Shown here: positions 1-34,158 of the stretch, one piece after another
Numbering within the stretch: position 1 is the first letter of the stretch
Layout of the letters: each line of letters opens with the position of its first letter
Made by a program: the position numbers and the translations under genes
The notes under the pieces: model-generated
The model's database searches: none
The model's input: the letters and a program-made list of their open reading frames with translations, nothing else
Told to the model about the DNA's origin: nothing
Origin: a virus
Lineage: Duplodnaviria; Heunggongvirae; Uroviricota; Caudoviricetes
Reading direction: 5' to 3' (one strand)
Length of the DNA: 34,158 nt
IMG/VR virus record: IMGVR_UViG_2660238346_000030

Positions 1-258
1 ATGCAAACCGTTATTTTTGGTCGTCCGGGTTGCCCTTACTGTGTGCGTGCAAAAGATCTGGCCGAGAAATTGAGCAATGAGCGCGATGATTTCCAGTATC
101 AGTATGTAGATATTCGTGCGGAAGGGATCACTAAAGAAGATCTACAACAAAAGGCAGGTAAACCCGTAGAAACCGTGCCGCAGATTTTTGTCGATCAGCA
201 ACATATCGGCGGCTATACCGATTTTGCTGCATGGGTGAAAGAGAATCTGGACGCCTGA
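1..258 (+). CDS. grxA: Glutaredoxin 1
   Basis: 85-aa ORF starting at ATG position 1 with CPYC active-site motif (GRPGCPYCVRAKDLAEKL); matches E. coli GrxA as I recall it; ybjM/ybjL neighbourhood fits. Confidence 0.93.
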   Translation: MQTVIFGRPGCPYCVRAKDLAEKLSNERDDFQYQYVDIRAEGITKEDLQQKAGKPVETVPQIFVDQQHIGGYTDFAAWVKENLDA

Positions 259-287
259 TCGTCTGACAAGCCCTCGCGTTGAGGGCT

Positions 288-665
288 TTATTGATTTTTT
301 CTGTGCTGTGGTTTAAACAAACTACTGATAAATAAGAAACACAATGCCCCCAGCGCACACCAGAACACCGCACTTAATAACCATGCCAGCTCTTGCCAGA
401 ATGAGCGCGTCGGTGAAAAAAACAGCCGCATAATGAGCATCGAACAGGGTGCCGCCAGCATTGCGCCAAACAGAGGTTTCAGGACTTCTCTACGATGTGA
501 AAAGAAGCTGGCAACTGCACCAGGAAGAATGAAAAATAGCAAACCGATTTCAGGATGCCCGGCAGCCCGAAAAGCGCCTTTCATGTGCGTCGCCAGAAAA
601 AGACACACCACAATGAAGAGGACAAAACAGCAGATTGCCCCCGCCCAACGTTGTTTATGTTTCAC
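288..665 (-). CDS. ybjM: Inner membrane protein YbjM
   Basis: 125-aa hydrophobic ORF convergent with grxA, GTG start; order grxA-ybjM-ybjL matches the E. coli K-12 locus. Confidence 0.8.
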   Translation of the reverse strand: MKHKQRWAGAICCFVLFIVVCLFLATHMKGAFRAAGHPEIGLLFFILPGAVASFFSHRREVLKPLFGAMLAAPCSMLIMRLFFSPTRSFWQELAWLLSAVFWCALGALCFLFISSLFKPQHRKNQ

Positions 666-934
666 TCGTTCCTCCTGACACTGCGTCTATCGAACACATT
701 TTTCGCCAGTGTGGCGTTCAGTAAGATAAAGCCGCTTCGCATTCCATGCTAATATAGGCCAACGCAATTCATATAGCCGTTGATACCTAATGTGATTACA
801 CTAGTAAAATATATTGTTACTTTACTATCGTTTAGGTGCGCTGAATGAATCTGCGCCCTGAATTCTGGTAAAAAACATTATCGTAAATTACCATTTCTTT
901 CAACAGCTTACTAGTAAACAAGAAGTTAGCCTCC

Positions 935-2620
935 GTGAATATAAACGTCGCCGAATTGTTAAATGGGAATTACATTCTGTTATTATTTGTGGTCCTCGCG
1001 CTTGGGCTATGTCTCGGGAAATTACGACTTGGTTCGATCCAACTGGGTAATTCCATTGGCGTTTTAGTCGTATCGCTGTTATTAGGCCAACAACATTTCA
1101 GCATTAACACCGACGCGCTTAATCTTGGCTTTATGCTGTTTATTTTCTGCGTCGGGGTCGAAGCCGGACCGAACTTTTTTTCCATTTTTTTTCGCGATGG
1201 GAAAAATTACCTAATGTTAGCACTGGTGATGGTTGGCAGTGCGCTGGTGATCGCCTTAGGGTTAGGTAAGCTGTTTGGCTGGGATATTGGCCTGACGGCC
1301 GGTATGTTAGCTGGCTCTATGACGTCGACACCGGTTCTGGTCGGTGCTGGCGATACACTGCGTCATTCCGGCATGGAAAGCAGGCAACTCTCACTGGCAC
1401 TGGATAATCTGAGCCTCGGGTATGCCTTAACCTATTTAATCGGTCTGGTGAGTTTGATTGTTGGTGCGCGTTACTTGCCGAAATTGCAGCATCAGGACTT
1501 ACAGACCAGCGCCCAGCAAATCGCCCGCGAACGTGGCCTGGACACTGATGCCAACCGTAAGGTTTATTTACCGGTGATCCGCGCCTACCGCGTCGGCCCG
1601 GAGCTGGTGGCCTGGACCGACGGCAAAAATCTGCGTGAACTGGGTATTTATCGACAAACTGGCTGCTACATTGAACGTATTCGACGTAACGGGATTCTGG
1701 CGAATCCAGACGGTGATGCTGTGCTACAAATGGGCGATGAAATAGCGTTGGTAGGCTATCCCGACGCCCACGCACGACTCGATCCCAGCTTCCGTAACGG
1801 CAAAGAAGTTTTCGATCGTGACCTTCTCGACATGCGTATCGTCACTGAAGAAGTGGTCGTTAAAAACCATAACGCCGTGGGCAAACGTCTCGCACAACTG
1901 AAGTTGACCGATCACGGTTGCTTCCTTAACCGCGTCATTCGTAGCCAGATTGAGATGCCGATAGATGACAACGTCGTGCTTAACAAAGGTGACGTTTTAC
2001 AAGTCAGCGGCGATGCCCGTCGCGTAAAAACCATCGCCGATCGCATCGGCTTTATCTCGATTCACAGCCAGGTCACTGACTTGCTGGCATTCTGCGCCTT
2101 CTTTGTTATTGGGCTGATGATCGGGATGATCACCTTCCAGTTCAGCACATTCAGTTTCGGCATGGGGAACGCTGCCGGGTTGTTATTCGCCGGAATTATG
2201 CTGGGCTTTATGCGCGCTAACCACCCGACCTTCGGTTACATTCCGCAGGGTGCATTAAGCATGGTGAAAGAGTTCGGCTTAATGGTGTTTATGGCAGGCG
2301 TTGGTCTGAGCGCCGGTAGCGGTATTAATAACGGCCTGGGCGCGATTGGCGGTCAGATGTTGATTGCCGGATTGATTGTCAGTCTTGTGCCAGTGGTTAT
2401 CTGTTTCTTGTTCGGTGCTTATGTATTGCGAATGAACCGCGCACTGTTGTTCGGCGCAATGATGGGCGCACGCACCTGCGCGCCGGCAATGGAGATCATC
2501 AGTGATACAGCTCGCAGTAACATCCCGGCGCTGGGCTATGCGGGCACCTATGCAATCGCCAACGTCCTGCTGACGCTGGCAGGGACAATCATCGTCATGG
2601 TATGGCCAGGATTAGGATAA
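935..2620 (+). CDS. ybjL: Putative AAE-family transporter YbjL (two membrane domains flanking TrkA-C-like soluble domains)
   Basis: 561-aa ORF, GTG start, N- and C-terminal polytopic membrane regions with a central soluble region; length and sequence match E. coli YbjL from memory. Confidence 0.9.
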
Positions 2621-2733
2621 AACTGAAGTTGCCCTGAAAATGAAATTTTTTTTGCACAACCGCAGAACTTTTCCGCAGGGCATCAGTCTTAATTAGTGCC
2701 ACTGCTTTTCTTTGATGTCCCCATTTTGTGGAG

Positions 2734-2778
2734 CCCATCAACCCCGCCATTTCGGTTCAAGGTTGATGGGTTTTTTGT
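2734..2778 (+). terminator. Rho-independent terminator downstream of ybjL
   Basis: Stem CCCATCAACC (2734-2743) / GGTTGATGGG (2761-2770) followed by TTTTTT (2771-2776). Confidence 0.6.
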
Positions 2779-2856
2779 TGCCTGAAATTTAAGCTGTTTA
2801 AAATCATGATGTTAGAAACACTGTTTTTTAACGATGGCGACAAAATGGCGGCAGCG

Positions 2857-3075
2857 TCAAAGAGAGAGCGCCACCTGTTCTGATTTCATTGGATGCGGCT
2901 GAACCGGATTTGACTCTTTTGGCGTTGCAATCGAACGAACAAAAGTTTCATGGGTAACAAAAGTATGGCTGCAGTTAATGTTCTGGCACTGGTTGTAACG
3001 CTCTTTGGTCAATGAAGATACCTGAAAACTGCTGCGAGTATGGGCGGCACTTCCACACAGTGGGCAAATCATCAT
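2857..3075 (-). CDS. ogr: Ogr/Delta/B-family zinc-finger late-gene transcriptional activator
   Basis: C-x2-C...C-x4-C zinc-finger pattern (MICPLCGSAAHTRSS...ERYNQCQNINCSHTF) typical of P2 Ogr / 186 B; start chosen at internal ATG with GGGGAG RBS; ORF track gives a longer 2857..3108. Confidence 0.85.
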   Translation of the reverse strand: MMICPLCGSAAHTRSSFQVSSLTKERYNQCQNINCSHTFVTHETFVRSIATPKESNPVQPHPMKSEQVALSL

Positions 3076-3141
3076 TTTTCGAGTTCTCCCCATTTTTGCT
3101 AAATTCACAATAATGATACCGCATTATTCCATTTTGAAAAC

Positions 3142-4266
3142 TTAAAAGTTCTCCATTGCGAAGAATCCTTCCATTTCGAAATCATCAATCTTCACTTCAA
3201 GCTCCAAACTGGTCGTAAAACCGTTATCCGGGCTGACAGTATGCGTCAGAGTCGTAATGGTCCATTCCGCATCATCTATCGGCTGTTTAAAGCCACTGAC
3301 TTTCACTGGCATTTCCGTGTAGAGATCTGCCCGACCTTCTGCCAGTTGTAGCGAGAATGACGCAACGCCGCGTTGCAGGCGTTCCCACTGCATTTTCGCC
3401 GCCCGTTCGGCGTTGCTCCGGTTGGCATAGGTGCGATTAAGTACCAGCACGTTTTCATCTGTACCCACCAGGTAATCGCCCTGCTTCGCTTCCGGCTCTT
3501 TCTTCTGCTTCTTAGTCCTGCGCTTACGCTTCACCGTGGTGCTTTCTTTCTTCGCGGGTTCGCGGGTATGCAACCAGCTGGCAATTACGCCCGTGTAGGC
3601 TCCGCGATCTGCCAGGGTAAAGCGGTGACTGTCGCCGTCCTTACGTGTGATTGAGATCACCGGCAGTGGTTTACCGCTGGCGCTTTTGCCCTGTCCCTGC
3701 CGGATGAATAACAGATTGCCATTTTTCACCGACGCGATGGCACCGTACTGGCGCGCCAGCCGCATCAGAAAACTGCCGTCACTCTCATTAGTCTGGTCTA
3801 TATGCTCCACGGGCTTATCCGACAGGTCTTTACCCAGTGCCATCTTCAGCTTATGACGCGCGGCTATTTCCTTCACCACTTCCCCGACAGTGGTCTTGTG
3901 CCACGATTTTTCACGGCGGGTATTCAGCGTTTCCCTAAAATCAGCACTTCGCGCCCGGATAGTCAGGCGATCCGGTGCGCCGGTGTGTTCAATCTCGTCC
4001 ACCGTGAATGCCCCTTTCGGGAAAAGCGGCTGCCCCTTCCAGCCCAGCGCCAGCGTGATGACCGCCCCACGGCGCGGCAGCACGATTTTTCCGTCGGCGT
4101 CGTCCAGCTCCAGATCAAGCTGGTCTGCTTCAAAGCCCCGATTGTCCGTCAACGTCAGACTCATCAGGCGGTTATCCAGCACAGTGGTGATATCCTTCCC
4201 CTCAATACTGATGCTGAATGCGGGAGTTTTGTTGCCTTTGTTAAGCAGTTCAGAGCTGAAATTCAC
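3142..4266 (-). CDS. D: Tail protein gpD (late control D) homolog
   Basis: 374 aa, position immediately upstream of ogr and downstream of U as in P2; GTG start. Confidence 0.85.
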   Translation of the reverse strand: MNFSSELLNKGNKTPAFSISIEGKDITTVLDNRLMSLTLTDNRGFEADQLDLELDDADGKIVLPRRGAVITLALGWKGQPLFPKGAFTVDEIEHTGAPDRLTIRARSADFRETLNTRREKSWHKTTVGEVVKEIAARHKLKMALGKDLSDKPVEHIDQTNESDGSFLMRLARQYGAIASVKNGNLLFIRQGQGKSASGKPLPVISITRKDGDSHRFTLADRGAYTGVIASWLHTREPAKKESTTVKRKRRTKKQKKEPEAKQGDYLVGTDENVLVLNRTYANRSNAERAAKMQWERLQRGVASFSLQLAEGRADLYTEMPVKVSGFKQPIDDAEWTITTLTHTVSPDNGFTTSLELEVKIDDFEMEGFFAMENF

Positions 4267-4748
4267 GACAGCAGCCCTCCCACCGTTTTACTGATATCGC
4301 TTAAGGCAGACGTTGCCGTATCCTGCAGATTATTCAGCTGCGCACTGAGATCACCGAACATATCGGACAGGGATTCATCCACCCGTTTGAGCGACAGGGT
4401 AAACTCAATCCGGCGCGGCATACCATCGCGGAAAAACTCCGTTTTAGTCTGATTCAGTCCCTCAATCACATACATGCCATAAATCGTGCCGCTGCCTTCA
4501 ATCAGGGGCCATGCTTTCCCCTGTTCTGCCATCTGCTCCAGTGCCAGCAACGACATCCTGCCACCTGTTATCTCCGGCATAAGAACACCGGAAAGCGTCA
4601 GCATGTCGTTGTCCGGTCCCAGAAACTGCGTGGACGGACGTCGGTTTACCCGGCTGTTTGCCGCATGTCGCCAGCTGCGTTGATACTGCAGCTCCTGATA
4701 CGGCACGGTGCGCAGCATAAACACGTACAATCCCAGCACCATCATCAT
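4263..4748 (-). CDS. U: Tail protein gpU homolog
   Basis: 161 aa, overlaps D start and T stop by 4 nt; synteny T-U-D. Confidence 0.85.
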   Translation of the reverse strand: MMMVLGLYVFMLRTVPYQELQYQRSWRHAANSRVNRRPSTQFLGPDNDMLTLSGVLMPEITGGRMSLLALEQMAEQGKAWPLIEGSGTIYGMYVIEGLNQTKTEFFRDGMPRRIEFTLSLKRVDESLSDMFGDLSAQLNNLQDTATSALSDISKTVGGLLS

Positions 4749-7700
4749 GCGTCGTATCCCCCCTGATCGCTGTAGTTACTCCTGGCTTTTGCCTTCAGCC
4801 TGCGTTCACGTTCATCAAGCTGGCGGGCCACCTCCCGCGCAATATCCTGCGCACTTTGTCCTGGCTGCGTCTGAATGATGATCTGCGTCGGTGCCTCAAT
4901 CCGTTGAATGGGCGGCACAGTGGCTGCACGACTCACCATCGCTTCGCCGCCTTTCGCGGGAAGTGCCAAAGGGTGCAACGGTGGAAGCTCTGTAGGCGCG
5001 GCAGCAACGCCCATCATTCCGGCAACAACCGCAGCCAGTGCAGCGGTATTTCTCCGGCTGGTCACGTTTGCCGGGCCGTTGACAATTTCCGGCCCGTTTT
5101 CACCGACGATGCCAAACTGCCCGCGCGGGATATAGCCGCCGCTGTCATACATCCCCGCAAAGCTATATCCCCATGACGGAAAACCACCCGATGGCATCAT
5201 CACTTTACCGTCTGCATTCACCGTCGCAGGTTGCTGACGCGTCACACTTTCCGGCAGTTTCGCCTTTGCAGCCTCTTTACTGACAATGCCGAGTTTATCC
5301 AGCAACCAGGAAACGCCGGATTTCAGGGAGTCCAGCGGATGCATGACCATATTCAGCCCTTCCGCCAGTGCCTCCCCGAATCGTCGCCCCATTGCCGCTG
5401 CGCTCTGCAGTTCGGCAGAGGTCGACTTAACAGGCGTCAGCAGATCAGTAAACCAGCCCCACAGCGCCTGCACTTTGTCGCCAATCCACTGGAACACGGG
5501 CTTAAGTGGTTCAAACGCTGCACTGATGGGACCTGCCGCCGCTTTGAATCCTTCCACCACGCCACCGAGAAATGCGGTGATGGGTTGCCAGTATTTCCAG
5601 ACAACCAGCGCCACACCCGCCAGTGCAGTAACCACAAGACCTATCGGACTAAGCAGAGCACCTAACAGACCAGATATGGCATACAGGGCAACGCGCAGCA
5701 TCGCCAGCGGACCAGATGCAAGCACTCGCAGCACCGCGCCTGCGGCTGCCAGTCCACCGCGCAGTACCGCCAGAGGATTCATAAACATCACAGCAACAGC
5801 ACGTAAACCGGATAATCCAGACCGCAAAAGTGCAACTGGCGCACCTGCTACAGTTTTCAAGACATTTCCCGTCAGTGATGCCGTGCGGCGCAAAGATGAC
5901 AACGGTGCAGTAAGTAAACCCGCAGCGTTGCCCGATGAAGCAAGCCCGCGTCGCAGCAGTATCAGTGGTGCGCCAGCCAGCCAGGACAACGCGCTGCTGG
6001 TTCGAGTTACTGCTGCCGTAACGGAAGGTAACGTTTTGATACCCAGCACAGAGAATCCCAGACGGATCACTGCCAGCGGCCCCAGCACTGCAGCCAGCGC
6101 CACCGCTAAGGTGCCGAGGCCGACAGTAACCGCAGCCACAACCGCGGCTACTTTCATCAGTGTACCCGTCAGTTCAGGGTTAGCTTCCACCCAGCGACGC
6201 AACGCCCCCGTGATGCTTTTCACCGTGTACAGAATATCTATCAGCGGCTGGCGCAGCGTTTCGCCCAGGCTGCTGAAGGTATTCTGCGCTCCGGTTTTAA
6301 CCAGCAACCACTGAGCAGAAAGTGAGTCCTTGTTGATGTCGGATTCTTTCTGCATGGAACCGAGCGCATCATTGCCCGCTGTCAGTTTTAGCTGGCGCTG
6401 TAGTTCCGGCAGGTTGTTTGCCAGTTTCGCCGCGTCATCGCCAAACTCTTTACCAAACAACATGGTCATGGCAGACAGACGCTTGTCCTGCGGCAGTGCG
6501 TTCACCTTCTCCAGCACACGCTGGATAGTTCCCATCGCATCCTTCGTCATCTGCTTTTCAATCACTTCAGGATTGAGTTTCAGCAGATTCATCCCTTCAA
6601 AGAAACTCTTGCTTTGCATGGTGGCAATGGACAATTCACGCACCATCGCGTTGGCAGCACTGGCAGCGACCTCCGGCGCAGCCCCCAGTGTCAGGAAGGT
6701 GGAACCCAGCGCCGCCGCTTTACGATAATCCAGACGATCAGCCACACCGCCCAGGCGTTGCATGACATCAATGATGTCTGCCCCTTTCGACATAGCGTTA
6801 TCATCCAGATAGTTCAGCGCATCACCGAGCTGTTCAATATTGCGGGTTGGTATTTTGTAGAGCTGGGCGATTTTCCCCAGACTTTCTGACAGTTCATCCG
6901 CTGGCAGCTCAAAGGCTGTTGCCGCCTTTGCTGCCGTACTGGCGAAGGCCAGCAGGTCACGTTTCTGGTCCTCCCAGCTGTCGTCAGGGTTTGCCACATT
7001 CATGCGCGCACCACCTTCAACCAGTGCGGCGAAGTCCACAGCACCGTTTTCCATTGGCAGCTGTTCACTGGCAGCTTTGATGGCATCCTGCATTTCGTAA
7101 AAACGCACAGTGCGGTTGCCATTATCGTCACGCAGACCATTGACCTGCTTTGCCACACCTTTCATGGCATCTTCCATGCTGGTATAGCTTTTTACCGCCG
7201 CCATCACTGGCGCGCCCATTGCCAGCCCTGCAGCCGTGGTGGTGGCTCCGGCTCCTGCGATGCGATCGCGCACTTCAAGCCGTCTTGAGTATTGTTCTCT
7301 GGCAGCGTTCATCCGTGCCTGTTGTTCACCCAGACGTTTAAGTGCTTTTTGCTGGCCCTCCAGTGCCTGACGAGTTTCTTCGGCATTTTTCTTAAGTTCT
7401 CGCTGGGCACTACTGAGTTGTCTGGTATCAATCCCTGATTCTTTAAGTGCCTGACGTTGTCTCTGGACCGCCCCCAACAAGCCGTTATAGGTCTGCTGAA
7501 GTTCCTGTACTCGTGTTTTGGCCTGACTGAATAACTTTGCCTGCGCGGCGGTTGGCCTGTTAGTGGCAGCAAATTGTGTGGCGAGTTTTGCCGCCTCTTC
7601 GCGGGCTGCGTTCAGGTTGTTGGCTGTTATGGCTAGTTGCGAGCGCGTCTTGCGAAATTCATCAATTCTGCCAGCCTGCTTATTTAGTTCTTTGAGGCTG

Positions 7701-7822
7701 TTTCGGGTATTCTGAATTGCGCCAGCCAGCTCTTTCGAACTGGCCTGTGCAGCACGGAATGGGCGGGTGAGTTTGTCAACCGCATTAAGAATGACCTGCA
7801 GGCGCAGGTTATTATCACTCAT
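4745..7822 (-). CDS. T: Tail tape measure protein gpT
   Basis: 1025 aa, coiled-coil N-terminal part, Ala/Gly/Leu-rich membrane-like repeats in the middle, located directly after the E/E' frameshift genes. Confidence 0.9.
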   Translation of the reverse strand: MSDNNLRLQVILNAVDKLTRPFRAAQASSKELAGAIQNTRNSLKELNKQAGRIDEFRKTRSQLAITANNLNAAREEAAKLATQFAATNRPTAAQAKLFSQAKTRVQELQQTYNGLLGAVQRQRQALKESGIDTRQLSSAQRELKKNAEETRQALEGQQKALKRLGEQQARMNAAREQYSRRLEVRDRIAGAGATTTAAGLAMGAPVMAAVKSYTSMEDAMKGVAKQVNGLRDDNGNRTVRFYEMQDAIKAASEQLPMENGAVDFAALVEGGARMNVANPDDSWEDQKRDLLAFASTAAKAATAFELPADELSESLGKIAQLYKIPTRNIEQLGDALNYLDDNAMSKGADIIDVMQRLGGVADRLDYRKAAALGSTFLTLGAAPEVAASAANAMVRELSIATMQSKSFFEGMNLLKLNPEVIEKQMTKDAMGTIQRVLEKVNALPQDKRLSAMTMLFGKEFGDDAAKLANNLPELQRQLKLTAGNDALGSMQKESDINKDSLSAQWLLVKTGAQNTFSSLGETLRQPLIDILYTVKSITGALRRWVEANPELTGTLMKVAAVVAAVTVGLGTLAVALAAVLGPLAVIRLGFSVLGIKTLPSVTAAVTRTSSALSWLAGAPLILLRRGLASSGNAAGLLTAPLSSLRRTASLTGNVLKTVAGAPVALLRSGLSGLRAVAVMFMNPLAVLRGGLAAAGAVLRVLASGPLAMLRVALYAISGLLGALLSPIGLVVTALAGVALVVWKYWQPITAFLGGVVEGFKAAAGPISAAFEPLKPVFQWIGDKVQALWGWFTDLLTPVKSTSAELQSAAAMGRRFGEALAEGLNMVMHPLDSLKSGVSWLLDKLGIVSKEAAKAKLPESVTRQQPATVNADGKVMMPSGGFPSWGYSFAGMYDSGGYIPRGQFGIVGENGPEIVNGPANVTSRRNTAALAAVVAGMMGVAAAPTELPPLHPLALPAKGGEAMVSRAATVPPIQRIEAPTQIIIQTQPGQSAQDIAREVARQLDERERRLKAKARSNYSDQGGYDA

Positions 7823-8251
7823 CGTTGGCCCCGCTTCTCTGAATCACTTTATACCGCCATTCCAGCACTTCGGTCAGCGGCATAACGTCAGTAACGGATG
7901 GCGGCCAGTGAAAGATGGTGGCGATATCAGCCACCAGATCGTCAACCGTCAGGCTGTCGGTAAACCGGCAAGCACCGACTTCTTCAACAAAAAAGTGACA
8001 ACCTCAACCGACATGGCAGTGAGATCTGCCGGGTCCATCTCTGCAATTTCCTGTGCAGTCAGTGCCGGACTGGAGATGCGGGGGATCACGGTCATCATCG
8101 CGTTCACATCCATATCCATAATGGCCTGCAGGCGTGTACCGCGCAGCGCACCGGACTGCGGTTTACGCAGCACAATTTCGGTGATTTCTGTTTTACCGCG
8201 CTTGATGGGGGTATCCAGTTGAATAGTCTTTTCAGTCTGCTTATCGCTCAT
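7815..8251 (-). CDS. E+E': Tail assembly chaperone gpE+E' produced by programmed -1 ribosomal frameshift
   Basis: Zero frame from ATG 8251 through the slippery heptamer T TTT TTG (minus strand, 7988-7994); the -1 frame continues FFVEEVGACRFTDSLTVDDLVADIATIFHWPPSVTDVMPLTEVLEWRYKVIQRSGANDE and stops at 7815-7817, overlapping the T start codon. Confidence 0.7.
7949..8251 (-). CDS. E: Tail assembly chaperone gpE (zero-frame product)
   Basis: 100-aa ORF directly upstream of the tape measure gene. Confidence 0.8.
   Translation of the reverse strand: MSDKQTEKTIQLDTPIKRGKTEITEIVLRKPQSGALRGTRLQAIMDMDVNAMMTVIPRISSPALTAQEIAEMDPADLTAMSVEVVTFLLKKSVLAGLPTA
7988..7994 (-). other. Slippery heptamer T TTT TTG for the E/E' -1 frameshift
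   Basis: Plus strand reads CAAAAAA at 7988-7994; canonical X XXY YYZ slip site in frame with gpE. Confidence 0.65.
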
Positions 8252-8305
8252 TTTGCTGTCCTGTAAATTGGGTTCTGGCGCGGTATCCCGCGCCGTTCAG
8301 ATACA

Positions 8306-8821
8306 TCAGAGGCCGAGGGCGTTGCGGTGCGCTTCCATCAGGTCCACACCGTCCACAATTTCCACCATGTTGATAAGGTCCACTTCATAGAGCACCTCAC
8401 CATTTATAGTCAGCTTCGCGTAGCTGTTGGTACTGGTCACTTTGGTGGTGTTGCTTTCGCCCGTCTTCCACTCGCCGGAATCCACTTCTTTGTGACGTCC
8501 ACGCACCACAAGCTCCACGGCCTGCACTTCCCCGGTATCGTCACGCTGGATAGAGCCGGTAAAGCGCAACTGGATACCATCTACCGTGGCTTTGCCCATC
8601 TGCTTAAACAGCAGCAGTTCAGTACCACCAATGGAAAATTCCGTATCCAGTGCGCCGTCATCCAGCCCCAGATCCACATCCACTGCACCCGGCATTCCGC
8701 CGCCGCGATACTTCTCATATTTGCGGGTAAATTTCGGCAGCGTCAGCGACTCAACGATCCCCTGCCAGTTGTTCCCGTCATTAAACAGGTTCAGGTGTTT
8801 TAATTTGCGTGGTAAAGCCAT
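8306..8821 (-). CDS. FII: Tail tube protein gpFII
   Basis: 171 aa, position between sheath gene and E; P2 FII-like. Confidence 0.85.
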   Translation of the reverse strand: MALPRKLKHLNLFNDGNNWQGIVESLTLPKFTRKYEKYRGGGMPGAVDVDLGLDDGALDTEFSIGGTELLLFKQMGKATVDGIQLRFTGSIQRDDTGEVQAVELVVRGRHKEVDSGEWKTGESNTTKVTSTNSYAKLTINGEVLYEVDLINMVEIVDGVDLMEAHRNALGL

Positions 8822-8830
8822 GTTGTCCCC

Positions 8831-10003
8831 TTACGCGCTGACCTGGCTGGAGAAATTCACCAGGTACTGATCGGTGATGCGCTGACGCAGCATCAGGTTT
8901 TCAAGTGGCGGCACTGGCGTGTAGTCGTAGTCGATGGTGAGTTTTCCGGCTTTCAGCGTGTCTTTGTCGTTCACCGACTCATCCAGCCAGCAATCACCAC
9001 CAATGAGATAGCCCTGACTGACCAGGCTGCGCATTTTGGCGCGGATACCCTCGATAATGTCGCGGGCCAGCGACGGATTCAGCGGTTTATCCACCGCCCA
9101 CATGTGCGCTTCTGCCATCGTGTCCGTCAGCACCTGCGCCGTGCGGGTGTAGTTTTCGAAGGCAAAGAGCGGGTCATCACTCAGGCAGCGGGAACCCCAG
9201 AAGCGAAAACCGTCTTTGCGGATAAGGGTGGTGACGTCGTTCTGGTTCAGCAGTCCCGCATCGGTTGCCGGGTCCTGCAGATCCCAGAACACATCAGCAG
9301 AAATTCCGGTGACACCGTTAACGCCCACGTTGGACAGGCTTTTGTGCCATCCGGTCTGCTCGTCAATTTTGGCGCGCAGACCAAGCGCACGGGCGGTGGC
9401 ATAAGCCGTTGCTTCGGCATTCAGCACCGTGTCCCAGCCAGTAAAGTCGGGCCAGATCAGCATTCCTTCACGCTGACTGAAGTTTTCACGGTAAGTGATT
9501 GCTTCCTGCACTGTCTTGCAACCATACGCTGACAGGTAAGCAAATCCACGCAGGCTTTGCGCCACGCTCAGCAACTCAGTAGCTACCGCCTTCGTGTCGT
9601 GACCTGGCACGCCGAGAATGCGCGGTTTAACGCCGAGCTGTGACTGGGCAGATAACAGGGCTTTCATGCCTGTTTTTTTACCTTCAGCGGTCACTGCTCC
9701 GATGATATTGGTCGTGGTTTCTTCTTCCGTTTCACCCTGCGGCACACGCACAACAACGGTCACGGGTTTTGCCTGGTCAGCGATGGCATCCAGCGAACGA
9801 GCCAGCGTGCCTGACTCACCCGCTTTACCGCTGGCAGTCAGCACATCAGTGATCAGCACGGGTTTATTAAGAGGAAACATTTTTGCATCGGCATCATCGC
9901 CCGTGCAGACCATACCCACGATGGCGGTGCTCACCGTGGTAATGGATCGGGTGCCTTCGTTGACTTCAACAACGCGCACCCCGTGGTGGTAATCCTGAGC
10001 CAT
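8831..10003 (-). CDS. FI: Contractile tail sheath protein gpFI
   Basis: 390 aa, first gene of the FI-FII-E-T-U-D operon. Confidence 0.88.
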
Positions 10004-10079
10004 AGTGGCGAACCTCCTGATTGGATTAGGCTTCGCCCTATGTTGAAGTGATTGTGCCTGACAAACAGCTAAGCGCAGT

Positions 10080-10097
10080 TGTACCGTTATTCACACA
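10080..10097 (-). promoter_or_regulatory. Putative late-promoter activator site (TGT-N12-ACA) upstream of FI
   Basis: TGTACCGTTATTCACACA, 77-94 bp upstream of the FI start; same TGT-N12-ACA dyad recurs upstream of V and in the P/O divergent region. Confidence 0.5.
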
Positions 10098-10145
10098 AAA
10101 TGACGGTATTTGTCTGCTTTCAGGGATAATCAAAATAAAGCTGAT

Positions 10146-10718
10146 TCAGGGAGATTTATTGTTCTTATTTGCCGGAAATTTTCGATAAATGGTAGAAACG
10201 CCTACATCAAAAATCAGTGCAATACGCTGTCTTGATTCTCCGGCCTCGAGTAAACGCCCAATCTGTGCCCACTGTTCGCTGGTCAACTTAGGACGGCGTC
10301 CACCTACTCTGCCTTTAGCACGAGCTGCAGCCAGCCCCGCCCTGGTACGTTCAACTATCAGTTCGCGTTCCATTTCAGCCAGGGCACCCATGACATGAAA
10401 AAAGAAACGGCCCATTGGGGTGCTGGTATCAATACTGTCAGTCAGGCTTCGGAAATTCACGCCACGCTGGCGCAGCTCTTCTATCAGCGTAACAAGATGC
10501 CGCATACTGCGCCCCAGTCTGTCCAGCTTCCAGACAACCAGCGTGTCTCCTGCCGATAGTGTCCTGAGCAGCTTTTTCAGCCCCGGTCTGTCGGACTTGG
10601 TGCCACTGATTTTATCCTCAAAAATCCGCTCACATCCCGCACAGTTCAGTGCATTGCGTTGCAAATCGGTGTTCTGGTCATTTGTTGACACGCGTACATA
10701 GCCAATAAGCATGATCAT
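10146..10718 (-). CDS. Serine recombinase, DNA invertase of the Hin/Gin/Cin/Pin family
   Basis: 190 aa; N-terminal catalytic motif GYVRVSTNDQ, C-terminal HTH (GESRQRIALIFDVGVSTIYR); sits beside an inverted-repeat-flanked segment carrying alternative tail fibre ends. Confidence 0.9.
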   Translation of the reverse strand: MIMLIGYVRVSTNDQNTDLQRNALNCAGCERIFEDKISGTKSDRPGLKKLLRTLSAGDTLVVWKLDRLGRSMRHLVTLIEELRQRGVNFRSLTDSIDTSTPMGRFFFHVMGALAEMERELIVERTRAGLAAARAKGRVGGRRPKLTSEQWAQIGRLLEAGESRQRIALIFDVGVSTIYRKFPANKNNKSP

Positions 10719-10767
10719 CCCCCTGAATAAAAACCGGAGATGATGCCAGTTAGCCGTTATCTCTGCA

Positions 10768-10793
10768 TTTTCATAAACGTTGGTTTGGGAGAA
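10768..10793. repeat. Crossover site A (gix/hix-like) of the invertible segment
   Basis: TTTTCATAAACG TT GGTTTGGGAGAA; fits the TTnTCnnAAACC-NN-GGTTTnnGAnAA pattern; inverted partner at 12668-12693. Confidence 0.6.
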
Positions 10794-11153
10794 GCAGCGA
10801 AACGGGGGGTGGGAACAGGGGAAAATCAGATACCGGACATGGCTTCTTTTGCCAGTGGTGATGGATGGATGAAATTACCAAACGGTAAAATTCTGCAATA
10901 TGGTCGAGGTGAGGCTATGCCGAAATTATCGACGCAAACAATGAGGATTACATTTCCTATCCCTTTCCCTAAAAAAGCGGACTGCGCCATGCTTACTCAT
11001 TCTGGTGATGGAGGTGCGCCTTTAGGCGCTGGGCGAGGGTTCGTGATGACTGCAGAAGGCCCAACGTTAACCGGCTTTAATTCTGCTTACAGAACGTCAT
11101 CAACCAGCGACACGGTATCGATGAATTACAGTTGGTGGGCTGTTGGTGAGTAA
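10782..11153 (+). CDS. Promoterless alternative tail-fibre C-terminal segment (expressed only after inversion, fused to the constant part of H)
   Basis: Open frame beginning exactly at the crossover core, in phase with H across the site (GLGE motif on both sides); ends 11 nt before the downstream assembly gene. Confidence 0.55.
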   Translation, partial: GLGEAAKRGVGTGENQIPDMASFASGDGWMKLPNGKILQYGRGEAMPKLSTQTMRITFPIPFPKKADCAMLTHSGDGGAPLGAGRGFVMTAEGPTLTGFNSAYRTSSTSDTVSMNYSWWAVGE

Positions 11154-11173
11154 TTTTATTCAGGGTGATTTAT

Positions 11174-11617
11174 ATGAACGAATATGTTTATAGCGCAAGG
11201 CATAATGCTTTTTTCCCTGTGGATATGATTGATAAATATAAATCAGAGGGATGGGATTTATCAGACGCTAAGGAAGTAAATCAAAATATTATCAGTGAGT
11301 TTATGGATGAACCGCCACAAGGAAAAATCCGTATTGCCGGAGATGATGGGCTGCCTGCGTGGGCAGATATTCCTCCACCCACGCATGAAGAACTTATTGA
11401 AATTACTGAATCAGAAAGACAGCTACTAATTCACCAGGCCAACGAATACATGAACAGTAAGCAATGGCCCGGTAAAGCCGCTATTGGTCGTCTGAAAGGC
11501 GATGAGCTTGAACAGTATGGTTTGTGGCTTGATTATCTGGATGCTCTGGAAGTTTTAAACACCTCCAGCGCACCAGATATCGAGTGGCCTAACTCTCCGG
11601 AGGAACAGGCCAGATAA
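11174..11617 (+). CDS. Tail fibre assembly protein, alternative copy (Mu U'-like)
   Basis: About 147 aa from ATG 11174 (ORF track starts at GTG 11165); C-terminal motif shared with the opposed assembly gene (both end in ...APxIxWPxxPE-like sequence); convergent overlap with it. Confidence 0.75.
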   Translation: MNEYVYSARHNAFFPVDMIDKYKSEGWDLSDAKEVNQNIISEFMDEPPQGKIRIAGDDGLPAWADIPPPTHEELIEITESERQLLIHQANEYMNSKQWPGKAAIGRLKGDELEQYGLWLDYLDALEVLNTSSAPDIEWPNSPEEQAR

Positions 11618-12188
11618 TAACAGGAGCCGTTGATATATCGACGGCTTGTAGTGCTTTGATGTAGCTCATCCAGGCGATCAGGCTAGCTTTATCTTCATCG
11701 CTGATAATGCCTAACTGTAGTTCTGTCTGCCAGAGACTGATCGTTGTCTGGGCCTCAAGCAGGAGCGCAGCTTTCTGTTGTTCCGCCGCTTCCACGTCCG
11801 CCGCGTTCTGCGCTTCCGTATCTGTCACCCACTCGCGACCGTTCCACGTATCGTAAGGCGTATCAGGTGCCAGCGTGGTGGTGCCTTCCGGGTATTCACC
11901 AGGCAAAGAAACGATCTCCGGCTCGCCTGTTTCAGTGCTGTACACCGTTTCACCACGGTGATCCGCGACGTATTCCCAGGCGGCAAAATCGGCTGTCCGG
12001 CAAATAGCAAAACCCTCTTTGCTCTCGCCGGGGGCGTCAATGCATGAGTTGGCTGGAATACCTACGCCCACGGCCAGATATTCAACAGATATAGAAAGGT
12101 ATTCTCGCGTCTCGTCATCATAGTTAAATACTGTAATATCGCCTGCCTCTGTGGCGATAAGTTCGTTGTTTAATTTTGCCTGTGCCAT
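11589..12188 (-). CDS. G: Tail fibre assembly protein gpG (copy active in the present orientation)
   Basis: 199 aa immediately downstream of H; tail fibre assembly family. Confidence 0.82.
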   Translation of the reverse strand: MAQAKLNNELIATEAGDITVFNYDDETREYLSISVEYLAVGVGIPANSCIDAPGESKEGFAICRTADFAAWEYVADHRGETVYSTETGEPEIVSLPGEYPEGTTTLAPDTPYDTWNGREWVTDTEAQNAADVEAAEQQKAALLLEAQTTISLWQTELQLGIISDEDKASLIAWMSYIKALQAVDISTAPVIIWPVPPES

Positions 12189-13729
12189 TATGCAGCCCTC
12201 ACAATGTAGTTAAATGCAACGTTTCGCGGCCTCGTTTCACTACCAAACATTTTTGAACCAAGTGTTGCCTTTGCGGTATATGTCTGCAATACCGTGCCAG
12301 TTGACGGGTTTGGGTTATATTCATTAGTTCCGTTCGGGTAATAAGCCATTGACGCATTGTTATCTATAAAAACAGCCGTCATTGGACCATCTCCGCCAGA
12401 ACTTGGTGAAGTTGGAATCCAGTGCCGGTGATCGAATGACATAGCACCCTGAGCAGAAAGCAAACCTCGCCCGCTATCAGCCCCGCGCCCGTCATCCCAG
12501 CCACGAATAAATTCGCCTCTTAAATCAGGCAATCTGAGTGCAGGATAGGCCTGAGCCAATTTGGGGTACTGAGAAGCGGTAAACGCTGCTCCATTGCATT
12601 TTAGCCATCCAGTTGGTGGAGTTGCTGACGGCCACGGAACAGGCGCACCAACAGGTAATGCTGAACCTTCTCCCAAACTAAGGTATGCGAGAAGACCAGC
12701 TACATCCTTTCCACTCAAATTGGTAAGCGTATTGTCCAGCGGTTGTTTACCTGCCAGCGCATTAAGCATTGTCGTGGCAAAGTTCGGATCATTCCCCAGT
12801 GCCGCCGCCAGTTCGTTCAGTGTATCCAGTGCCGCGGGTGCAGAACCCACCATTGCTGCAATCGCTGATTTCACAAAAGCTGTAGTGGCAATCTGTGTAT
12901 TGTTGACCGACTGTGCCGCAGTAGGTGCTGTTGGCGTTCCGGTGAGTGCTGGACTCGACAGCGGCGCTTTTTGTGCCAGCGCATTGTTAATGGTGGTACT
13001 GAAATTCGGATCATTGTTAATGGCTGCGGCTATTTCTTTCAGCGTGTCCAGCGTGGCTGGCGCACCATTAATAAGAGCCGTCAGAGCCGCCTGAACAAAC
13101 GCGGTGGTCGCAATCTGCGTGGTGTTATTCCCTGCTGCTGGCGTTGGCGCTTTGGGTGTCCCGGTAAACGTCGGACTTTCTTTGGGTGCATACTGTGAAT
13201 GCGGGTCCGGTGCGGCAAGATGTTTTGCCATCTGATCATCCGCGTACACCTTCAGCTCCAGTGCCTTGTCATCCACATACTTGCGGGTTGACAGCACTAC
13301 AGCAGGGTCGATTTTCAGGGTGATATTGTCCGTGCTGCTGGTAATCAGCACCATGCGCACGGTCTGAGTGCGCCCGCTACCTTCAGCCAGTTGCGGCTTA
13401 TAGCTTTCCGGGCAGTTTCCCACGGCAATCAATGCCCCTGATTCATCAAACAGGCCCACTTCACGTATCCACCAACCGCCCTCGTTTTCAGGGATCACCT
13501 GTTCAGCAATAATCTGGCTGCTGTTCTGCGGGTCGATATAGAGCATATTCAGCGCAGCCCGGCGTTTCTCATTTACTAATGCTGTCTGCTTTGCGTCCGG
13601 CGTTGGCAATGTTCCGCCACCATCGCCGACCGCCATATGGGTAATTTTTAAAGGCACACCGAGCGCGGCGGCGCTGGCAAGTTTCGCCGCGCCAATATCC
13701 GTTAGCAGGGTATAAAATTTTGTGCTCAT
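12188..13729 (-). CDS. H: Tail fibre protein gpH (constant N-terminal part plus currently expressed variable C-terminus)
   Basis: 513 aa with two tandem copies of the tail-fibre repeat (NNTQIATTAFV...DTL.E.A...NDPNF) and a C-terminal receptor-binding-like region; crossover site at codon about 350. Confidence 0.88.
   Translation of the reverse strand: MSTKFYTLLTDIGAAKLASAAALGVPLKITHMAVGDGGGTLPTPDAKQTALVNEKRRAALNMLYIDPQNSSQIIAEQVIPENEGGWWIREVGLFDESGALIAVGNCPESYKPQLAEGSGRTQTVRMVLITSSTDNITLKIDPAVVLSTRKYVDDKALELKVYADDQMAKHLAAPDPHSQYAPKESPTFTGTPKAPTPAAGNNTTQIATTAFVQAALTALINGAPATLDTLKEIAAAINNDPNFSTTINNALAQKAPLSSPALTGTPTAPTAAQSVNNTQIATTAFVKSAIAAMVGSAPAALDTLNELAAALGNDPNFATTMLNALAGKQPLDNTLTNLSGKDVAGLLAYLSLGEGSALPVGAPVPWPSATPPTGWLKCNGAAFTASQYPKLAQAYPALRLPDLRGEFIRGWDDGRGADSGRGLLSAQGAMSFDHRHWIPTSPSSGGDGPMTAVFIDNNASMAYYPNGTNEYNPNPSTGTVLQTYTAKATLGSKMFGSETRPRNVAFNYIVRAA
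12668..12693. repeat. Crossover site B of the invertible segment, inside gene H
   Basis: TTCTCCCAAACT AA GGTATGCGAGAA; reverse complement matches site A in 11 of 12 positions of one half-site plus the core. Confidence 0.6.
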
Positions 13730-14331
13730 GGATTCACTCTCATTGTGTCAATAACATGGACCGCCCCGCCTTCATGCGCGGTGCCGCCGGAAATAATTGT
13801 TTCGTTGATATACGGATAGATCGTGATTTCTTCGCCAAGATAGCTGGCGGCTCCCACCCAATGCGGGCCGCTGGTCTGCAGGTTGATGGACATGCCGATC
13901 ATGTGACGGCTACATGGTTTGGCATCGCTTATCAGTCGCTCAAGTTCCAGATAGGTATCTTCAGTGATGCCCTGGTCCTGCACACCGATATCCAGACGAA
14001 ACGTGCCCGGTGCCTCTCCGGTCTGCCACCACTCAATAATGCGGATCAGAAAGCCGAACGGCTCCACCACCCGCCGCACGGCACTGGTGGTCCCTTTATG
14101 CTGATGAATATAAAAAGCATCCTTCACCACCTGGCGCTTGACGCTTTCTGTCCAGCTCTCGTCCCAGCGATCCACAGAGAACGCCCAGGCGAGATAAGGC
14201 AGGAAACTGACTGGACAGGTTGCCGGATTCCACAAGTCACGCAGCGGCACCTGCAGATCAGAAATCCCGCTGCAGGTTTGCGCCAGTCGGCGCTCCAGTA
14301 GTGTTGAACCCGGTGGCAGCAGACTATTCAT
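13726..14331 (-). CDS. I: Baseplate assembly protein gpI
   Basis: 201 aa, synteny J-I-H. Confidence 0.8.
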   Translation of the reverse strand: MNSLLPPGSTLLERRLAQTCSGISDLQVPLRDLWNPATCPVSFLPYLAWAFSVDRWDESWTESVKRQVVKDAFYIHQHKGTTSAVRRVVEPFGFLIRIIEWWQTGEAPGTFRLDIGVQDQGITEDTYLELERLISDAKPCSRHMIGMSINLQTSGPHWVGAASYLGEEITIYPYINETIISGGTAHEGGAVHVIDTMRVNP

Positions 14332-15232
14332 CCGTTCCTCCGTTGGTTACGCTCCACTGCGTACATGATGCCGCCTGTGTTTTGTTCAGGACCACATCCG
14401 CCAGAGGAGAAGCCAGCTCCACACGCTGCACACCCTCAACATGCAGGGCGGCAAAGATGGCGCTACGGCGAATATCCCGACCAAGACGTGTCTGACTGGC
14501 GATGTACTTCTGCAGGCTGGCTTTTGCCGCTGCCATTACCGGCTCTGCTTCCGGTCCCGGATAGAGAAAAATGGTGGCTTCCACGCGATACGGGATGATT
14601 TCTGCGCTGCGAACCGTAAGACGGTCAGCCACCGGGCGGACGTTCTCACTGTTCAGAGCTTTTTCCACCACGTCCAGCAGGTCTTTTTCTGCAGTTCCAT
14701 CGCCTTCGCGGCTAAGGACAGTCAGCACCACCTCTGCAGGTGCCGGGCTGGTTGCACTGGCATCCGCCACCCGACCGTCGGCGCTTCGGGCATGAAATTC
14801 ATAAGCTGCAGTTGGCCCCGCAACTGAAAGCCCTTCAAAGGCTGCAGGCACACGCAGGCGTAACGCTTCATCGCTTTCCATCACAGCTGCAACGGGCGGC
14901 ACAGCGTCATTATCAGCAGGCGTCACCGTCAGGCGTTTCACGTTGTAGTTGGCAGCGAGCTGGTCAAGATCGCTGCCCATCGCGTAAGCCACCATCACAG
15001 CCTGCGCGGCTTCGTTAATGCGCTGGCGCAGAAGCAACTCACGGTAAGCGTTCTCCTGCAGCAATTTGGTGACGGGTTCAGATTCCAGTTCCAGCGTGCG
15101 GATCACTGCTTCCTGCTCATCTTTCGGATGAAGCGCCACAAATTCTGCCTTGCGTTCGGCAAGCAGCGTCTCAAAGTCCGGCACATCCACAATCTGCGGC
15201 GCAGGCAACTGCGAAAGGTCAATCACTGCCAT
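14324..15232 (-). CDS. J: Baseplate protein gpJ
   Basis: About 302 aa from internal ATG (MAVIDLSQLP...); ORF track extends to 15271. Confidence 0.82.
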   Translation of the reverse strand: MAVIDLSQLPAPQIVDVPDFETLLAERKAEFVALHPKDEQEAVIRTLELESEPVTKLLQENAYRELLLRQRINEAAQAVMVAYAMGSDLDQLAANYNVKRLTVTPADNDAVPPVAAVMESDEALRLRVPAAFEGLSVAGPTAAYEFHARSADGRVADASATSPAPAEVVLTVLSREGDGTAEKDLLDVVEKALNSENVRPVADRLTVRSAEIIPYRVEATIFLYPGPEAEPVMAAAKASLQKYIASQTRLGRDIRRSAIFAALHVEGVQRVELASPLADVVLNKTQAASCTQWSVTNGGTDE

Positions 15233-15578
15233 TCTCTGCTCCTGTTGATACGGAAAGGGAAACAGGCACACCGTTATTACGCCGCCCGTTCAGCGCCACC
15301 ACCATTGAACCGTCAAAATTGCTGTTAATAGTGATGGAATCCAGCGTCAGCCGTGGCTCCCAGCGACTCAGTGCCACATACACAGCCGACATAACCTGCA
15401 GGCGTAACGCCGGATTTTGTGGCTGATCTATCAGTGCCGACAGCAGGGAACCATATTCCCGACGAGCAATGCGGCTACCCTGCGGCGTCAGCAGAATGTC
15501 CCGCACCGACTGGCGCAGATGGTCAATATCAGTAATGGCTTTACCGCTGGTATTGTTCATCCCGCTATAAAGCGTCAT
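15219..15578 (-). CDS. W: Baseplate wedge protein gpW
   Basis: 119 aa, synteny V-W-J. Confidence 0.8.
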   Translation of the reverse strand: MTLYSGMNNTSGKAITDIDHLRQSVRDILLTPQGSRIARREYGSLLSALIDQPQNPALRLQVMSAVYVALSRWEPRLTLDSITINSNFDGSMVVALNGRRNNGVPVSLSVSTGAENGSD

Positions 15579-16153
15579 ACCGGGCCTCCGGTTGTGTCGC
15601 CGCCTTTCAGGACGCCAGTATGCTGATGCGCATCAACCACGATCCCGTTAGAACTCATCGCTCCGCCGCCCTGGGTAACGCCACCATTGATCACCACTTC
15701 GCTGTTAATGCGCGTGCGGTCAGCCTCCAGTACAAACTCACTGGTTTTCATGGTGATGTTGTCAGCGGCCTCAATGACCATTGATTTGATGCCCCTGACA
15801 TACCAGCGCCCGGTGGCGGGTTCGTATTCAAACCAGCCACCGTCCGGGTACTCAACCACGTTGCCGTCCTCAGAATCTGAAGGTGGCGGAAACTGGTTTG
15901 AGTAGACCGCAGGCAGGGCAAACGCGGTTTCCAGATTGCCGCCCAGACTCAGCAGCACCACCTGCTCACCTTCCGATGGTCGCCACCATGTGCGGGCATT
16001 CCCGGCACGCAGCGTCAGCCAGCTGATCCAGTTGGTTTCAAGCTCGCCCGTTTTCACCCGGCAAAGCCAATTCTCCCGGTCCACTTCGGTGACTACACCA
16101 GTGCGGATCAGGTTGGTGATAAGGCGCATGATTTCGGTTAATTGTGCGTTCAT
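15575..16153 (-). CDS. V: Baseplate spike/assembly protein gpV
   Basis: 192 aa with Gly-rich C-terminus; first gene of the V-W-J-I-H-G operon. Confidence 0.82.
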   Translation of the reverse strand: MNAQLTEIMRLITNLIRTGVVTEVDRENWLCRVKTGELETNWISWLTLRAGNARTWWRPSEGEQVVLLSLGGNLETAFALPAVYSNQFPPPSDSEDGNVVEYPDGGWFEYEPATGRWYVRGIKSMVIEAADNITMKTSEFVLEADRTRINSEVVINGGVTQGGGAMSSNGIVVDAHQHTGVLKGGDTTGGPV

Positions 16154-16199
16154 AGGGAAAGGTTGCCATCAGGGGAAGAAAGGCGGCAGTGCTGCAACT

Positions 16200-16217
16200 T
16201 GTATCAGTGCTGATACA
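16200..16217 (-). promoter_or_regulatory. Putative late-promoter activator site (TGT-N12-ACA) upstream of V
   Basis: TGTATCAGTGCTGATACA, perfect dyad, in the 68-bp S-V intergenic gap. Confidence 0.5.
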
Positions 16218-16221
16218 AAGA

Positions 16222-16668
16222 TCACCCCGCCAGCCATTGCAGAATCATGTCGCGGGTCATTGCCTCAACATCATCATTTACACCCAGAAGGCGACGCTCT
16301 GCGTAACGGACCTCCGGTCCTTTGCGGCTGACGCGATCACGCAGGCCATAATGGTGAACGCGGGCAATGCTCTGCACCTTACCTTCAAACTGTACGCTGG
16401 CAGAATCCGCGCTGGCGGCGGTTTTCAGGTATTTTGTGGTGCGCAGCTTTGCAAACATCTGACGTTTGATGCGCCCTTTTTTACTTCGTGCTGTTACCCG
16501 TCGCGGCTCATAGCTGCTGCCGTCAGGGTTGCGCTGCATCCTGATATTCTGCTGCTGTGTCCGGCGCAGTTCCTGCGCCAGCTGGCGCATCATGCGGCTT
16601 CTGGCGGCTGGCTCCAGATTCGCCAGCAAAGCACTCAGCCAGTCGTCCACCTTCTGCAGTTCAGCCAC
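16222..16668 (-). CDS. S: Tail completion protein gpS
   Basis: 148 aa, GTG start, overlaps R stop. Confidence 0.8.
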   Translation of the reverse strand: MAELQKVDDWLSALLANLEPAARSRMMRQLAQELRRTQQQNIRMQRNPDGSSYEPRRVTARSKKGRIKRQMFAKLRTTKYLKTAASADSASVQFEGKVQSIARVHHYGLRDRVSRKGPEVRYAERRLLGVNDDVEAMTRDMILQWLAG

Positions 16669-17092
16669 GTTTCACCGTCCACATTTCTTCAGGTTCATCG
16701 GGTTCCGCTACAGCTTCAACACTCGACACACTGCCGTCAGTGCTGACCAGCACACGTTCCGTCAGTTGCAGGTTCAGGCTGATATCACAGACATCGTTGC
16801 GCAGAATATCCACCTCAAAGGTGAATAGTTTTTCCCGTAACGCCGGGTTATTGATGGCATCGGGCTGGTTATCCCTCAGCCACAGCAAAACCGGGGCCAT
16901 CAGCAGATTCTGGTCGCCGCTGAAATCCTCAATCACCGCGTTCAGGGTGTAACGGTACTCCCACGACATGGAGCTGGCCCCCGTGGCAACCAGCGAACCG
17001 TTATCCACAAACAGATGCAGTTTGTCCGGGTTATTGCGGACATAAGGCACCGCTTTATTGAGGGCGTGGCGCAGGGATTGTGGTTTGTTCAC
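16661..17092 (-). CDS. R: Tail completion protein gpR
   Basis: Start set at GTG 17092 preceded by AGGAG (ORF track starts at TTG 17113); FVDNGS...RYTLN motif typical of P2 gpR. Confidence 0.78.
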   Translation of the reverse strand: MNKPQSLRHALNKAVPYVRNNPDKLHLFVDNGSLVATGASSMSWEYRYTLNAVIEDFSGDQNLLMAPVLLWLRDNQPDAINNPALREKLFTFEVDILRNDVCDISLNLQLTERVLVSTDGSVSSVEAVAEPDEPEEMWTVKRG

Positions 17093-17345
17093 TGTTTCGC
17101 TCCTGACACGCAATAATCATGTCCACTTTGTCTGCACAGACCGCCCAGGCGGCCTCCGTTTCATCCAGCAACGCGTCCAGATCACCGTTAGTGCGCGGCG
17201 TTGCCTGCTCCAGCCGACACGGCGTCACTCGCGGACAACCACTGACGGTAAGCTGCACCTCCGGTGAGTGTCGGACGTTCCCGCAGCCGGATAATGTCAG
17301 CAGGCAAAGGAGTATCAGCCCAGCGGCGTAAATCCTCGTTCTCAC
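17055..17345 (-). CDS. lysC: LysC, Rz1-like outer-membrane lipoprotein spanin, embedded out of frame in lysB and extending past it
   Basis: Signal peptide with lipobox LSGC (LLTLSGCG); begins inside lysB in another frame, overlaps R start. Confidence 0.6.
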   Translation of the reverse strand: MRTRIYAAGLILLCLLTLSGCGNVRHSPEVQLTVSGCPRVTPCRLEQATPRTNGDLDALLDETEAAWAVCADKVDMIIACQERNSEQTTIPAPRPQ

Positions 17346-17616
17346 GTTTCAGCTCCTCGATCCGGTGTTGTCGTTGTCTCAGCAGCGCGCTGGTCTGTTC
17401 TGCTTCGGCATAGAGCCGCGCCTGCTCCCGGTTATTGGTTTCAGTCAGAATGGACAGGCTAATAAGCTGGCTGTTGCTCTTTGCCAGTGTCTGGCTTTTG
17501 CTCTGCAGCTCGTCTGACTGCGTGCTGATGGTCTGGCTGGCATCAGCCAGCCGCCACGTCTGCCAGCCCAGCGCCGCCAGTAATAACGCCAGCACAACCA
17601 GCAGCAACCGGTTCAT
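17188..17616 (-). CDS. lysB: LysB, Rz-like inner-membrane spanin
   Basis: 142 aa, N-terminal TM helix then coiled-coil-like region. Confidence 0.72.
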   Translation of the reverse strand: MNRLLLVVLALLLAALGWQTWRLADASQTISTQSDELQSKSQTLAKSNSQLISLSILTETNNREQARLYAEAEQTSALLRQRQHRIEELKRENEDLRRWADTPLPADIIRLRERPTLTGGAAYRQWLSASDAVSAGAGNAAH

Positions 17617-17990
17617 GCTGCTACCTGTTGCGCCATCTGATTACGGGTGATCCAGAAGGCAATAACGGTCAGCAGATAAAAGACCAGGGTAATAGCCCAC
17701 CCCGTCCAGGCGAGACTTACGACAATCAGCAATCGCATCACCCAACTGATAAATACGTTTTCTTTTCGGGTAATTGTCTTCAGCAAAGATGCCCTTAACT
17801 CCTGCCAGAGCGGGCTATTATTAATTAACGCAGCCAGTGCTACCGGAATTACCGCCCATGTCAGCAAACAGGCTACCCAAACGCCGGACGCTGCCAGTAC
17901 CGGAAAAATCCCCTGCGGATACACCATTGCTGCGATTAACAACGCCATCCATAACATCAGAAACAGTCCGCTGATTAATTTCTTTTTCAT
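17613..17990 (-). CDS. lysA: LysA-like membrane protein (lysis timing/accessory)
   Basis: Start at ATG 17990 with GGGAG RBS (ORF track extends to 18062); multi-TM hydrophobic protein between endolysin and lysB. Confidence 0.6.
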   Translation of the reverse strand: MKKKLISGLFLMLWMALLIAAMVYPQGIFPVLAASGVWVACLLTWAVIPVALAALINNSPLWQELRASLLKTITRKENVFISWVMRLLIVVSLAWTGWAITLVFYLLTVIAFWITRNQMAQQVAA

Positions 17991-17991
17991 T

Positions 17992-18504
17992 TCAGTTTGC
18001 TCCCTGTAAACACCAGGCCATCTCCCGCGCACGGCGGTTATCCAGCCCCTGATTAAACACACCTTTTACATAAACCCAGCGCGGCAACTGTCGGCACGCA
18101 TCCGCCCAGCGCCGCTGATTGAGCAATTTCACCAGCGTGGAGCTGCAGGCATTGCCTGTCCCCACGTTGAAGGCAAACGACACCACCGAGTCATACACCT
18201 TTTGTGGCGGCTGTTGCTTCACACATCTTTCCAGCGCCCGCTCCACACGCAGCACGTTGGAGATAAGCCCTTCTGCTGCCTGTCGTTCCGTAATGGTTTT
18301 GCCGGGAATGACGCCCGACGTATTACCAATGCCGTCAGTCCATACACCCGCGCTGCACTGATACGGCTGCAGACGACAGCCTTCGTAATCGGCAATCAGT
18401 TTCAGTCCTTCCACGGAGGTGTGAAGCTGCTGAAAACCCGGCAGCGTGGCAGCAATAGCCAGCACGGTCCCGACAAGGCAGCGTTTAACGATTGATGGAT
18501 TCAT
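17992..18504 (-). CDS. K: Endolysin, T4-lysozyme-like (GH24) with N-terminal signal-anchor-release (SAR) type domain
   Basis: Weakly hydrophobic Gly/Ala-rich N-terminus (CLVGTVLAIAATLPGF) followed by E...D...T catalytic region (EGLKLIADYEG...VWTDGIGNT); GGGAGGA RBS. Confidence 0.82.
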   Translation of the reverse strand: MNPSIVKRCLVGTVLAIAATLPGFQQLHTSVEGLKLIADYEGCRLQPYQCSAGVWTDGIGNTSGVIPGKTITERQAAEGLISNVLRVERALERCVKQQPPQKVYDSVVSFAFNVGTGNACSSTLVKLLNQRRWADACRQLPRWVYVKGVFNQGLDNRRAREMAWCLQGAN

Positions 18505-18700
18505 AGTCCTCCCGCGTGATCTGCCCGTCGCGCAGAAGCTGGTAGGCTTTGTGTTTGTAGTACCAGTTGATAGCCAGCATCAGCACACCGATCATCAGGC
18601 CGCCCAGCGTTGAGGCATCCTTGATGGACAAATCGCCCAGCCAGGCCAGCACGACGGCGATGCAATACGTGATAAAGGCGCTGATTCGCTCAAGCGTCAT
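18485..18700 (-). CDS. Y: Holin (two predicted TM helices, pinholin-like)
   Basis: 71 aa, two hydrophobic helices and charged C-terminus, directly upstream of and overlapping the endolysin. Confidence 0.65.
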   Translation of the reverse strand: MTLERISAFITYCIAVVLAWLGDLSIKDASTLGGLMIGVLMLAINWYYKHKAYQLLRDGQITREDYESINR

Positions 18701-18703
18701 AAT

Positions 18704-18907
18704 TCAGTCCCATAGCTGGACGGTCTGCACGGTGGTGGTTGTCGGAATGTCCGGCAGCTCCACCTGCAGCCCGTGAGGTAAAAAGGGGCCATATTCGGCA
18801 AGCCCCGGATTTGCCTTCAGTACCTGCTCCGTGACACCCTGCGTGCGCCCGTAATGACGCCAGCAAAGCGCGTCCACCGTGTCATACTGATGCGCACGCA
18901 CTTTCAT
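18704..18907 (-). CDS. X: Tail protein gpX
   Basis: 67 aa, same length and position as P2 gpX between L and the holin. Confidence 0.75.
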   Translation of the reverse strand: MKVRAHQYDTVDALCWRHYGRTQGVTEQVLKANPGLAEYGPFLPHGLQVELPDIPTTTTVQTVQLWD

Positions 18908-19371
18908 CAGATAAGCTCCACTGTGCAGTGCGGCGCGTCCTGTACCCGGCTGATGGCCCAGCGGGCGTCACGCCATAAATCACCGCTGGCTTCCGCCAGT
19001 TCCTCGCCCCGCTTCACACCGGATGCCGTGGCGTCATAGTCCTGGTAACGTTCGTTGAGCATGGCGCGTGCCCAGCAGTAAACCGCGTTGAAATAGTGCT
19101 GAATGCGCTCACTTTTGCCGTCCAGCTGTTCCGCCGGAACCTCTGCCAGCGAGGCATACCCCAGCATCTGCTGGCGTCTGCGAAACTCATACAGCTCTGC
19201 GTTGACCTCCGAAATTGCCGACAGCGCAACCTGCTTTAAACGCGGCTGCGTCACCGTGCCGTCAGTGCGCATGACACTGCGAAACTCCGACAGGTCCACA
19301 TCAGGCCAGAACGGCGTATTTCTGATGATTTCCGCCTGTTCCGGTGCCTGTTCTGGCGCAACAAACTTCAT
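18907..19371 (-). CDS. L: Head completion protein gpL
   Basis: Start at ATG 19371 with AGGAGA RBS (ORF track extends to 19434); synteny O-N-M-L. Confidence 0.78.
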   Translation of the reverse strand: MKFVAPEQAPEQAEIIRNTPFWPDVDLSEFRSVMRTDGTVTQPRLKQVALSAISEVNAELYEFRRRQQMLGYASLAEVPAEQLDGKSERIQHYFNAVYCWARAMLNERYQDYDATASGVKRGEELAEASGDLWRDARWAISRVQDAPHCTVELI

Positions 19372-19466
19372 GCTGCTTTCTCCTGAAATAGAGGGCGGTG
19401 GACGGGGTTTTGATGTGGCAGTGCCTTTCGCCACCCCGTGCCGCCCGTGCGCGGGGGCACGTTCTG

Positions 19467-20117
19467 TCAGCGGCTGTCATTGCGCAGTCTGCGCTCCAGC
19501 TGCTGTTTGTCTTTTTTCACGCCACAGCGGGGATCGAGCTGTAACGCATGGTTGAGATGATTAAGGGCAGACGCCGGATTGCTTTCACTCAGGACCGCGC
19601 CAATCGCTTTATGCAGACGCGCCCGTGACTGGTCCGGCATATCCAGACCGTCTGTCAGCTCCAGCGTCTGCAGCAACAGATCGGCATCAAAGCCGGTGGT
19701 GGCAAGCATTGCGCTCTGCGCGGCGTCTGCCATTTCCTCTGCCAGCACGGTCTGCACGTTGCGGTTACCCAGCGGCATCACCCAGCCATGACGCAGGGCA
19801 TGACGCCCGATCTCCAGCGCTCCGGCATAATCTCCAGCATCAATGCGCCACAGCATCACGTACATCAGCACGTCATCCTGTTGAGCGCCTCCGGCAGCCA
19901 GGACACCCTCTGCCCAGGCGGCGTACTTCGGCAGCAGCTCCACCTTGATTTCCGCTTTTTTGACCGTGGACTGAACGCCCTTGAGACGGCGGCGGTCTTC
20001 CGCCAGTTGCAGCAGCATCAGGTCATAGCCCGATGCGTGGCGAACACTGCCGCCCTCGCGGGCGGCCTGTTCAGCCTGAACGCGCAGGCGATGCTGCCGT
20101 GCGGGACTCAGGCTCAT
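19467..20117 (-). CDS. M: Terminase small/endonuclease subunit gpM
   Basis: 216 aa, synteny after major capsid gene. Confidence 0.8.
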   Translation of the reverse strand: MSLSPARQHRLRVQAEQAAREGGSVRHASGYDLMLLQLAEDRRRLKGVQSTVKKAEIKVELLPKYAAWAEGVLAAGGAQQDDVLMYVMLWRIDAGDYAGALEIGRHALRHGWVMPLGNRNVQTVLAEEMADAAQSAMLATTGFDADLLLQTLELTDGLDMPDQSRARLHKAIGAVLSESNPASALNHLNHALQLDPRCGVKKDKQQLERRLRNDSR

Positions 20118-20120
20118 GGA

Positions 20121-21179
20121 TTACGCTCCGGTTTCGGCTGCGGCGGCGCTGAAATCACCAATCTGGATGTTTTCCACCAGTGCGGCGCAGCGGTAGTCCT
20201 CAACCACATAGGCTTCGTTAACGGATTCAAAGTTTTCAATCCGGTCACGTTTCGGGTTGTCGATAACTGAACGGCGGCGGGTGTCTTCCTGCCAGTAGAT
20301 GGACAGGTTATCCAGACGGGTGATCAGCAGCGCATTCGGCGGGAAGAACGGCGCACGCACGGCCTGCAGGCCACCCATGCGTTTCTGACTGATGATCATA
20401 TCGGCAGCCAGTTTTTCACTGTTTTCCTGCTCTTTGTTGACCAGCGGGAAATACTTGTCAGACAGCAGTTCACGACCGCAAATCACCACCAGATCGTCAT
20501 CGTCCTGATAGACCACGTCGATAAGCTCATTAACGGCATCCATCACCACGGCGTCCAGGTTGGCATATTCGCCACCTTTCCCGACTTTCACCGCACCCGG
20601 TGTGGTTTCACCGCCCGTGGTGGTGCTGCCCATGACGTGATCCGGTGCATCCTCACGGATTTTCTGCAGCCAGCCTTTATTCACATCCTGCAGTAACGGG
20701 TTTTCGCTACGGTTGGAGGTTTTCGCACGCTTCACGCCGTTAAAGCCGATCATGATGCGGTCCAGTGCCTGACGTTTCACGATGGCGTCACGGATACGCA
20801 CCTGAAAATCCTGAAACTTCGCCCACAGGTCCAGCTTCGCGTAGGTCAGTACCGTGTCAAAGTTGGTCTGCTCGCATTTATATTCCACATCGACCATCAG
20901 CGTCGGATCGACAGGTTCACGCTCTTTCGCGGTGGTATCAGTGGTTCCGGCAATGGTGCTGCCAACTCCCAACCCCAGCAGCTGACCGGACTGCTCAGTC
21001 ACTGGCGTGACGTTAATCAGCGTCAGGAAAGCGGCGGATTGCTGGATCTGGTCTTCCAATGTCTGCTGCACGGACGGCTCTACGGTGAACTTGCTGGACA
21101 GTTCTTCAACTGCCACACCGTTCAGACGCGCCAGTTGCTGCAGGTAAGCGTTAAAAGCAAAGCGGGTATTCTTCTTCAT
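20121..21179 (-). CDS. N: Major capsid protein gpN
   Basis: 352 aa, P2 gpN-like. Confidence 0.88.
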   Translation of the reverse strand: MKKNTRFAFNAYLQQLARLNGVAVEELSSKFTVEPSVQQTLEDQIQQSAAFLTLINVTPVTEQSGQLLGLGVGSTIAGTTDTTAKEREPVDPTLMVDVEYKCEQTNFDTVLTYAKLDLWAKFQDFQVRIRDAIVKRQALDRIMIGFNGVKRAKTSNRSENPLLQDVNKGWLQKIREDAPDHVMGSTTTGGETTPGAVKVGKGGEYANLDAVVMDAVNELIDVVYQDDDDLVVICGRELLSDKYFPLVNKEQENSEKLAADMIISQKRMGGLQAVRAPFFPPNALLITRLDNLSIYWQEDTRRRSVIDNPKRDRIENFESVNEAYVVEDYRCAALVENIQIGDFSAAAAETGA

Positions 21180-21195
21180 CAGGTTTTGTGCTCCA

Positions 21196-22029
21196 TCAGC
21201 AATTGGTCAGAGTGTCAGCGGGGGCGTTACCGCCTGTTGCACGCTGGCGGTAGTCCTGGCGGCTGTCTTCTTGGCTCAGCTTGTCCACCAGTTCGTTAAA
21301 GGCGGTCTGCTGTGCCTGCAGGGCAGTCTCCAGCTCAGACAGGCGTTCTTCCTGCTCAGACAGGGATTTTTCGGTGCGCGCACTCAGGTTCTGCTGCTCA
21401 GTGGCGACCAGTTCCACGGCCTTATGCACATCAGAGAACCGGGCGTCATCGGACTGCTCTTTTTTGGTGAACAGCGCCGTGACACGGGCAAACAGGGACG
21501 GTTTGTCATCCTGGATTTCTTCCAGTTCGATCACCGTTTCCTCTGCAGCGGTAAAAAGATTGGCGGGATTCTGCTTGCGGTTTGCCAGCGGGTTATGGGC
21601 TGCACTGGCGCTGAATGTCAGCATTTCAGTGCCCAGACTGGCAGGGTCATCAGTGGCAGCCAGGCCGACCAGGTAGGCTTTGCCCGTATCAGCGAACTTC
21701 GGGCTGACTTCCATAGAGGTGAATAATTTCTGGCCTTTTTTCACCAGCTCCACCAGGGACTCCGTGGGCTCAACGTCGGCATACAGCGCCATCTTGCCTG
21801 CCAGCGGACCTTCCGTGATTTCTTCAGCAAACAGCGCCGTCACTTTGCCGTAGCGGTTAAAGGTGCTGTCCGGCAGATAAGACTTGATGTGCTCAAGGTT
21901 AATCAGCGCGGTGTAAACCGCCGGGTTGTAGCTGGCTGCCATCTGTTCCAGCCATTCACGCTGGATTTCGCGTCCGTCGGTGGTGGCACCTTCCACCCCG
22001 ATGCGAAAACGCTTTGCTTTCACTGTCAT
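21196..22029 (-). CDS. O: Capsid scaffolding protein gpO
   Basis: 277 aa, acidic coiled-coil C-terminal part; divergent from P. Confidence 0.82.
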   Translation of the reverse strand: MTVKAKRFRIGVEGATTDGREIQREWLEQMAASYNPAVYTALINLEHIKSYLPDSTFNRYGKVTALFAEEITEGPLAGKMALYADVEPTESLVELVKKGQKLFTSMEVSPKFADTGKAYLVGLAATDDPASLGTEMLTFSASAAHNPLANRKQNPANLFTAAEETVIELEEIQDDKPSLFARVTALFTKKEQSDDARFSDVHKAVELVATEQQNLSARTEKSLSEQEERLSELETALQAQQTAFNELVDKLSQEDSRQDYRQRATGGNAPADTLTNC

Positions 22030-22107
22030 GAGCCGTGCTCCGTTAGAAAAAACTTACTGGAGCCTTATGGTTGCGGTGATGGGGGCAGTGAAACAATGCG
22101 CGGTATT

Positions 22108-22125
22108 TGTACCGACAACCACACA
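22108..22125. promoter_or_regulatory. Putative late-promoter activator site (TGT-N12-ACA) in the divergent P/O intergenic region
   Basis: TGTACCGACAACCACACA, 47 bp upstream of the P start; shares TGTACCG...CACACA with the FI site. Confidence 0.5.
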
Positions 22126-22171
22126 AACCGCAGGCGGGGAAAGCCTTCATTCAAGGCTGTAGGTTTGTGCC

Positions 22172-23938
22172 ATGAACACCACACTGACACCCGCAGATCT
22201 CGATCCCCGTCGGCAGGCCATGCTGCTGTACTTTCAGGGATACCGCGTAGCCCGCATTGCTGAAATGCTGGGCGAGAAAGTTGCAACCGTTCACAGCTGG
22301 AAAAAACGCGACAAGTGGGGTGACTATGGGCCGCTGGATCAGATGCAGCTCACCACCGCCGCACGCTACTGCCAGCTCATTATGAAGGAGCACAAAGAAG
22401 GGAAAGATTTCAAAGAAATTGACCTGCTGGCGCGCCAGTCGGAACGCCACGCGCGGATCGGCAAGTTTAACAATGGCGGCAACGAAGCCGACTTAAACCC
22501 TAACGTCGCCAACCGTAACAAAGGCCCGCGCCGTCAGCCGGAAAAGAATGTTTTCACCGATGAACAAATTGAGAAGCTGGAAGAAATTTTCCATTCCTCC
22601 ATGTTTAACTACCAGCGCCACTGGTGGGAAGCCGGAAAAACCAACCGCATCCGCAACCTGCTAAAGTCACGCCAGATCGGCGCGACCTTCTATTTTGCCC
22701 GTGAGGCCCTGATTGACGCCCTGCTTACCGGACGTAACCAGATTTTCCTTTCTGCCAGTAAGGCACAGGCTCACGTCTTTAAGCAGTACATCATCGATTT
22801 CGCCAATGAAGTCGAGGTGGAGCTGAAAGGTGATCCGATGGTGCTTCCTAACGGGGCCACGCTTTACTTCCTCGGCACCAATGCCCGCACGGCCCAGAGT
22901 TACCACGGCAACCTGTATCTGGATGAATATTTCTGGATACCGAAATTCCAGGAGCTGCGCAAAGTGGCTTCCGGTATGGCTATTCACAAAAAATGGCGAC
23001 AGACCTATTTTTCCACGCCATCCAGCCTGACACACAGTGCTTATCCGTTCTGGTCCGGTGCGCTGTTCAACCGAGGGCGCAACAAAGCCGATAAGGTGGA
23101 CATCGACCTGTCCCACAGCAATCTGGCCCCCGGCCTGCTGTGCGCAGACGGGCAGTACCGCCAGATAGTCACTGTGGAAGATGCGGTGCGCGGCGGATGT
23201 AACCTGTTCGACCTTGACCAGTTGCGCATGGAGTACAGCCCGGACGAATACCAGAATCTGCTGATGTGTGAGTTCGTGGACGATCTCGCGTCCGTATTCC
23301 CGCTCAGCGAGCTGCAGGCGTGCATGGTAGACAGCTGGGAAGTCTGGACCGACTTTCATGCACTGGCGCTGCGCCCGTTTGGCTGGCGCGAAGTGTGGAT
23401 CGGTTATGACCCGGCAAAAGGTACGCAGAACGGCGACAGCGCCGGATGCGTGGTGGTGGCACCGCCAGCCGTGCCAGGTGGTAAGTTCCGCATTCTTGAG
23501 CGTCACCAGTGGCGCGGAATGGACTTCCGCGCCCAGGCTGATGCCATTAAAAAACTGACGCAGCAGTACAACGTGACATATATCGGCATCGACTCGACCG
23601 GCGTTGGTCACGGTGTCTACGAGAACGTGAAAGCGTTCTTTCCTGCGGTGCGGGAGTTTGTCTACAACCCCAACGTCAAAAACGCACTGGTGCTCAAGGC
23701 ATACGACATTATCAGCCACCGCCGTCTGGAGTTTGACGCCGGGCACACCGACATTGCGCAATCCTTTATGGCTATCCGTCGCGCCACTACAGCCAGCGGC
23801 AACCGCCCTACCTATGAAGCCAGCCGCAGCGAAGAAGCCAGCCACGCAGATTTGGCCTGGGCAACGATGCACGCACTGTTTAACGAACCGCTGCAGGGCG
23901 AAGCCGCCAATACCAGCAACATTGTGGAGATTTTCTGA
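22172..23938 (+). CDS. P: Terminase large subunit (ATPase-nuclease) gpP
   Basis: 588 aa; ATPase core (KSRQIGATF, LYLDEY) and C-terminal nuclease-like region; divergent from O as in P2. Confidence 0.9.
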   Translation: MNTTLTPADLDPRRQAMLLYFQGYRVARIAEMLGEKVATVHSWKKRDKWGDYGPLDQMQLTTAARYCQLIMKEHKEGKDFKEIDLLARQSERHARIGKFNNGGNEADLNPNVANRNKGPRRQPEKNVFTDEQIEKLEEIFHSSMFNYQRHWWEAGKTNRIRNLLKSRQIGATFYFAREALIDALLTGRNQIFLSASKAQAHVFKQYIIDFANEVEVELKGDPMVLPNGATLYFLGTNARTAQSYHGNLYLDEYFWIPKFQELRKVASGMAIHKKWRQTYFSTPSSLTHSAYPFWSGALFNRGRNKADKVDIDLSHSNLAPGLLCADGQYRQIVTVEDAVRGGCNLFDLDQLRMEYSPDEYQNLLMCEFVDDLASVFPLSELQACMVDSWEVWTDFHALALRPFGWREVWIGYDPAKGTQNGDSAGCVVVAPPAVPGGKFRILERHQWRGMDFRAQADAIKKLTQQYNVTYIGIDSTGVGHGVYENVKAFFPAVREFVYNPNVKNALVLKAYDIISHRRLEFDAGHTDIAQSFMAIRRATTASGNRPTYEASRSEEASHADLAWATMHALFNEPLQGEAANTSNIVEIF

Positions 23939-24663
23939 TGCACTCAACCCCAACTAACCTCATGACCACCGCCAGCCTGCCTGTAGATCGCCCTTTCTTT
24001 GCTTACCAGCATGAATGGAACAGTGGCGCACGCAGCAGAAACCGCGTGCTTACAAAAATGCGTCAGGCTGGCGCGGATTTCTTTTTCGCCTACGAAGCCC
24101 TGAACGATGCACTGCACACCGGACGCAACCAGATTTTTCTGGGCTGCACCCCGGCATCAGCCCTGACCGTCAAAACCTATATATCAGCTTTTTTAAGTGA
24201 GGCAGCAGCCTGGACGCATCTTGGGAAAATAAAATCAGGTAAAGCGCATCTGGAACTCCCAAACGGTGCGGTCATTTATTTTATCGGGCCGGAAAGTCTC
24301 GCCGCCGCGCTCCATGGAAACGTCTACGTGTCAGAGTATGCCTGGGCTGACTCCCCCAAAAATATGATTGCGCTCGCCAAAAGCCTGTCCATGCACGCGC
24401 GCTATCACGCTACCTACTACACCACCCCAAGCCCCAGCCCGGAAGCATGGCAGGAATACAAGAATCTGATCGCCCGCAACAGCACTACCTGCATGACCTT
24501 TACCGCTGATGACGCTGCAGCATCCGGGGCTACGCTCGCAACCGGAGCCGCGCTCTTTGATGATGAATGGCTGAATGACATGAAAAAAGAATTATCACCG
24601 GAGGACTGGAAAATGCTGTTTATGTGCGAATGGCCCCAGGCTGACAAGGAGCAGGCGGCATGA
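23938..24663 (+). CDS. Truncated paralog of the terminase large-subunit ATPase core, translationally coupled between P and Q
   Basis: 241 aa; aligns with the P ATPase core by eye (KMRQAGADFFFAYEALNDALHTGRNQIFL vs KSRQIGATFYFAREALIDALLTGRNQIFL; HGNVYVSEYAW vs HGNLYLDEYFW; LFMCEW vs LLMCEF); start overlaps P stop, stop overlaps Q start. Confidence 0.7.
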   Translation: MHSTPTNLMTTASLPVDRPFFAYQHEWNSGARSRNRVLTKMRQAGADFFFAYEALNDALHTGRNQIFLGCTPASALTVKTYISAFLSEAAAWTHLGKIKSGKAHLELPNGAVIYFIGPESLAAALHGNVYVSEYAWADSPKNMIALAKSLSMHARYHATYYTTPSPSPEAWQEYKNLIARNSTTCMTFTADDAAASGATLATGAALFDDEWLNDMKKELSPEDWKMLFMCEWPQADKEQAA

Positions 24664-25715
24664 GCAAACGTAAAAACAAGAACAACCGCGCAGCGGTGGA
24701 TCACAACGCAGAATCTGGCGGCGCTGCGGCAGAGGCGTTTAGCTTTGGCGACCCGGTGCCGGTGTTAGACCGACGCGAATTGCTGGACTACGTGGAATGC
24801 GTGCAGATGGACCGCTGGTATGAGCCGCCGGTGAGCTTTGACGGACTGGCGCGGACCTATCGCGCCGCCGTGCATCACAGCTCACCGATTGCCGTTAAGC
24901 GTGACATTCTCAGCAGTACCTACATCCCGCACCGCCTGCTCAGCCAGCAGGCTTTTGCCCGTTTCGTACAGGACTATCTGGTGTTCGGTAACGCCTATCT
25001 GGAAAAGCGCACCAACCGGCTCGGCGGCGTTCTCTCACTGGAGCCAGCACTGGCGAAGTACACACGCCGTGGCGTGGACCTCGACACCTACTGGTTTGTG
25101 CAGTATGGCCTGACCACGCAGCCCTATGAATTTACGCAGGGCAACATCTTTCATCTGCTGGAGCCGGATATTAACCAGGAGATTTACGGGCTGCCCGGCT
25201 ATCTCTCCGCCATCCCGTCAACCCTGCTCAACGAGTCCGCAACGCTGTTCCGCCGGAAGTATTACATCAACGGCAGCCATGCGGGTTTCATCATGTACAT
25301 GACCGACGCAGCACAGAATCAGGAGGACGTGAACAATATCCGCCAGGCAATGAAAAGCGCCAAAGGGCCGGGCAACTTCCGTAACCTGTTTATGTACTCA
25401 CCCAACGGTAAAAAGGACGGCATCCAGATCATCCCGTTATCGGAGGTTGCGGCAAAGGATGAGTTTCTGAACATCAAGAACGTGAGCCGCGATGACATGA
25501 TGGCAGCGCACCGCGTACCGCCGCAGATGATGGGCATTATTCCCAACAATACCGGCGGCTTTGGTGATGTGGAAAAGGCCAGCCGCGTCTTTGTCCGCAA
25601 CGAGCTGATGCCGCTGCAGAAGCGACTGCAGGAGCTTAACGACTGGCTTGGAGAAGAAGTGATCCGCTTTGAGCCGTACACGCTGGGACTGACAGAAGAC
25701 AAGCGCAACGACTGA
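24660..25715 (+). CDS. Q: Portal protein gpQ
   Basis: 351 aa, last gene of the packaging operon next to the putative cos region. Confidence 0.88.
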   Translation: MSKRKNKNNRAAVDHNAESGGAAAEAFSFGDPVPVLDRRELLDYVECVQMDRWYEPPVSFDGLARTYRAAVHHSSPIAVKRDILSSTYIPHRLLSQQAFARFVQDYLVFGNAYLEKRTNRLGGVLSLEPALAKYTRRGVDLDTYWFVQYGLTTQPYEFTQGNIFHLLEPDINQEIYGLPGYLSAIPSTLLNESATLFRRKYYINGSHAGFIMYMTDAAQNQEDVNNIRQAMKSAKGPGNFRNLFMYSPNGKKDGIQIIPLSEVAAKDEFLNIKNVSRDDMMAAHRVPPQMMGIIPNNTGGFGDVEKASRVFVRNELMPLQKRLQELNDWLGEEVIRFEPYTLGLTEDKRND

Positions 25716-25750
25716 CCCACCGCACCACGACAACAAGACTACCCCTCACA

Positions 25751-25787
25751 GCGCCCCAGCAGCATTCTGCGGGGCGCTTCTTTTTTT
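25751..25787 (+). terminator. Rho-independent terminator after Q
   Basis: GCGCCCC (25751-25757) / GGGGCGC (25771-25777) stem followed by TTCTTTTTTT. Confidence 0.65.
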
Positions 25788-25869
25788 CTGCCGCTCCCCC
25801 ACCCTCACCAATTGAAGCCGCCAGCGTGCCGGAGATTGCGCCGGATTTTCACCATTTCACCCCGTTGCG

Positions 25870-25888
25870 CGCGCTCGTATCCCCGCTA
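25870..25888. other. Putative cos (cohesive end) site
   Basis: Minus strand reads GGCGTAGCGGGGATACGAG, resembling the 19-nt cohesive ends of P2/186 as I recall them (GGCG.GGCGGGGAAAGCA.); located about 160 bp beyond Q. Confidence 0.3.
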
Positions 25889-25935
25889 CGCCTGCCCGCT
25901 TTATGTAGTGGTTTTCATGCACCTGCATGATCTAC

Positions 25936-25961
25936 GCAAAAGCCCGCCAGTTCTGGCGGGC
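25936..25961 (-). terminator. Putative terminator for the minus-strand SOS operon
   Basis: Stem GCCCGCCAG / CTGGCGGGC with 2-nt loop, followed on the minus strand by TTTTG. Confidence 0.4.
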
Positions 25962-26096
25962 CTTAGCAAAAACGATCCTCAAACGATCATGCGATCTCAT
26001 GCGGCATAGACATGCACTACAGAGCTAACGCCTCGCAAGGGCTCGTTGTTCAACCTTGCTGACGCCAGAAGCAAGTTCAGACGCCAGCAACGTTTC

Positions 26097-26330
26097 TTAA
26101 TGCAGCCAGCTGTCGTCTTCCCACACCTTCTGCATAATTTTCATCACTTGTTTTCTTTCTTCGTCCAGTTGCAGTCCGGTTAGTTCCACACCGTTAGAGC
26201 TACCTTTGCGAATGCGAATTACCGTTTTGGGATACAGGGGGCGCAGATTGCGGTAAAGCTCGGATTCAAGGGCGTCCAGGGTAGACTGGCTAATCTTCTG
26301 CTCTTTATCGATCATTATTTCAATGCGCAT
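26097..26330 (-). CDS. DinI-family protein
   Basis: 78 aa from ATG 26330 with GAGGTGA RBS (ORF track extends to 26402); similar by eye to E. coli DinI (MRIEIMIDK...LDALESEL...KIMQKVWEDDSW); operon preceded by a LexA box. Confidence 0.8.
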   Translation of the reverse strand: MRIEIMIDKEQKISQSTLDALESELYRNLRPLYPKTVIRIRKGSSNGVELTGLQLDEERKQVMKIMQKVWEDDSWLH

Positions 26331-26340
26331 AAAAGTCACC

Positions 26341-26529
26341 TCAGCTGATGACATCCATTGAGCGGTTGTATTCGTGGGTTCTGATTTTTGCCATGAGTTC
26401 ATCAGTCAATTCAGAAACCCACTGCAGAGCCAGCCCCTTCTCTTCATCACTACACTCACTAGCCGCTACAAGCTTAAGAAAAAAATCAATGCGCTGGAGC
26501 TTCAAAGACTCCAAAAAATAGTCCTGCAT
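26341..26529 (-). CDS. Small SOS-inducible protein, candidate antirepressor (Tum/GfoA-like by position)
   Basis: 62 aa from ATG 26529 with AGGAGG RBS (ORF track extends to 26631); first gene of the LexA-boxed operon, 10 nt upstream of the dinI-like gene. Confidence 0.5.
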   Translation of the reverse strand: MQDYFLESLKLQRIDFFLKLVAASECSDEEKGLALQWVSELTDELMAKIRTHEYNRSMDVIS

Positions 26530-26570
26530 CTTTCCTCCTATGACACCACACGCAATACTATATGTATAAC

Positions 26571-26590
26571 CACTGTTTATATTTACAGTA
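26571..26590 (-). promoter_or_regulatory. LexA box (SOS operator) overlapping the promoter of the small-ORF/dinI-like operon
   Basis: CACTGTTTATATTTACAGTA, i.e. CTGT-N8-ACAG with AT-rich spacer, 40-60 bp upstream of the start codon at 26529. Confidence 0.78.
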
Positions 26591-26682
26591 TATAATAATC
26601 TTACTGATGTAAAACGTTTTTTTACGTTCATCAGCCTGATATGCCTGGTATTATTAATAGCACGAATTGTTAACCCGCGTAA

Positions 26683-29097
26683 TTAATACAGGTTCCGCCA
26701 CTGATCATCTTCCTGCAAACGCTGGTTCCGATAGAAGATACGCAGGCCTGCTCCTGACGGAATACTGCCGCCGCGAAGGAGCAAATTGACCTCTTTCTCG
26801 CTGCCATCAAATCCTCTGGACTTCAGTTCATAGACGAGCTGCTGACGCTGATACTCTGTAATTCGCTGTTTGTAGTCTTTACGCCGTTTCGGTTTAACCA
26901 GGCGTAATCTTGCTGCCAGTTCCCGGCGCTCTTTTTTGCTCATACTGTGCAGGTAATCGTGCAACTCCTTGTCATCCATGCGGGTGATATCCGTTCTGGT
27001 ATCCCCATCAGCTGATTTGTCTTTCCCTTGTTGGTTCAAATTTTCAGCAAGGGGACAGTTATTGCCACGAGTCCAAGGGGCGCAAGCGCCCTGGTCGGCT
27101 GCCGCCTCCTGAACGTCAACGGCCTTACGAACCATTTTCCACTTCACTGCATGAGTGCAGATCTTACCCTCTGCAATGGGTGACCAGATGCCATAAATAC
27201 GAATGCCGTGATCGCCATAGGCGGTCGGCTCTTCGTTGATTTCATAAGCGGTTCTGATGAGGTGATATTTACGGGGAACCAGTACGCCGCCCTGCTTCAT
27301 GATGTAGGTGGCAAAACAACCAGCATCAGCTGCAGCCAGAATGGCATCAAGGCGCGGGTTATCCAGTACCGGCGCACCTGCTTTTTTGTCACCCTGTTGC
27401 CTTGCCGCCTGACCAGCCAGCAATCGCAGTTCACGGTAAGCCTGACGCCCCGGAATGCCAAAGAAGCGGAATTGCTGAACACGATGCAGAGACGCCCAGG
27501 CATTAACGTATTCAGCGTTATCACGCAGAGATTTACCCGTTTCCTTGCTGATCTCGCCAGCCAGACCACGCCCGTCAATGTTCTTACTGATGTATTTCGC
27601 GATGTAGCTAGTCGGCGTTCCTTTGCGCGGGTTTATCAGCTCAGACTTAAAGCGTGGCCCCGTGTTATTACCCAGCTCCTCGCGGTCTTCACGGATAGCA
27701 AACTTACGCAACAATGCAGTAATGGCGCGGCGGTCTTTTTTGCGCATGAAACACAACAGGTGCCAGTGAACTGTGCCGTCATGATGCGGCTCAGCCACCC
27801 GCACGCCATACCAGCGCAATCCGGCTTTGTGCATCGCCTTACGAAATGCAGCAAACATGCCGACCAGATAATCACTGCTTTGTCTTACCGTCGCATTTGT
27901 CCAGGTCGGGTTGGGCCTGCCGTTATTTAGCGTGGAATGGAAACGTGACGGACAGGTGATGGTGTAGAAAACGGCGCAGTCACCGCGCATTTCCGCGATA
28001 AGCTCCAGACCTTTAACACAGGCCATCATCTCATTGCGGCGATGCGCAGGGTTGCTGCTGCTGGCGTTTACCACATCCTCCATGTCCAGCGTGTCGCCGT
28101 CTTCGTTCACCAGTTCATGAGAACGGAAAAACTCCAGCGACTTACGGCGCTGCTCACGTTTATGCATCACGGCTTCATAGCTGACATAGGGAGATGCTTT
28201 TTTGCTGACCAGGCAAACAGCACGCAACTGCTCTTCCCGCCATTCACAACGCATCTTCCACAATTTCCGATACCACCAGTCGGCGCACAACATACGCGCC
28301 AGCGAACCCGGAATGAGTTCATAGGGTACGGGTTTACGGCGGTTTCTTTTCCGGCGGAGTTGCTCAAACGCAGGCGGTATGACATCCAGTCGCAGGGTTT
28401 CTGCTGCCACCTTTTCCCATGTCTTGCGGATTTCTTCTGGCTTAACATCATCGGTGGCATACAAATCACCACAAGCGGCATCAAGACACATACTCATATG
28501 CGCAGCGACAAGAGTAGACAGGCGTTTCACCTGATCCTGACTCATTTCAGGCAAGATCAGCAGGCCGTCCAGCCCTTCATGGCTTGCCATAAAGCGAAAA
28601 GAAGTGGATAGCTGACTGTCGCGTACATGCTCCAGTCGTTCCAGACATGGCTTAATCGTCTCACGCAAATAGCGGGAATAAGCCTTTGGCCTGCCCAGGC
28701 TGCTGAAGTATTCAATACGTTGCATCAGCGGCTTGCTGATATGGGAAGGCTGGGCGTTAACGTCCGCCAGTATGACCATGTCCGGATTAAAACGCTGCTG
28801 CTCATGCGCCAGCTTTGCCCGGCTAATGAGCTTATCCTGCTCCATTTCGCGCTGGACAGGATCACGGGATGCATTAAAGAAATAACGCTCCCAGACCTGA
28901 TCACTCAGTGCCTCGCGGCGCAGTTGTTCCTGCTCGTTATCGGCAGCGTACAGAGTGATCAGGTTTGAAAGCGCAGAAACCGGCGCAACTTCCGCCGGGT
29001 CCAGATAAGGGTTAATAGCCTTTTTCGGGCTGTTCCATGAGAATGCTGCGGCGGCCTCGTTAAAGCCGCTGCAGTTGTTCATATCAGCATGGCTCAT
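26683..29097 (-). CDS. A: Replication initiation endonuclease gpA (rolling-circle initiator)
   Basis: 804 aa, last and largest gene of the early operon, P2/186 A-like. Confidence 0.88.
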
Positions 29098-29951
29098 GCA
29101 CGCACTCCATACACGGCAGAACTATCCACGCCACGCGAAGGATCAAATCCCACCCAGCAGCGCGCCCCAGAAACAGCGATGATTTCTGTTGCAGATTTAC
29201 TCTCACCAGCTGCTACGCCGATGCTGCGTTTTGCCTTGATGTAGTGGTGAGTAAAATTGCGATACAGCGAACGGATCAGGGATGTGTCACTGTTAGAAAC
29301 AATGACCGGATGTCCTTCTGATGACCGATGTTCAAGAACGGATGCCAGGTGATACTGGTCATCTTCAGTGAAACCATCAGTGTGATAGCCGGAAAACGTA
29401 CCGTCATACGGCGGATCGCAATACACCACATCCCCCGCCTTCAACATCGCCAGCGTTTCATCAAAGCTGGCGCAGATAAACGTTGCCCGCTGGGCTTTCT
29501 CTGCAAATGCGCGAATTTCTTTTTCAGGGAAATACGGATTTTTATAATTACCGTAGGGAATGTTGAAATACCCGCTCTTGTTATAGCGACATAACCCACG
29601 GTAACCATGACGATTGAGATACAGAAAATATATCGCTTTCATGAAATCAGTAATTTCAGTGGAGTAATTAAACTCCTGCCTTATGTTGTAATAAGCCACC
29701 TCCCTGTTTGCTTCCTCAAATAAAGCTCTGGCACGAGATATAAACGCCTCACAATCAGCAGCAACCTTTTTATAGAGGTTGATTAAATCAGGATTAATAT
29801 CCGCAACAAGATAGCTGGGGTAATCCGTCTCCATCATCACAGCACAGGAACCCGCGAAAGGTTCAACCAGTCGCGGGCCAGCAGGAAGGTGTTTTTTCAG
29901 TTCGGACATAATGGCAGTTTTATTTCCCGCCCATTTCAGGATGGTGCTCAT
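29094..29951 (-). CDS. Dam-family N6-adenine DNA methyltransferase
   Basis: Start at ATG 29951 with GGAGG RBS (ORF track extends to 30011); motifs [19 protein letters not shown]; collinear with E. coli Dam; stop overlaps gene A start. Confidence 0.85.
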
Positions 29952-30175
29952 ACAGCACCTCCGTTGTAATGTTTGCCTTTCAGCTCTGCGATTTCCTGGC
30001 AGGTAATGCAAAGCTGCACTCCAGGAATGGCACGGCGGCGTGCTGGCGGAATTGCTGCTTCACACTCAATGCAAAGCACGCGGGACACGCCCGGCGTTTT
30101 GGCGCGGGCAGCACGGATATGACGCTGGCGTTCTTCTTCAACGCGCTGCTGTACGAGATCCATTGCATCAGCCAT
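29948..30175 (-). CDS. TraR/DksA-type C4 zinc-finger protein (P2 orf82-like)
   Basis: 75 aa with CIEC...17 residues...CITC; stop overlaps the methyltransferase start. Confidence 0.7.
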   Translation of the reverse strand: MADAMDLVQQRVEEERQRHIRAARAKTPGVSRVLCIECEAAIPPARRRAIPGVQLCITCQEIAELKGKHYNGGAV

Positions 30176-30408
30176 CAGTGGATCTCCTGCGCTTCGTTCT
30201 GGATTGCTTCAGCATTCACACGCAGCAGTTCTGCCGCTTCGACGTGGTTTAGCTGGCGGGATGTTATATGACACGCCAGGCTATCAAGGCGAGCTGCCAT
30301 TGCTTCAGCCCTTGCCCGGCGTTCTTCCAGACGAGCTTCTGTCAGTAAAATATTAAGCCCTGCGTCATCCGGTCCGGTTTTAGTCGAGAGGGTTTCAATA
30401 TTACGCAT
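30175..30408 (-). CDS. Hypothetical early-operon protein
   Basis: 77 aa from ATG 30408 with AGGAG RBS (ORF track starts at TTG 30414); coupled to the zinc-finger gene by a TGATG overlap. Confidence 0.5.
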   Translation of the reverse strand: MRNIETLSTKTGPDDAGLNILLTEARLEERRARAEAMAARLDSLACHITSRQLNHVEAAELLRVNAEAIQNEAQEIH

Positions 30409-30475
30409 AATCAATTCTCCTGAATTTAGATAAAGGGATGCCCGGCGGGTTTACGCCATTAATTTCATTAGTTGG

Positions 30476-30817
30476 TTAATTCGGCATGGTTAGCCGTCTG
30501 GGAAATAAGCTCACCACTGCACGAAAATGATTCATTGCTTTAATCAGCTCCCGCTTTTCGTCAGTGGTCAGCTCATTAATGCTGATGCTATGACGTTCAG
30601 CTGGAATTTTTGCCATAAAGAATATGGCAGCCAGTGCCCGTTTATTTTGTTCATTATTGATATCCCGTGGATCACGCATATCTTTAATAAACCGCTCAAG
30701 CTCTGACTCAATATTCAGGCCAAAAACTTTCGCCCTTAACTCCGCAATGTGATTAAGTCCATTCAGGCGTTCACCGGGGCTTAATGGAACAGTTGCTGCA
30801 GCGCCATTAATTGCCAT
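30476..30817 (-). CDS. Hypothetical early-operon protein
   Basis: 113-aa ORF, ATG start, in operon orientation. Confidence 0.5.
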   Translation of the reverse strand: MAINGAAATVPLSPGERLNGLNHIAELRAKVFGLNIESELERFIKDMRDPRDINNEQNKRALAAIFFMAKIPAERHSISINELTTDEKRELIKAMNHFRAVVSLFPRRLTMPN

Positions 30818-30839
30818 ACTTCATATCCCCCAAACGCAG

Positions 30840-31064
30840 CTATCGTTCTTTGTTCTTACGGTAACGCTCAAGAGGAGATACATTTTTTCGTATCGTCTCT
30901 TTAACCTGCTCTCCCCGTAAAAATGTCCCATCCTTTAACGCGAAAAAGTAACTGCCATCGCCCGACAATGACGGATAGCAACAGAGCAAATCATCTTCAG
31001 GTACTGAATAACTCTCCCCTCTGTAACGAAACTGATAAACCACTTCACTTTCTGCCGCATACAT
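30840..31064 (-). CDS. Hypothetical early-operon protein
   Basis: 74-aa ORF, ATG start with GGAG 9 nt upstream. Confidence 0.45.
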   Translation of the reverse strand: MYAAESEVVYQFRYRGESYSVPEDDLLCCYPSLSGDGSYFFALKDGTFLRGEQVKETIRKNVSPLERYRKNKER

Positions 31065-31231
31065 TTGGACTTTCTCCGTTTCCTCGTGGTCAATTTAGAC
31101 AGCAATTCATCTTGTGAATGACATGGATGCCAGCGTTTTCCATCCTCACCCGTGATCCAGCCGTGACCGTAGTGCATTGCCGGGCTTTGTTTTACCAGCA
31201 GCGATGCAAATGATGGTTCTTTCGTCAGCAT
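30935..31231 (-). CDS. Hypothetical early-operon protein overlapping the previous ORF in another frame
   Basis: ATG at 31231 with GAGGTG RBS overlapping the cII stop; C-terminal 130 nt overlap the 74-aa ORF so the true end is uncertain. Confidence 0.3.
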   Translation of the reverse strand: MLTKEPSFASLLVKQSPAMHYGHGWITGEDGKRWHPCHSQDELLSKLTTRKRRKSKCMRQKVKWFISFVTEGRVIQYLKMICSVAIRHCRAMAVTFSR

Positions 31232-31238
31232 AAGCACC

Positions 31239-31748
31239 TCACAGCAAACCGAATGAAGCACCGAGGCCAGTCACGGTATCAACTGCACTCGCCATCGCAG
31301 GGTTAGCCTGTAAACGGGCCTGCAATGAAACAGCAGCCAACGCCATCAGTCGTGTTACAGAGTTAATGCTGCTGATAGCATCACGACGACCTGCACTGGT
31401 TTTTACATCGCCAGATACCGCACCTGCAGCAACACGCCCGATCTCTGCGGTTGCACTCATGACGTAATGTGGCAGTTTCTCTTTTGCCACCTCATTAATT
31501 GGTACGCATGGCAGGCAGTGAATCTGTGCCAGAAAACCATCTACCAACGTTGAATCTTCAGTCAGATCGGTAAGCAGCCAGATTTCTGGTGCGGTTAATA
31601 AATGAGGTTGAGCTGGGTTCAGCTTGTTCCGCAGAATCTGCACATTCATGCCCGCACGTTCTGCCAGTTGCACCAGATTGTGGCGCAGTGCGAATGCACG
31701 ACAGGCTTCATCAAAATGTGGATGTTTGGAAACTTGGTAATCAAACAT
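31239..31748 (-). CDS. cII: 186-type CII transcriptional activator of lysogeny establishment
   Basis: 169 aa from ATG 31748 (ORF track starts at TTG 31757); closely resembles 186 CII as I recall it; second gene of the lytic operon. Confidence 0.78.
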
Positions 31749-31812
31749 GGTTTTCAACTCCGAACTTATCGCAAAATCGAACTCAGCGTCTTATTGCGAA
31801 AATAGACGTCTA

Positions 31813-32016
31813 TTAAGCAGACAAAGCATCAACAGTCAGAGCAGCCAGGTTAATCATTACCTTTTCACGTTTTTTGTCTTTACGAAGACGATGACGAGGT
31901 AGTCGGCCATCAGCCAACATGTCGTTAATCGTATCAATAGAAAGGCCAGTCAGTTCGCTATAACGTTCGATTGTGACATGTGGTGTATTCAGAGTAATTG
32001 AAATGTTAGGTGTCAT
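31813..32016 (-). CDS. Apl/Cox-like excisionase and early-promoter repressor (small HTH protein)
   Basis: 67 aa with HTH ([24 protein letters not shown]); first gene of the early lytic operon, divergent from cI. Confidence 0.65.
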
Positions 32017-32161
32017 AAGGCAACATTCCTTCTAGATATGGCTTGTGGCGAGCCGTTGTTTGTCGTGATTAGTAGTGAAGGCTCCAAAAGAACACTTCTG
32101 GTTCAACTTTAAGATCGCTTTTGGAATCTGTCAACGAATTTTGGATTTCTTTGGAGGACTT

Positions 32162-32731
32162 GTGGATTTCAATAGCGGCGGTAAGAAAGCCATAGAACGT
32201 TTAGTTGAAGCATATGGGTTCGGTACCCGTCAGGCTCTCTGTGATCATTTAGGTGTTTCTAAGAGCACCATGGCAACGCGCTATATGCGTGATATTTTTC
32301 CAGCAGATTGGGTAATCCAGTGCGCCCTTGAAACGGGCACCTCGCTTAATTGGCTAACAACAGGGCATGGTTCAAAGCAAGCATCAGCAAATACAAATAC
32401 TATAGAAGTAGAAAAATATTTATTGTCTGATGGAGCATTGCAGAAAGACGGTTTTTATATTTTTGATAAGGGATTTCTACCCTCTGCGTTTAAAAAACCT
32501 TTTGTCATCACAGATAACAATTCTGAATTTATTTGTGATAAAGAATTTGATGATATACGTGATGGTAAATGGGTAATAAGTATTGATGGCGAAATAACGA
32601 TCCGTGACATTACTCGTTTACCCGGTGGAAGAATCTTCGTCGAGGGTGGAAACAGAGCCTTCGAATGCAAGATAGAAGACATTGAAATAATTGGTAAAAT
32701 TATAAGTTTAACAGTCAAGTATGTTAAATAG
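32162..32731 (+). CDS. cI: 186-type CI immunity repressor
   Basis: N-terminal HTH domain (LGVSKSTMATRYMRDIFPADWVIQCALETGTSLNWLTTGHG) plus C-terminal domain; start set at GTG 32162 preceded by GGAGG (ORF track starts at GTG 32075). Confidence 0.75.
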   Translation: MDFNSGGKKAIERLVEAYGFGTRQALCDHLGVSKSTMATRYMRDIFPADWVIQCALETGTSLNWLTTGHGSKQASANTNTIEVEKYLLSDGALQKDGFYIFDKGFLPSAFKKPFVITDNNSEFICDKEFDDIRDGKWVISIDGEITIRDITRLPGGRIFVEGGNRAFECKIEDIEIIGKIISLTVKYVK

Positions 32732-32746
32732 TACCGGGAGGAAACT

Positions 32747-32938
32747 ATGCTTGGTAAGGTATTTTTTGTGGTTTTGTCATGTTCTTTGTTATTAAACCCA
32801 CTAACTACCTATGCTAGAAATTATCCCTGCTCAGGGAAAAAGGGAGGTGTTTCTCACTGTACCTCAGATGGCAAATTCGTTTGCAATGATGGAACTATTA
32901 GTAAATCCAAAAAAATCTGTACTAAAAACTCACGATAA
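32747..32938 (+). CDS. Small secreted Cys-rich basic peptide, cotranscribed with cI and int (lysogeny-expressed moron candidate)
   Basis: 63 aa; GGGAGG RBS 6 nt upstream; Sec-type signal peptide [23 protein letters not shown] followed by a 40-aa Lys-rich mature part with four Cys. Confidence 0.55.
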
Positions 32939-33126
32939 CTTTTGCTTTTATATCTGCGTCTAAAATAAAAATGAGCCGCAGGTTAACCGCAAAAGTTACA
33001 TGCTCACATAGCAAAAAGAATAGCCAACTTCATTATGGCTTCAGTGAGATGTATGGTCGTAGGATTTCATACATTGACACTGGTTATACATACAGTAAAA
33101 ATGCTCTCTACTGGAGGGCATTTTTT

Positions 33127-34158
33127 ATGGCAGTACGAAAACTCACCACAGGGAAATGGCTTTGCGAATGTTACCCCGCCGGACGTAGTGGGCGTCGTGT
33201 GCGTAAACAATTCGCCACCAAAGGCGAAGCTCTGGCTTTTGAGCGCCACACGATGGAAGAAACCGAAGCAAAGCCCTGGCTGGGTGAATCAGTGGATCGT
33301 CGAACACTGAAAGACGTAGTTGAGCTATGGTTCAAACTACATGGTAAATCTCTAACCGCTGGGCAGCATGTCTATGACAAATTGCTGTTGATGGTTGACG
33401 CTCTGGGCAATCCCCTTGCAACCGATCTCACATCTAAAATGTTTGCCCACTATCGAGATAAACGCCTGACGGGTGAGATCTACTTCAGCGAGAAATGGAA
33501 AAAAGGAGCAAGCCCAGTCACTATTAACCTGGAGCAAAGCTATCTTAGTAGTGTTTTTAGCGAACTATCCCGCCTGGGCGAATGGTCGTATCCGAACCCA
33601 CTGGAGAACATGCGAAAATTCACCATCGCAGAAAAAGAGATGGCATGGCTTACCCATGAACAGATTGTTGAATTGCTGGCTGATTGTAAACGTCAGGACC
33701 CAATTCTGGCACTGGTAGTTAAGATATGCTTAAGCACTGGCGCACGCTGGCGTGAAGCCGTAAATCTTACCCGCTCACAGGTGACCAAATACCGAATTAC
33801 CTTTGTAAGAACGAAGGGGAAGAAAAACAGAAGCATCCCTATCAGTAAAGAGCTTTACGAAGAGATCATGGCGCTTGATGGGTTCAATTTCTTCACAGAC
33901 TGCTATTTTCAATTTTTATCCGTGATGGAAAAAACGTCTATCGTGCTCCCTCGCGGTCAACTGACACACGTTCTGCGCCATACGTTTGCGGCGCATTTTA
34001 TGATGTCGGGTGGAAATATCCTTGCTTTGCAAAAAATCCTCGGACATCACGACATAAAAATGACTATGCGTTACGCACATCTGGCACCGGATCACCTGGA
34101 AACTGCATTACGGTTTAATCCGCTGGCAACACTACCAACATCAATAGCAAGTTTTTGA
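33127..34158 (+). CDS. int: Tyrosine integrase (P2/186 Int family)
   Basis: Start at ATG 33127 with GGAGGG RBS (ORF track extends to 32971); C-terminal catalytic motifs (TGARWREA, HVLRHTFA, MRYAHL with catalytic Tyr); stop codon is the last 3 nt of the window. Confidence 0.9.
   Translation: MAVRKLTTGKWLCECYPAGRSGRRVRKQFATKGEALAFERHTMEETEAKPWLGESVDRRTLKDVVELWFKLHGKSLTAGQHVYDKLLLMVDALGNPLATDLTSKMFAHYRDKRLTGEIYFSEKWKKGASPVTINLEQSYLSSVFSELSRLGEWSYPNPLENMRKFTIAEKEMAWLTHEQIVELLADCKRQDPILALVVKICLSTGARWREAVNLTRSQVTKYRITFVRTKGKKNRSIPISKELYEEIMALDGFNFFTDCYFQFLSVMEKTSIVLPRGQLTHVLRHTFAAHFMMSGGNILALQKILGHHDIKMTMRYAHLAPDHLETALRFNPLATLPTSIASF

Follow-up and report, generated by a model that had tools for sequence, protein, structure and literature searches.

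The window analyzed here, a stretch of 34,158 nucleotides, contains an apparently complete, Fels-2-like prophage of the P2 family, the insertion point of which adjoins ybjL-ybjM-grxA in the E. coli chromosome. Its tail fiber gene H, two tail fiber assembly (TFA) genes, a silent fiber tip and an invertase gene are arranged in the order Hc-[site-Hv-TFA-TFA'(opposite)-Hv'(opposite)-site]-invertase, which is also the order of the S-G segment-gin region of Mu and of Fels-2. The segment between both crossover dinucleotides (10781-12680, not assigned to a strand) is 1.9 kb long. Domain content could be established with Pfam for all five genes of the locus. An earlier, sequence-only reading of this DNA had proposed these elements, and all of them are present where it placed them, aside from the small corrections given below. 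In P2 itself, this place is taken by G-terminator-fun(Z)-FI, without an invertase, and a tblastn search of the window for a Fun(Z) homologue gave no match better than E = 5.7, in agreement with the proposal that the switch occupies the Z/fun position.

Gene H (12188-13729, minus strand) encodes a protein of 513 aa with the crossover in codon 350. The constant N-terminal part (12680-13729, minus strand) thus comprises 350 codons, contains a Phage_tail_fib domain (Pfam) at residues 1-150 and is 76-84% identical to STM2706 of Fels-2. The currently expressed tip (variable part A; 12188-12679, minus strand; 163 aa plus stop) is of the Collar type, with the Pfam Collar domain located at H residues 361-408, and is 56% identical to the C-terminus of StfE of e14. 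The silent alternative tip (variable part B; 10782-11153, plus strand; 123 aa plus stop) has a gp53-like C-terminal domain (Pfam Gp53-like_C, E = 1e-13). Each tip is followed by its own Caudo_TAP gene. The chaperone paired with part B (11174-11617, plus strand; E = 1e-28) is 147 aa long from the ATG at 11174 and 43% identical to TfaP of e14; its open reading frame extends up to a GTG at 11165, and in identical loci it is called as 147 aa. The chaperone paired with part A (11589-12188, minus strand; 199 aa; E = 2e-34) is 60% identical to TfaE of e14. Its start overlaps the stop codon of H, and at its 3' end it shares 29 bp with the other chaperone gene. The two opposed assembly genes that had been recognized inside the segment are therefore both Caudo_TAP genes and convergent. 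When the segment is inverted in silico, the frame is kept and H becomes a protein of 473 aa reading ...LLAYL/GLGEAAKRG...; both the 513-aa and the 473-aa product are open to the stop. Part B was also found fused to H in two other loci (L001 and L017), in the latter of which the 473-aa gene was called, so the in-frame fusion across the sites proposed for H holds in silico as well as in a natural sequence. The two C-termini had been estimated at 163 and about 126 aa: the first value is correct, and the second should read 123 aa.

The segment is bounded by two 26-bp hix-like sites. The invertase-proximal site (10768-10793, plus strand) reads TTTTCATAAACG TT GGTTTGGGAGAA with the crossover at 10780-10781, and the site inside H (12668-12693, plus strand) reads TTCTCCCAAACT AA GGTATGCGAGAA with the crossover at 12680-12681. 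They agree as an inverted repeat at 20 out of 26 positions and form the longest inverted repeat within 9500-13500. Both sites have the layout of the Din family: within 26 bp, two imperfect inverted half-sites of 12 bp enclose a core of 2 bp. Two positions of the left site (TTTTCA..., ...ACG) deviate from the ideal half-site. The central dinucleotides on the plus strand are TT and AA, respectively, and the sites are therefore in inverted orientation. A scan with the Din-family consensus TTCTCNNAAACCNNGGTTTNNGAGAA, allowing up to three mismatches, returned exactly two matches in the 34-kb window, namely these two sites, with none expected from 100 shuffles. As a positive control, the same scan recovered the annotated crossover points of the Mu G-segment and the P1 C-segment. 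A chance inverted repeat is ruled out by the shuffles and these controls, and the inverted 26-bp sites of hix/gix type with a common central TT, as originally described, are confirmed by both the repeat search and the consensus scan. A shufflon with more than two sites was also considered and ruled out, as only two sites were found with up to three mismatches in the whole window and with up to five mismatches in 9500-13800; the same applies to a multi-site fiber locus such as p15B Min or the three-repeat locus of EPEC. The reverse complement of the left site matches the pinE-proximal site of e14 at 26 out of 26 positions, and homology with inverted relatives stops at the left site. Because of the identity with the e14 site, the invertase of this prophage could act on the segments of resident Pin invertases, and vice versa.

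The gene next to the left site (10146-10718, minus strand) encodes a Din-family serine DNA invertase of the Fin/Pin/Cin/Gin type. The protein has the N-terminal catalytic domain (Pfam Resolvase, E = 2e-53, residues 5-137) and the C-terminal HTH (HTH_7, E = 6e-16, residues 140-183) of the small serine recombinases of this family. Solved structures of Mu Gin (3uj3 and 4m6f) match it at an E-value of about 1e-92, against only 1e-28 to 1e-34 for the gamma-delta and Tn3 resolvases, and the catalytic serine is present in a VRVSTNDQ motif inside the alignment to Gin. Amino acid identity amounts to 83.5% with Fin of Fels-2, 83.5% with PinE of e14, 76.6% with Cin of P1 and 71.5% with Gin of Mu. The open reading frame is intact, and many genomes carry it with 100% conservation. 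Its true start is probably the second ATG, at 10712 (MLIGYVRVST..., 188 aa), as in Gin, Cin and PinE; the family and place assigned to this gene by the sequence-only reading stand, while the start at 10718 is less likely.

According to the P1 record, the enhancer of Cin occupies nt 19-90 of cin. The 5' ends of the invertase genes were aligned and synonymous conservation was tested for the equivalent stretch (10623-10694, minus strand; nt 19-90 of the invertase coding sequence), which is a putative recombinational (Fis) enhancer by its position relative to P1. This stretch is identical to the P1 enhancer at 55 out of 72 positions. Across five invertase genes, the identity of synonymous codons is 0.54 here versus 0.39 elsewhere (per-codon test, one-sided p = 0.02), a difference that translation-start constraints could equally explain. 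By eye, no two convincing Fis cores 48 bp apart could be defined in the 5' end of the gene. These comparisons weakly suggest a Fis enhancer; a requirement for Fis and an enhancer, like the rate of inversion, is a property that we infer. A simple promoter scan around the segment gave nothing significant, for the invertase as elsewhere, with counts not exceeding those in shuffles, and the number of matches in a terminator scan of the same region was likewise not above shuffles.

Loci in other assemblies occur in both orientations. Two of them (L014 and L015) are 100% identical to positions 8000-15000 of the window and have its orientation. Four further loci (L016-L019), which stem from the three draft assemblies GCA_000936715.1, GCA_000936345.1 and GCA_000941435.1 and are all located at contig ends, share 99.9-100% identity and contain the exact 62-nt recombinant junctions predicted for an exchange at the central TT, the segment being inverted relative to identical flanks. 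In these loci, the differing bases on either side of the TT core delimit the crossover, and a crossover at the core dinucleotide is as expected for a serine invertase. In three of the four (L016, L017 and L018), a native and an inverted junction stand on the same contig. With a perfect shared repeat of just 12 bp, such mixed contigs must derive from reads of both orientations. The protein called in L017 is the predicted inverted H, with 473 out of 473 residues identical. A lookup with gpU of the window returned sibling prophages at the same chromosomal site; among those in closed genomes, two (L116 and L123) are inverted and four (L118, L119, L121 and L124) are oriented as in the window. The segment is also inverted relative to the window in E. 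coli HCM-28C-2, and the junction between H and the gp53-like tip is covered at at least 80% in 46 complete E. coli genomes. The same element thus exists in nature in both orientations, as the recombinant junctions and the 473-aa fiber demonstrate and as had been predicted, and the segment appears to invert with exchange at the 2-bp core.

The recombinant loci lie at the ends of draft contigs, three being chimeras that have the same flank at either side; this could point to an assembly artefact or to RecA-dependent homologous recombination between the inverted repeats as the source of the alternative orientation. A perfect repeat of 12 bp, however, is not long enough for RecA recombination or for leading assemblers astray. 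In addition, each junction represents an exact reciprocal exchange within the interval set by the differing bases next to the central TT, and the sibling prophages in closed genomes show clean inversions with intact fusion open reading frames, so that we consider such an origin extremely unlikely. It is also very unlikely that the locus is a frozen relic, with an intact anatomy but a segment that no longer inverts at a meaningful rate here, the orientations in the databases then being rare and ancient events. Among assemblies with an identical 199-aa chaperone, 20 out of 24 contigs read group with L013-L015 in the orientation of the window, and the evidence for an enhancer is weak, both of which would fit a relic. 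Yet the invertase gene is intact and fully conserved, the recombinant junctions occur in assemblies that are otherwise 99.9-100% identical, and the presence of both junction types in one contig or assembly indicates heterogeneity within the sequenced cultures. Homologous P2-like switches, moreover, flip continuously in culture (PMC4272514).

A further possibility concerns the lysogen. A stub open reading frame (ATG at 10740 plus 14 codons), the ATG of which is not a real gene start, lies in front of the left site. Fused to the facing tip, the stub might yield a free receptor-binding fragment that blocks other phages, and this fragment would be the relevant output in the lysogen, instead of or besides the virion. 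An anti-T2 role has been reported for StfE2, the inversion product of the e14 P segment (PMC12529663), to which the locus is related by its identical invertase-proximal site and by a Collar tip and chaperone with 56-60% identity to StfE and TfaE. In either orientation, annotation pipelines treat the stub as a gene. Nevertheless, GGAG lies 0-3 nt from the ATGs, which is a poor spacing for a ribosome-binding site, and the promoter scan detected no promoter-like site upstream. The prophage also looks complete and collinear with Fels-2, so a function in the virion is sufficient to explain the switch, and we consider a free fragment unlikely. Equally doubtful is the related idea, drawn by analogy, that the stub-fused tip may mask a surface receptor and protect the lysogen, by which virion host range and lysogen immunity would be toggled together.

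We therefore favor, with a probability of about 0.9, the reading that this P2-family, Fels-2-like and apparently complete E. coli prophage carries a two-state, invertase-driven tail fiber switch, which is real and appears active. Invertase dimers would bind both 26-bp sites, and 2-bp staggered cuts at the central TT, followed by strand exchange, would invert the 1.9-kb segment. As one site is placed in codon 350 of H, there are two products that the late V-operon transcript can encode: with the segment oriented as in the window, it would give Hc with the Collar-type tip, followed by the 199-aa chaperone, and after inversion Hc with the gp53-like tip, followed by the 147-aa chaperone. A population of lysogens would then release two kinds of virions with presumably different receptor specificity, a form of bet-hedging on host range. 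We infer this difference in host range between both orientations from the unrelated folds of the tips (Collar versus Gp53-like_C in Pfam).

Tail fiber and receptor predictions for such prophages must weigh both C-termini. Assemblies tend to break or turn chimeric at the segment (L016-L019, perhaps L120), and the fused fiber gene is often split or mislabeled by annotation pipelines (L001). The switch is a swappable cassette and is absent entirely from two sibling prophages at the same chromosomal site (L115 and L117). Such a cassette is useful in studies of the modular evolution of receptor-binding modules and in building P2-type phages or tailocins whose host range can be selected. Apart from correct annotation, the locus matters little, being a clean, apparently active classical switch in a P2-family prophage.

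A separate observation was made in S. Typhi. It involved a hixL-type pattern and may be more interesting than the locus in the window. A scan of genome contigs with a hixL-type pattern gave 90 matches, most of which are chance matches in unrelated taxa; only a locus in S. enterica subsp. diarizonae was informative, and the loci listed did not include the LT2-type representative of S. enterica. The Typhi remnant was not returned by the lookup with gpU of the window.

Invertible tail fiber segments in P2-like phages have already been described (PMC3535392, PMC7953296, PMC4272514), and the Fin invertase of Fels-2 and its segment were described in 2006 (Kutsukake et al., as cited in PMC3535392, PMC4122451 and PMC7953296). 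The earlier remark that P2 lacks such a switch is correct, but the arrangement is not unusual among P2-like phages, since it is shared by Fels-2 (Fin/fix) and many P2-like prophages of E. coli, Klebsiella and Salmonella. Fels-2 (Felsduovirus) has the same P2-type backbone, collinear at 75-87% nucleotide identity, and its switch resembles the present one in its place between FI and H, in its gene order (invertase, silent H' tip, chaperone, opposed chaperone, H), in its related invertase (83.5% identity, as above) and in 26-bp sites with the same consensus. It differs in the length of the segment (about 2.7 kb versus 1.9 kb), the central dinucleotide (TC/GA versus TT/AA) and the host (Salmonella versus E. 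coli). The tips and chaperones are mostly unrelated, with C-terminal parts of the chaperones that are only 25-46% identical and tips without a match.

The P segment of e14 shares the invertase-proximal site, the TT/AA core, a similar length (1.8-1.9 kb) and, at the identities given above, PinE, StfE, TfaE and TfaP. In contrast, e14 is a defective lambdoid element of E. coli K-12 with a truncated fiber gene, whereas the window contains a complete P2-type tail operon, and the gp53-like tip has no detectable similarity to StfP. The G segment of Mu, Sc-[gix-Sv-U-U'-S'v-gix]-gin, follows the same logic and order, and its invertase gene likewise has the 5' end toward the segment. Gin and Cin belong to the same invertase family (72-77% identity) and act on sites of the same architecture, but the backbones of Mu and P1 are unrelated, their segments of 3-4.2 kb carry other tips, and in P1 it is the 3' end of cin that abuts cixL. 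For the P2-like prophages of EPEC E2348/69, Goldberg et al. (2014; PMC4272514) used sequencing and PCR to measure continuous inversion. According to the published description, one of these E. coli prophage loci is a simple two-state switch like the one described here, while the second has three repeats and four variants, as opposed to only two sites in the window. Gene order, reading frame and the natural alternative orientation all agree with the original assignment to the Mu G / P1 C / e14 P type, and the locus represents an ordinary case of this long-known type of phage host-range switch.

The region between the tail sheath gene FI (8831-10003, minus strand) and the tail fiber gene H (12188-13729, minus strand) contains the genes of an invertible tail fiber switch. 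The open reading frame (ORF) map places a 190-aa ORF (10146-10718, minus strand) next to FI. This protein has the Pfam domains Resolvase and HTH_7 and matches Gin crystal structures (E about 1e-92). It is followed by a 137-aa ORF (10740-11153, plus strand) with a Gp53-like_C domain and by two ORFs of the Caudo_TAP family of tail fiber assembly chaperones, one of 150 aa (11165-11617, plus strand) and one of 199 aa (11589-12188, minus strand). The H protein (513 aa) carries a Phage_tail_fib domain at the N-terminus and a Collar domain at residues 361-408. In the sequence, H and the 199-aa chaperone gene overlap at the stop codon of the former and the start of the latter, and 20 nt separate the stop of the alternative tip from the start of the 147-aa chaperone. 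The two chaperone genes converge and share 29 bp at their 3' ends. Just past the stop of the plus-strand chaperone, and within the minus-strand chaperone gene, lies a 22-bp near-perfect palindrome (AGCCGTTGATATATCGACGGCT, 11625-11646), which might be a candidate bidirectional transcription stop or RNA element.

The longest inverted repeat within 9500-13500 pairs 10768-10794 with 12667-12693. The left site (10768-10793, plus strand) reads TTTTCATAAACG-TT-GGTTTGGGAGAA and the right site (12668-12693, reverse complement) TTCTCGCATACC-TT-AGTTTGGGAGAA, with 20 out of 26 positions matching and the core TT oppositely oriented at the two places. A scan of the 34 kb with a Din-type consensus (three mismatches at most) returned these two sites and no others, while shuffled sequences gave none; as positive control, the scan recovered the annotated boundaries of the Mu G segment and the annotated P1 cixL/cixR crossover points. 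The core of the right site covers positions 2-3 of H codon 350, and exchange at both cores in silico yields an uninterrupted H of 473 aa, consisting of 350 constant residues and a 123-aa gp53-like tip instead of the present 163-aa Collar tip. Each tip, in its own orientation, has a chaperone gene downstream. The sequence-only reading had proposed a crossover at about codon 350 with the frame kept and two C-termini of about 163 and 126 aa, each with its own chaperone; given these in silico products and the chaperone placement, this description is accurate, except that the alternative tip is 123 aa long.

As a check on activity, loci encoding the exact proteins of the window were looked up. Two loci (L014 and L015) have the same orientation and are 100% identical to window 8000-15000. 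Four others from three draft assemblies (L016-L019; 99.9-100% identical) have the other orientation and contain, verbatim, the 62-nt junctions predicted from exchange exactly at the central TT. Since the sites differ at the bases directly flanking the core, the crossover is confined to these 2 bp, and exchange limited in this way is the signature of a serine invertase. The gene product called in L017 is identical to the predicted inverted H over 473/473 residues. In a more distant sibling, E. coli HCM-28C-2, the flanks are collinear at 96% identity, the segment is inverted with breakpoints within the sites, and the fusion ORF is intact. Both orientations also occur among closed genomes whose prophages occupy the same chromosomal site, and 46 complete E. 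coli genomes cover the H-gp53 junction at 80% or more. The predicted alternative orientation is therefore found in nature, both as inverted junctions in L016-L019 and among sibling prophages.

In each of three of these loci (L016, L017, and L018), a native junction and an inverted one lie together on the same contig end. As the perfect repeat spans only 12 bp, such mixed junctions require reads of both orientations in the sequenced culture. Their presence in near-identical assemblies makes it unlikely that the switch is a frozen relic, and an origin of the alternative orientation as an assembly or RecA artefact is likewise improbable in view of this short repeat and the exact exchange at the core. 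It has also been considered that the stub ORF at 10740 may have a lysogen-level role, as reported for e14 StfE2 (PMC12529663). What speaks for this analogy is that the site and one tip are homologous to those of e14; we regard such a role as unlikely.

Two database records present the module differently. In E. coli HCM-28C-2 (NZ_AP038246.1; L001 3928-5349), RefSeq splits the inverted fiber into a ‘gp53-like domain-containing protein’ and a ‘phage tail protein’ pseudogene. Translation gives a single intact H-gp53 ORF; the split call is an annotation artefact typical of such switches. In scaffold KE700796.1 (GCA_000458955.1; L120 1-4603), the module is seemingly doubled into a 3.9-kb palindrome (Collar tip-TFA-TFA-gp53 / gp53-TFA-TFA-Collar tip, TFA being the assembly chaperone), and the detected sites are the two outer ones only. 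This is probably a scaffolding artefact from a mixed-orientation culture; a real duplication is less likely.

The Cin enhancer is annotated in the P1 record as nt 19-90 of cin, and the equivalent stretch of the window (10623-10694) is identical to it at 55 of 72 positions. Synonymous-codon identity among five invertase genes is 0.54 in this stretch vs 0.39 elsewhere (per-codon one-sided p 0.02), a weak signal that would fit an embedded cis element at this position.

The first 2.9 kb (window 1-2900) correspond to E. coli ybjL-ybjM-grxA (99.9% identity) and adjoin the ogr end of the prophage; the remainder aligns collinearly with Salmonella phage Fels-2, with a nucleotide identity of 75-87%. A related prophage (L122) adjoins smpB, the Fels-2-type site, instead. 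P2 has a terminator and then fun(Z) between G and FI. A Fun(Z) homolog was sought in the window and none was found, so the switch was correctly placed in the position of the P2 Z/fun locus. Two sibling prophages (L115 and L117; E. coli CP173600.1 and CP078137.1) have an identical gpU and the same ybjL-side integration site and lack the whole switch. At the equivalent of window 10000-13729, they encode an H of 576 aa that ends in a Phage_fiber_2 tip, together with one 144-aa chaperone, and FI follows directly; neither an invertase nor hix-like sites were found there. The switch thus behaves as a swappable cassette.

S. Typhi Ty2 (AE014613.1, about 2.744-2.765 Mb; L125) carries an invertase 100% identical to that of the window, after which only half of a P2-like prophage, FI-FII-E-T-U-D-ogr, is present. 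The locus abuts iroB (order iroN-E-D-C-B) via a hybrid site, TTCTTGAAAACC-AA-CGTTTATGAAAA (L003 4926-4951). The outer half equals the outer half of hixL beside hin in S. enterica subsp. diarizonae (L078), the inner half is the invertase-proximal half-site of the window prophage, and homology to the window ends within the site, at 10786. The hybrid site resembles what would remain had an invertase deleted the DNA between a Fels-2-like prophage site and hixL. Such a deletion would have taken out hin-fljBA and could account for the monophasic flagella of Typhi; no statement of this reading was found in the literature searched.

The arrangement is the same in Fels-2, with FI, a DNA invertase (STM2702), an H-like fragment, two opposed G-like genes, and H. 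The window invertase is 83.5% identical to both Fels-2 Fin and e14 PinE, 76.6% to P1 Cin, and 71.5% to Mu Gin. The gene order of Mu S-G-gin equals that of the window, including an invertase gene whose 5' end points towards the segment. The e14 proteins StfE, TfaE, and TfaP share 43-60% identity with the Collar tip and the chaperones, and the pinE-proximal site of e14 (E. coli K-12; L023 4606-4631) is identical to window 10768-10793 at 26/26 positions. The core common to both sites, TTGGTTTGGGAGAAGG, is the repeat quoted for the PinQ/PinE-driven inversion of the P segment. Given this identity, the prophage and the Pin systems of resident cryptic prophages could plausibly flip each other's segments. 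PMC3535392 and PMC4122451 credit Kutsukake et al. (2006) with the description of Fels-2 Fin and its 2.7-kb invertible fragment, and the Fels-2 fiber gene differs in orientation between LT2 and LT7 (PMC7953296). Continuous inversion has been measured for two P2-like prophages of EPEC, one a two-state system and one a three-repeat shufflon (PMC4272514). The same gene set also occurs in many phage records, already labeled ‘DNA invertase / tail fiber assembly.’ Based on these published systems and annotated records, the locus is a correctly identified, ordinary member of a well-known kind.

Follow-up and report, generated by a model that had tools for sequence, protein, structure and literature searches.

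A stand-alone paralogue of the terminase ATPase domain at the terminase-portal junction of a P2-like phage, a possible diverged relative of the phage 186 W protein

In phage P2 and in about 96% of its sequenced relatives, the gene coding for the large terminase subunit (P) is directly followed by the gene coding for the portal protein (Q). An extra ORF is nevertheless carried by about 20 of 489 P2-like phage records and lies at the P/Q junction of phages 186, PSP3, EtG, SW9, BIS20, Midge and two Yersinia enterocolitica phages, so that the direct succession of P and Q, which the initial annotation of the DNA described here took as the rule for P2-type operons, does not hold throughout the group. 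The W protein of phage 186 (AAC34147.1; U32222.1, 1215..1961; 248 aa) and gp2 of PSP3 (NP_958057.1) are encoded between homologues of P2 P and P2 Q, with which their ORFs share overlapping stop and start codons (at 1961/1961 and 1215-1218 in 186, and likewise in PSP3). Both proteins are ~240-250 aa long and comprise a terminase ATPase domain only. The GenBank label of the 186 ORF, “W protein; similar to Orf12” (Orf12 being the terminase), dates from the 1990s. In GenBank the gene name W is attached both to this ORF and to the portal, which another record names “W gene.”

The window analyzed here, the whole 34,158-nucleotide stretch of IMG/VR virus record IMGVR_UViG_2660238346_000030, belongs to a P2-like prophage and carries an operon of the latter kind. 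Its gpP gene (22172..23938, + strand) codes for a terminase large subunit of 588 aa with a Terminase_5 N-terminal domain, a Terminase_6N ATPase domain and a Terminase_6C nuclease domain (2.8e-49), and its gpQ gene (24660..25715, + strand), the last of the operon, codes for a portal protein of 351 aa. Between them lies a 726-bp ORF of 241 codons, hereafter X (23938..24663, + strand), whose existence and overlaps are as initially annotated. In the raw sequence, the gpP stop codon TGA (23936-23938) overlaps the ATG of X (23938-23940) as TGATG (23936-23940), with GGAG (23926-23929) 8 nt upstream of that ATG, the whole coupling signal spanning 23926..23940 (+ strand). Similarly, the TGA of X (24661-24663) overlaps the gpQ ATG (24660-24662) as ATGA (24660-24663), and the portal coupling signal (24646..24663, + strand), with AAGGAG (24646-24651) and its 8-nt spacer, resides within the 3′ end of X. 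This position implies that X would be translationally coupled to both gpP and gpQ, in line with the co-translation proposed from the outset. A P-X frameshift fusion was rejected since ATTTTCTGATG offers no slippery site and X carries a Shine-Dalgarno sequence of its own. The sequence GGAGATTTTTTGATG at the start of X corresponds to the start of the portal gene in the X-less relative Kp4849-2. The GC3 of X is lower than that of P and Q. A scan of the interior of P-X-Q yielded promoter and terminator signals at chance level only, a tRNA scan found no tRNAs, and the 186 cos sequence was not found 3′ of the portal gene.

Judged by alignment, domain content and predicted fold, X is an old, diverged and truncated paralogue of the gpP ATPase core. 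BLASTP aligns residues 21-232 of X with residues 145-368 of gpP at 33% identity (E 1e-34), a similarity far above that expected by chance and close to the range of gpP ~150-360 first proposed by eye. Terminase_6N is the only domain among the three Pfam domains of gpP that is recovered in X (1.2e-14); both Terminase_5 and Terminase_6C are absent, as the initial annotation had described, X lacking the N-terminal HTH-like domain as well as the nuclease domain and ending at the equivalent of gpP residue ~370. The AF2 model of X (pLDDT 85.6, pTM 0.86) bears this out, being that of a complete terminase ATPase domain whose best structural matches in the PDB (TM ~0.7) are the ATPase domains of T4 gp17 (2o0h), P74-26 (4znl) and D6E (5oea). 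These have the fold of X, with its lid subdomain (TM 0.63-0.71), but are only 10-15% identical to it in sequence; the Avs3-bound terminase 8dgc is also found among the structural matches. The solved ATPase domains are engineered fragments of full-length enzymes, whereas in X a domain of this kind would be encoded naturally by a gene of its own. When isolated from the rest of its enzyme, the D6E terminase ATPase domain assembles into pentamers (PMC5727402). Compared with a functional TerL, X has the ATPase fold and keeps the catalytic Glu, but the Walker-A Ser/Thr, the Walker-B Asp and the C-terminal RNase-H-like nuclease domain (Terminase_6C) are all absent. An assembly artefact or a recent duplication, dismissed at the outset, is excluded by the 33% identity to P and the conservation across genera, as well as by a dN/dS of ~0.2 and homologues as distant as 37% identity. 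Horizontal gain from another terminase lineage was likewise rejected, since all P proteins lie at much the same distance from X (30-34%).

When searched against PDB sequences, neither the X profile nor gpP matched a terminase, and the motifs of X were therefore mapped by the fold match together with their spacing as compared with T4 gp17. Mapped in this way, X retains from the gpP of P2-like phages a homologous ATPase core, the YQ adenine motif, the P-loop K/R/Q/G, the TGRNQ strand, the catalytic Glu and the C (coupling) motif, T162-T-P-S165 (24421..24432, + strand; STPS in gpP). The Walker A, KSRQIGAT in gpP (residues 165-172), is replaced by the deviant P-loop K40-M-R-Q-A-G-A-D47 (24055..24078, + strand), in which D47 stands where gpP has Thr. 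The Walker-B strand, LYLDEY in gpP (with D251/E252), becomes V129-Y-V-S-E-Y134 (24322..24339, + strand), in which S132 stands where gpP has its Mg-site Asp and E133 is the equivalent of the catalytic Glu. The loss of the Walker-B Asp had been correctly read by the initial annotation, which overlooked the Walker-A difference, the conservation of both changes across the family and the counterpart in 186 and PSP3. The Walker-A Asp is invariant in all 25 aligned family members and belongs to 33 invariant columns that are concentrated in the nucleotide pocket and comprise YQ, K40/R42/Q43/G45/A46/D47, G62-Q65, E133 and T159-S165. Throughout the large X sub-clade the catalytic Glu, the P-loop Lys/Arg, YQ and the C-motif are unchanged, while the position of the Walker-B Asp is occupied by Ser, Gly, Ala, Pro or Leu, and some members have Walker A back to Ser without having regained the Walker-B Asp. 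The combination of T/S, D and E is kept in 66/66 full-length homologues, and the Walker-B Asp in 0/65 short proteins having the Walker-A Asp. The Arg located between alpha2 and beta3 of gpP (NARTAQ), a candidate trans-finger position according to the positions given in PMC5727402, is missing from all X-type sequences. These alignments show the Mg2+ site of X to be rearranged, with Walker-A Thr changed to Asp and Walker-B Asp to Ser, in an otherwise invariant nucleotide pocket. It is plausible that X is catalytically impaired, and its active site looks remodelled rather than decayed, since no part of the protein is more conserved than the active-site residues that remain.

X conforms to the 186 W family in size and domain content (~225-255 aa, Terminase_6N only, from YQ to the lid subdomain, with matching N- and C-terminal boundaries) and in position (terminase/portal junction, same strand, overlapping codons). 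However, 186 W has the canonical motifs KSRQIGAT and VYLDEF and is only 31% identical to X, and the N-terminal 20 residues of the two proteins differ; because X has GAD and SE where 186 W has GAT and DE, X is best classified as a variant subfamily rather than a typical member of the family. Direct comparison with 186 W (107 bits, 31%) gives a score no higher than comparison of X with its own P (117 bits, 33%). The link passes through Yersinia: the Yersinia homologues are 37% identical to X and the Yersinia phage ORFs 45-46% identical to 186 W, X scores 135 bits against YenX and at most 117 bits against any P, and YenX scores 199 bits against 186 W and at most 162 bits against any P. The “GAD ... 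[S/G]EYAWA” motifs are shared derived characters, counted toward the identity of the X family, and a single clade of all short paralogues of Enterobacterales received an NJ bootstrap of 45%. Membership of X in the 186 W/PSP3 gp2 family, as a diverged member linked through the Yersinia homologues, is proposed tentatively and jointly with the gpP-mimic mechanism discussed below, as a pairing that we favor without holding it to be probable. The initial annotation had regarded its proposal as refuted should the ORF prove to be a conserved and already characterized component of P2-like packaging operons. The P/Q-junction paralogue is indeed conserved and was already noticed in phage 186, X being a new variant with altered motifs, but it is not functionally characterized: the literature searched contained no published mechanistic function for 186 W and no paper discussing the X ORF, and no NCBIfam model matches X, 186 W or their relatives.

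The X/W gene is rare. Among 5,426 E. coli genomes, 21 carry an X-type and 8 a W-type gene; X-specific peptide patterns searched over genome contigs returned three loci only (Yersinia frederiksenii, Y. proxima and Serratia proteamaculans), a number that does not amount to a survey. Closely related phages do without it: MHG75, whose P and Q are 98.8% and 95.9% identical to those of 186, has no W ORF, and Kp4849-2, whose P is 95% identical to that of the window, has no X. Because these near-identical phages are viable, the gene is, by comparative evidence, accessory and dispensable, and X is unlikely to be a subunit needed by the packaging motor; an obligatory motor subunit was rejected on the same grounds. 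X is nonetheless, judging by its substitution pattern, a real gene under purifying selection. It is found intact at the same locus in many Enterobacterales, from 98% down to ~37% identity, as ORFs of constant length in several families of this order, with a dN/dS of 0.12-0.23 (about 0.2) over dS values of up to 0.8, which dismisses a pseudogene or relic; P and Q have values of 0.01-0.09. X evolves several-fold faster than gpP and faster than every head gene, being only 38-41% identical between lineages whose P proteins are 62-70% identical. Between the window and A38, whose E. coli X alleles are ~75% identical, the dN of X is 0.151 and that of P 0.002; such diverged alleles adjoining an almost unchanged gpP argue against a tight co-adaptation of X and gpP. 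In phage 500465-1 both the X copy and the portal gene are fragmented, which is likely due to sequencing error or decay and is uninformative. A related subfamily of short paralogues is located in the early operon, after gpA and beside a defence hotspot (the gpA-gpQ hotspot described in PMC9122126), and ORFs of a similar kind seem to have had independent origins in distant P2-like lineages.

The explanation we lean toward, while rating it somewhat short of probable, is that X is an accessory mimic of the gpP ATPase domain, devoid of nuclease and impaired in hydrolysis, that tunes the packaging motor and belongs to the 186 W family. X would be translated, through coupling to both P and Q, as a stand-alone copy of the ATPase domain, would still bind nucleotide and would hydrolyze it poorly or not at all. 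By mimicking the gpP ATPase domain, it could occupy the surfaces through which this domain normally meets the neighboring gpP subunits of the pentameric motor, or perhaps the portal, and act as an accessory subunit that neither cuts nor fires and that tunes the assembly or activity of the motor without being required. The analogy, a functional one only, is with inactive paralogous subunits of ring ATPases, clamp-loader delta-prime and F1 alpha among them; like X, these are paralogues of the working ATPase encoded in the same operon that have lost catalytic residues but keep the fold and, in many cases, the pocket for the nucleotide. Those subunits are obligatory and stoichiometric, whereas X is dispensable and rare, and its co-assembly is putative.

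The patchy distribution, the fast evolution and the early-operon sister subfamily would suit a conflict or counter-defence gene no less well than a motor regulator. X could serve as a decoy of the terminase ATPase domain, titrating or blunting a host or satellite factor and having no role in packaging; examples of its targets would be Avs-type STAND sensors of terminase large subunits or some inhibitor of the terminase. Taken on its own, we hold this proposal to be doubtful. The gene is patchy even among near-identical phages, its dN/dS exceeds that of P and Q 3- to 10-fold, and the catalytic motifs of the short paralogues are canonical in 186 W, remodelled in X and degenerate in the L020 and L022 types, so that the fold rather than catalysis would be what is conserved. 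The expression of a related subfamily from the early operon adjoining the defence hotspot also agrees with such a role, as do the match of X to the Avs3-bound terminase and, for KpAvs2, the contact with the ATPase domain of a large terminase that AlphaFold-Multimer predicts and the co-purification of the full-length terminase (PMC11564622). On the other hand, a faithful mimic should activate an Avs sensor rather than block it, late and translationally coupled expression gives X no head start over gpP, and a passive decoy would not need a strictly conserved nucleotide pocket. At E up to 0.01, PADLOC-DB has no model matching X, 186 W, the X of Yersinia or the paralogues of the early operon, and no such anti-defence protein was found in the literature searched. 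The version put forward in the initial annotation, a decoy against satellites of the P4 type, found no evidence and is disfavored, since the W-bearing phage 186 is reportedly a competent P4 helper. A broader proposal would have stand-alone remodelled copies of the ATPase domain as a recurrent counter-measure of P2-like phages, with at least two origins at the P/Q junction and one move to the early operon, acting as decoys or antagonists of factors that recognize the terminase ATPase domain, e.g., of the Avs type, and with an Asp/Ser rearrangement that lets the mimic be bound without working or triggering; we regard it as improbable.

X might instead be an active ATPase in which Walker A has taken over the carboxylate from Walker B, forming an extra motor or maturation subunit engaged, for example, in ATP-driven assembly or portal docking. 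The mutual exclusion of the Walker-A and Walker-B Asp in the short proteins, the invariant catalytic Glu, P-loop Lys/Arg, YQ and C-motif, and a site that is more constrained than the remainder of the protein speak for this. Yet the drift of the Walker-B position and the Ser revertants that lack the Asp look like relaxation rather than a precise compensatory pair, one candidate trans-finger Arg is missing, the gene is dispensable, and we know of no precedent among ASCE ATPases for such a swap supporting hydrolysis, all of which makes activity quite improbable. Finally, it is very improbable that X is a functionless remnant of a tandem duplication that copied part of P, kept only for its portal coupling signals, a reading that accommodates the start of X exactly where X-less relatives start their portal gene, the portal Shine-Dalgarno sequence in its 3′ end, its lower GC3 and its dispensability, but that is contradicted by the selection estimates (dN/dS ~0.2 over dS up to 0.8), the intact constant-length ORFs down to 37% identity, the 33 pocket-centered invariant columns and the apparently independent origins of similar ORFs.

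Viral packaging motors are treated as homomeric rings of a single large-terminase protein, and this family of P2-like phages also makes, from the same operon, a copy reduced to the ATPase domain. Although the W protein of 186 has been annotated since the 1990s, it has been left without a mechanism and with an inconsistent assignment of gene W between records; ORFs of this family, for their part, should not be named “terminase large subunit.” X provides a test case for the evolution of pseudo-enzymes among P-loop ATPases, as well as a natural probe of how the terminase ring assembles and of how many nuclease- and ATPase-active subunits it needs. If the conflict reading were true, X would represent a new class of phage counter-defence.

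The 241-aa product of X, the extra ORF (23938-24663, plus strand) found between the genes for the terminase large subunit (P) and the portal (Q), corresponds to a terminase ATPase domain. The initial annotation had described X as a truncated paralogue of the P ATPase core, devoid of the N-terminal part and of the nuclease domain, and had proposed profile searches and structure prediction as checks; the feature is real and this anatomy is right. Residues 21-232 of X align with residues 145-368 of P at 33% identity (BLASTP, E 1e-34), Pfam recognizes Terminase_5, Terminase_6N and Terminase_6C in P and Terminase_6N alone in X, and X hits PHROG 3746 (“terminase large subunit”) with an E-value of 3e-93. 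The AlphaFold2 model of X, built with 26 homologues, is confident (pLDDT 85.6, pTM 0.86), and among PDB structures it most closely resembles the ATPase domains of the T4 gp17, P74-26 and D6E terminases (E ~1e-8, TM 0.63-0.71). A 6-codon indel that separates 241-aa from 235-aa alleles of X (AASGATLATGAALF vs. AAS------GA.LF; window 24504-24560, X residues ~190-208) falls within the one internal segment that is modelled with low confidence (pLDDT 67-71).

X belongs to a P2-like prophage (Peduoviridae, 186/Fels-2-type) flanked on the left by host genes coding for a ybjM-like membrane protein and an Asp-Al_Ex/TrkA_C transporter (288-2620) and closed on the right by an integrase gene (32971-34158) that runs past the window, so that the right attachment site lies outside it. 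The prophage also codes for CI, CII (CP76), a Dam methylase, a gpA-type replication protein and, among the tail-fibre genes, a serine recombinase (Resolvase and HTH_7 domains; 10146-10718, minus strand), which is probably an invertase of the Gin/Cin type that switches tail-fibre ends. The head genes are arranged divergently, as is usual, with the small terminase M (19467-20117), capsid N (20121-21179) and scaffold O (21196-22029) genes on the minus strand, and P (22172-23938), X and Q (24660-25715) on the plus strand. The overlaps noted earlier at both ends of X are present in the raw sequence, where the P/X boundary reads TGATG and the X/Q boundary ATGA, with GGAG located 8 nt ahead of the X start and AAGGAG 8 nt ahead of the Q start. 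Since a scan for internal promoters or terminators in P-X-Q gave no signal above chance, the three genes read as one translationally coupled operon. The Klebsiella phage Kp4849-2, whose P is 95% identical to that of the window, is devoid of X, and its P stop overlaps the portal start directly, again within GGAGATTTTTTGATG; sequence similarity with the window ends at the P stop and returns, at 82%, from 69 nt into Q. X thus occupies the very point at which P and Q were formerly coupled, and its last codons supply a new Shine-Dalgarno sequence for Q.

P2-type terminases possess a deviant Walker A motif (K-S-R-Q-I-G-A-T) and a Walker B motif hhhDE, with T/S, D and E at the Walker positions in all of the 66 full-length homologues retrieved. 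Their spacing, YQ(+18)SRQ and D(+30)STP, is that of T4 gp17, in which the counterparts are Q143, S161, D255 and T285. In the X sub-clade, the Walker-A Thr is replaced by Asp (D47, invariant in 25/25 aligned sequences) and the Walker-B Asp by Ser or, in some lineages, by Gly, Ala, Pro or Leu; the loss of the Walker-B aspartate, first noticed in X itself, therefore extends to the whole sub-clade. No variation is seen at the catalytic Glu, K40, R42, Q43, G45 and YQ, or in the TGRNQ strand and the TTPS C-motif, and because the pocket is the most conserved region of X, the site looks remodelled rather than decayed. A Walker-A Asp and a Walker-B Asp occur together in none of 65 short proteins. The trans-acting arginine finger of terminases has two proposed locations (PMC5727402): the α2-β3 Arg of gpP (NARTAQ) is missing from all X-type sequences, and the Arg of the α3-β4 loop is mostly kept. 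Whereas X carries the Walker-A Asp and Walker-B Ser, the 248-aa W protein of phage 186 has canonical motifs (KSRQIGAT, VYLDEF), and some metagenomic short paralogues are degenerate (e.g., QSRLIGTS/VYLDHV and EARQIGAT/VIVQDF), so the feature conserved across the whole family is something other than hydrolysis.

Comparison of alleles from E. coli and Yersinia phages gives X a dN/dS of 0.12-0.23 at dS of 0.13-0.8, against 0.01-0.08 for P and 0.01-0.09 for Q in the same set. Between the window, Yersinia and Buttiauxella lineages, identity falls to 38-41% for X, compared with 62-70% for P, 66-72% for Q and 47-60% for M, N and O. X is therefore under selection, and evolves more rapidly than any of the other head genes. 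Its GC3 (0.595) lies below those of P (0.686) and Q (0.727). Synonymous divergence is mosaic over window 22172-25715 (compared with loci L003 and L026-L029 of relatives): dS of P, X and Q is 0.21, 0.76 and 1.2 against E. coli A38, and 0.44, 0.13 and 0.11 against strain 873.10. These distances place a recombination breakpoint at the P/X boundary, such that X is inherited with the portal gene and not with the terminase gene.

A search of 5.8 billion proteins returned 55 relatives of X (220-254 aa, 98% down to 37% identity) from Citrobacter, Salmonella, Escherichia, Leclercia, Klebsiella, Phytobacter, Pantoea, Yersinia, Limnobaculum and Buttiauxella, those at 37-39% identity (Yersinia enterocolitica, Buttiauxella) likewise being encoded between P and Q and overlapping both genes in the same way. 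The initial annotation assumed that P is always directly followed by Q, which holds for P2 and fails for 186-type phages: the phage 186 GenBank record lists a 248-aa CDS (1215..1961; “W protein; similar to Orf12”) between Orf12, the P2 P homologue, and Orf2, the P2 Q homologue, and gp2 of PSP3 is annotated as similar to 186 W. W is found at 92-96% identity in EtG, Midge, SI22, SW9 and BIS20, and at 45-46% in two Y. enterocolitica phages. In a direct comparison, X scores 107 bits with 186 W and 117 bits with its own P, and so is not nearer to W; its Yersinia homologue YenX scores 135 bits with X, higher than X with any P, and 199 bits with 186 W against at most 162 bits with any P. YenX and X share the derived motifs GAD and [S/G]EYAWA. 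All Enterobacterales short paralogues form one clade in a neighbour-joining tree, at a bootstrap of only 45%, which is no proof; position, boundaries, intermediates and shared derived characters suggest that X be assigned to the 186 W family as a diverged variant. The identity of the essential, genetically defined gene W is ambiguous in databases, as U32222.1 tags both the 186 ORF and the portal CDS with this label and the record of the Yersinia phage vB_YpM_MHG75 names the portal “W gene.”

A profile search of 1.84 billion cluster representatives gave 549 relatives, a mixture of full-length terminases and, scattered between them, dozens of distinct proteins of 220-290 aa. Among the members with a readable genomic context, P0062 has canonical motifs and P0144 and P0187 degenerate ones; all three lie between P and Q, as probably does P0064, which comes from a short contig; the P0144 phage has a Toprim-type replication module in place of the gpA-type. 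Two distant P/Q-junction paralogues with degenerate motifs (L022 1419-2237, VIVQDF; L020 5001-5699, VYLDHV) score highest against their own P (206 and 160 bits, respectively) and lower against other short paralogues, which suggests that distant P2-like lineages underwent separate duplications, or gene conversion, at this junction. Neighbour-joining support for L022 is 64%. A sister subfamily (WQ...GAD or GSS...[S/P]EW...SSRS), which includes P0105 and P0098 (WQ...GAD/GSS...SEW), lies in the early operon just downstream of gpA (L013 5001-5750; L016 5001-5696; L017 756-1451), one to three small ORFs past gpA and adjoining the gpA-gpQ accessory region, in phages with a normal P followed directly by Q; no member was found in the sequenced-phage collection. 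The gpA-gpQ region is a known defence hotspot (PMC9122126). It is short in the window (25716-26683), with a DinI-like gene (26097-26402) and a 96-aa ORF, and in close relatives (L003 10256-11813; L026 3664-3710; L001 5797-6225; L016 5967-7367; L008 8715-9185) its cargo is a DarT and macro-domain pair, or a SEFIR-domain, TIR-domain, KAP NTPase or SocA/Panacea-domain protein.

The W/X ORF occurs in ~20 of 489 P2-like phage records. A P-X-Q query matches 1,240 of 5,426 complete E. coli genomes; 21 genomes contain a gene of the X type, and 8 one of the 186 W type. The isolated phage MHG75, whose P and Q are 98.8% and 95.9% identical to those of phage 186, is a natural knock-out of 186 W: the 248-aa ORF is cleanly absent (L030 313-3130 vs. 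L023 196-3730 in phage 186; ~776 bp difference). Plaques are also formed by the X-/W-bearing phages MLG42, vB_YenM_56.17 and vB_YenM_201.16 (PMC11126057, PMC9224151). Phages with and without the gene being viable, it is accessory and not a required part of the motor. The only phenotype reported for any X-bearing phage is the virion size of vB_YpM_MLG42 (head 128 nm, tail 234 nm), about twice that of the Eganvirus phages isolated with it, in spite of a 31-kb genome (PMC11126057); this is probably a measurement or preparation issue.

The gene, its fold and truncation, the remodelled metal site, purifying selection, coupling signals and dispensability are thereby established. X probably keeps a nucleotide pocket but is unlikely to hydrolyze ATP normally; it has no domain for recognizing DNA, binding the small terminase or cutting. 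As isolated terminase ATPase domains are able to form pentamers (PMC5727402), the simplest model, which we hold tentatively, is that X would take up the ATPase-domain interfaces of gpP, or of the portal, and tune the packaging motor as an accessory subunit that neither cuts nor fires. The main rival, a rather unlikely one, is that X serves as a decoy that draws off some host or satellite factor directed against the ATPase domain of terminase; the patchy distribution, rapid evolution and early-operon subfamily would fit, but a mimic would be expected to trigger a sensor, and the conserved nucleotide pocket also speaks against it. That X is an active ATPase with a relocated carboxylate is doubtful, and a functionless relic is very improbable for a selected gene. 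X is not a new kind of gene but a diverged, motif-swapped variant of the phage 186 W/PSP3 gp2 family, and NCBI already annotates the X-type gene as “terminase large subunit domain-containing protein.” What seems to be undescribed is the conserved Thr-to-Asp and Asp-to-Ser rearrangement of the X sub-clade, the breadth and possibly recurrent origin of the short-paralogue family, its early-operon subfamily, and the natural knock-outs.

Follow-up and report, generated by a model that had tools for sequence, protein, structure and literature searches.

The two small genes that lie behind a LexA box next to replication gene A are very probably the SOS operon tumA-tumB ('split tum') of a P2-like prophage of the Fels-2/DuoHS type, with a LexA-controlled antirepressor that would release the prophage from its immunity repressor CI after DNA damage. 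The stretch had been described in an earlier note as a LexA-boxed pair of genes, a candidate antirepressor and a DinI-like protein, at the position occupied by tum in phage 186, and that description stands. The observation is correct yet ordinary, being that of the well-known, already described DNA-damage switch of 186/Fels-2-type P2-like prophages.

The window, by which we mean the whole 34,158-nt stretch of DNA analysed, is an integrated P2-like prophage of the 186/Fels-2 type, with an integrase (32971-34158), a 186-type CI (32162-32731), apl, cII, gene A and the portal gene Q. It is around 96-97% identical to the DuoHS prophage of Escherichia coli HS and shares its chromosomal insertion site. 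The SOS module is flanked by gene A (26683-29097, minus strand, 804 aa) on one side and by cos and the portal gene Q (24660-25715, plus strand) on the other. The AT-rich intergenic region following gene A on the minus strand contains TTTACA, a 17-nt spacer and the LexA box. The features on which the argument depends are as follows.

26608..26613, minus strand: -35 hexamer TTTACA of a p95-like SOS promoter, located by sequence, 17 nt upstream of TACTGT
26590..26585, minus strand: putative -10 hexamer TACTGT, coinciding with the first six bases of the LexA box
26571..26590, minus strand: LexA box TACTGTAAATATAAACAGTG, the sole match in the window and conserved upstream of TumA
26534..26539, minus strand: Shine-Dalgarno sequence AGGAGG of tumA, 4 nt before the ATG; AGGAGG or GGAGGG is kept in most relatives
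26341..26529, minus strand, stop included: tumA, encoding a 62-aa acidic, predicted helical-hairpin antirepressor, assigned by phrog_698 and by profile homology to the N-terminal half of 186 Tum
26097..26330, minus strand, stop included: tumB, encoding a 77-aa DinI-family protein, assigned by PF06183 and by identity to Fels-2 and HS proteins
25939..25964, minus strand: G+C-rich hairpin with UUUU after it, a candidate terminator for the SOS transcript within the conserved region near cos, assigned by folding and by alignment by eye
25874..25892, minus strand: probable cohesive-end (cos) sequence GGCGTAGCGGGGATACGAG, the right end of the phage chromosome after the operon, placed by the end of the PSP3 record
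32162..32731, plus strand: cI, 186-type immunity repressor and presumed target of TumA, assigned by PF07022 and PF16452, by a match to structure 2FJR and by identity to DuoHS CI at 165 of 189 residues

The LexA box reads CACTGTTTATATTTACAGTA on the plus strand (26571-26590) and TACTGTAAATATAAACAGTG on the minus strand. Its description in the earlier note as near-consensus is borne out: CACTGTTTATATTTACAGTA is the single site within three mismatches of TACTGTATATATATACAGTA in the 34-kb window, no match arose in 100 shuffles, and the box is also the window's sole instance of CTGT-N8-ACAG. From its end to the ATG at 26529 there are 41 nt. The box is conserved beyond this prophage. CTG-N10-CAG lies 38-95 nt upstream of the TumA ATG in 31 of 33 loci from many enterobacterial genera, with divergent flanks, and the two loci that lack it are a truncated contig and a degenerate copy.

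The promoter was assigned by comparison with p95 of phage 186, a consensus promoter scan having listed no sigma-70 site here. The 186 record annotates p95 as TTCACA, 18 nt and TACTGT, with a LexA site starting at the -10, and a TTTACA-like hexamer is found at comparable spacing upstream of most TumA homologues in the 33 genome loci. The exact -10 in the window is a matter of this comparison, and TACTGT, which agrees with the consensus at only three of six positions, is its likely counterpart. A LexA box over the putative -10, a p95-like layout and cos directly downstream are together the arrangement of the Tum/TumA antirepressors of 186-like Peduoviridae.

Behind this promoter tumA runs from the ATG at 26529 to a TGA at 26343..26341, preceded by AGGAGG at 26539..26534, as had been claimed for the 62-aa ORF. 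It is a real gene under purifying selection. Among 33 distinct homologous DNA sequences the variable sites number 25, 14 and 50 at codon positions 1, 2 and 3, respectively, and codon differences are synonymous in 519 cases and non-synonymous in 252. Two plus-strand ORFs antisense to tumA (26348-26521 and 26374-26595) are unsupported, the codon-position pattern fitting the minus-strand frame.

The choice of start codon deserves comment, as the ORF listing gives 26341..26631 as a single ORF of 96 aa and many database entries for TumA are 84-106 aa long. That the real product begins at 26631 is, however, scarcely credible. The ATG there precedes both the LexA box and the -35 hexamer and lacks a ribosome-binding site; the in-frame upstream ATG is absent in 23 of 33 relatives, several of which have a stop 2-9 codons upstream; and conservation of TumA begins at MQDY. 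The 62-aa form is, moreover, the one used in the RefSeq, Fels-2 and HS annotations. A start ahead of the promoter that relatives do not conserve leaves the 62-aa reading as the correct one.

The suggestion that the 62-aa protein belongs to no recognised family and might be a new antirepressor variant does not survive comparison with phage protein families. Pfam and NCBIfam searches of the ORF return no family, but it matches phrog_698 with an E-value of 3.6e-38, as well as phrog_8554 (2.4e-8) and phrog_1993 (2.2e-3), and it is identical at 61 of 62 residues both to STM2728 of Fels-2 and to ECHS_RS04495 of E. coli HS. In all, 482 database clusters of TumA were found. The comparison with 186 Tum that the earlier note proposed indicates a remote relationship. 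The N-terminal 70 residues of 186 Tum match the same three families, phrog_698 with an E-value of 5.9e-6, and hhalign of a profile of 27 TumA sequences against a profile of 50 N-terminal halves of 186-type Tum gives an E-value of 6.6e-5 and a probability of 64%, with an alignment in register (residues 1-43 to 1-43). Pairwise BLASTP of TumA against 186 Tum and against PSP3 TumA detects no similarity. The profile statistics are modest but consistent, and they point to remote homology between TumA and the N-terminal half of 186 Tum. TumA is acidic (pI 4.6), as are the N-terminal part of 186 Tum and PSP3 TumA. Its AF2 model is a two-helix hairpin (pLDDT 89), for which a Foldseek search of the PDB gives only generic helical-hairpin matches, all with E-values of at least 1.

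The second gene, tumB, starts with an ATG at 26330, 10 nt after the tumA stop, and its ribosome-binding site GAGGTG overlaps the tumA stop codon. The earlier note was right about the spacing, the separate ribosome-binding site and the DinI family, although the gene encodes 77 aa and not 78. The match to Pfam DinI (PF06183) covers positions 1-63 of the 63 in the profile, with an E-value of 6.6e-23 and 81.3 bits against a gathering cut-off of 24.2, and the E. coli DinI structure 1GHH is matched with an E-value of 2.7e-6. TumB is 100% (77/77) identical to STM2726.1 of Fels-2 and ECHS_RS04500 of HS; its identity is 78% with PSP3 TumB and 41% with residues 71-145 of 186 Tum. With the NCBIfam equivalog for chromosomal DinI it scores 42.7 bits, below the cut-off of 111 bits, and TumB therefore belongs to a paralogous phage subfamily. 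A DinI-like gene directly following TumA is facultative in the wider family: in around 12 of 33 related loci the LexA box and TumA persist with no DinI gene at all, which suggests that TumB is dispensable in evolutionary terms.

A 186-type CI was expected as the target of an antirepressor of this kind, and the window encodes one. Its product matches PF07022 and PF16452, with the S24 peptidase family below threshold, and matches the 186 CI structure 2FJR with an E-value of 1.5e-31. The cognate repressor is thus of the 186 type, with a helix-turn-helix N-terminal domain and an oligomerising C-terminal domain, and not of the self-cleaving S24 type.

These components suggest the following sequence of events. 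In the lysogen, host LexA would occupy the box overlapping the -10 of the p95-like promoter and keep the operon silent. DNA damage would activate RecA, LexA would cleave itself and the promoter would fire. TumA would then bind the 186-type CI, which RecA is not expected to cleave, and keep it off its operators, so that the early lytic promoter pR would be derepressed and the prophage induced. TumB, co-expressed, most likely modulates the activity of the RecA filament, and hence the strength or duration of the SOS response, rather than acting on CI, a role proposed for it from its family membership alone. Transcription would end at the hairpin shortly before cos.

Genetic support for the central steps comes from DuoHS of E. 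coli HS, in which the 62-aa gene ECHS_RS04495 immediately precedes the DinI-like gene. Its TumA (ECHS_RS04495) is 61/62 identical to that of the window, with the single difference T51S, and its TumB (ECHS_RS04500) is 77/77 identical; gene order is the same, with no difference in the -35 hexamer, spacer or LexA box. A LexA-like half-site downstream reads ACAGT in HS, where it is intact, and ATAGT in the window, where it is degraded. In-frame deletion of ECHS_RS04495 ('tum') abolishes mitomycin C (MMC)-induced lysis and virion formation of DuoHS (PMC12055606, the Phollow paper). A lexA(Ind-) allele likewise abolishes MMC induction of DuoHS, an effect that is not promoter-specific since the whole SOS response is blocked (PMC12055606). 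The literature has thus shown that tum and cleavable LexA are required for induction, for a 61/62-identical orthologue in E. coli HS. These results mean that the checks called for by the earlier note, on LexA-dependent control and on induction through the 62-aa ORF, have essentially been done on a near-identical element.

The same deletion bears on which of the two genes is the inducer. In 186 a single polypeptide contains both halves, and the annotation credits shorter products that contain DinI with modulation of SOS induction, and TumB is co-transcribed from only 10 nt downstream of the TumA ORF, so one might picture the DinI-like protein as the inducer or joint inducer and the 62-aa ORF as an accessory or leader peptide. 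We consider this very unlikely, given that deleting the 62-aa gene alone, in frame, suffices to abolish induction of DuoHS (PMC12055606) and that antirepressor activity resides in the upstream gene of PSP3 (PMC3121763). The roughly 12 of 33 related loci with LexA box and TumA but no DinI gene are equally hard to reconcile with an inducing TumB, and in Gifsy induction dinI deletions are without significant effect (PMC3121763). TumA remains the preferred antirepressor.

Direct binding of TumA to CI in this particular phage is a separate matter. DuoHS CI and the window CI disagree at 24 of 189 residues, most of which belong to the N-terminal part, so that we infer, rather than carry over from DuoHS, the compatibility of TumA and CI here. 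One could imagine a mismatched module, in which a recombinant CI has acquired a new N-terminal part that TumA fails to recognise, leaving a prophage that is not SOS-inducible. The N-terminal concentration of the differences between two proteins otherwise identical at 165 of 189 residues would fit such an event, as would the lack in the phage collection of any CI more than 58% identical to that of the window, and the type of Tum does follow the clade of the CI N-terminal domain. Nevertheless, many loci pair TumA sequences at least 95% identical with CIs only 35-71% identical; the N-terminal domain of the window CI falls in the same clade as those of all other partners of TumA of the phrog_698 type (TumA-698), which are 58-100% identical; and the CI and TumA pair of the window recurs at 99-100% in Escherichia sp. 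MOD1-EC7003. A mismatch is accordingly improbable, and a functional TumA-CI pair is the reading we retain.

Phage 186 itself resembles the window in the placing of the LexA box over a -10 TACTGT, in the position of the operon after gene A near cos and in the 186-type CI as target. It differs in that its Tum is one 146-aa polypeptide, split into TumA and TumB in the window, in having orf97 downstream, which the window does not, and in that 186-type Tum pairs with a CI N-terminal-domain clade other than the window's. The 186 record says of tum 'expression repressed by LexA; inhibits CI DNA binding' and has entries for shorter products with the DinI part that 'modulate SOS induction'. Once p95 has been freed from LexA, 186 Tum inhibits or sequesters CI (PMC7708051) and, in the account of Shearwin 1998 as relayed in PMC3121763 and PMC7708051, it binds CI and prevents operator binding. 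Its resemblance to an antirepressor fused to DinI was pointed out by Lemire et al. 2011 (PMC3121763).

The split form has precedents. According to PMC3121763, which cites Bunny et al. 2002, a stop codon divides tum into two in Fels-2 and PSP3, and the upstream gene of the split tum of PSP3 is described as the antirepressor (PMC3121763). PSP3 shares the split architecture, position and LexA box of the window, and its record annotates tumA as 'similar to 5' end 186 tum; UV induction of prophage' and tumB as 'similar to dinI and 3' end of 186 tum'. Its TumB is 78% identical to that of the window, but its TumA is only a remote relative, with no BLASTP similarity, and its CI, of 286 aa, has a duplicated N-terminal domain. 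Fels-2 of Salmonella LT2 is much closer in the operon itself: STM2728 is 61/62 identical to TumA, STM2726.1 is 100% identical to TumB, and the position after gene A is the same. However, the Fels-2 CI is of a different immunity type. A BLASTP search of the locus set with Fels-2 CI does not place the window CI among its best eight matches, and RE2010, a Fels-2-like phage, has a CI with 43% identity to that of the window. Fels-2 also has an extra gene of 243 aa, STM2726, after tumB; it is unrelated to 186 orf97.

The likeness to the Gifsy phages drawn in the earlier note holds for function, but not for gene order. Gifsy-1, -2 and -3 (GfoA/GftA) likewise have a LexA-repressed operon with a small antirepressor and a DinI homologue, the repressor being inactivated by binding and not by cleavage (PMC3121763). 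The order there is reversed, with LexA box, dinI, antirepressor and then irsA, whereas the antirepressor comes first in the window, so that the dinI-antirepressor order of the Gifsy type is not found here. The Gifsy phages are also lambdoid, with unrelated repressors.

Downstream of tumB the earlier note had placed a candidate terminator, and the fold supports it: the 76-nt stretch containing the hairpin at 25964..25939 folds at -33 kcal/mol (z -4.2), and the hairpin is followed by UUUU. A consensus terminator scan did not list this hairpin, and the exact terminator assigned here is the one suggested by folding. By eye, it can be aligned with a hairpin close to the right end of both the 186 and the PSP3 genome. 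Another hairpin right after tumB (26091..26053) was considered as an equivalent of t95a, but is weak (z -1.9) and has no U-tract. An Rfam search of 25600-26800 gave nothing relevant. The final 13 nt of the linear PSP3 record match 25905..25893 on the minus strand, which places the start of cos about 45 nt past the hairpin. The cohesive end at 25874..25892 we take to be 19 nt long, as in P2-like phages. A presumed 186 cos sequence had no match in the window, and cos was placed via the PSP3 record end.

Between tumB and Q lies a variable stretch, and this, not the module, is the counterpart of the old/tin accessory slot of P2. The distance from tumA to the portal gene is 0.63 kb in the window and reaches about 4.8 kb at most in relatives. 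Different genes occupy the slot in Fels-2, DuoHS and phage 813R9, two additional ones separating tumB from the portal gene in DuoHS, and the window has none; 186 orf97 and Fels-2 STM2726, which are unrelated to each other, have no homologue in it. tumA, on the other hand, is at the same place in all loci, unlike variable cargo of the old/tin type of P2. The module therefore adjoins the variable cargo slot as a conserved, syntenic unit and is not cargo, and its assignment to an old/tin slot has to be dropped.

The AT-richness noticed earlier is real, with a G+C content of 0.39-0.47 over 26100-26850 compared with 0.51-0.60 on both sides, and is largely that of the AT-rich promoter and LexA region plus two small genes. 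The independent acquisition that had been read into it finds no such backing, for the divergence of TumA resembles that of gene A: TumA is 71-92% identical across genera, and for gene A the figure in most loci is 73-88%. A few loci pair TumA with a very different A (33-37%), and some modular exchange thus occurs.

A further set of observations concerns TumA and the immunity type of CI. Across 351 locus pairs, which include those with near-identical TumA and dissimilar CI mentioned above, the medians of identity are 82% (TumA) and 42% (CI), with a rank correlation of -0.05. Within CI the N-terminal domain has a median identity of 63%, compared with 32% for the C-terminal domain. The fused form of 146 aa is encoded by 78 of 80 IMG/VR loci with 186-type Tum. 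Tum type follows the CI N-terminal-domain clade in 94 of 96 loci, a window-like N-terminal domain being found in 27 of 28 TumA-698 loci and a 186-like one in 67 of 68 with fused Tum. The exceptions are L026 (Pantoea stewartii), which combines a Fels-2-type TumA with a CI 60% identical to 186 CI, and L087. This decoupling of TumA from CI, with Tum type tracking the N-terminal-domain clade, may be new. Trans-induction across immunity types has been shown for Gifsy phages, and the decoupling raises the question of whether co-resident P2-like prophages cross-induce each other. It is conceivable, though on balance doubtful, that TumA of the Fels-2/DuoHS type is a broad-specificity antirepressor acting on a conserved surface of the CI N-terminal (DNA-binding) domain and not on residues specific to one immunity, which would allow it to induce co-resident P2-like prophages of different immunity in trans. 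The presence of up to four copies of the module in some E. coli genomes was counted toward this broad-specificity reading. Equally, shared phage lineage could produce the same association between Tum and CI clades with no binding specificity involved. To our knowledge, cross-induction in trans by TumA has never been tested in Peduoviridae.

The 801-bp module is present in 1144 of 5426 complete E. coli genomes, with up to four copies per genome, and in 56 phage records. One scan of species-representative genomes gave 33 loci, among them Escherichia, Citrobacter, Klebsiella, Enterobacter, Serratia, Pantoea, Erwinia, Tatumella and others. As a discovery the module is thus of low value, being a standard SOS switch carried by about one-fifth of complete E. 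coli genomes and genetically verified in a near-identical prophage. Its practical value lies in annotation, as a phrog_698 protein behind a LexA box can be named TumA, which would allow SOS-inducible and non-inducible P2-like prophages to be told apart by sequence. Current labels give little hint of this. PGAP labels among the E. coli matches listed are 'DinI-like family protein', 'hypothetical protein' and 'replication endonuclease'. The Fels-2 and E. coli HS records call TumA a 'hypothetical protein' or, mistakenly, a 'levan regulatory protein', and one or other of these two names is carried by all named entries among the 120 protein clusters listed. Gene callers, in addition, often extend TumA upstream across its own promoter.

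The repressor and its neighbour towards the integrase gene occupy the following positions:

32162-32731, + strand, cI, the 186-type repressor gene
32747-32938, + strand, 63-aa Cys-rich ORF between cI and int

Compared with CI of DuoHS, the near-identical prophage of Escherichia coli HS, the window protein is identical at 165 of 189 positions overall. The C-terminal 115 or so residues are the same in both, the differences falling in the N-terminal part, and on this comparison the window CI looks recombinant. The same pairing of CI with the antirepressor TumA is present, at 99%, in Escherichia sp. MOD1-EC7003 (L005). Within the phage collection no CI is more than 58% identical to that of the window, which probably represents a distinct immunity type. 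The 63-aa ORF has a hydrophobic, signal-like N-terminus and no match in Pfam, and its E. coli HS counterpart, ECHS_RS23290, is likewise annotated as hypothetical; it may be an accessory gene expressed in lysogeny.

Tum type generally goes with CI clade, but two of the related loci are exceptions. In L026 (Pantoea stewartii ATCC 8199), CI is 60% identical to 186 CI, yet TumA, the antirepressor, is of the Fels-2 type; the IMG/VR locus L087 has a non-186 CI alongside a fused 186-type Tum. The DinI-like partner is facultative, since in around 12 of the 33 TumA loci from the genome scan no such gene is seen downstream while the LexA box and TumA are retained (the loci listed as lacking it are L010, L014, L020, L024, L028-L035 and L037).

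Upstream of the antirepressor gene there is a second LexA-like element:

26552-26568, - strand, second LexA-like half-site, 2 nt past the main LexA box, compared with the same position in L005-L037

It reads GGATATATATACAGT in most relatives and is kept in most of the L005-L037 loci, being intact in E. coli HS and L005, but the window carries a degraded version, ...CATATAGT. Phages 186 and PSP3 have one LexA box each. Many public gene calls (database proteins P0001, P0005, P0007 and others) lengthen the antirepressor to 84-106 aa and so run over its own promoter and LexA box (window 26530-26631, - strand). The extended form was rejected because the upstream extension is not conserved. Some sources name the antirepressor 'levan regulatory protein'.

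Two features lie on the other side of the operon:

25716-26096, variable cargo slot between tumB, the DinI-like gene, and portal gene Q
25874-25905, - strand, putative cohesive-end region, placed from the end of the PSP3 record

Comparison with L005-L037, L002, L003 and L121 shows the stretch between tumB and Q to be a variable cargo slot. It is geneless in the window, where tumA and the portal gene are 0.63 kb apart, against as much as about 4.8 kb in relatives. Elsewhere the slot is filled in different ways: by two hypothetical genes in DuoHS, by a Ymh-domain gene in phage 813R9, and in Fels-2 by a gene for 243 aa that has no relation to 186 orf97. The linear PSP3 genome ends in 13 nt that match positions 25905..25893 (- strand), which places the putative cohesive end (GGCGTAGCGGGGATACGAG) immediately past the hairpin of the SOS operon. 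Alignment to E. coli HS shows that window positions 1 to about 2600 belong to the host chromosome, flanking the prophage on its grxA/ybjM/ybjL side, and that the window end (34158) coincides with the end of the integrase gene; the insertion site is common to this prophage and DuoHS.

Follow-up and report, generated by a model that had tools for sequence, protein, structure and literature searches.

Gene organization of the locus

The window, by which we mean the whole stretch of 34,158 nucleotides that was analyzed, begins in the E. coli chromosomal genes grxA/ybjM/ybjL, and we therefore agree with the sequence-only reading that the host can be expected to have a Dam of its own. A prophage is integrated beside ybjL, and its integrase gene is cut off by the end of the window. 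Profiles for replication and switch functions (PF05840 and PF06892, respectively) were matched, the cos arm can be aligned with those of P2 and 186, and the prophage shows 95% identity to the Klebsiella phages KP12 and 4LV2017 over 81–84% of 25 kb. The block around dam shares 97.4% DNA identity with RE-2010, and a prophage of E. coli F829 is 100% identical to the window over 1.4 kb. By its sequence the element is a P2-like prophage of E. coli (Peduoviridae, Felsduovirus/Elveevirus type). The features discussed below are collected in Table 1.

Table 1. Position and assignment of features in the window
Feature	Position	Strand	Remarks
P2/186-like (Felsduovirus/Elveevirus-type) prophage	2700..34158		106 GATC sites; left boundary approximate
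pR-like early lytic promoter TTGACA-17-TAAAGT	32106..32134	minus	upstream of apl homologue; likely source of dam transcript
DUF2732 gene (P2 orf80 / 186 orf79 homologue)	30175..30414	minus	PF10809 2.2e-29
TraR/DksA-type C4 zinc-finger gene (P2 orf82 homologue)	29948..30175	minus	PF01258 1.2e-10; TIGR02419 1.2e-17; PHROG 54
dam Shine-Dalgarno sequence GGAGG	29958..29962	minus	6 nt 5' of ATG, within 3' end of zinc-finger gene
dam	29094..29951	minus	285-aa orphan Dam-family (D12 class, alpha architecture) N6-adenine DNA methyltransferase, by profile matches
Replication gene A (rolling-circle initiator/nickase)	26683..29097	minus	PF05840 1.4e-127
Probable ori (nick region) inside gene A	27055..27095	minus	aligned to annotated P2 nick site

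The gene order apl-cII-fil-...-A agrees with that of phage 186. As had been proposed from the sequence, dam belongs to the early lytic operon, lying downstream of the pR-like promoter and of the apl/cII homologues. Between pR and dam, the dam strand showed no promoter-like site. The mechanical open reading frame extends from a TTG at 30011 to 29094 and would encode 305 aa, whereas the ATG at 29951 yields the 285-aa product. In the alignment this ATG falls at residue 7 of E. coli Dam, and it is also the start in RefSeq and phage records. The 285-aa frame of the earlier reading proved real. A restriction endonuclease gene adjoining dam was found neither here, where both neighbors were identified as the TraR-type zinc-finger gene and gene A, nor in the relatives examined.

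The gene product is a Dam-family methyltransferase

Assignment of the product to the Dam-family N6-adenine methyltransferases, already made from its motifs, is confirmed by profile and structure-database matches. The protein covers the whole PF02086 profile (positions 1–253 of 253) with an E-value of 3.9e-77 and 259.8 bits at a cut-off of 22, and matches TIGR00571 (2e-96, 322.8 bits, cut-off 114.85), PHROG 56 DNA methyltransferase (7e-123) and E. coli Dam in the PDB (2e-73). Residues 4–260 are collinear with residues 7–267 of the 278 residues of E. coli Dam at 46% identity, which bears out the collinearity claimed before. Both motifs named by the sequence-only reading are present: FAGSCAV at residues 32–38 and the catalytic motif IV, D179-P-P-Y182, which aligns to D181-PPY of E. 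coli Dam. The motif order is of the alpha type, with motif I at residues 32–36, the recognition loop at about 114–136 and DPPY at 179.

E. coli chromosomal Dam (PDB 2G1P) shares the D12 fold family, the collinear arrangement, DPPY and six contact residues with the phage enzyme, but it is located in the host dam operon instead of a phage lytic operon and its motif I reads FVGAG. In the phage protein this motif is F-A-G-S-C, i.e. the second glycine of FxGxG is replaced, and FAGSCAV is also kept in the MLG42 allele, which is 74% identical. Recognition of GATC by E. coli Dam involves residues K9, Y119, N120, L122, R124, P134 and Y138 (PMC4417163). Six of these seven are retained in the phage protein as K6, Y117, L120, R122, P132 and Y136, and the sole change is N120 to R118 in the recognition loop. 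GATC-specific methylation would be the expected activity, although the N120 to R118 exchange together with the FAGSC motif I means that specificity may be altered or relaxed relative to E. coli Dam. Purifying selection acts on the gene, with dN/dS of 0.15–0.16 against the RE-2010, SopEPhi and MLG42 alleles. Since the protein reaches 288.8 bits against NF008152, the NCBIfam equivalog of chromosomal Dam, and thereby stays under its cut-off of 441, we assign dam to a phage lineage and not to a copy of the host gene.

Overlapping genes and coupling to gene A

The stop/start overlaps reported on both sides of dam are correct, each junction reading ATGA. At the upstream junction the TGA of the zinc-finger gene occupies 29950–29948 and the ATG of dam 29951–29949; at the downstream junction the TGA of dam occupies 29096–29094 and the ATG of gene A 29097–29095, the latter being preceded by GGAG 7 nt upstream (29105–29108). 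The first link of the chain is the DUF2732 gene, which overlaps the start of the zinc-finger gene by 1 nt.

From these overlaps a chain of coupled genes had been proposed. The overlaps themselves stand, and dependence of translation along the chain is suggested by them, by a predicted hairpin at the dam Shine-Dalgarno sequence and by the annotation of 186, in which A appears to be translated only when orf84 is translated to its end. The predicted hairpin pairs the Shine-Dalgarno sequence with dam codons 2–4 and scores z = -2.9 (151 nt) and -2.4 (61 nt) against shuffled sequences. Conserved RNA hairpins that enforce coupling were rejected as an explanation: in a fold comparison MLG42 and ev015 did not share the Shine-Dalgarno hairpin, and a hairpin at the gene A start codon, with the 3' end of dam as its 5' arm, is weak and not significant (z -0.9 and -0.2).

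A coupling to A would not be peculiar to Dam. Phage 186 orf84 and P2 orf83, which lie directly upstream of A, resemble dam in position and in the 4-nt stop/start overlap with A, but their proteins (PAPS-reductase-like and DUF5405, respectively) are unrelated to Dam. In P2, 186 and ENT90 the position of dam is filled by other genes or by none while the overlap pattern is unchanged. Because unrelated proteins occur with the same overlap, coupling to A looks like a property of the genome position rather than of Dam.

Distribution and known relatives

The gene is an ordinary, previously annotated Dam-type gene of a very common P2/186-like E. coli prophage, and as such already known. The three-gene block of zinc finger, dam and A has been annotated before, in Fels-2, SopEPhi, RE-2010, Cartapus and Klebsiella phages, and about a quarter of the complete E. 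coli genomes (1244 of 5426) contain it. The exact protein was found on 159 contigs, and 4038 members make up its 90% cluster; the source of one member calls it 'retron EC67 DNA adenine methylase'. The Ec67 element was described in 1990 under a title that states a Dam methylase function (Hsu, Inouye and Inouye; PMC55184). The Dam of the retron-Ec67 prophage, Fels-2 STM2730, SopEPhi orf8, RE-2010 gp10 and Cartapus gp42 belong to the same 285-aa family and are 74–98% identical; in Fels-2, SopEPhi, RE-2010 and Cartapus dam likewise sits between a TraR-type zinc finger and gene A with 4-nt overlaps. We see no substantial difference from the retron-Ec67-type Dam, of which the window dam is an allele. 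A literature search for STM2730 yielded nothing specific.

Other phage-borne GATC adenine methylases of Dam-positive hosts are the Dam enzymes of T2/T4, P1, HP1 and VT-2/933W (listed in PMC7556043). T4 Dam is detectable as a homologue (PDB 1YFJ, 1.4e-17) but very distant, with about 22% identity (tblastn).

GATC content is linked to Dam carriage

We compared observed GATC counts with the expectation from dinucleotide shuffles. Among Dam-carrying phages, the prophage part of the window holds 106 sites (101.9 +/- 9.1 expected) and Fels-2 116 (110 +/- 11), while two phages of other genera are enriched, ESSI2_ev015 with 117 (86 +/- 7) and phiT5282H with 158 (117 +/- 9). RE-2010, SopEPhi, 4LV2017 and Cartapus contain 3.2–3.6 GATC per kb. 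In contrast, the Dam-less phages P2, 186 and PSP3 retain only 25 (122 +/- 11 expected), 14 (110 +/- 10) and 25 sites (108 +/- 9), PSP3 serving as a Dam-less control since dam is absent from its record. Densities are similarly low in WPhi (0.84 per kb), L-413C (0.73) and YenM_201.16 (1.1), all Dam-less, whereas Dam-less ENT90 is just mildly depleted (66 vs 85 +/- 8). No other of the 256 tetranucleotides is as depleted in P2 as GATC, whose observed/expected ratio is 0.20 there and 0.75–0.80 in Dam-carrying relatives; other palindromes show no such difference. Gene A alone carries 9 GATC in the window and 1 in P2. GATC content is linked to Dam carriage among P2-like phages, in a contrast that draws on a small number of independent lineages: some three groups with Dam and four genera without it.

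Possible roles of the phage enzyme

Host Dam has been reported to under-methylate phage DNA, and MutH to counter-select GATC in enterobacteriophages (PMC5014478; PMC4687349); on high-copy DNA endogenous Dam is limiting (bioRxiv 10.1101/2020.06.22.160242, preprint). Against this background the GATC contrast favors self-methylation during rolling-circle replication. We propose that the gene encodes an active GATC-specific orphan Dam, made only in lytic growth together with A, which keeps the phage's GATC sites methylated; taken as a whole we hold this explanation to be fairly probable. Lying inside the CI-repressed early lytic operon, dam should be silent in the lysogen, and upon induction or infection the pR-like promoter would drive its transcription. 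Being last but one in the overlapping chain of DUF2732, TraR zinc finger, Dam and A, Dam would be produced along with the rolling-circle initiator. Host Dam is presumably scarce and outpaced by fast-replicating, high-copy phage DNA, so the additional enzyme would keep the roughly 106 phage sites methylated. Methylated sites would avoid incision by MutH and possibly binding by SeqA or, in the next host, restriction by methylation-sensitive enzymes, costs that the Dam-less relatives would evade through purging GATC. A methylating role in lytic growth had also been suggested by the sequence-only reading, and it now has comparative support, which comes solely from GATC avoidance in the Dam-less relatives. 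As to causal direction, Dam may relax the GATC purge or GATC-rich phages may need Dam, and the correlation leaves the relevant cost of an unmethylated site unspecified.

The same contrast agrees with an anti-restriction function, in which Dam would pre-methylate progeny against GATC-specific methylation-sensitive nucleases (MboI/DpnII-like, or other defense) in the next host and so would broaden host range over Escherichia, Salmonella, Klebsiella and Yersinia: avoidance of sites is an alternative anti-restriction strategy (PMC4687349). Anti-restriction is the classical role of phage orphan methylases, a retron preprint reads phage Dam in this way (bioRxiv 10.1101/2020.06.22.160242), and near-identical dam alleles are found in phages of four Enterobacterales genera. 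However, the hosts are all Dam-positive, so that nucleases cutting unmethylated GATC would be hard to maintain there, and phage DNA is already methylated in part. We consider this function unlikely, bearing in mind that it overlaps heavily with self-methylation of phage DNA and does not exclude it.

A burst of Dam could instead serve host takeover by hyper-methylating the host chromosome and altering Dam-sensitive promoters to the benefit of the phage; with sites hemimethylated for a shorter time, sequestration of oriC by SeqA would be disturbed, as would the discrimination of strands during mismatch repair. Overproduction of Dam is indeed mutagenic (PMC5014478), and the operon of relatives contains host-directed genes such as fil and dhr in 186. 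Takeover leaves the tracking of Dam carriage by phage GATC content unexplained, no sequence pointer to a host target was seen and the lytic cycle is short, which makes it quite improbable.

GATC sites at cos, ori and the early promoter

Methylation might also act as a regulatory mark on phage GATC that times cos cleavage and packaging, firing of ori or the pR/pL switch. For replication, control by methylation as suggested earlier finds no support at the P2-like ori, in which we found no GATC: the P2 nick site GCGCCTCGGAGTCCTGTCAATAACTGT aligns with GCGCCCCTTGGACTCGTGGCAATAACTGT in the window, and within about 85 bp of this P2-homologous region GATC is absent, the nearest being at 27160. At the switch, one GATC (32113–32116) lies in the spacer of the pR-like promoter, 1 nt upstream of the -10 element.

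Packaging offers a weak hint. No exact or near-exact P2 cos (at most 3 mismatches) was found in the window; by eye and alignment cos was located at 25874–25892, where it differs from P2 at 6 positions; the SEN8 record, when mapped to the window, ends at 25893. Four GATC (25929, 25974, 25985 and 25993) lie among conserved TGCAT repeats 37–105 bp from cos, and those at 25974 and 25985 recur in each of the nine Dam-carrying phages that were compared, including where the flanks have diverged. At the same place of the cos arm P2 has GAGATTGCAT and Dam-carrying phages have GAGATCGCAT. Four GATC in 70 bp are, however, not unusual under random placement (P = 0.20), the distant Dam-carrying phages ev015 and T5282H lack such a cluster in the portal-proximal intergenic region, and Dam-less relatives package via the same TGCAT-repeat arm without GATC. 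Another cluster, five GATC at 55–257, was discarded as a phage feature, as it sits in the host gene grxA.

For P1 Dam a role in packaging at pac has been demonstrated; this is a feature of P1, and for the window Dam such a role is a candidate. Taken together we regard a regulatory mark as very improbable. The specific version in which the sites at 25974 and 25985, in the right arm of cos, gate terminase as in P1 pac, so that only DNA fully methylated by phage Dam is cut and packaged, is likewise highly doubtful; if true, Dam would count among the integral packaging factors of this P2-like branch.

Least probable is lysogenic conversion, in which prophage-expressed dam would supplement or change host methylation: any leak would matter, given that the gene is present in a quarter of complete E. 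coli genomes, but dam lies within the early lytic operon amid lytic functions and no promoter-like site was detected between pR and dam on the dam strand.

Implications for P2-like phages

The dam gene itself is long known and very common, and little is left to discover about it. The new part is the comparative GATC evidence across Dam-carrying and Dam-less P2-like phages; a literature search gave nothing specific on such a comparison within this group. Overexpressed Dam, namely the enzymes of E. coli, Salmonella and phage P1, which belong to a family other than that of the window Dam, can trigger retron defense (bioRxiv 10.1101/2020.06.22.160242, preprint). With the activity predicted here, roughly one E. 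coli strain in four would carry a second, inducible GATC methylase. One phage family provides a clean natural contrast between normal or elevated GATC in Dam-carrying members and a 5- to 8-fold depletion in Dam-less ones. Why enterobacteriophages avoid GATC and what purpose phage Dam enzymes serve are both still called open in the literature, and P2-like phages represent a convenient system for addressing the two questions.

Identity of the dam gene

The putative start of dam at ATG 29951 is credible, because GGAGG precedes it with a spacing of 6 nt, the alignment places it at E. coli Dam residue 7, and RefSeq and phage records use the same codon. Pfam PF02086 aligns with the protein along its entire profile (3.9e-77); further matches are TIGR00571 'Dam family' (2e-96) and the solved structures of E. 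coli Dam (2e-73; residues 4-260 against 7-267, 46% identity). With FAGSCAV at 32-38 and DPPY at 179-182, the 285-aa Dam-family ORF and its collinearity with E. coli Dam, both proposed in the sequence-only reading, were confirmed. Of the seven residues through which E. coli Dam contacts GATC specifically (K9, Y119, N120, L122, R124, P134 and Y138; PMC4417163), six are kept in the alignment, whereas N120 has become arginine. The score stays below the NCBIfam equivalog threshold for chromosomal Dam (288.8 vs 441); the protein therefore belongs to a phage lineage of Dam rather than being copied recently from the host. A dN/dS of about 0.15 against three alleles indicates purifying selection.

The 1.4-kb block of zinc-finger gene, dam and replication gene A shares 97.4% identity with Salmonella phage RE-2010 and 96% with the Klebsiella phages 4LV2017 and KP12, which are annotated with a DksA-like zinc-finger protein, a DNA (adenine) methyltransferase and a replication nickase overlapping as in the window. 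The same arrangement is found in Fels-2, SopEPhi, Cartapus, ST11-VIM1phi8.4 and ST437-OXA245phi4.1. Among 5426 complete E. coli genomes, 1244 carry the block, including isolate F829 with 100% identity. The exact protein occurs on 159 contigs ('MULTISPECIES: DNA adenine methylase [Enterobacteriaceae]'), and its 90% cluster comprises 4038 members, one named 'retron EC67 DNA adenine methylase'. Annotators of Fels-2 and SopEPhi also linked their dam to the retron Ec67 methylase; this element was reportedly later recognised as a 186-related prophage. This dam is one allele of a phage enzyme known from 1990 onwards and occupies its customary site in a prophage that is itself very common. Yersinia phage vB_YpM_MLG42 (PP599993) carries an intact 285-aa dam at 4387-5244 on the minus strand, 74% identical to that of the window and unannotated in the record; an extra ORF (5241-5651) separates dam from the zinc-finger gene there, with a 4-nt overlap at the dam start.

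Prophage context and operon

The window opens with 2.6 kb of E. coli chromosome, not phage; what follows is a P2/186-like prophage with an integrase gene that extends past the right end. Since the left end carries grxA, ybjM and ybjL, the prophage is integrated beside ybjL. Five GATC at 55-257 fall within grxA. In E. coli F829 a related prophage borders rcdA/ybjJ on its other flank.

Features of the window
Feature	Position	Strand	Remark
grxA	1-258		E. coli chromosome
ybjM	288-665	minus	E. coli chromosome
ybjL	935-2620		E. coli chromosome
Large terminase gene	22172-23938
241-aa ORF	23938-24663		PHROG 3746, 3e-93
Portal gene	24660-25715
P2-type cos ctcgtatccccgctacgcc	25874-25892
DinI-like gene	26097-26330	minus	paired with 62-aa ORF
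62-aa ORF	26341-26529	minus	PHROG 698
LexA-box-like palindrome CTGTTTATATTTACAG	26573-26588		CTG-N10-CAG, perfect
dam ORF	ends 29094; possible starts TTG 30011 (305 aa) or ATG 29951 (285 aa)	minus
pR-like promoter TTGACA-17-TAAAGT	32134-32106		reads leftwards
63-aa ORF	32747-32938		PHROG 6000 (function not assigned)

Leftwards from the pR-like promoter follow homologues of apl, cII, fil, DUF5347, DUF2732 and the TraR/DksA zinc finger, then dam and A, an order matching that of the early lytic operon of phage 186. No promoter-like sites were found on the dam strand between pR and dam. Together with the operon position this makes it reasonable to assume that dam would be expressed only during lytic growth.

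Other features were noticed during annotation. The palindrome lies upstream of the 62-aa ORF and the DinI-like gene and resembles, together with this pair, the SOS-controlled tum module of 186/PSP3. The 241-aa ORF is a truncated paralogue of the large terminase subunit, located between large terminase and portal genes as in 186 and PSP3. The 63-aa ORF sits between the genes for the CI repressor and the integrase. Its product is hydrophobic at the N-terminus and contains several cysteines; the ORF may belong to the lysogeny-expressed accessory ('moron') genes. A GATC at 32113-32116 is situated in the spacer of the pR-like promoter, 1 nt upstream of the -10 element. P2 (NC_001895) has lost GATC across its genome, but one of the 25 that survive, at 25899-25902, overlaps the annotated O1 repressor-binding site in the early promoter Pe.

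Position of dam upstream of gene A

Both proposed junction overlaps are real: the zinc-finger stop with the dam start and the dam stop with the A start each form an ATGA. The DUF2732 gene overlaps the downstream zinc-finger gene by 1 base. The slot separating the TraR-type zinc-finger gene from A contains orf83 (DUF5405) in P2, WPhi and L-413C, orf82-83-84 in 186, orf35 in PSP3, nothing in ENT90, and Dam in the Felsduovirus/Elveevirus/Kapieceevirus/Gegevirus group. The 186 orf84 is unrelated to Dam, yet overlaps A by the identical 4 nt, and the 186 database record states that 'translation to end of orf84 appears necessary for translation of A protein'. Coupling to A therefore appears to be a property of the genome position, not of Dam. 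In two other genera, represented by ESSI2_ev015 and phiT5282H, a 44-50% identical Dam is again encoded next to the replication gene on its upstream side, with a 4-nt overlap in the former and one small ORF in between in the latter.

RNA folding predicted pairing of the dam Shine-Dalgarno sequence with dam codons 2-4 (z = -2.9 and -2.4) and a weak, non-significant hairpin at the A start codon; neither is conserved in MLG42 or ESSI2_ev015. Translational coupling of dam and A, as suggested earlier, is plausible from the overlaps, and the folding predictions may support it in part.

GATC content with and without dam

We compared GATC counts of P2-like genomes with the expectation from dinucleotide-preserving shuffles.

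GATC counts in Dam-carrying and Dam-less genomes
Genome	dam	Observed	Expected
Prophage part of window	yes	106	101.9 +/- 9.1
Fels-2	yes	116	110 +/- 11
ESSI2_ev015	yes	117	86 +/- 7
phiT5282H	yes	158	117 +/- 9
P2	no	25	122 +/- 11
186	no	14	110 +/- 10
PSP3	no	25	108 +/- 9
ENT90 (Erwinia phage)	no	66	85 +/- 8

Depletion was absent in the four Dam-carrying phages counted, but present in the Dam-less P2, 186 and PSP3 and, in mild form, in ENT90, a contrast drawn from only about three independent Dam-carrying lineages against four Dam-less genera. The Dam-carrying RE-2010, SopEPhi, 4LV2017 and Cartapus contain 3.2-3.6 GATC per kb; among Dam-less phages the values are 0.84 for WPhi, 0.73 for L-413C and 1.1 for YenM_201.16 (9-kb stretch only). 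GATC is the most depleted of all 256 tetranucleotides in P2 (O/E 0.20), with an O/E of 0.75-0.80 in Dam-carrying relatives, and 4-bp palindromes other than GATC showed no difference between them. Gene A alone contains nine GATC in the window vs one in P2. The most depleted tetranucleotide of the window is CTAG (8 observed vs 25 expected); GGCC, at 90 vs 177, is under-represented as well.

Possible roles of the enzyme

The roles listed in the sequence-only reading were reasonable, and they fared differently. For control of packaging by methylation at the cos right arm there is a weak hint: four GATC (25929, 25974, 25985, 25993) are interleaved with TGCAT repeats conserved even in P2 and 186, Fels-2 and RE-2010 share their spacing of 45/11/8, and the central pair is present throughout the nine Dam-carrying phages aligned, with no GATC at the aligned positions of the Dam-less P2, 186, PSP3 and YenM_201.16. 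However, four sites in 70 bp are not unusual at the density of the window (P = 0.20), distant Dam-carrying phages lack a comparable cluster and Dam-less phages evidently use the same arm for packaging, making this role very improbable. Beside cos, the Dam-carrying 4LV2017 (NC_047818) encodes a 'retron St85 family effector' and a polymerase gene (10905-12888), unlike the window, where no cargo is found at this position. Dam overexpression reportedly triggers retron-Sen2 (St85) through methylation of a GATC in its msDNA (preprint 10.1101/2020.06.22.160242).

Lysogenic conversion is unlikely, as the operon position of dam speaks against it. Control of replication at the origin was not supported, the P2-homologous nick region (~27075) having no GATC within 85 bp. 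For control of the switch, the GATC next to the -10 element of the pR-like promoter would be a candidate site.

Methylation upkeep during lytic growth agrees with the genome comparison. Enterobacteriophages counter-select GATC, since fast-replicating phage DNA stays under-methylated, which exposes unmethylated sites to MutH attack (PMC5014478; PMC4687349), and endogenous Dam is limiting for high-copy DNA (bioRxiv 10.1101/2020.06.22.160242). Taken with these reports, the GATC contrast best supports a self-made Dam that would keep methylation abreast of rolling-circle replication, the phage producing the enzyme together with its initiator A. The contrast would be compatible with either causal direction between dam carriage and GATC content, and would fit avoidance of MutH and anti-restriction alike. 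In P2-like phages, this relation between GATC content and dam extends the classic finding of GATC counter-selection.

Follow-up and report, generated by a model that had tools for sequence, protein, structure and literature searches.

A YdcA-family gene in the cI-int junction of a 186-like prophage, probably expressed in the lysogen and encoding a predicted exported mini-protein

In phage 186, the repressor gene cI abuts the integrase gene int with nothing between them, and both belong to an annotated pL and pE operon, cI-int-orf69. Phage P2 carries old, tin and fun(Z) as accessory or defence cargo. A moron, in the sense of Hendrix and colleagues, is an accessory gene unit that classically has its own promoter. 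Envelope superinfection-exclusion proteins of temperate phages, exemplified by Cor, the Llp lipoproteins, P22 SieA and T4 Imm/Sp, are small exported or membrane proteins of the resident phage that counter incoming phage at the envelope. E. coli K-12 YdcA (b1419; NP_415936.1) is the founder of the families PF27300 and NCBIfam PRK10040. In a published census, 8% of P2 defence systems sit between integrase and primase (PMC13586616). Dis2, which has two similar lobes and five disulfides, was located by cryo-EM within the Dot/Icm core complex, close beneath the outer membrane (PMC8486379). It was described as not generally conserved beyond Legionella and as having no similar solved structure (PMC8486379, PMC12716638).

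Here we describe a small gene at the cI-int junction of another prophage. The window, that is, the whole stretch of DNA that was analysed, is 34,158 nucleotides long, and the prophage that hosts the gene is 186-like (Peduoviridae) and integrated between ybjL and rcdA. The features around the junction are as follows.

31239 to 31748, minus strand: cII activator gene (Phage_CP76 3.4e-42; 169-aa form annotated in the related locus L002)
31722 to 31748, no strand: inverted repeat ATGTTTG-N13-CAAACAT, the motif of the annotated CII site at 186 pE
31813 to 32016, minus strand: apl/cox-like excisionase-regulator gene, divergent from cI (PHROG 575 1e-29)
32162 to 32731, plus strand: cI repressor gene of the 186 type (Phage_CI_repr 2.5e-31, Phage_CI_C 3.6e-29)
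32736 to 32741, plus strand: Shine-Dalgarno sequence GGGAGG, 5 nt before the ydcA ATG, read from the sequence
32747 to 32938, plus strand: YdcA-family gene (ydcA) including the stop codon, 63 aa, identical to RefSeq WP_000900883.1
32747 to 32815, plus strand: predicted Sec-type signal peptide, residues 1-23 (hydrophobicity, -3/-1 rule; predicted cut after T-Y-A)
32816 to 32935, plus strand: predicted mature 40-aa domain with four invariant Cys (alignments A1 and A2, AF2, Foldseek)
32936 to 32998, plus strand: weak predicted stem-loop starting from the ydcA stop codon (dG -20.4 kcal/mol, z -4.8; no U-run)
33049 to 33074, no strand: second CII-type repeat ATGTATG-N12-CATACAT, overlapping the -35 element of the promoter-like site before int
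33074 to 33102, plus strand: promoter-like TTGACA-17-AAAAAT upstream of int (10 of 12 consensus positions)
33097 to 33126, plus strand: terminator-like hairpin and U-run, holding the int Shine-Dalgarno sequence GGAGGG and ending one base before the int ATG
33127 to 34158, plus strand: tyrosine integrase gene int of the P2/186 type (Int_N 3e-32, Phage_integrase 6.8e-22)

In the ORF listing, the ATG of ydcA lies at 32747 and its TAA at 32936-32938. The cI stop codon at 32729-32731 leaves a gap of 15 nt before ydcA, and the int ATG at 33127 leaves 188 nt after it. The cI product is 189 aa long from a GTG, the start that PGAP takes in identical prophages (L002 annotation); int encodes 343 aa, and its stop codon closes the last base of the window. 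An earlier note on this DNA had described a 63-aa ORF with a GGGAGG ribosome-binding site, 15 nt past cI and about 190 bp before int, and every element of this layout was found in place. The same note called the region AT-rich. This holds for the ORF, the GC content of which is 35.4% (GC3 29.7%) as against 52.7% for the whole window, but the low-GC tract exceeds the ORF, with 32.9% in the C-terminal half of cI and 36.7% in the ydcA-int spacer. Since the tract includes half of cI, the low GC content is no proof that ydcA was inserted separately. The C-terminal part of cI, ydcA and about 110 nt downstream move jointly as one cassette.

The ORF, to which the earlier note gave no family, was assigned by homology search. 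Its product matched the NCBIfam profile NF007463 (PRK10040.1-2) over the whole profile with 115.8 bits (5.3e-34), the cut-off being 93, and PHROG 6000 over positions 1-56 of 56 (1.9e-34). The cluster representative and nearly all homologues carry a PF27300 record. A Pfam search of the ORF gave no significant match, because PF27300 postdates the Pfam copy used, which lacks it. Matches to the NCBIfam lpg1681 family (E 0.11) and to Pfam GULLO2 (E 0.075) were set aside as noise. The translation is identical in L002 and L011, both annotated by PGAP as WP_000900883.1, "YdcA family protein", and all invariant columns of the conserved mature motif P-C-S-G-x-K-G-G...C...F-x-C-x-D-G-x-x-S-x-S...C are present in alignments A1 and A2. 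Residues K32, S52, S54 and K55 are among the invariant ones. It is practically certain that the product belongs to the YdcA family (PF27300, NF007463, PHROG 6000). The gene is a member of an already catalogued family, carries the YdcA name in identical prophages, and is not new. Under the equivalog model of K-12 YdcA, NF007462, the prophage protein scored 68.5 bits, below the cut-off of 118. Judged by these profile scores, prophage YdcA is a paralogous, phage-borne subfamily separate from chromosomal YdcA.

A trivial interpretation would be that the ORF arose by chance or is a decaying, functionless remnant. The region is AT-rich, ORFs this long arise randomly, and several overlapping spurious ORFs are listed; because many of the spurious ORFs are equally long, a length of 63 aa is by itself insignificant. 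Against this interpretation stand the family E-values of about 1e-34 and the mature domain, which keeps about 75% identity in Moraxella, Acinetobacter and Haemophilus phages. The comparison with the BL21 allele showed 11 synonymous differences and 1 non-synonymous difference in ydcA. The pN/pS ratio of ydcA was 0.00-0.09 against five diverged alleles (pS at least 0.07), and that of cI was about 0.2 against most of them. The gene is intact in seven of seven E. coli alleles, six of which keep 63 aa; the JA0072 allele, adjoining a KAP NTPase gene, encodes 60 aa with an altered tail. The earlier note had named disruption in close relatives as the mark of a chance ORF, but none of the 87 related copies that were examined, the seven E. 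coli alleles and 80 IMG/VR loci, has lost an intact gene. The first scan of viral contigs returned near-identical copies only, and the diverse contexts came from a scan led by the sequence of a homologue in Haemophilus phage HP2. The cassette was found in about 588 of 5426 complete E. coli genomes (about 1 in 9), including BL21(DE3), and the exact ydcA sequence on at least 1000 contigs. The BL21(DE3) prophage has an intact cI-ydcA-int, whereas its cII and its replication gene are pseudogenes. The family matches and the substitution pattern are decisive, and the ORF is therefore beyond chance, an origin as noise or debris having next to no probability. By these comparisons, ydcA is a real and strongly conserved gene.

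The product consists of MLGK, a hydrophobic core of 12 residues, NPLTTYA, the predicted cut and a mature part beginning RNYPCSG. The leader has a positive n-region and a 9-residue Kyte-Doolittle maximum of 2.7. In an alignment of 46 family members, position -1 is Ala in 44 and position -3 is A, S, T or V in 45; the leader is otherwise variable and the mature part conserved. The mature part has 40 aa (4.29 kDa, pI 9.7, net charge about +6.8) with 7 Lys, 2 Arg and 4 Cys. The signal peptide, the cut after TYA and the Lys-rich mature peptide with four Cys, as originally predicted, are thus consistent with hydrophobicity, the -3/-1 rule and the family alignment. A lipobox (PROSITE PS51257) has its Cys at about residues 15-35 after an uncharged stretch. 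The test for a lipoprotein found no valid lipobox: the Cys of V-L-S-C12 is at residue 12, with a Lys within the preceding six. The hydrophobic core runs past Cys12, which other family members do not have. On rule-based prediction, the protein is very probably exported to the periplasm.

No promoter-like site was found in the 15-nt gap between cI and ydcA. Because ydcA is on the same strand as cI and there is no room for a promoter, one would naturally expect the two genes to be expressed together in the lysogen, as the earlier note had proposed, and we regard expression of ydcA in the lysogen as quite probable. A search for CII-type motifs gave two matches in the window where none was expected. 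By analogy with 186 pE, we infer that the repeat at 31722-31748 would mark an establishment promoter that serves cI and ydcA. The half-sites of the second CII-type repeat covary, being ATGTTTG/CAAACAT in L021 and ATGTTTA/TAAACAT in L016. The promoter-like site that it overlaps is kept in relatives with other cargo; the regional count of such sites is not above that of shuffled sequences. The hairpin at 33097-33126 has a dG of -14.5 kcal/mol (z -5.4), and none of 200 shuffles was as stable. Between L021 and L016, both arms of its stem change, GCCCUC/GAGGGC becoming GUCCUC/GAGGAC, and the stem is preserved; this double change was read directly off the sequences.

These facts suggest that int may be insulated from the cI-ydcA transcript by the hairpin together with the CII-type site and promoter. 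The single transcript of cI, peptide and int envisaged at first is doubtful, since a conserved hairpin with U-run, a CII-type operator and a promoter-like site precede int. There is no plus-strand terminator-like site directly 3' of ydcA, and the next such hairpin, at 33097-33126, belongs to the int module. The stem-loop at 32936-32998 was considered as a cassette terminator and rejected; it was given little weight because differences among the alleles break the outer pairs of its stem, none of them being compensatory. An Rfam search of 31700-34158 gave no match at E <=1.

Since cI directly abuts int in 186, we regard ydcA as accessory cargo. Prophages with 94-96% identical int hold other genes at the cI-int junction, and PADLOC-DB 2.0 identified PD-Lambda-1 (3e-120) or the KAP NTPase PDC-S20 (2.4e-171) in this slot of relatives. 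Such defence-type cargo is often accompanied by a YdcA gene. YdcA also follows cI genes of other types in E. coli and Klebsiella (cI-YdcA-KAP NTPase-int), and the order in a Hafnia prophage is cI-143 aa-YdcA-int. In P2-family phages from four genera, a YdcA gene recurs directly after cI. The linkage to cI is not universal, because other phages place YdcA genes in different modules, namely in a Mu-like early region, past the tape measure gene and within late operons. The description of the gene as a moron, made in the earlier note, stands in part. The junction is empty or holds other cargo in relatives, cI abutting int in 186, and the GC content is deviant, but ydcA has neither a promoter nor a terminator of its own.

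The AF2 models of the ydcA product had pLDDT values of 77-78. With both models, Foldseek placed Dis2 first (probability 0.92-0.96, 38-39% identity), the TM score reaching 0.63 with the 40-aa model, and hhalign gave 85% probability. The family profile matched Dis2 (PDB 7MUC) with E 1.5e-4, although, with the leaders removed, LDL-receptor class A repeats and trypsin inhibitors score similarly. The LDL-receptor class A and plant trypsin-inhibitor matches among PDB profiles were rejected as relatives and read as artefacts of cysteine composition, because Foldseek did not return them. A Dis2 orthologue is tagged PF27300 in a precomputed table. As far as the models can be trusted, Dis2 (Lpg0823 of Legionella pneumophila; 7MUC, 7MUD) would be the sole solved structure that resembles YdcA.

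The similarity to Dis2, a Dot/Icm component, together with a UniRef cluster label, "Conjugal transfer protein", could mean that YdcA serves a conjugation or type IV secretion apparatus as an accessory subunit. No type IV secretion (T4SS) genes were found in the window or in the related prophage loci examined, and there is one domain here against two lobes in Dis2. Moreover, dis2 itself is encoded apart from the dot/icm genes and is dispensable, its deletion having little effect on the Legionella T4SS (PMC12716638). Such a subunit is scarcely credible here.

Five of 20 longer family members scanned consist of a leader, the YdcA domain and a secreted nuclease (SNase, Endonuclease_NS three times, PLD/Nuc-like), and some of the others carry tandem YdcA repeats. 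The nuclease fusions could alternatively reflect surface anchoring and not DNA binding. The occurrence of the domain in tandem repeats, in nucleases and, probably, in the T4SS core complex is the reason why we favour a structural or binding domain over a toxin. The earlier note had listed an antimicrobial or signalling peptide among the candidate roles. A bacteriocin-like or signalling product secreted by the lysogen would agree with a small, cationic (+7) and disulfide-stabilised protein, and a YdcA-family gene in a hydrogen cyanide cluster was linked, by association only, with antimicrobial-positive Pseudomonas protegens strains (PMC13541209). However, a Sec-type leader would take the peptide only as far as the Gram-negative periplasm, and there is no adjacent immunity gene, ABC exporter or double-glycine leader, the flanks being cI and int only. 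The domain, moreover, recurs as tandem repeats, as an N-terminal nuclease module and, probably, as a T4SS core part. This role is the least favoured of those proposed earlier and is very improbable.

The following mechanism is proposed for a binding module at the envelope. From the anatomy of the locus and the annotated 186 operon, ydcA would be the second gene of the lysogenic operon, lacking its own promoter, transcribed from pL in the lysogen and from a CII-activated pE at establishment, and translated from its own strong Shine-Dalgarno sequence. Judging from sequence rules and from the pattern across the family, a leader of 23 residues would direct the product to Sec, signal peptidase I would cut after Ala23, and the four invariant Cys would be oxidised to two disulfides in the periplasm. 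The product would be a strongly basic, disulfide-locked mini-domain of 4.3 kDa akin to the lobes of Dis2, a likeness shown in part by homology. The fusions and the neighbourhood suggest an extracytoplasmic module that may bind a polyanionic partner, either DNA or the outer membrane at its inner face. The lysogen may benefit at the level of the envelope, foremost by interference with foreign DNA or phage and secondly by tolerance of envelope or acid stress. The explanation as a whole, in which prophage-borne YdcA is cI-int cargo expressed in the lysogen as a periplasmic binding module at the envelope, is plausible but falls slightly short of an even chance. The binding-module mechanism taken alone is held a shade more tentatively.

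Whether this benefit is directed against phage is a separate matter. No defence family was found for the ydcA product in PADLOC-DB 2.0 at E <=0.01, and a literature search found no paper on the function of phage-borne ydcA. Most occurrences of "ydcA" in the literature are unrelated namesakes, namely a Bacillus rhomboid, a plasmid methylase and a gonococcal island gene. Envelope superinfection exclusion, one of the roles first suggested, is possible, with some support from PD-Lambda-1 and PDC-S20 in the slot and none from PADLOC for ydcA itself; a role in exclusion of incoming phage or DNA is rather unlikely. More speculative still, and improbable as it stands, is the idea that YdcA is a single-gene envelope barrier to incoming DNA, carried in an insulated, lysogen-expressed cargo bay of 186/HP2-type prophages. 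In such a bay, pL would transcribe cI and the cargo up to a terminator, and int would be read from a CII-dependent promoter embedded in that terminator.

It is worth noting that the prophage gene may be a host-fitness factor that adds one more copy of a general periplasmic protein for envelope or acid stress, does the job of chromosomal YdcA and has no anti-phage role. E. coli W becomes sensitive to 300 mM 3-hydroxypropionate when its K-12/W-type ydcA is deleted, and the same authors cite acid-induced, YdcI-dependent expression of ydcA (PMC7642389). The family is widespread outside phages, on chromosomes (one member, P0052, lies between hom and cysS) and on Acinetobacter and rhizobial plasmids, and BL21(DE3) retains cI-ydcA-int despite the pseudogenes in its prophage. 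Because the family occurs on plasmids and on chromosomes in housekeeping contexts, a general envelope role fits this distribution better than a dedicated anti-phage role does. On the other hand, the prophage protein fails NF007462 (68.5 vs 118 bits) and forms a separate subfamily, a second copy would bring no obvious gain since E. coli already has ydcA, the slot holds defence genes in relatives, and the ydcA phenotype was observed once, under a single stress. We therefore consider a pure host-fitness factor unlikely, though worth keeping in view beside the periplasmic binding module.

The gene is common and tightly conserved, and it lies within the prophage operon expected to be on in every lysogen. 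Its position behind cI in four genera, the defence genes in the slot, the nuclease fusions and the resemblance to the Dis2 lobes are leads to its function. Should the peptide keep foreign DNA out at the envelope, it would represent a new and very small kind of protection encoded by a prophage; should it be a stress protein only, ydcA would be an ordinary lysogenic-conversion gene.

Among known systems, K-12 YdcA is 57% identical to the prophage protein overall (BLASTP 1e-19), and the mature domains align closely. Both have a Sec leader and a domain of about 35-40 aa with four Cys, PCSG-KGG-x-SHC...KFVCNDG-x-S-x-SKK-x-C. Their leaders are unrelated in sequence, the prophage protein passes NF007463 but fails the K-12 model NF007462, and K-12 ydcA is chromosomal, between rydC and hokB/sokB, whereas prophage ydcA is cargo behind cI. 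Like P2-type moron and defence cargo, ydcA lies in a variable slot, is absent from 186, has deviant GC and would be on the lysogenic transcript. It lacks the promoter that a classical moron brings with it, and unlike the defence cargo of cI-int junctions, it encodes a predicted exported mini-protein, not a cytoplasmic NTPase or nuclease, and matches no PADLOC model. To Cor, Llp, SieA and Imm/Sp we found no kinship in sequence or fold, and YdcA lacks both a lipobox and, once cleaved, a transmembrane segment.

A counterpart in position is in phage HP2 (NC_003315, complement of about 2486-2668), which encodes an unannotated 60-aa YdcA homologue. HP2 also belongs to the P2 family, and the homologue likewise lies directly after cI and ahead of int; it has the same architecture, with about 74% identity in the mature domain. 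The overlap of its ATG with the stop codon of cI (ATGA) points to translational coupling, whereas ydcA of the window has the 15-nt gap, and HP2 has a second exported protein (orf1, 254 aa) between the YdcA homologue and int. With Dis2, prophage YdcA may share an exported, disulfide-rich mini-domain of the form C-S-K-x-GG-x-x-x-C...VCN-x-G-x-x-S; Dis2 has two lobes and five disulfides in a 13-fold T4SS, and prophage YdcA has one lobe with two predicted disulfides.

The window is a nearly complete P2/186-like (Peduoviridae) prophage. Bases 3169-25000 are matched at 96% by Escherichia phage 500465-1, and the gene layout at the right end is that of the phage 186 switch. The host genes at the left and the genes of the right end are as follows.

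Within 288-2620, in the first 2.6 kb, minus strand: host gene ybjM
Within 288-2620, in the first 2.6 kb: host gene ybjL, Asp-Al_Ex/TrkA_C transporter
31239-31748, minus strand: cII (Phage_CP76, 3.4e-42)
31813-32016, minus strand: apl/cox-like gene (PHROG 575)
32162-32731, plus strand: cI (Phage_CI_repr and Phage_CI_C)
32747-32938, plus strand: ydcA ORF, between cI and int
33127-34158, plus strand: int, P2-type tyrosine integrase

Since the window ends exactly at the int stop codon, attR lies outside it; in E. coli genomes sharing the same right end, rcdA is the next host gene past int. The left prophage end, attL, must fall between about 2620 and 3140. An additional terminase-like reading frame, unusual in a P2-type packaging module, was also observed: a 241-aa ORF at 23938-24663 matches Terminase_6N (1.2e-14) and is flanked by a 588-aa ORF (22172-23938) and the portal gene (24660-25715). 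At the classical P2 hotspot (26097-26631), which separates the replication gene (26683-29097) from the portal gene, only two ORFs are present, one DinI-like (1.2e-22) and one of 95 aa without a Pfam match, and no defence system was recognisable there.

The earlier note had described a 63-aa ORF downstream of cI, and this description was accurate: the GGGAGG (32736-32741) precedes the ATG by 5 nt, 15 nt separate the cI stop from the ATG, and 188 nt separate the ORF stop from the int ATG. The ORF is real, but the gene is already annotated as part of a known family. Its product scores 115.8 bits against NCBIfam NF007463 (PRK10040.1-2; curated cut-off 93) and matches PHROG 6000 at 1.9e-34. Pfam PF27300 is recorded on its homologues, a contig look-up calls the family 'YdcA', and PGAP names the same protein (WP_000900883.1) at the same position 'YdcA family protein'. 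The exact product sequence occurs in at least 1000 contigs (E. coli, Salmonella Typhi, Klebsiella). The prophage protein is 57% identical to the chromosomal YdcA of E. coli K-12 and falls below the cut-off of the K-12 YdcA equivalog model (68.5 bits versus 118); it therefore belongs to a phage-borne sister subfamily.

A cassette of the C-terminal part of cI, ydcA and int was found in about 588 of 5426 complete E. coli genomes, a count that reaches down to 93% DNA identity. BL21(DE3) carries it in a degraded prophage (NC_012971.2, 871842-875740), where cI, the YdcA gene and int are intact but the annotation marks cII and the replication endonuclease as partial pseudogenes. The BL21 allele of ydcA differs by 11 synonymous and 1 non-synonymous changes (pN/pS 0.03). 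Against five appreciably diverged alleles (pS ≥0.07), pN/pS was 0.00-0.09 for ydcA and about 0.2 for cI in most of the same comparisons. The near-identical RM10809-3 allele, with one synonymous and two non-synonymous differences, offers too few changes for interpretation. Among near-identical IMG/VR copies, the 63-codon frame is intact in 80 of 80, with three protein alleles. Purifying selection on ydcA is strong. The refutation that the earlier note had proposed, absence or disruption of the ORF in close relatives, thus fails, and the claim of a real gene survives; given the intact frames and the low pN/pS, a chance ORF is judged unlikely.

The 23-aa leader combines a positively charged n-region with a hydrophobic core (9-residue Kyte-Doolittle maximum 2.7), and T-Y-A occupies -3 to -1. 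Across 46 family members the character of the leader is conserved and its sequence is not; residue -1 is Ala in 44, and -3 is A, S, T or V in 45. This pattern is the signature of a predicted cleaved Sec signal peptide. V-L-S-C12 was rejected as a lipobox because the Cys comes too early, the residues ahead of it include a Lys and the hydrophobic core runs on past it. Conservation is high from about four residues ahead of the first Cys onward, with P, C, S, G, (K), G, G, C, F, C, (D), G, S, S, (K) and C as the invariant positions. The mature peptide has 40 aa (4.29 kDa, pI 9.7, net charge about +7), and AlphaFold2 models (mean pLDDT 77-78) show a short helical turn and a small beta-hairpin.

Of solved proteins, the family profile matched one, Dis2 of Legionella pneumophila (Lpg0823; PDB 7MUC and others; E 1.5e-4). 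Without the leaders, Dis2 was still the top profile match, but at 2.5e-3, level with LDL-receptor repeats, which we regard as cysteine-composition noise. Foldseek ranked Dis2 first with both models (probability 0.92-0.96, 38-39% identity over 37-38 columns; TM 0.59-0.63 with the 40-aa model), and nothing else exceeded a probability of 0.13 with either. Alignment to a Dis2 orthologue by hhalign gave 85% probability, and the same orthologue already carries the PF27300 tag in a precomputed table. The YdcA domain is thus probably homologous to one Dis2 lobe. Such homology would give experimental backing for the fold as exported, disulfide-bonded and near the outer membrane. A role of the prophage protein as a T4SS subunit was judged unlikely.

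When 1.84 billion representatives were searched exhaustively with the family profile, only 459 YdcA clusters appeared at E ≤1e-3, most of them single-domain proteins of 55-100 aa. In five of the 20 longer members scanned with Pfam, a leader and a YdcA domain are followed, after a linker, by an extracytoplasmic nuclease; the N-terminal YdcA module is joined to the following domains.

P0120: SNase
P0165, P0195 and P0194: Endonuclease_NS
P0183: PLD/Nuc-like domain

P0079, P0080 and P0082 have two or three YdcA domains in tandem; other longer members have low-complexity tails or a second small Cys-rich basic module with a weak PBCV_basic_adap match. Since secreted nucleases carry it as an N-terminal appendage, this very basic mini-domain is most simply read as a binding module, for the DNA substrate or for the envelope.

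The promoter-free gap of 15 nt after cI indicates that ydcA should be co-transcribed with cI. The phage 186 CII operator at pE, the CII-activated establishment promoter, reads ATGTTTG-N13-CAAACAT. The pattern ATGTWTG-N10-14-CAWACAT has exactly two matches in the window, where none is expected by chance.

31722-31748: CII-type inverted repeat, ATGTTTG-N13-CAAACAT, overlapping the cII start exactly as in phage 186
33049-33074: CII-type inverted repeat, ATGTATG-N12-CATACAT, overlapping the -35 upstream of int
33074-33079: -35 (TTGACA) of a promoter-like site preceding int
33097-33126: hairpin and U-run between the -10 and the int ATG, ending one base short of the ATG

By analogy, the former repeat is presumably the position of pE. 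The half-sites of the latter co-vary in relatives (ATGTTTG/CAAACAT, ATGTTTA/TAAACAT). No shuffle out of 200 was as stable as the hairpin (dG -14.5 kcal/mol, z-score -5.4). The int Shine-Dalgarno sequence lies within the hairpin, and the hairpin stem is preserved in relatives by the double change GCCCUC/GAGGGC to GUCCUC/GAGGAC. The repeat and hairpin (33049-33126) are conserved and co-varying in relatives with different cargo, and the second half of the spacer is near-invariant among alleles with 26% synonymous divergence in ydcA. The hairpin is missing where ydcA directly abuts int, as in Hafnia. The repeat and the hairpin together suggest that int has a CII-dependent promoter lying within a terminator, which would insulate int from the cI-cargo transcript. 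Transcripts from pE or from pL, the maintenance promoter, would carry cI and the cargo gene and then end at the hairpin, or the int ribosome-binding site would become occluded; during establishment, int would be expressed from the CII-dependent promoter, with a transcript starting within the hairpin. The earlier note had expected one cI-peptide-int transcript. Its proposal of expression in the lysogen is strengthened by this reading, and int would be removed from that transcript. In the related 186-like prophage BTP5, transcription of repressor and integrase is low-level in all conditions (PMC7067206). A near-consensus sigma-70 promoter-like site (TTAACA-17-TATAAT, 11/12) was also seen on the minus strand at 32699-32727, pointing antisense into the cI 3' end; the surrounding DNA is AT-rich, and the match may be due to chance.

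Prophages with int 94-96% identical carry different genes in the cI-int slot: a 558-aa protein matching the PADLOC defence model PD-Lambda-1 (3e-120) in Escherichia phage vB_EcoM-813R9, and a 349-aa unknown protein in Klebsiella phage 4LV2017. Homology to the window restarts at about 33049-33069, some 60-80 nt upstream of the int ATG. YdcA-family genes stand again directly 3' of cI in prophages bearing other cI alleles. The order cI-YdcA-KAP NTPase-int occurs in E. coli and Klebsiella, the KAP gene directly following the YdcA-family gene and matching the PADLOC model PDC-S20 (2.4e-171); the order is cI-143 aa-YdcA-int in Hafnia and cI-YdcA-orf1-int in Haemophilus phage HP2 (NC_003315). The HP2 YdcA gene (L001:2920-3102) is unannotated, has 60 codons, and overlaps the cI stop with its ATG (ATGA); orf1, between it and int, encodes 254 aa with a signal-peptide-like start. 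PD-Lambda-1 or KAP-family NTPase genes occupy the slot in relatives at L003:1791-3467, L014:3044-4375, L016:5198-6529 and L021:3698-5029. In a census of P2-like prophages, 8% of defence systems lay between integrase and primase (PMC13586616). On these grounds the slot is a minor defence and cargo hotspot, with YdcA as its most constant tenant. YdcA has no entry in PADLOC.

Not every YdcA-family gene is associated with cI. Across 40 diverse viral contexts the neighbours differ and include CI-like repressors, a Mu-like early region (RdgC, GemA), tape-measure, tail-chaperone and minor-tail genes, an AbiJ-like protein and, recurrently, a DUF4236 protein; the family also occurs in ordinary chromosomal settings and on plasmids. 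In Acinetobacter-type phages the DUF4236 protein repeatedly follows the YdcA gene (L007:3417-3934; L169:4001-4495; L176:4001-4593), and the two may form a two-gene unit; the L007 protein has a hydrophobic stretch at its C-terminus. In Moraxella phage Mcat26 (L006:3433-3624) the homologue looks split, with a signal-peptide-like start (MNKFLSVLSVFATC...) in one frame and the mature domain in another, and the annotated CDS has 37 aa only. A frameshift, a sequencing error or a pseudogene could account for the split.

On balance, we read the prophage YdcA as a putative cationic binding module that is exported and locked by disulfides; it would be produced in the lysogen and act at the periplasm or at the outer-membrane face. 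The family has been termed 'poorly characterized' (PMC13541209). Interference with incoming foreign DNA or phage is ranked first among its possible roles, because the slot is a defence hotspot, the gene would be co-expressed with the immunity repressor, and the domain is fused to nucleases elsewhere; taken singly, it is still rather improbable. Deletion of chromosomal ydcA sensitised E. coli W to 300 mM 3-hydroxypropionate (PMC7642389), and the authors of that study cite acid-induced, YdcI-dependent ydcA expression. A general envelope or acid-stress benefit, to which these observations would point, is ranked close behind as a similarly doubtful candidate. The antimicrobial or signalling role proposed by the earlier note is judged unlikely.

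The linkage to cI, the Dis2 homology, the nuclease fusions and the arrangement upstream of int are leads, not results. The literature searched reported neither that YdcA is recurrently linked to cI in P2-family phages nor that it is probably homologous to Dis2 lobes, and it held neither the YdcA-nuclease fusions nor the CII site, promoter and hairpin ahead of int. If the proposed arrangement is true, every lysogen expresses the slot as a compartment that is insulated from int. The lysogenic operon annotated in phage 186 runs from pL (and the CII-activated pE) through cI, int and orf69 to a terminator, and cI and int overlap by one base, whereas in the window prophage 395 bp lie between them.
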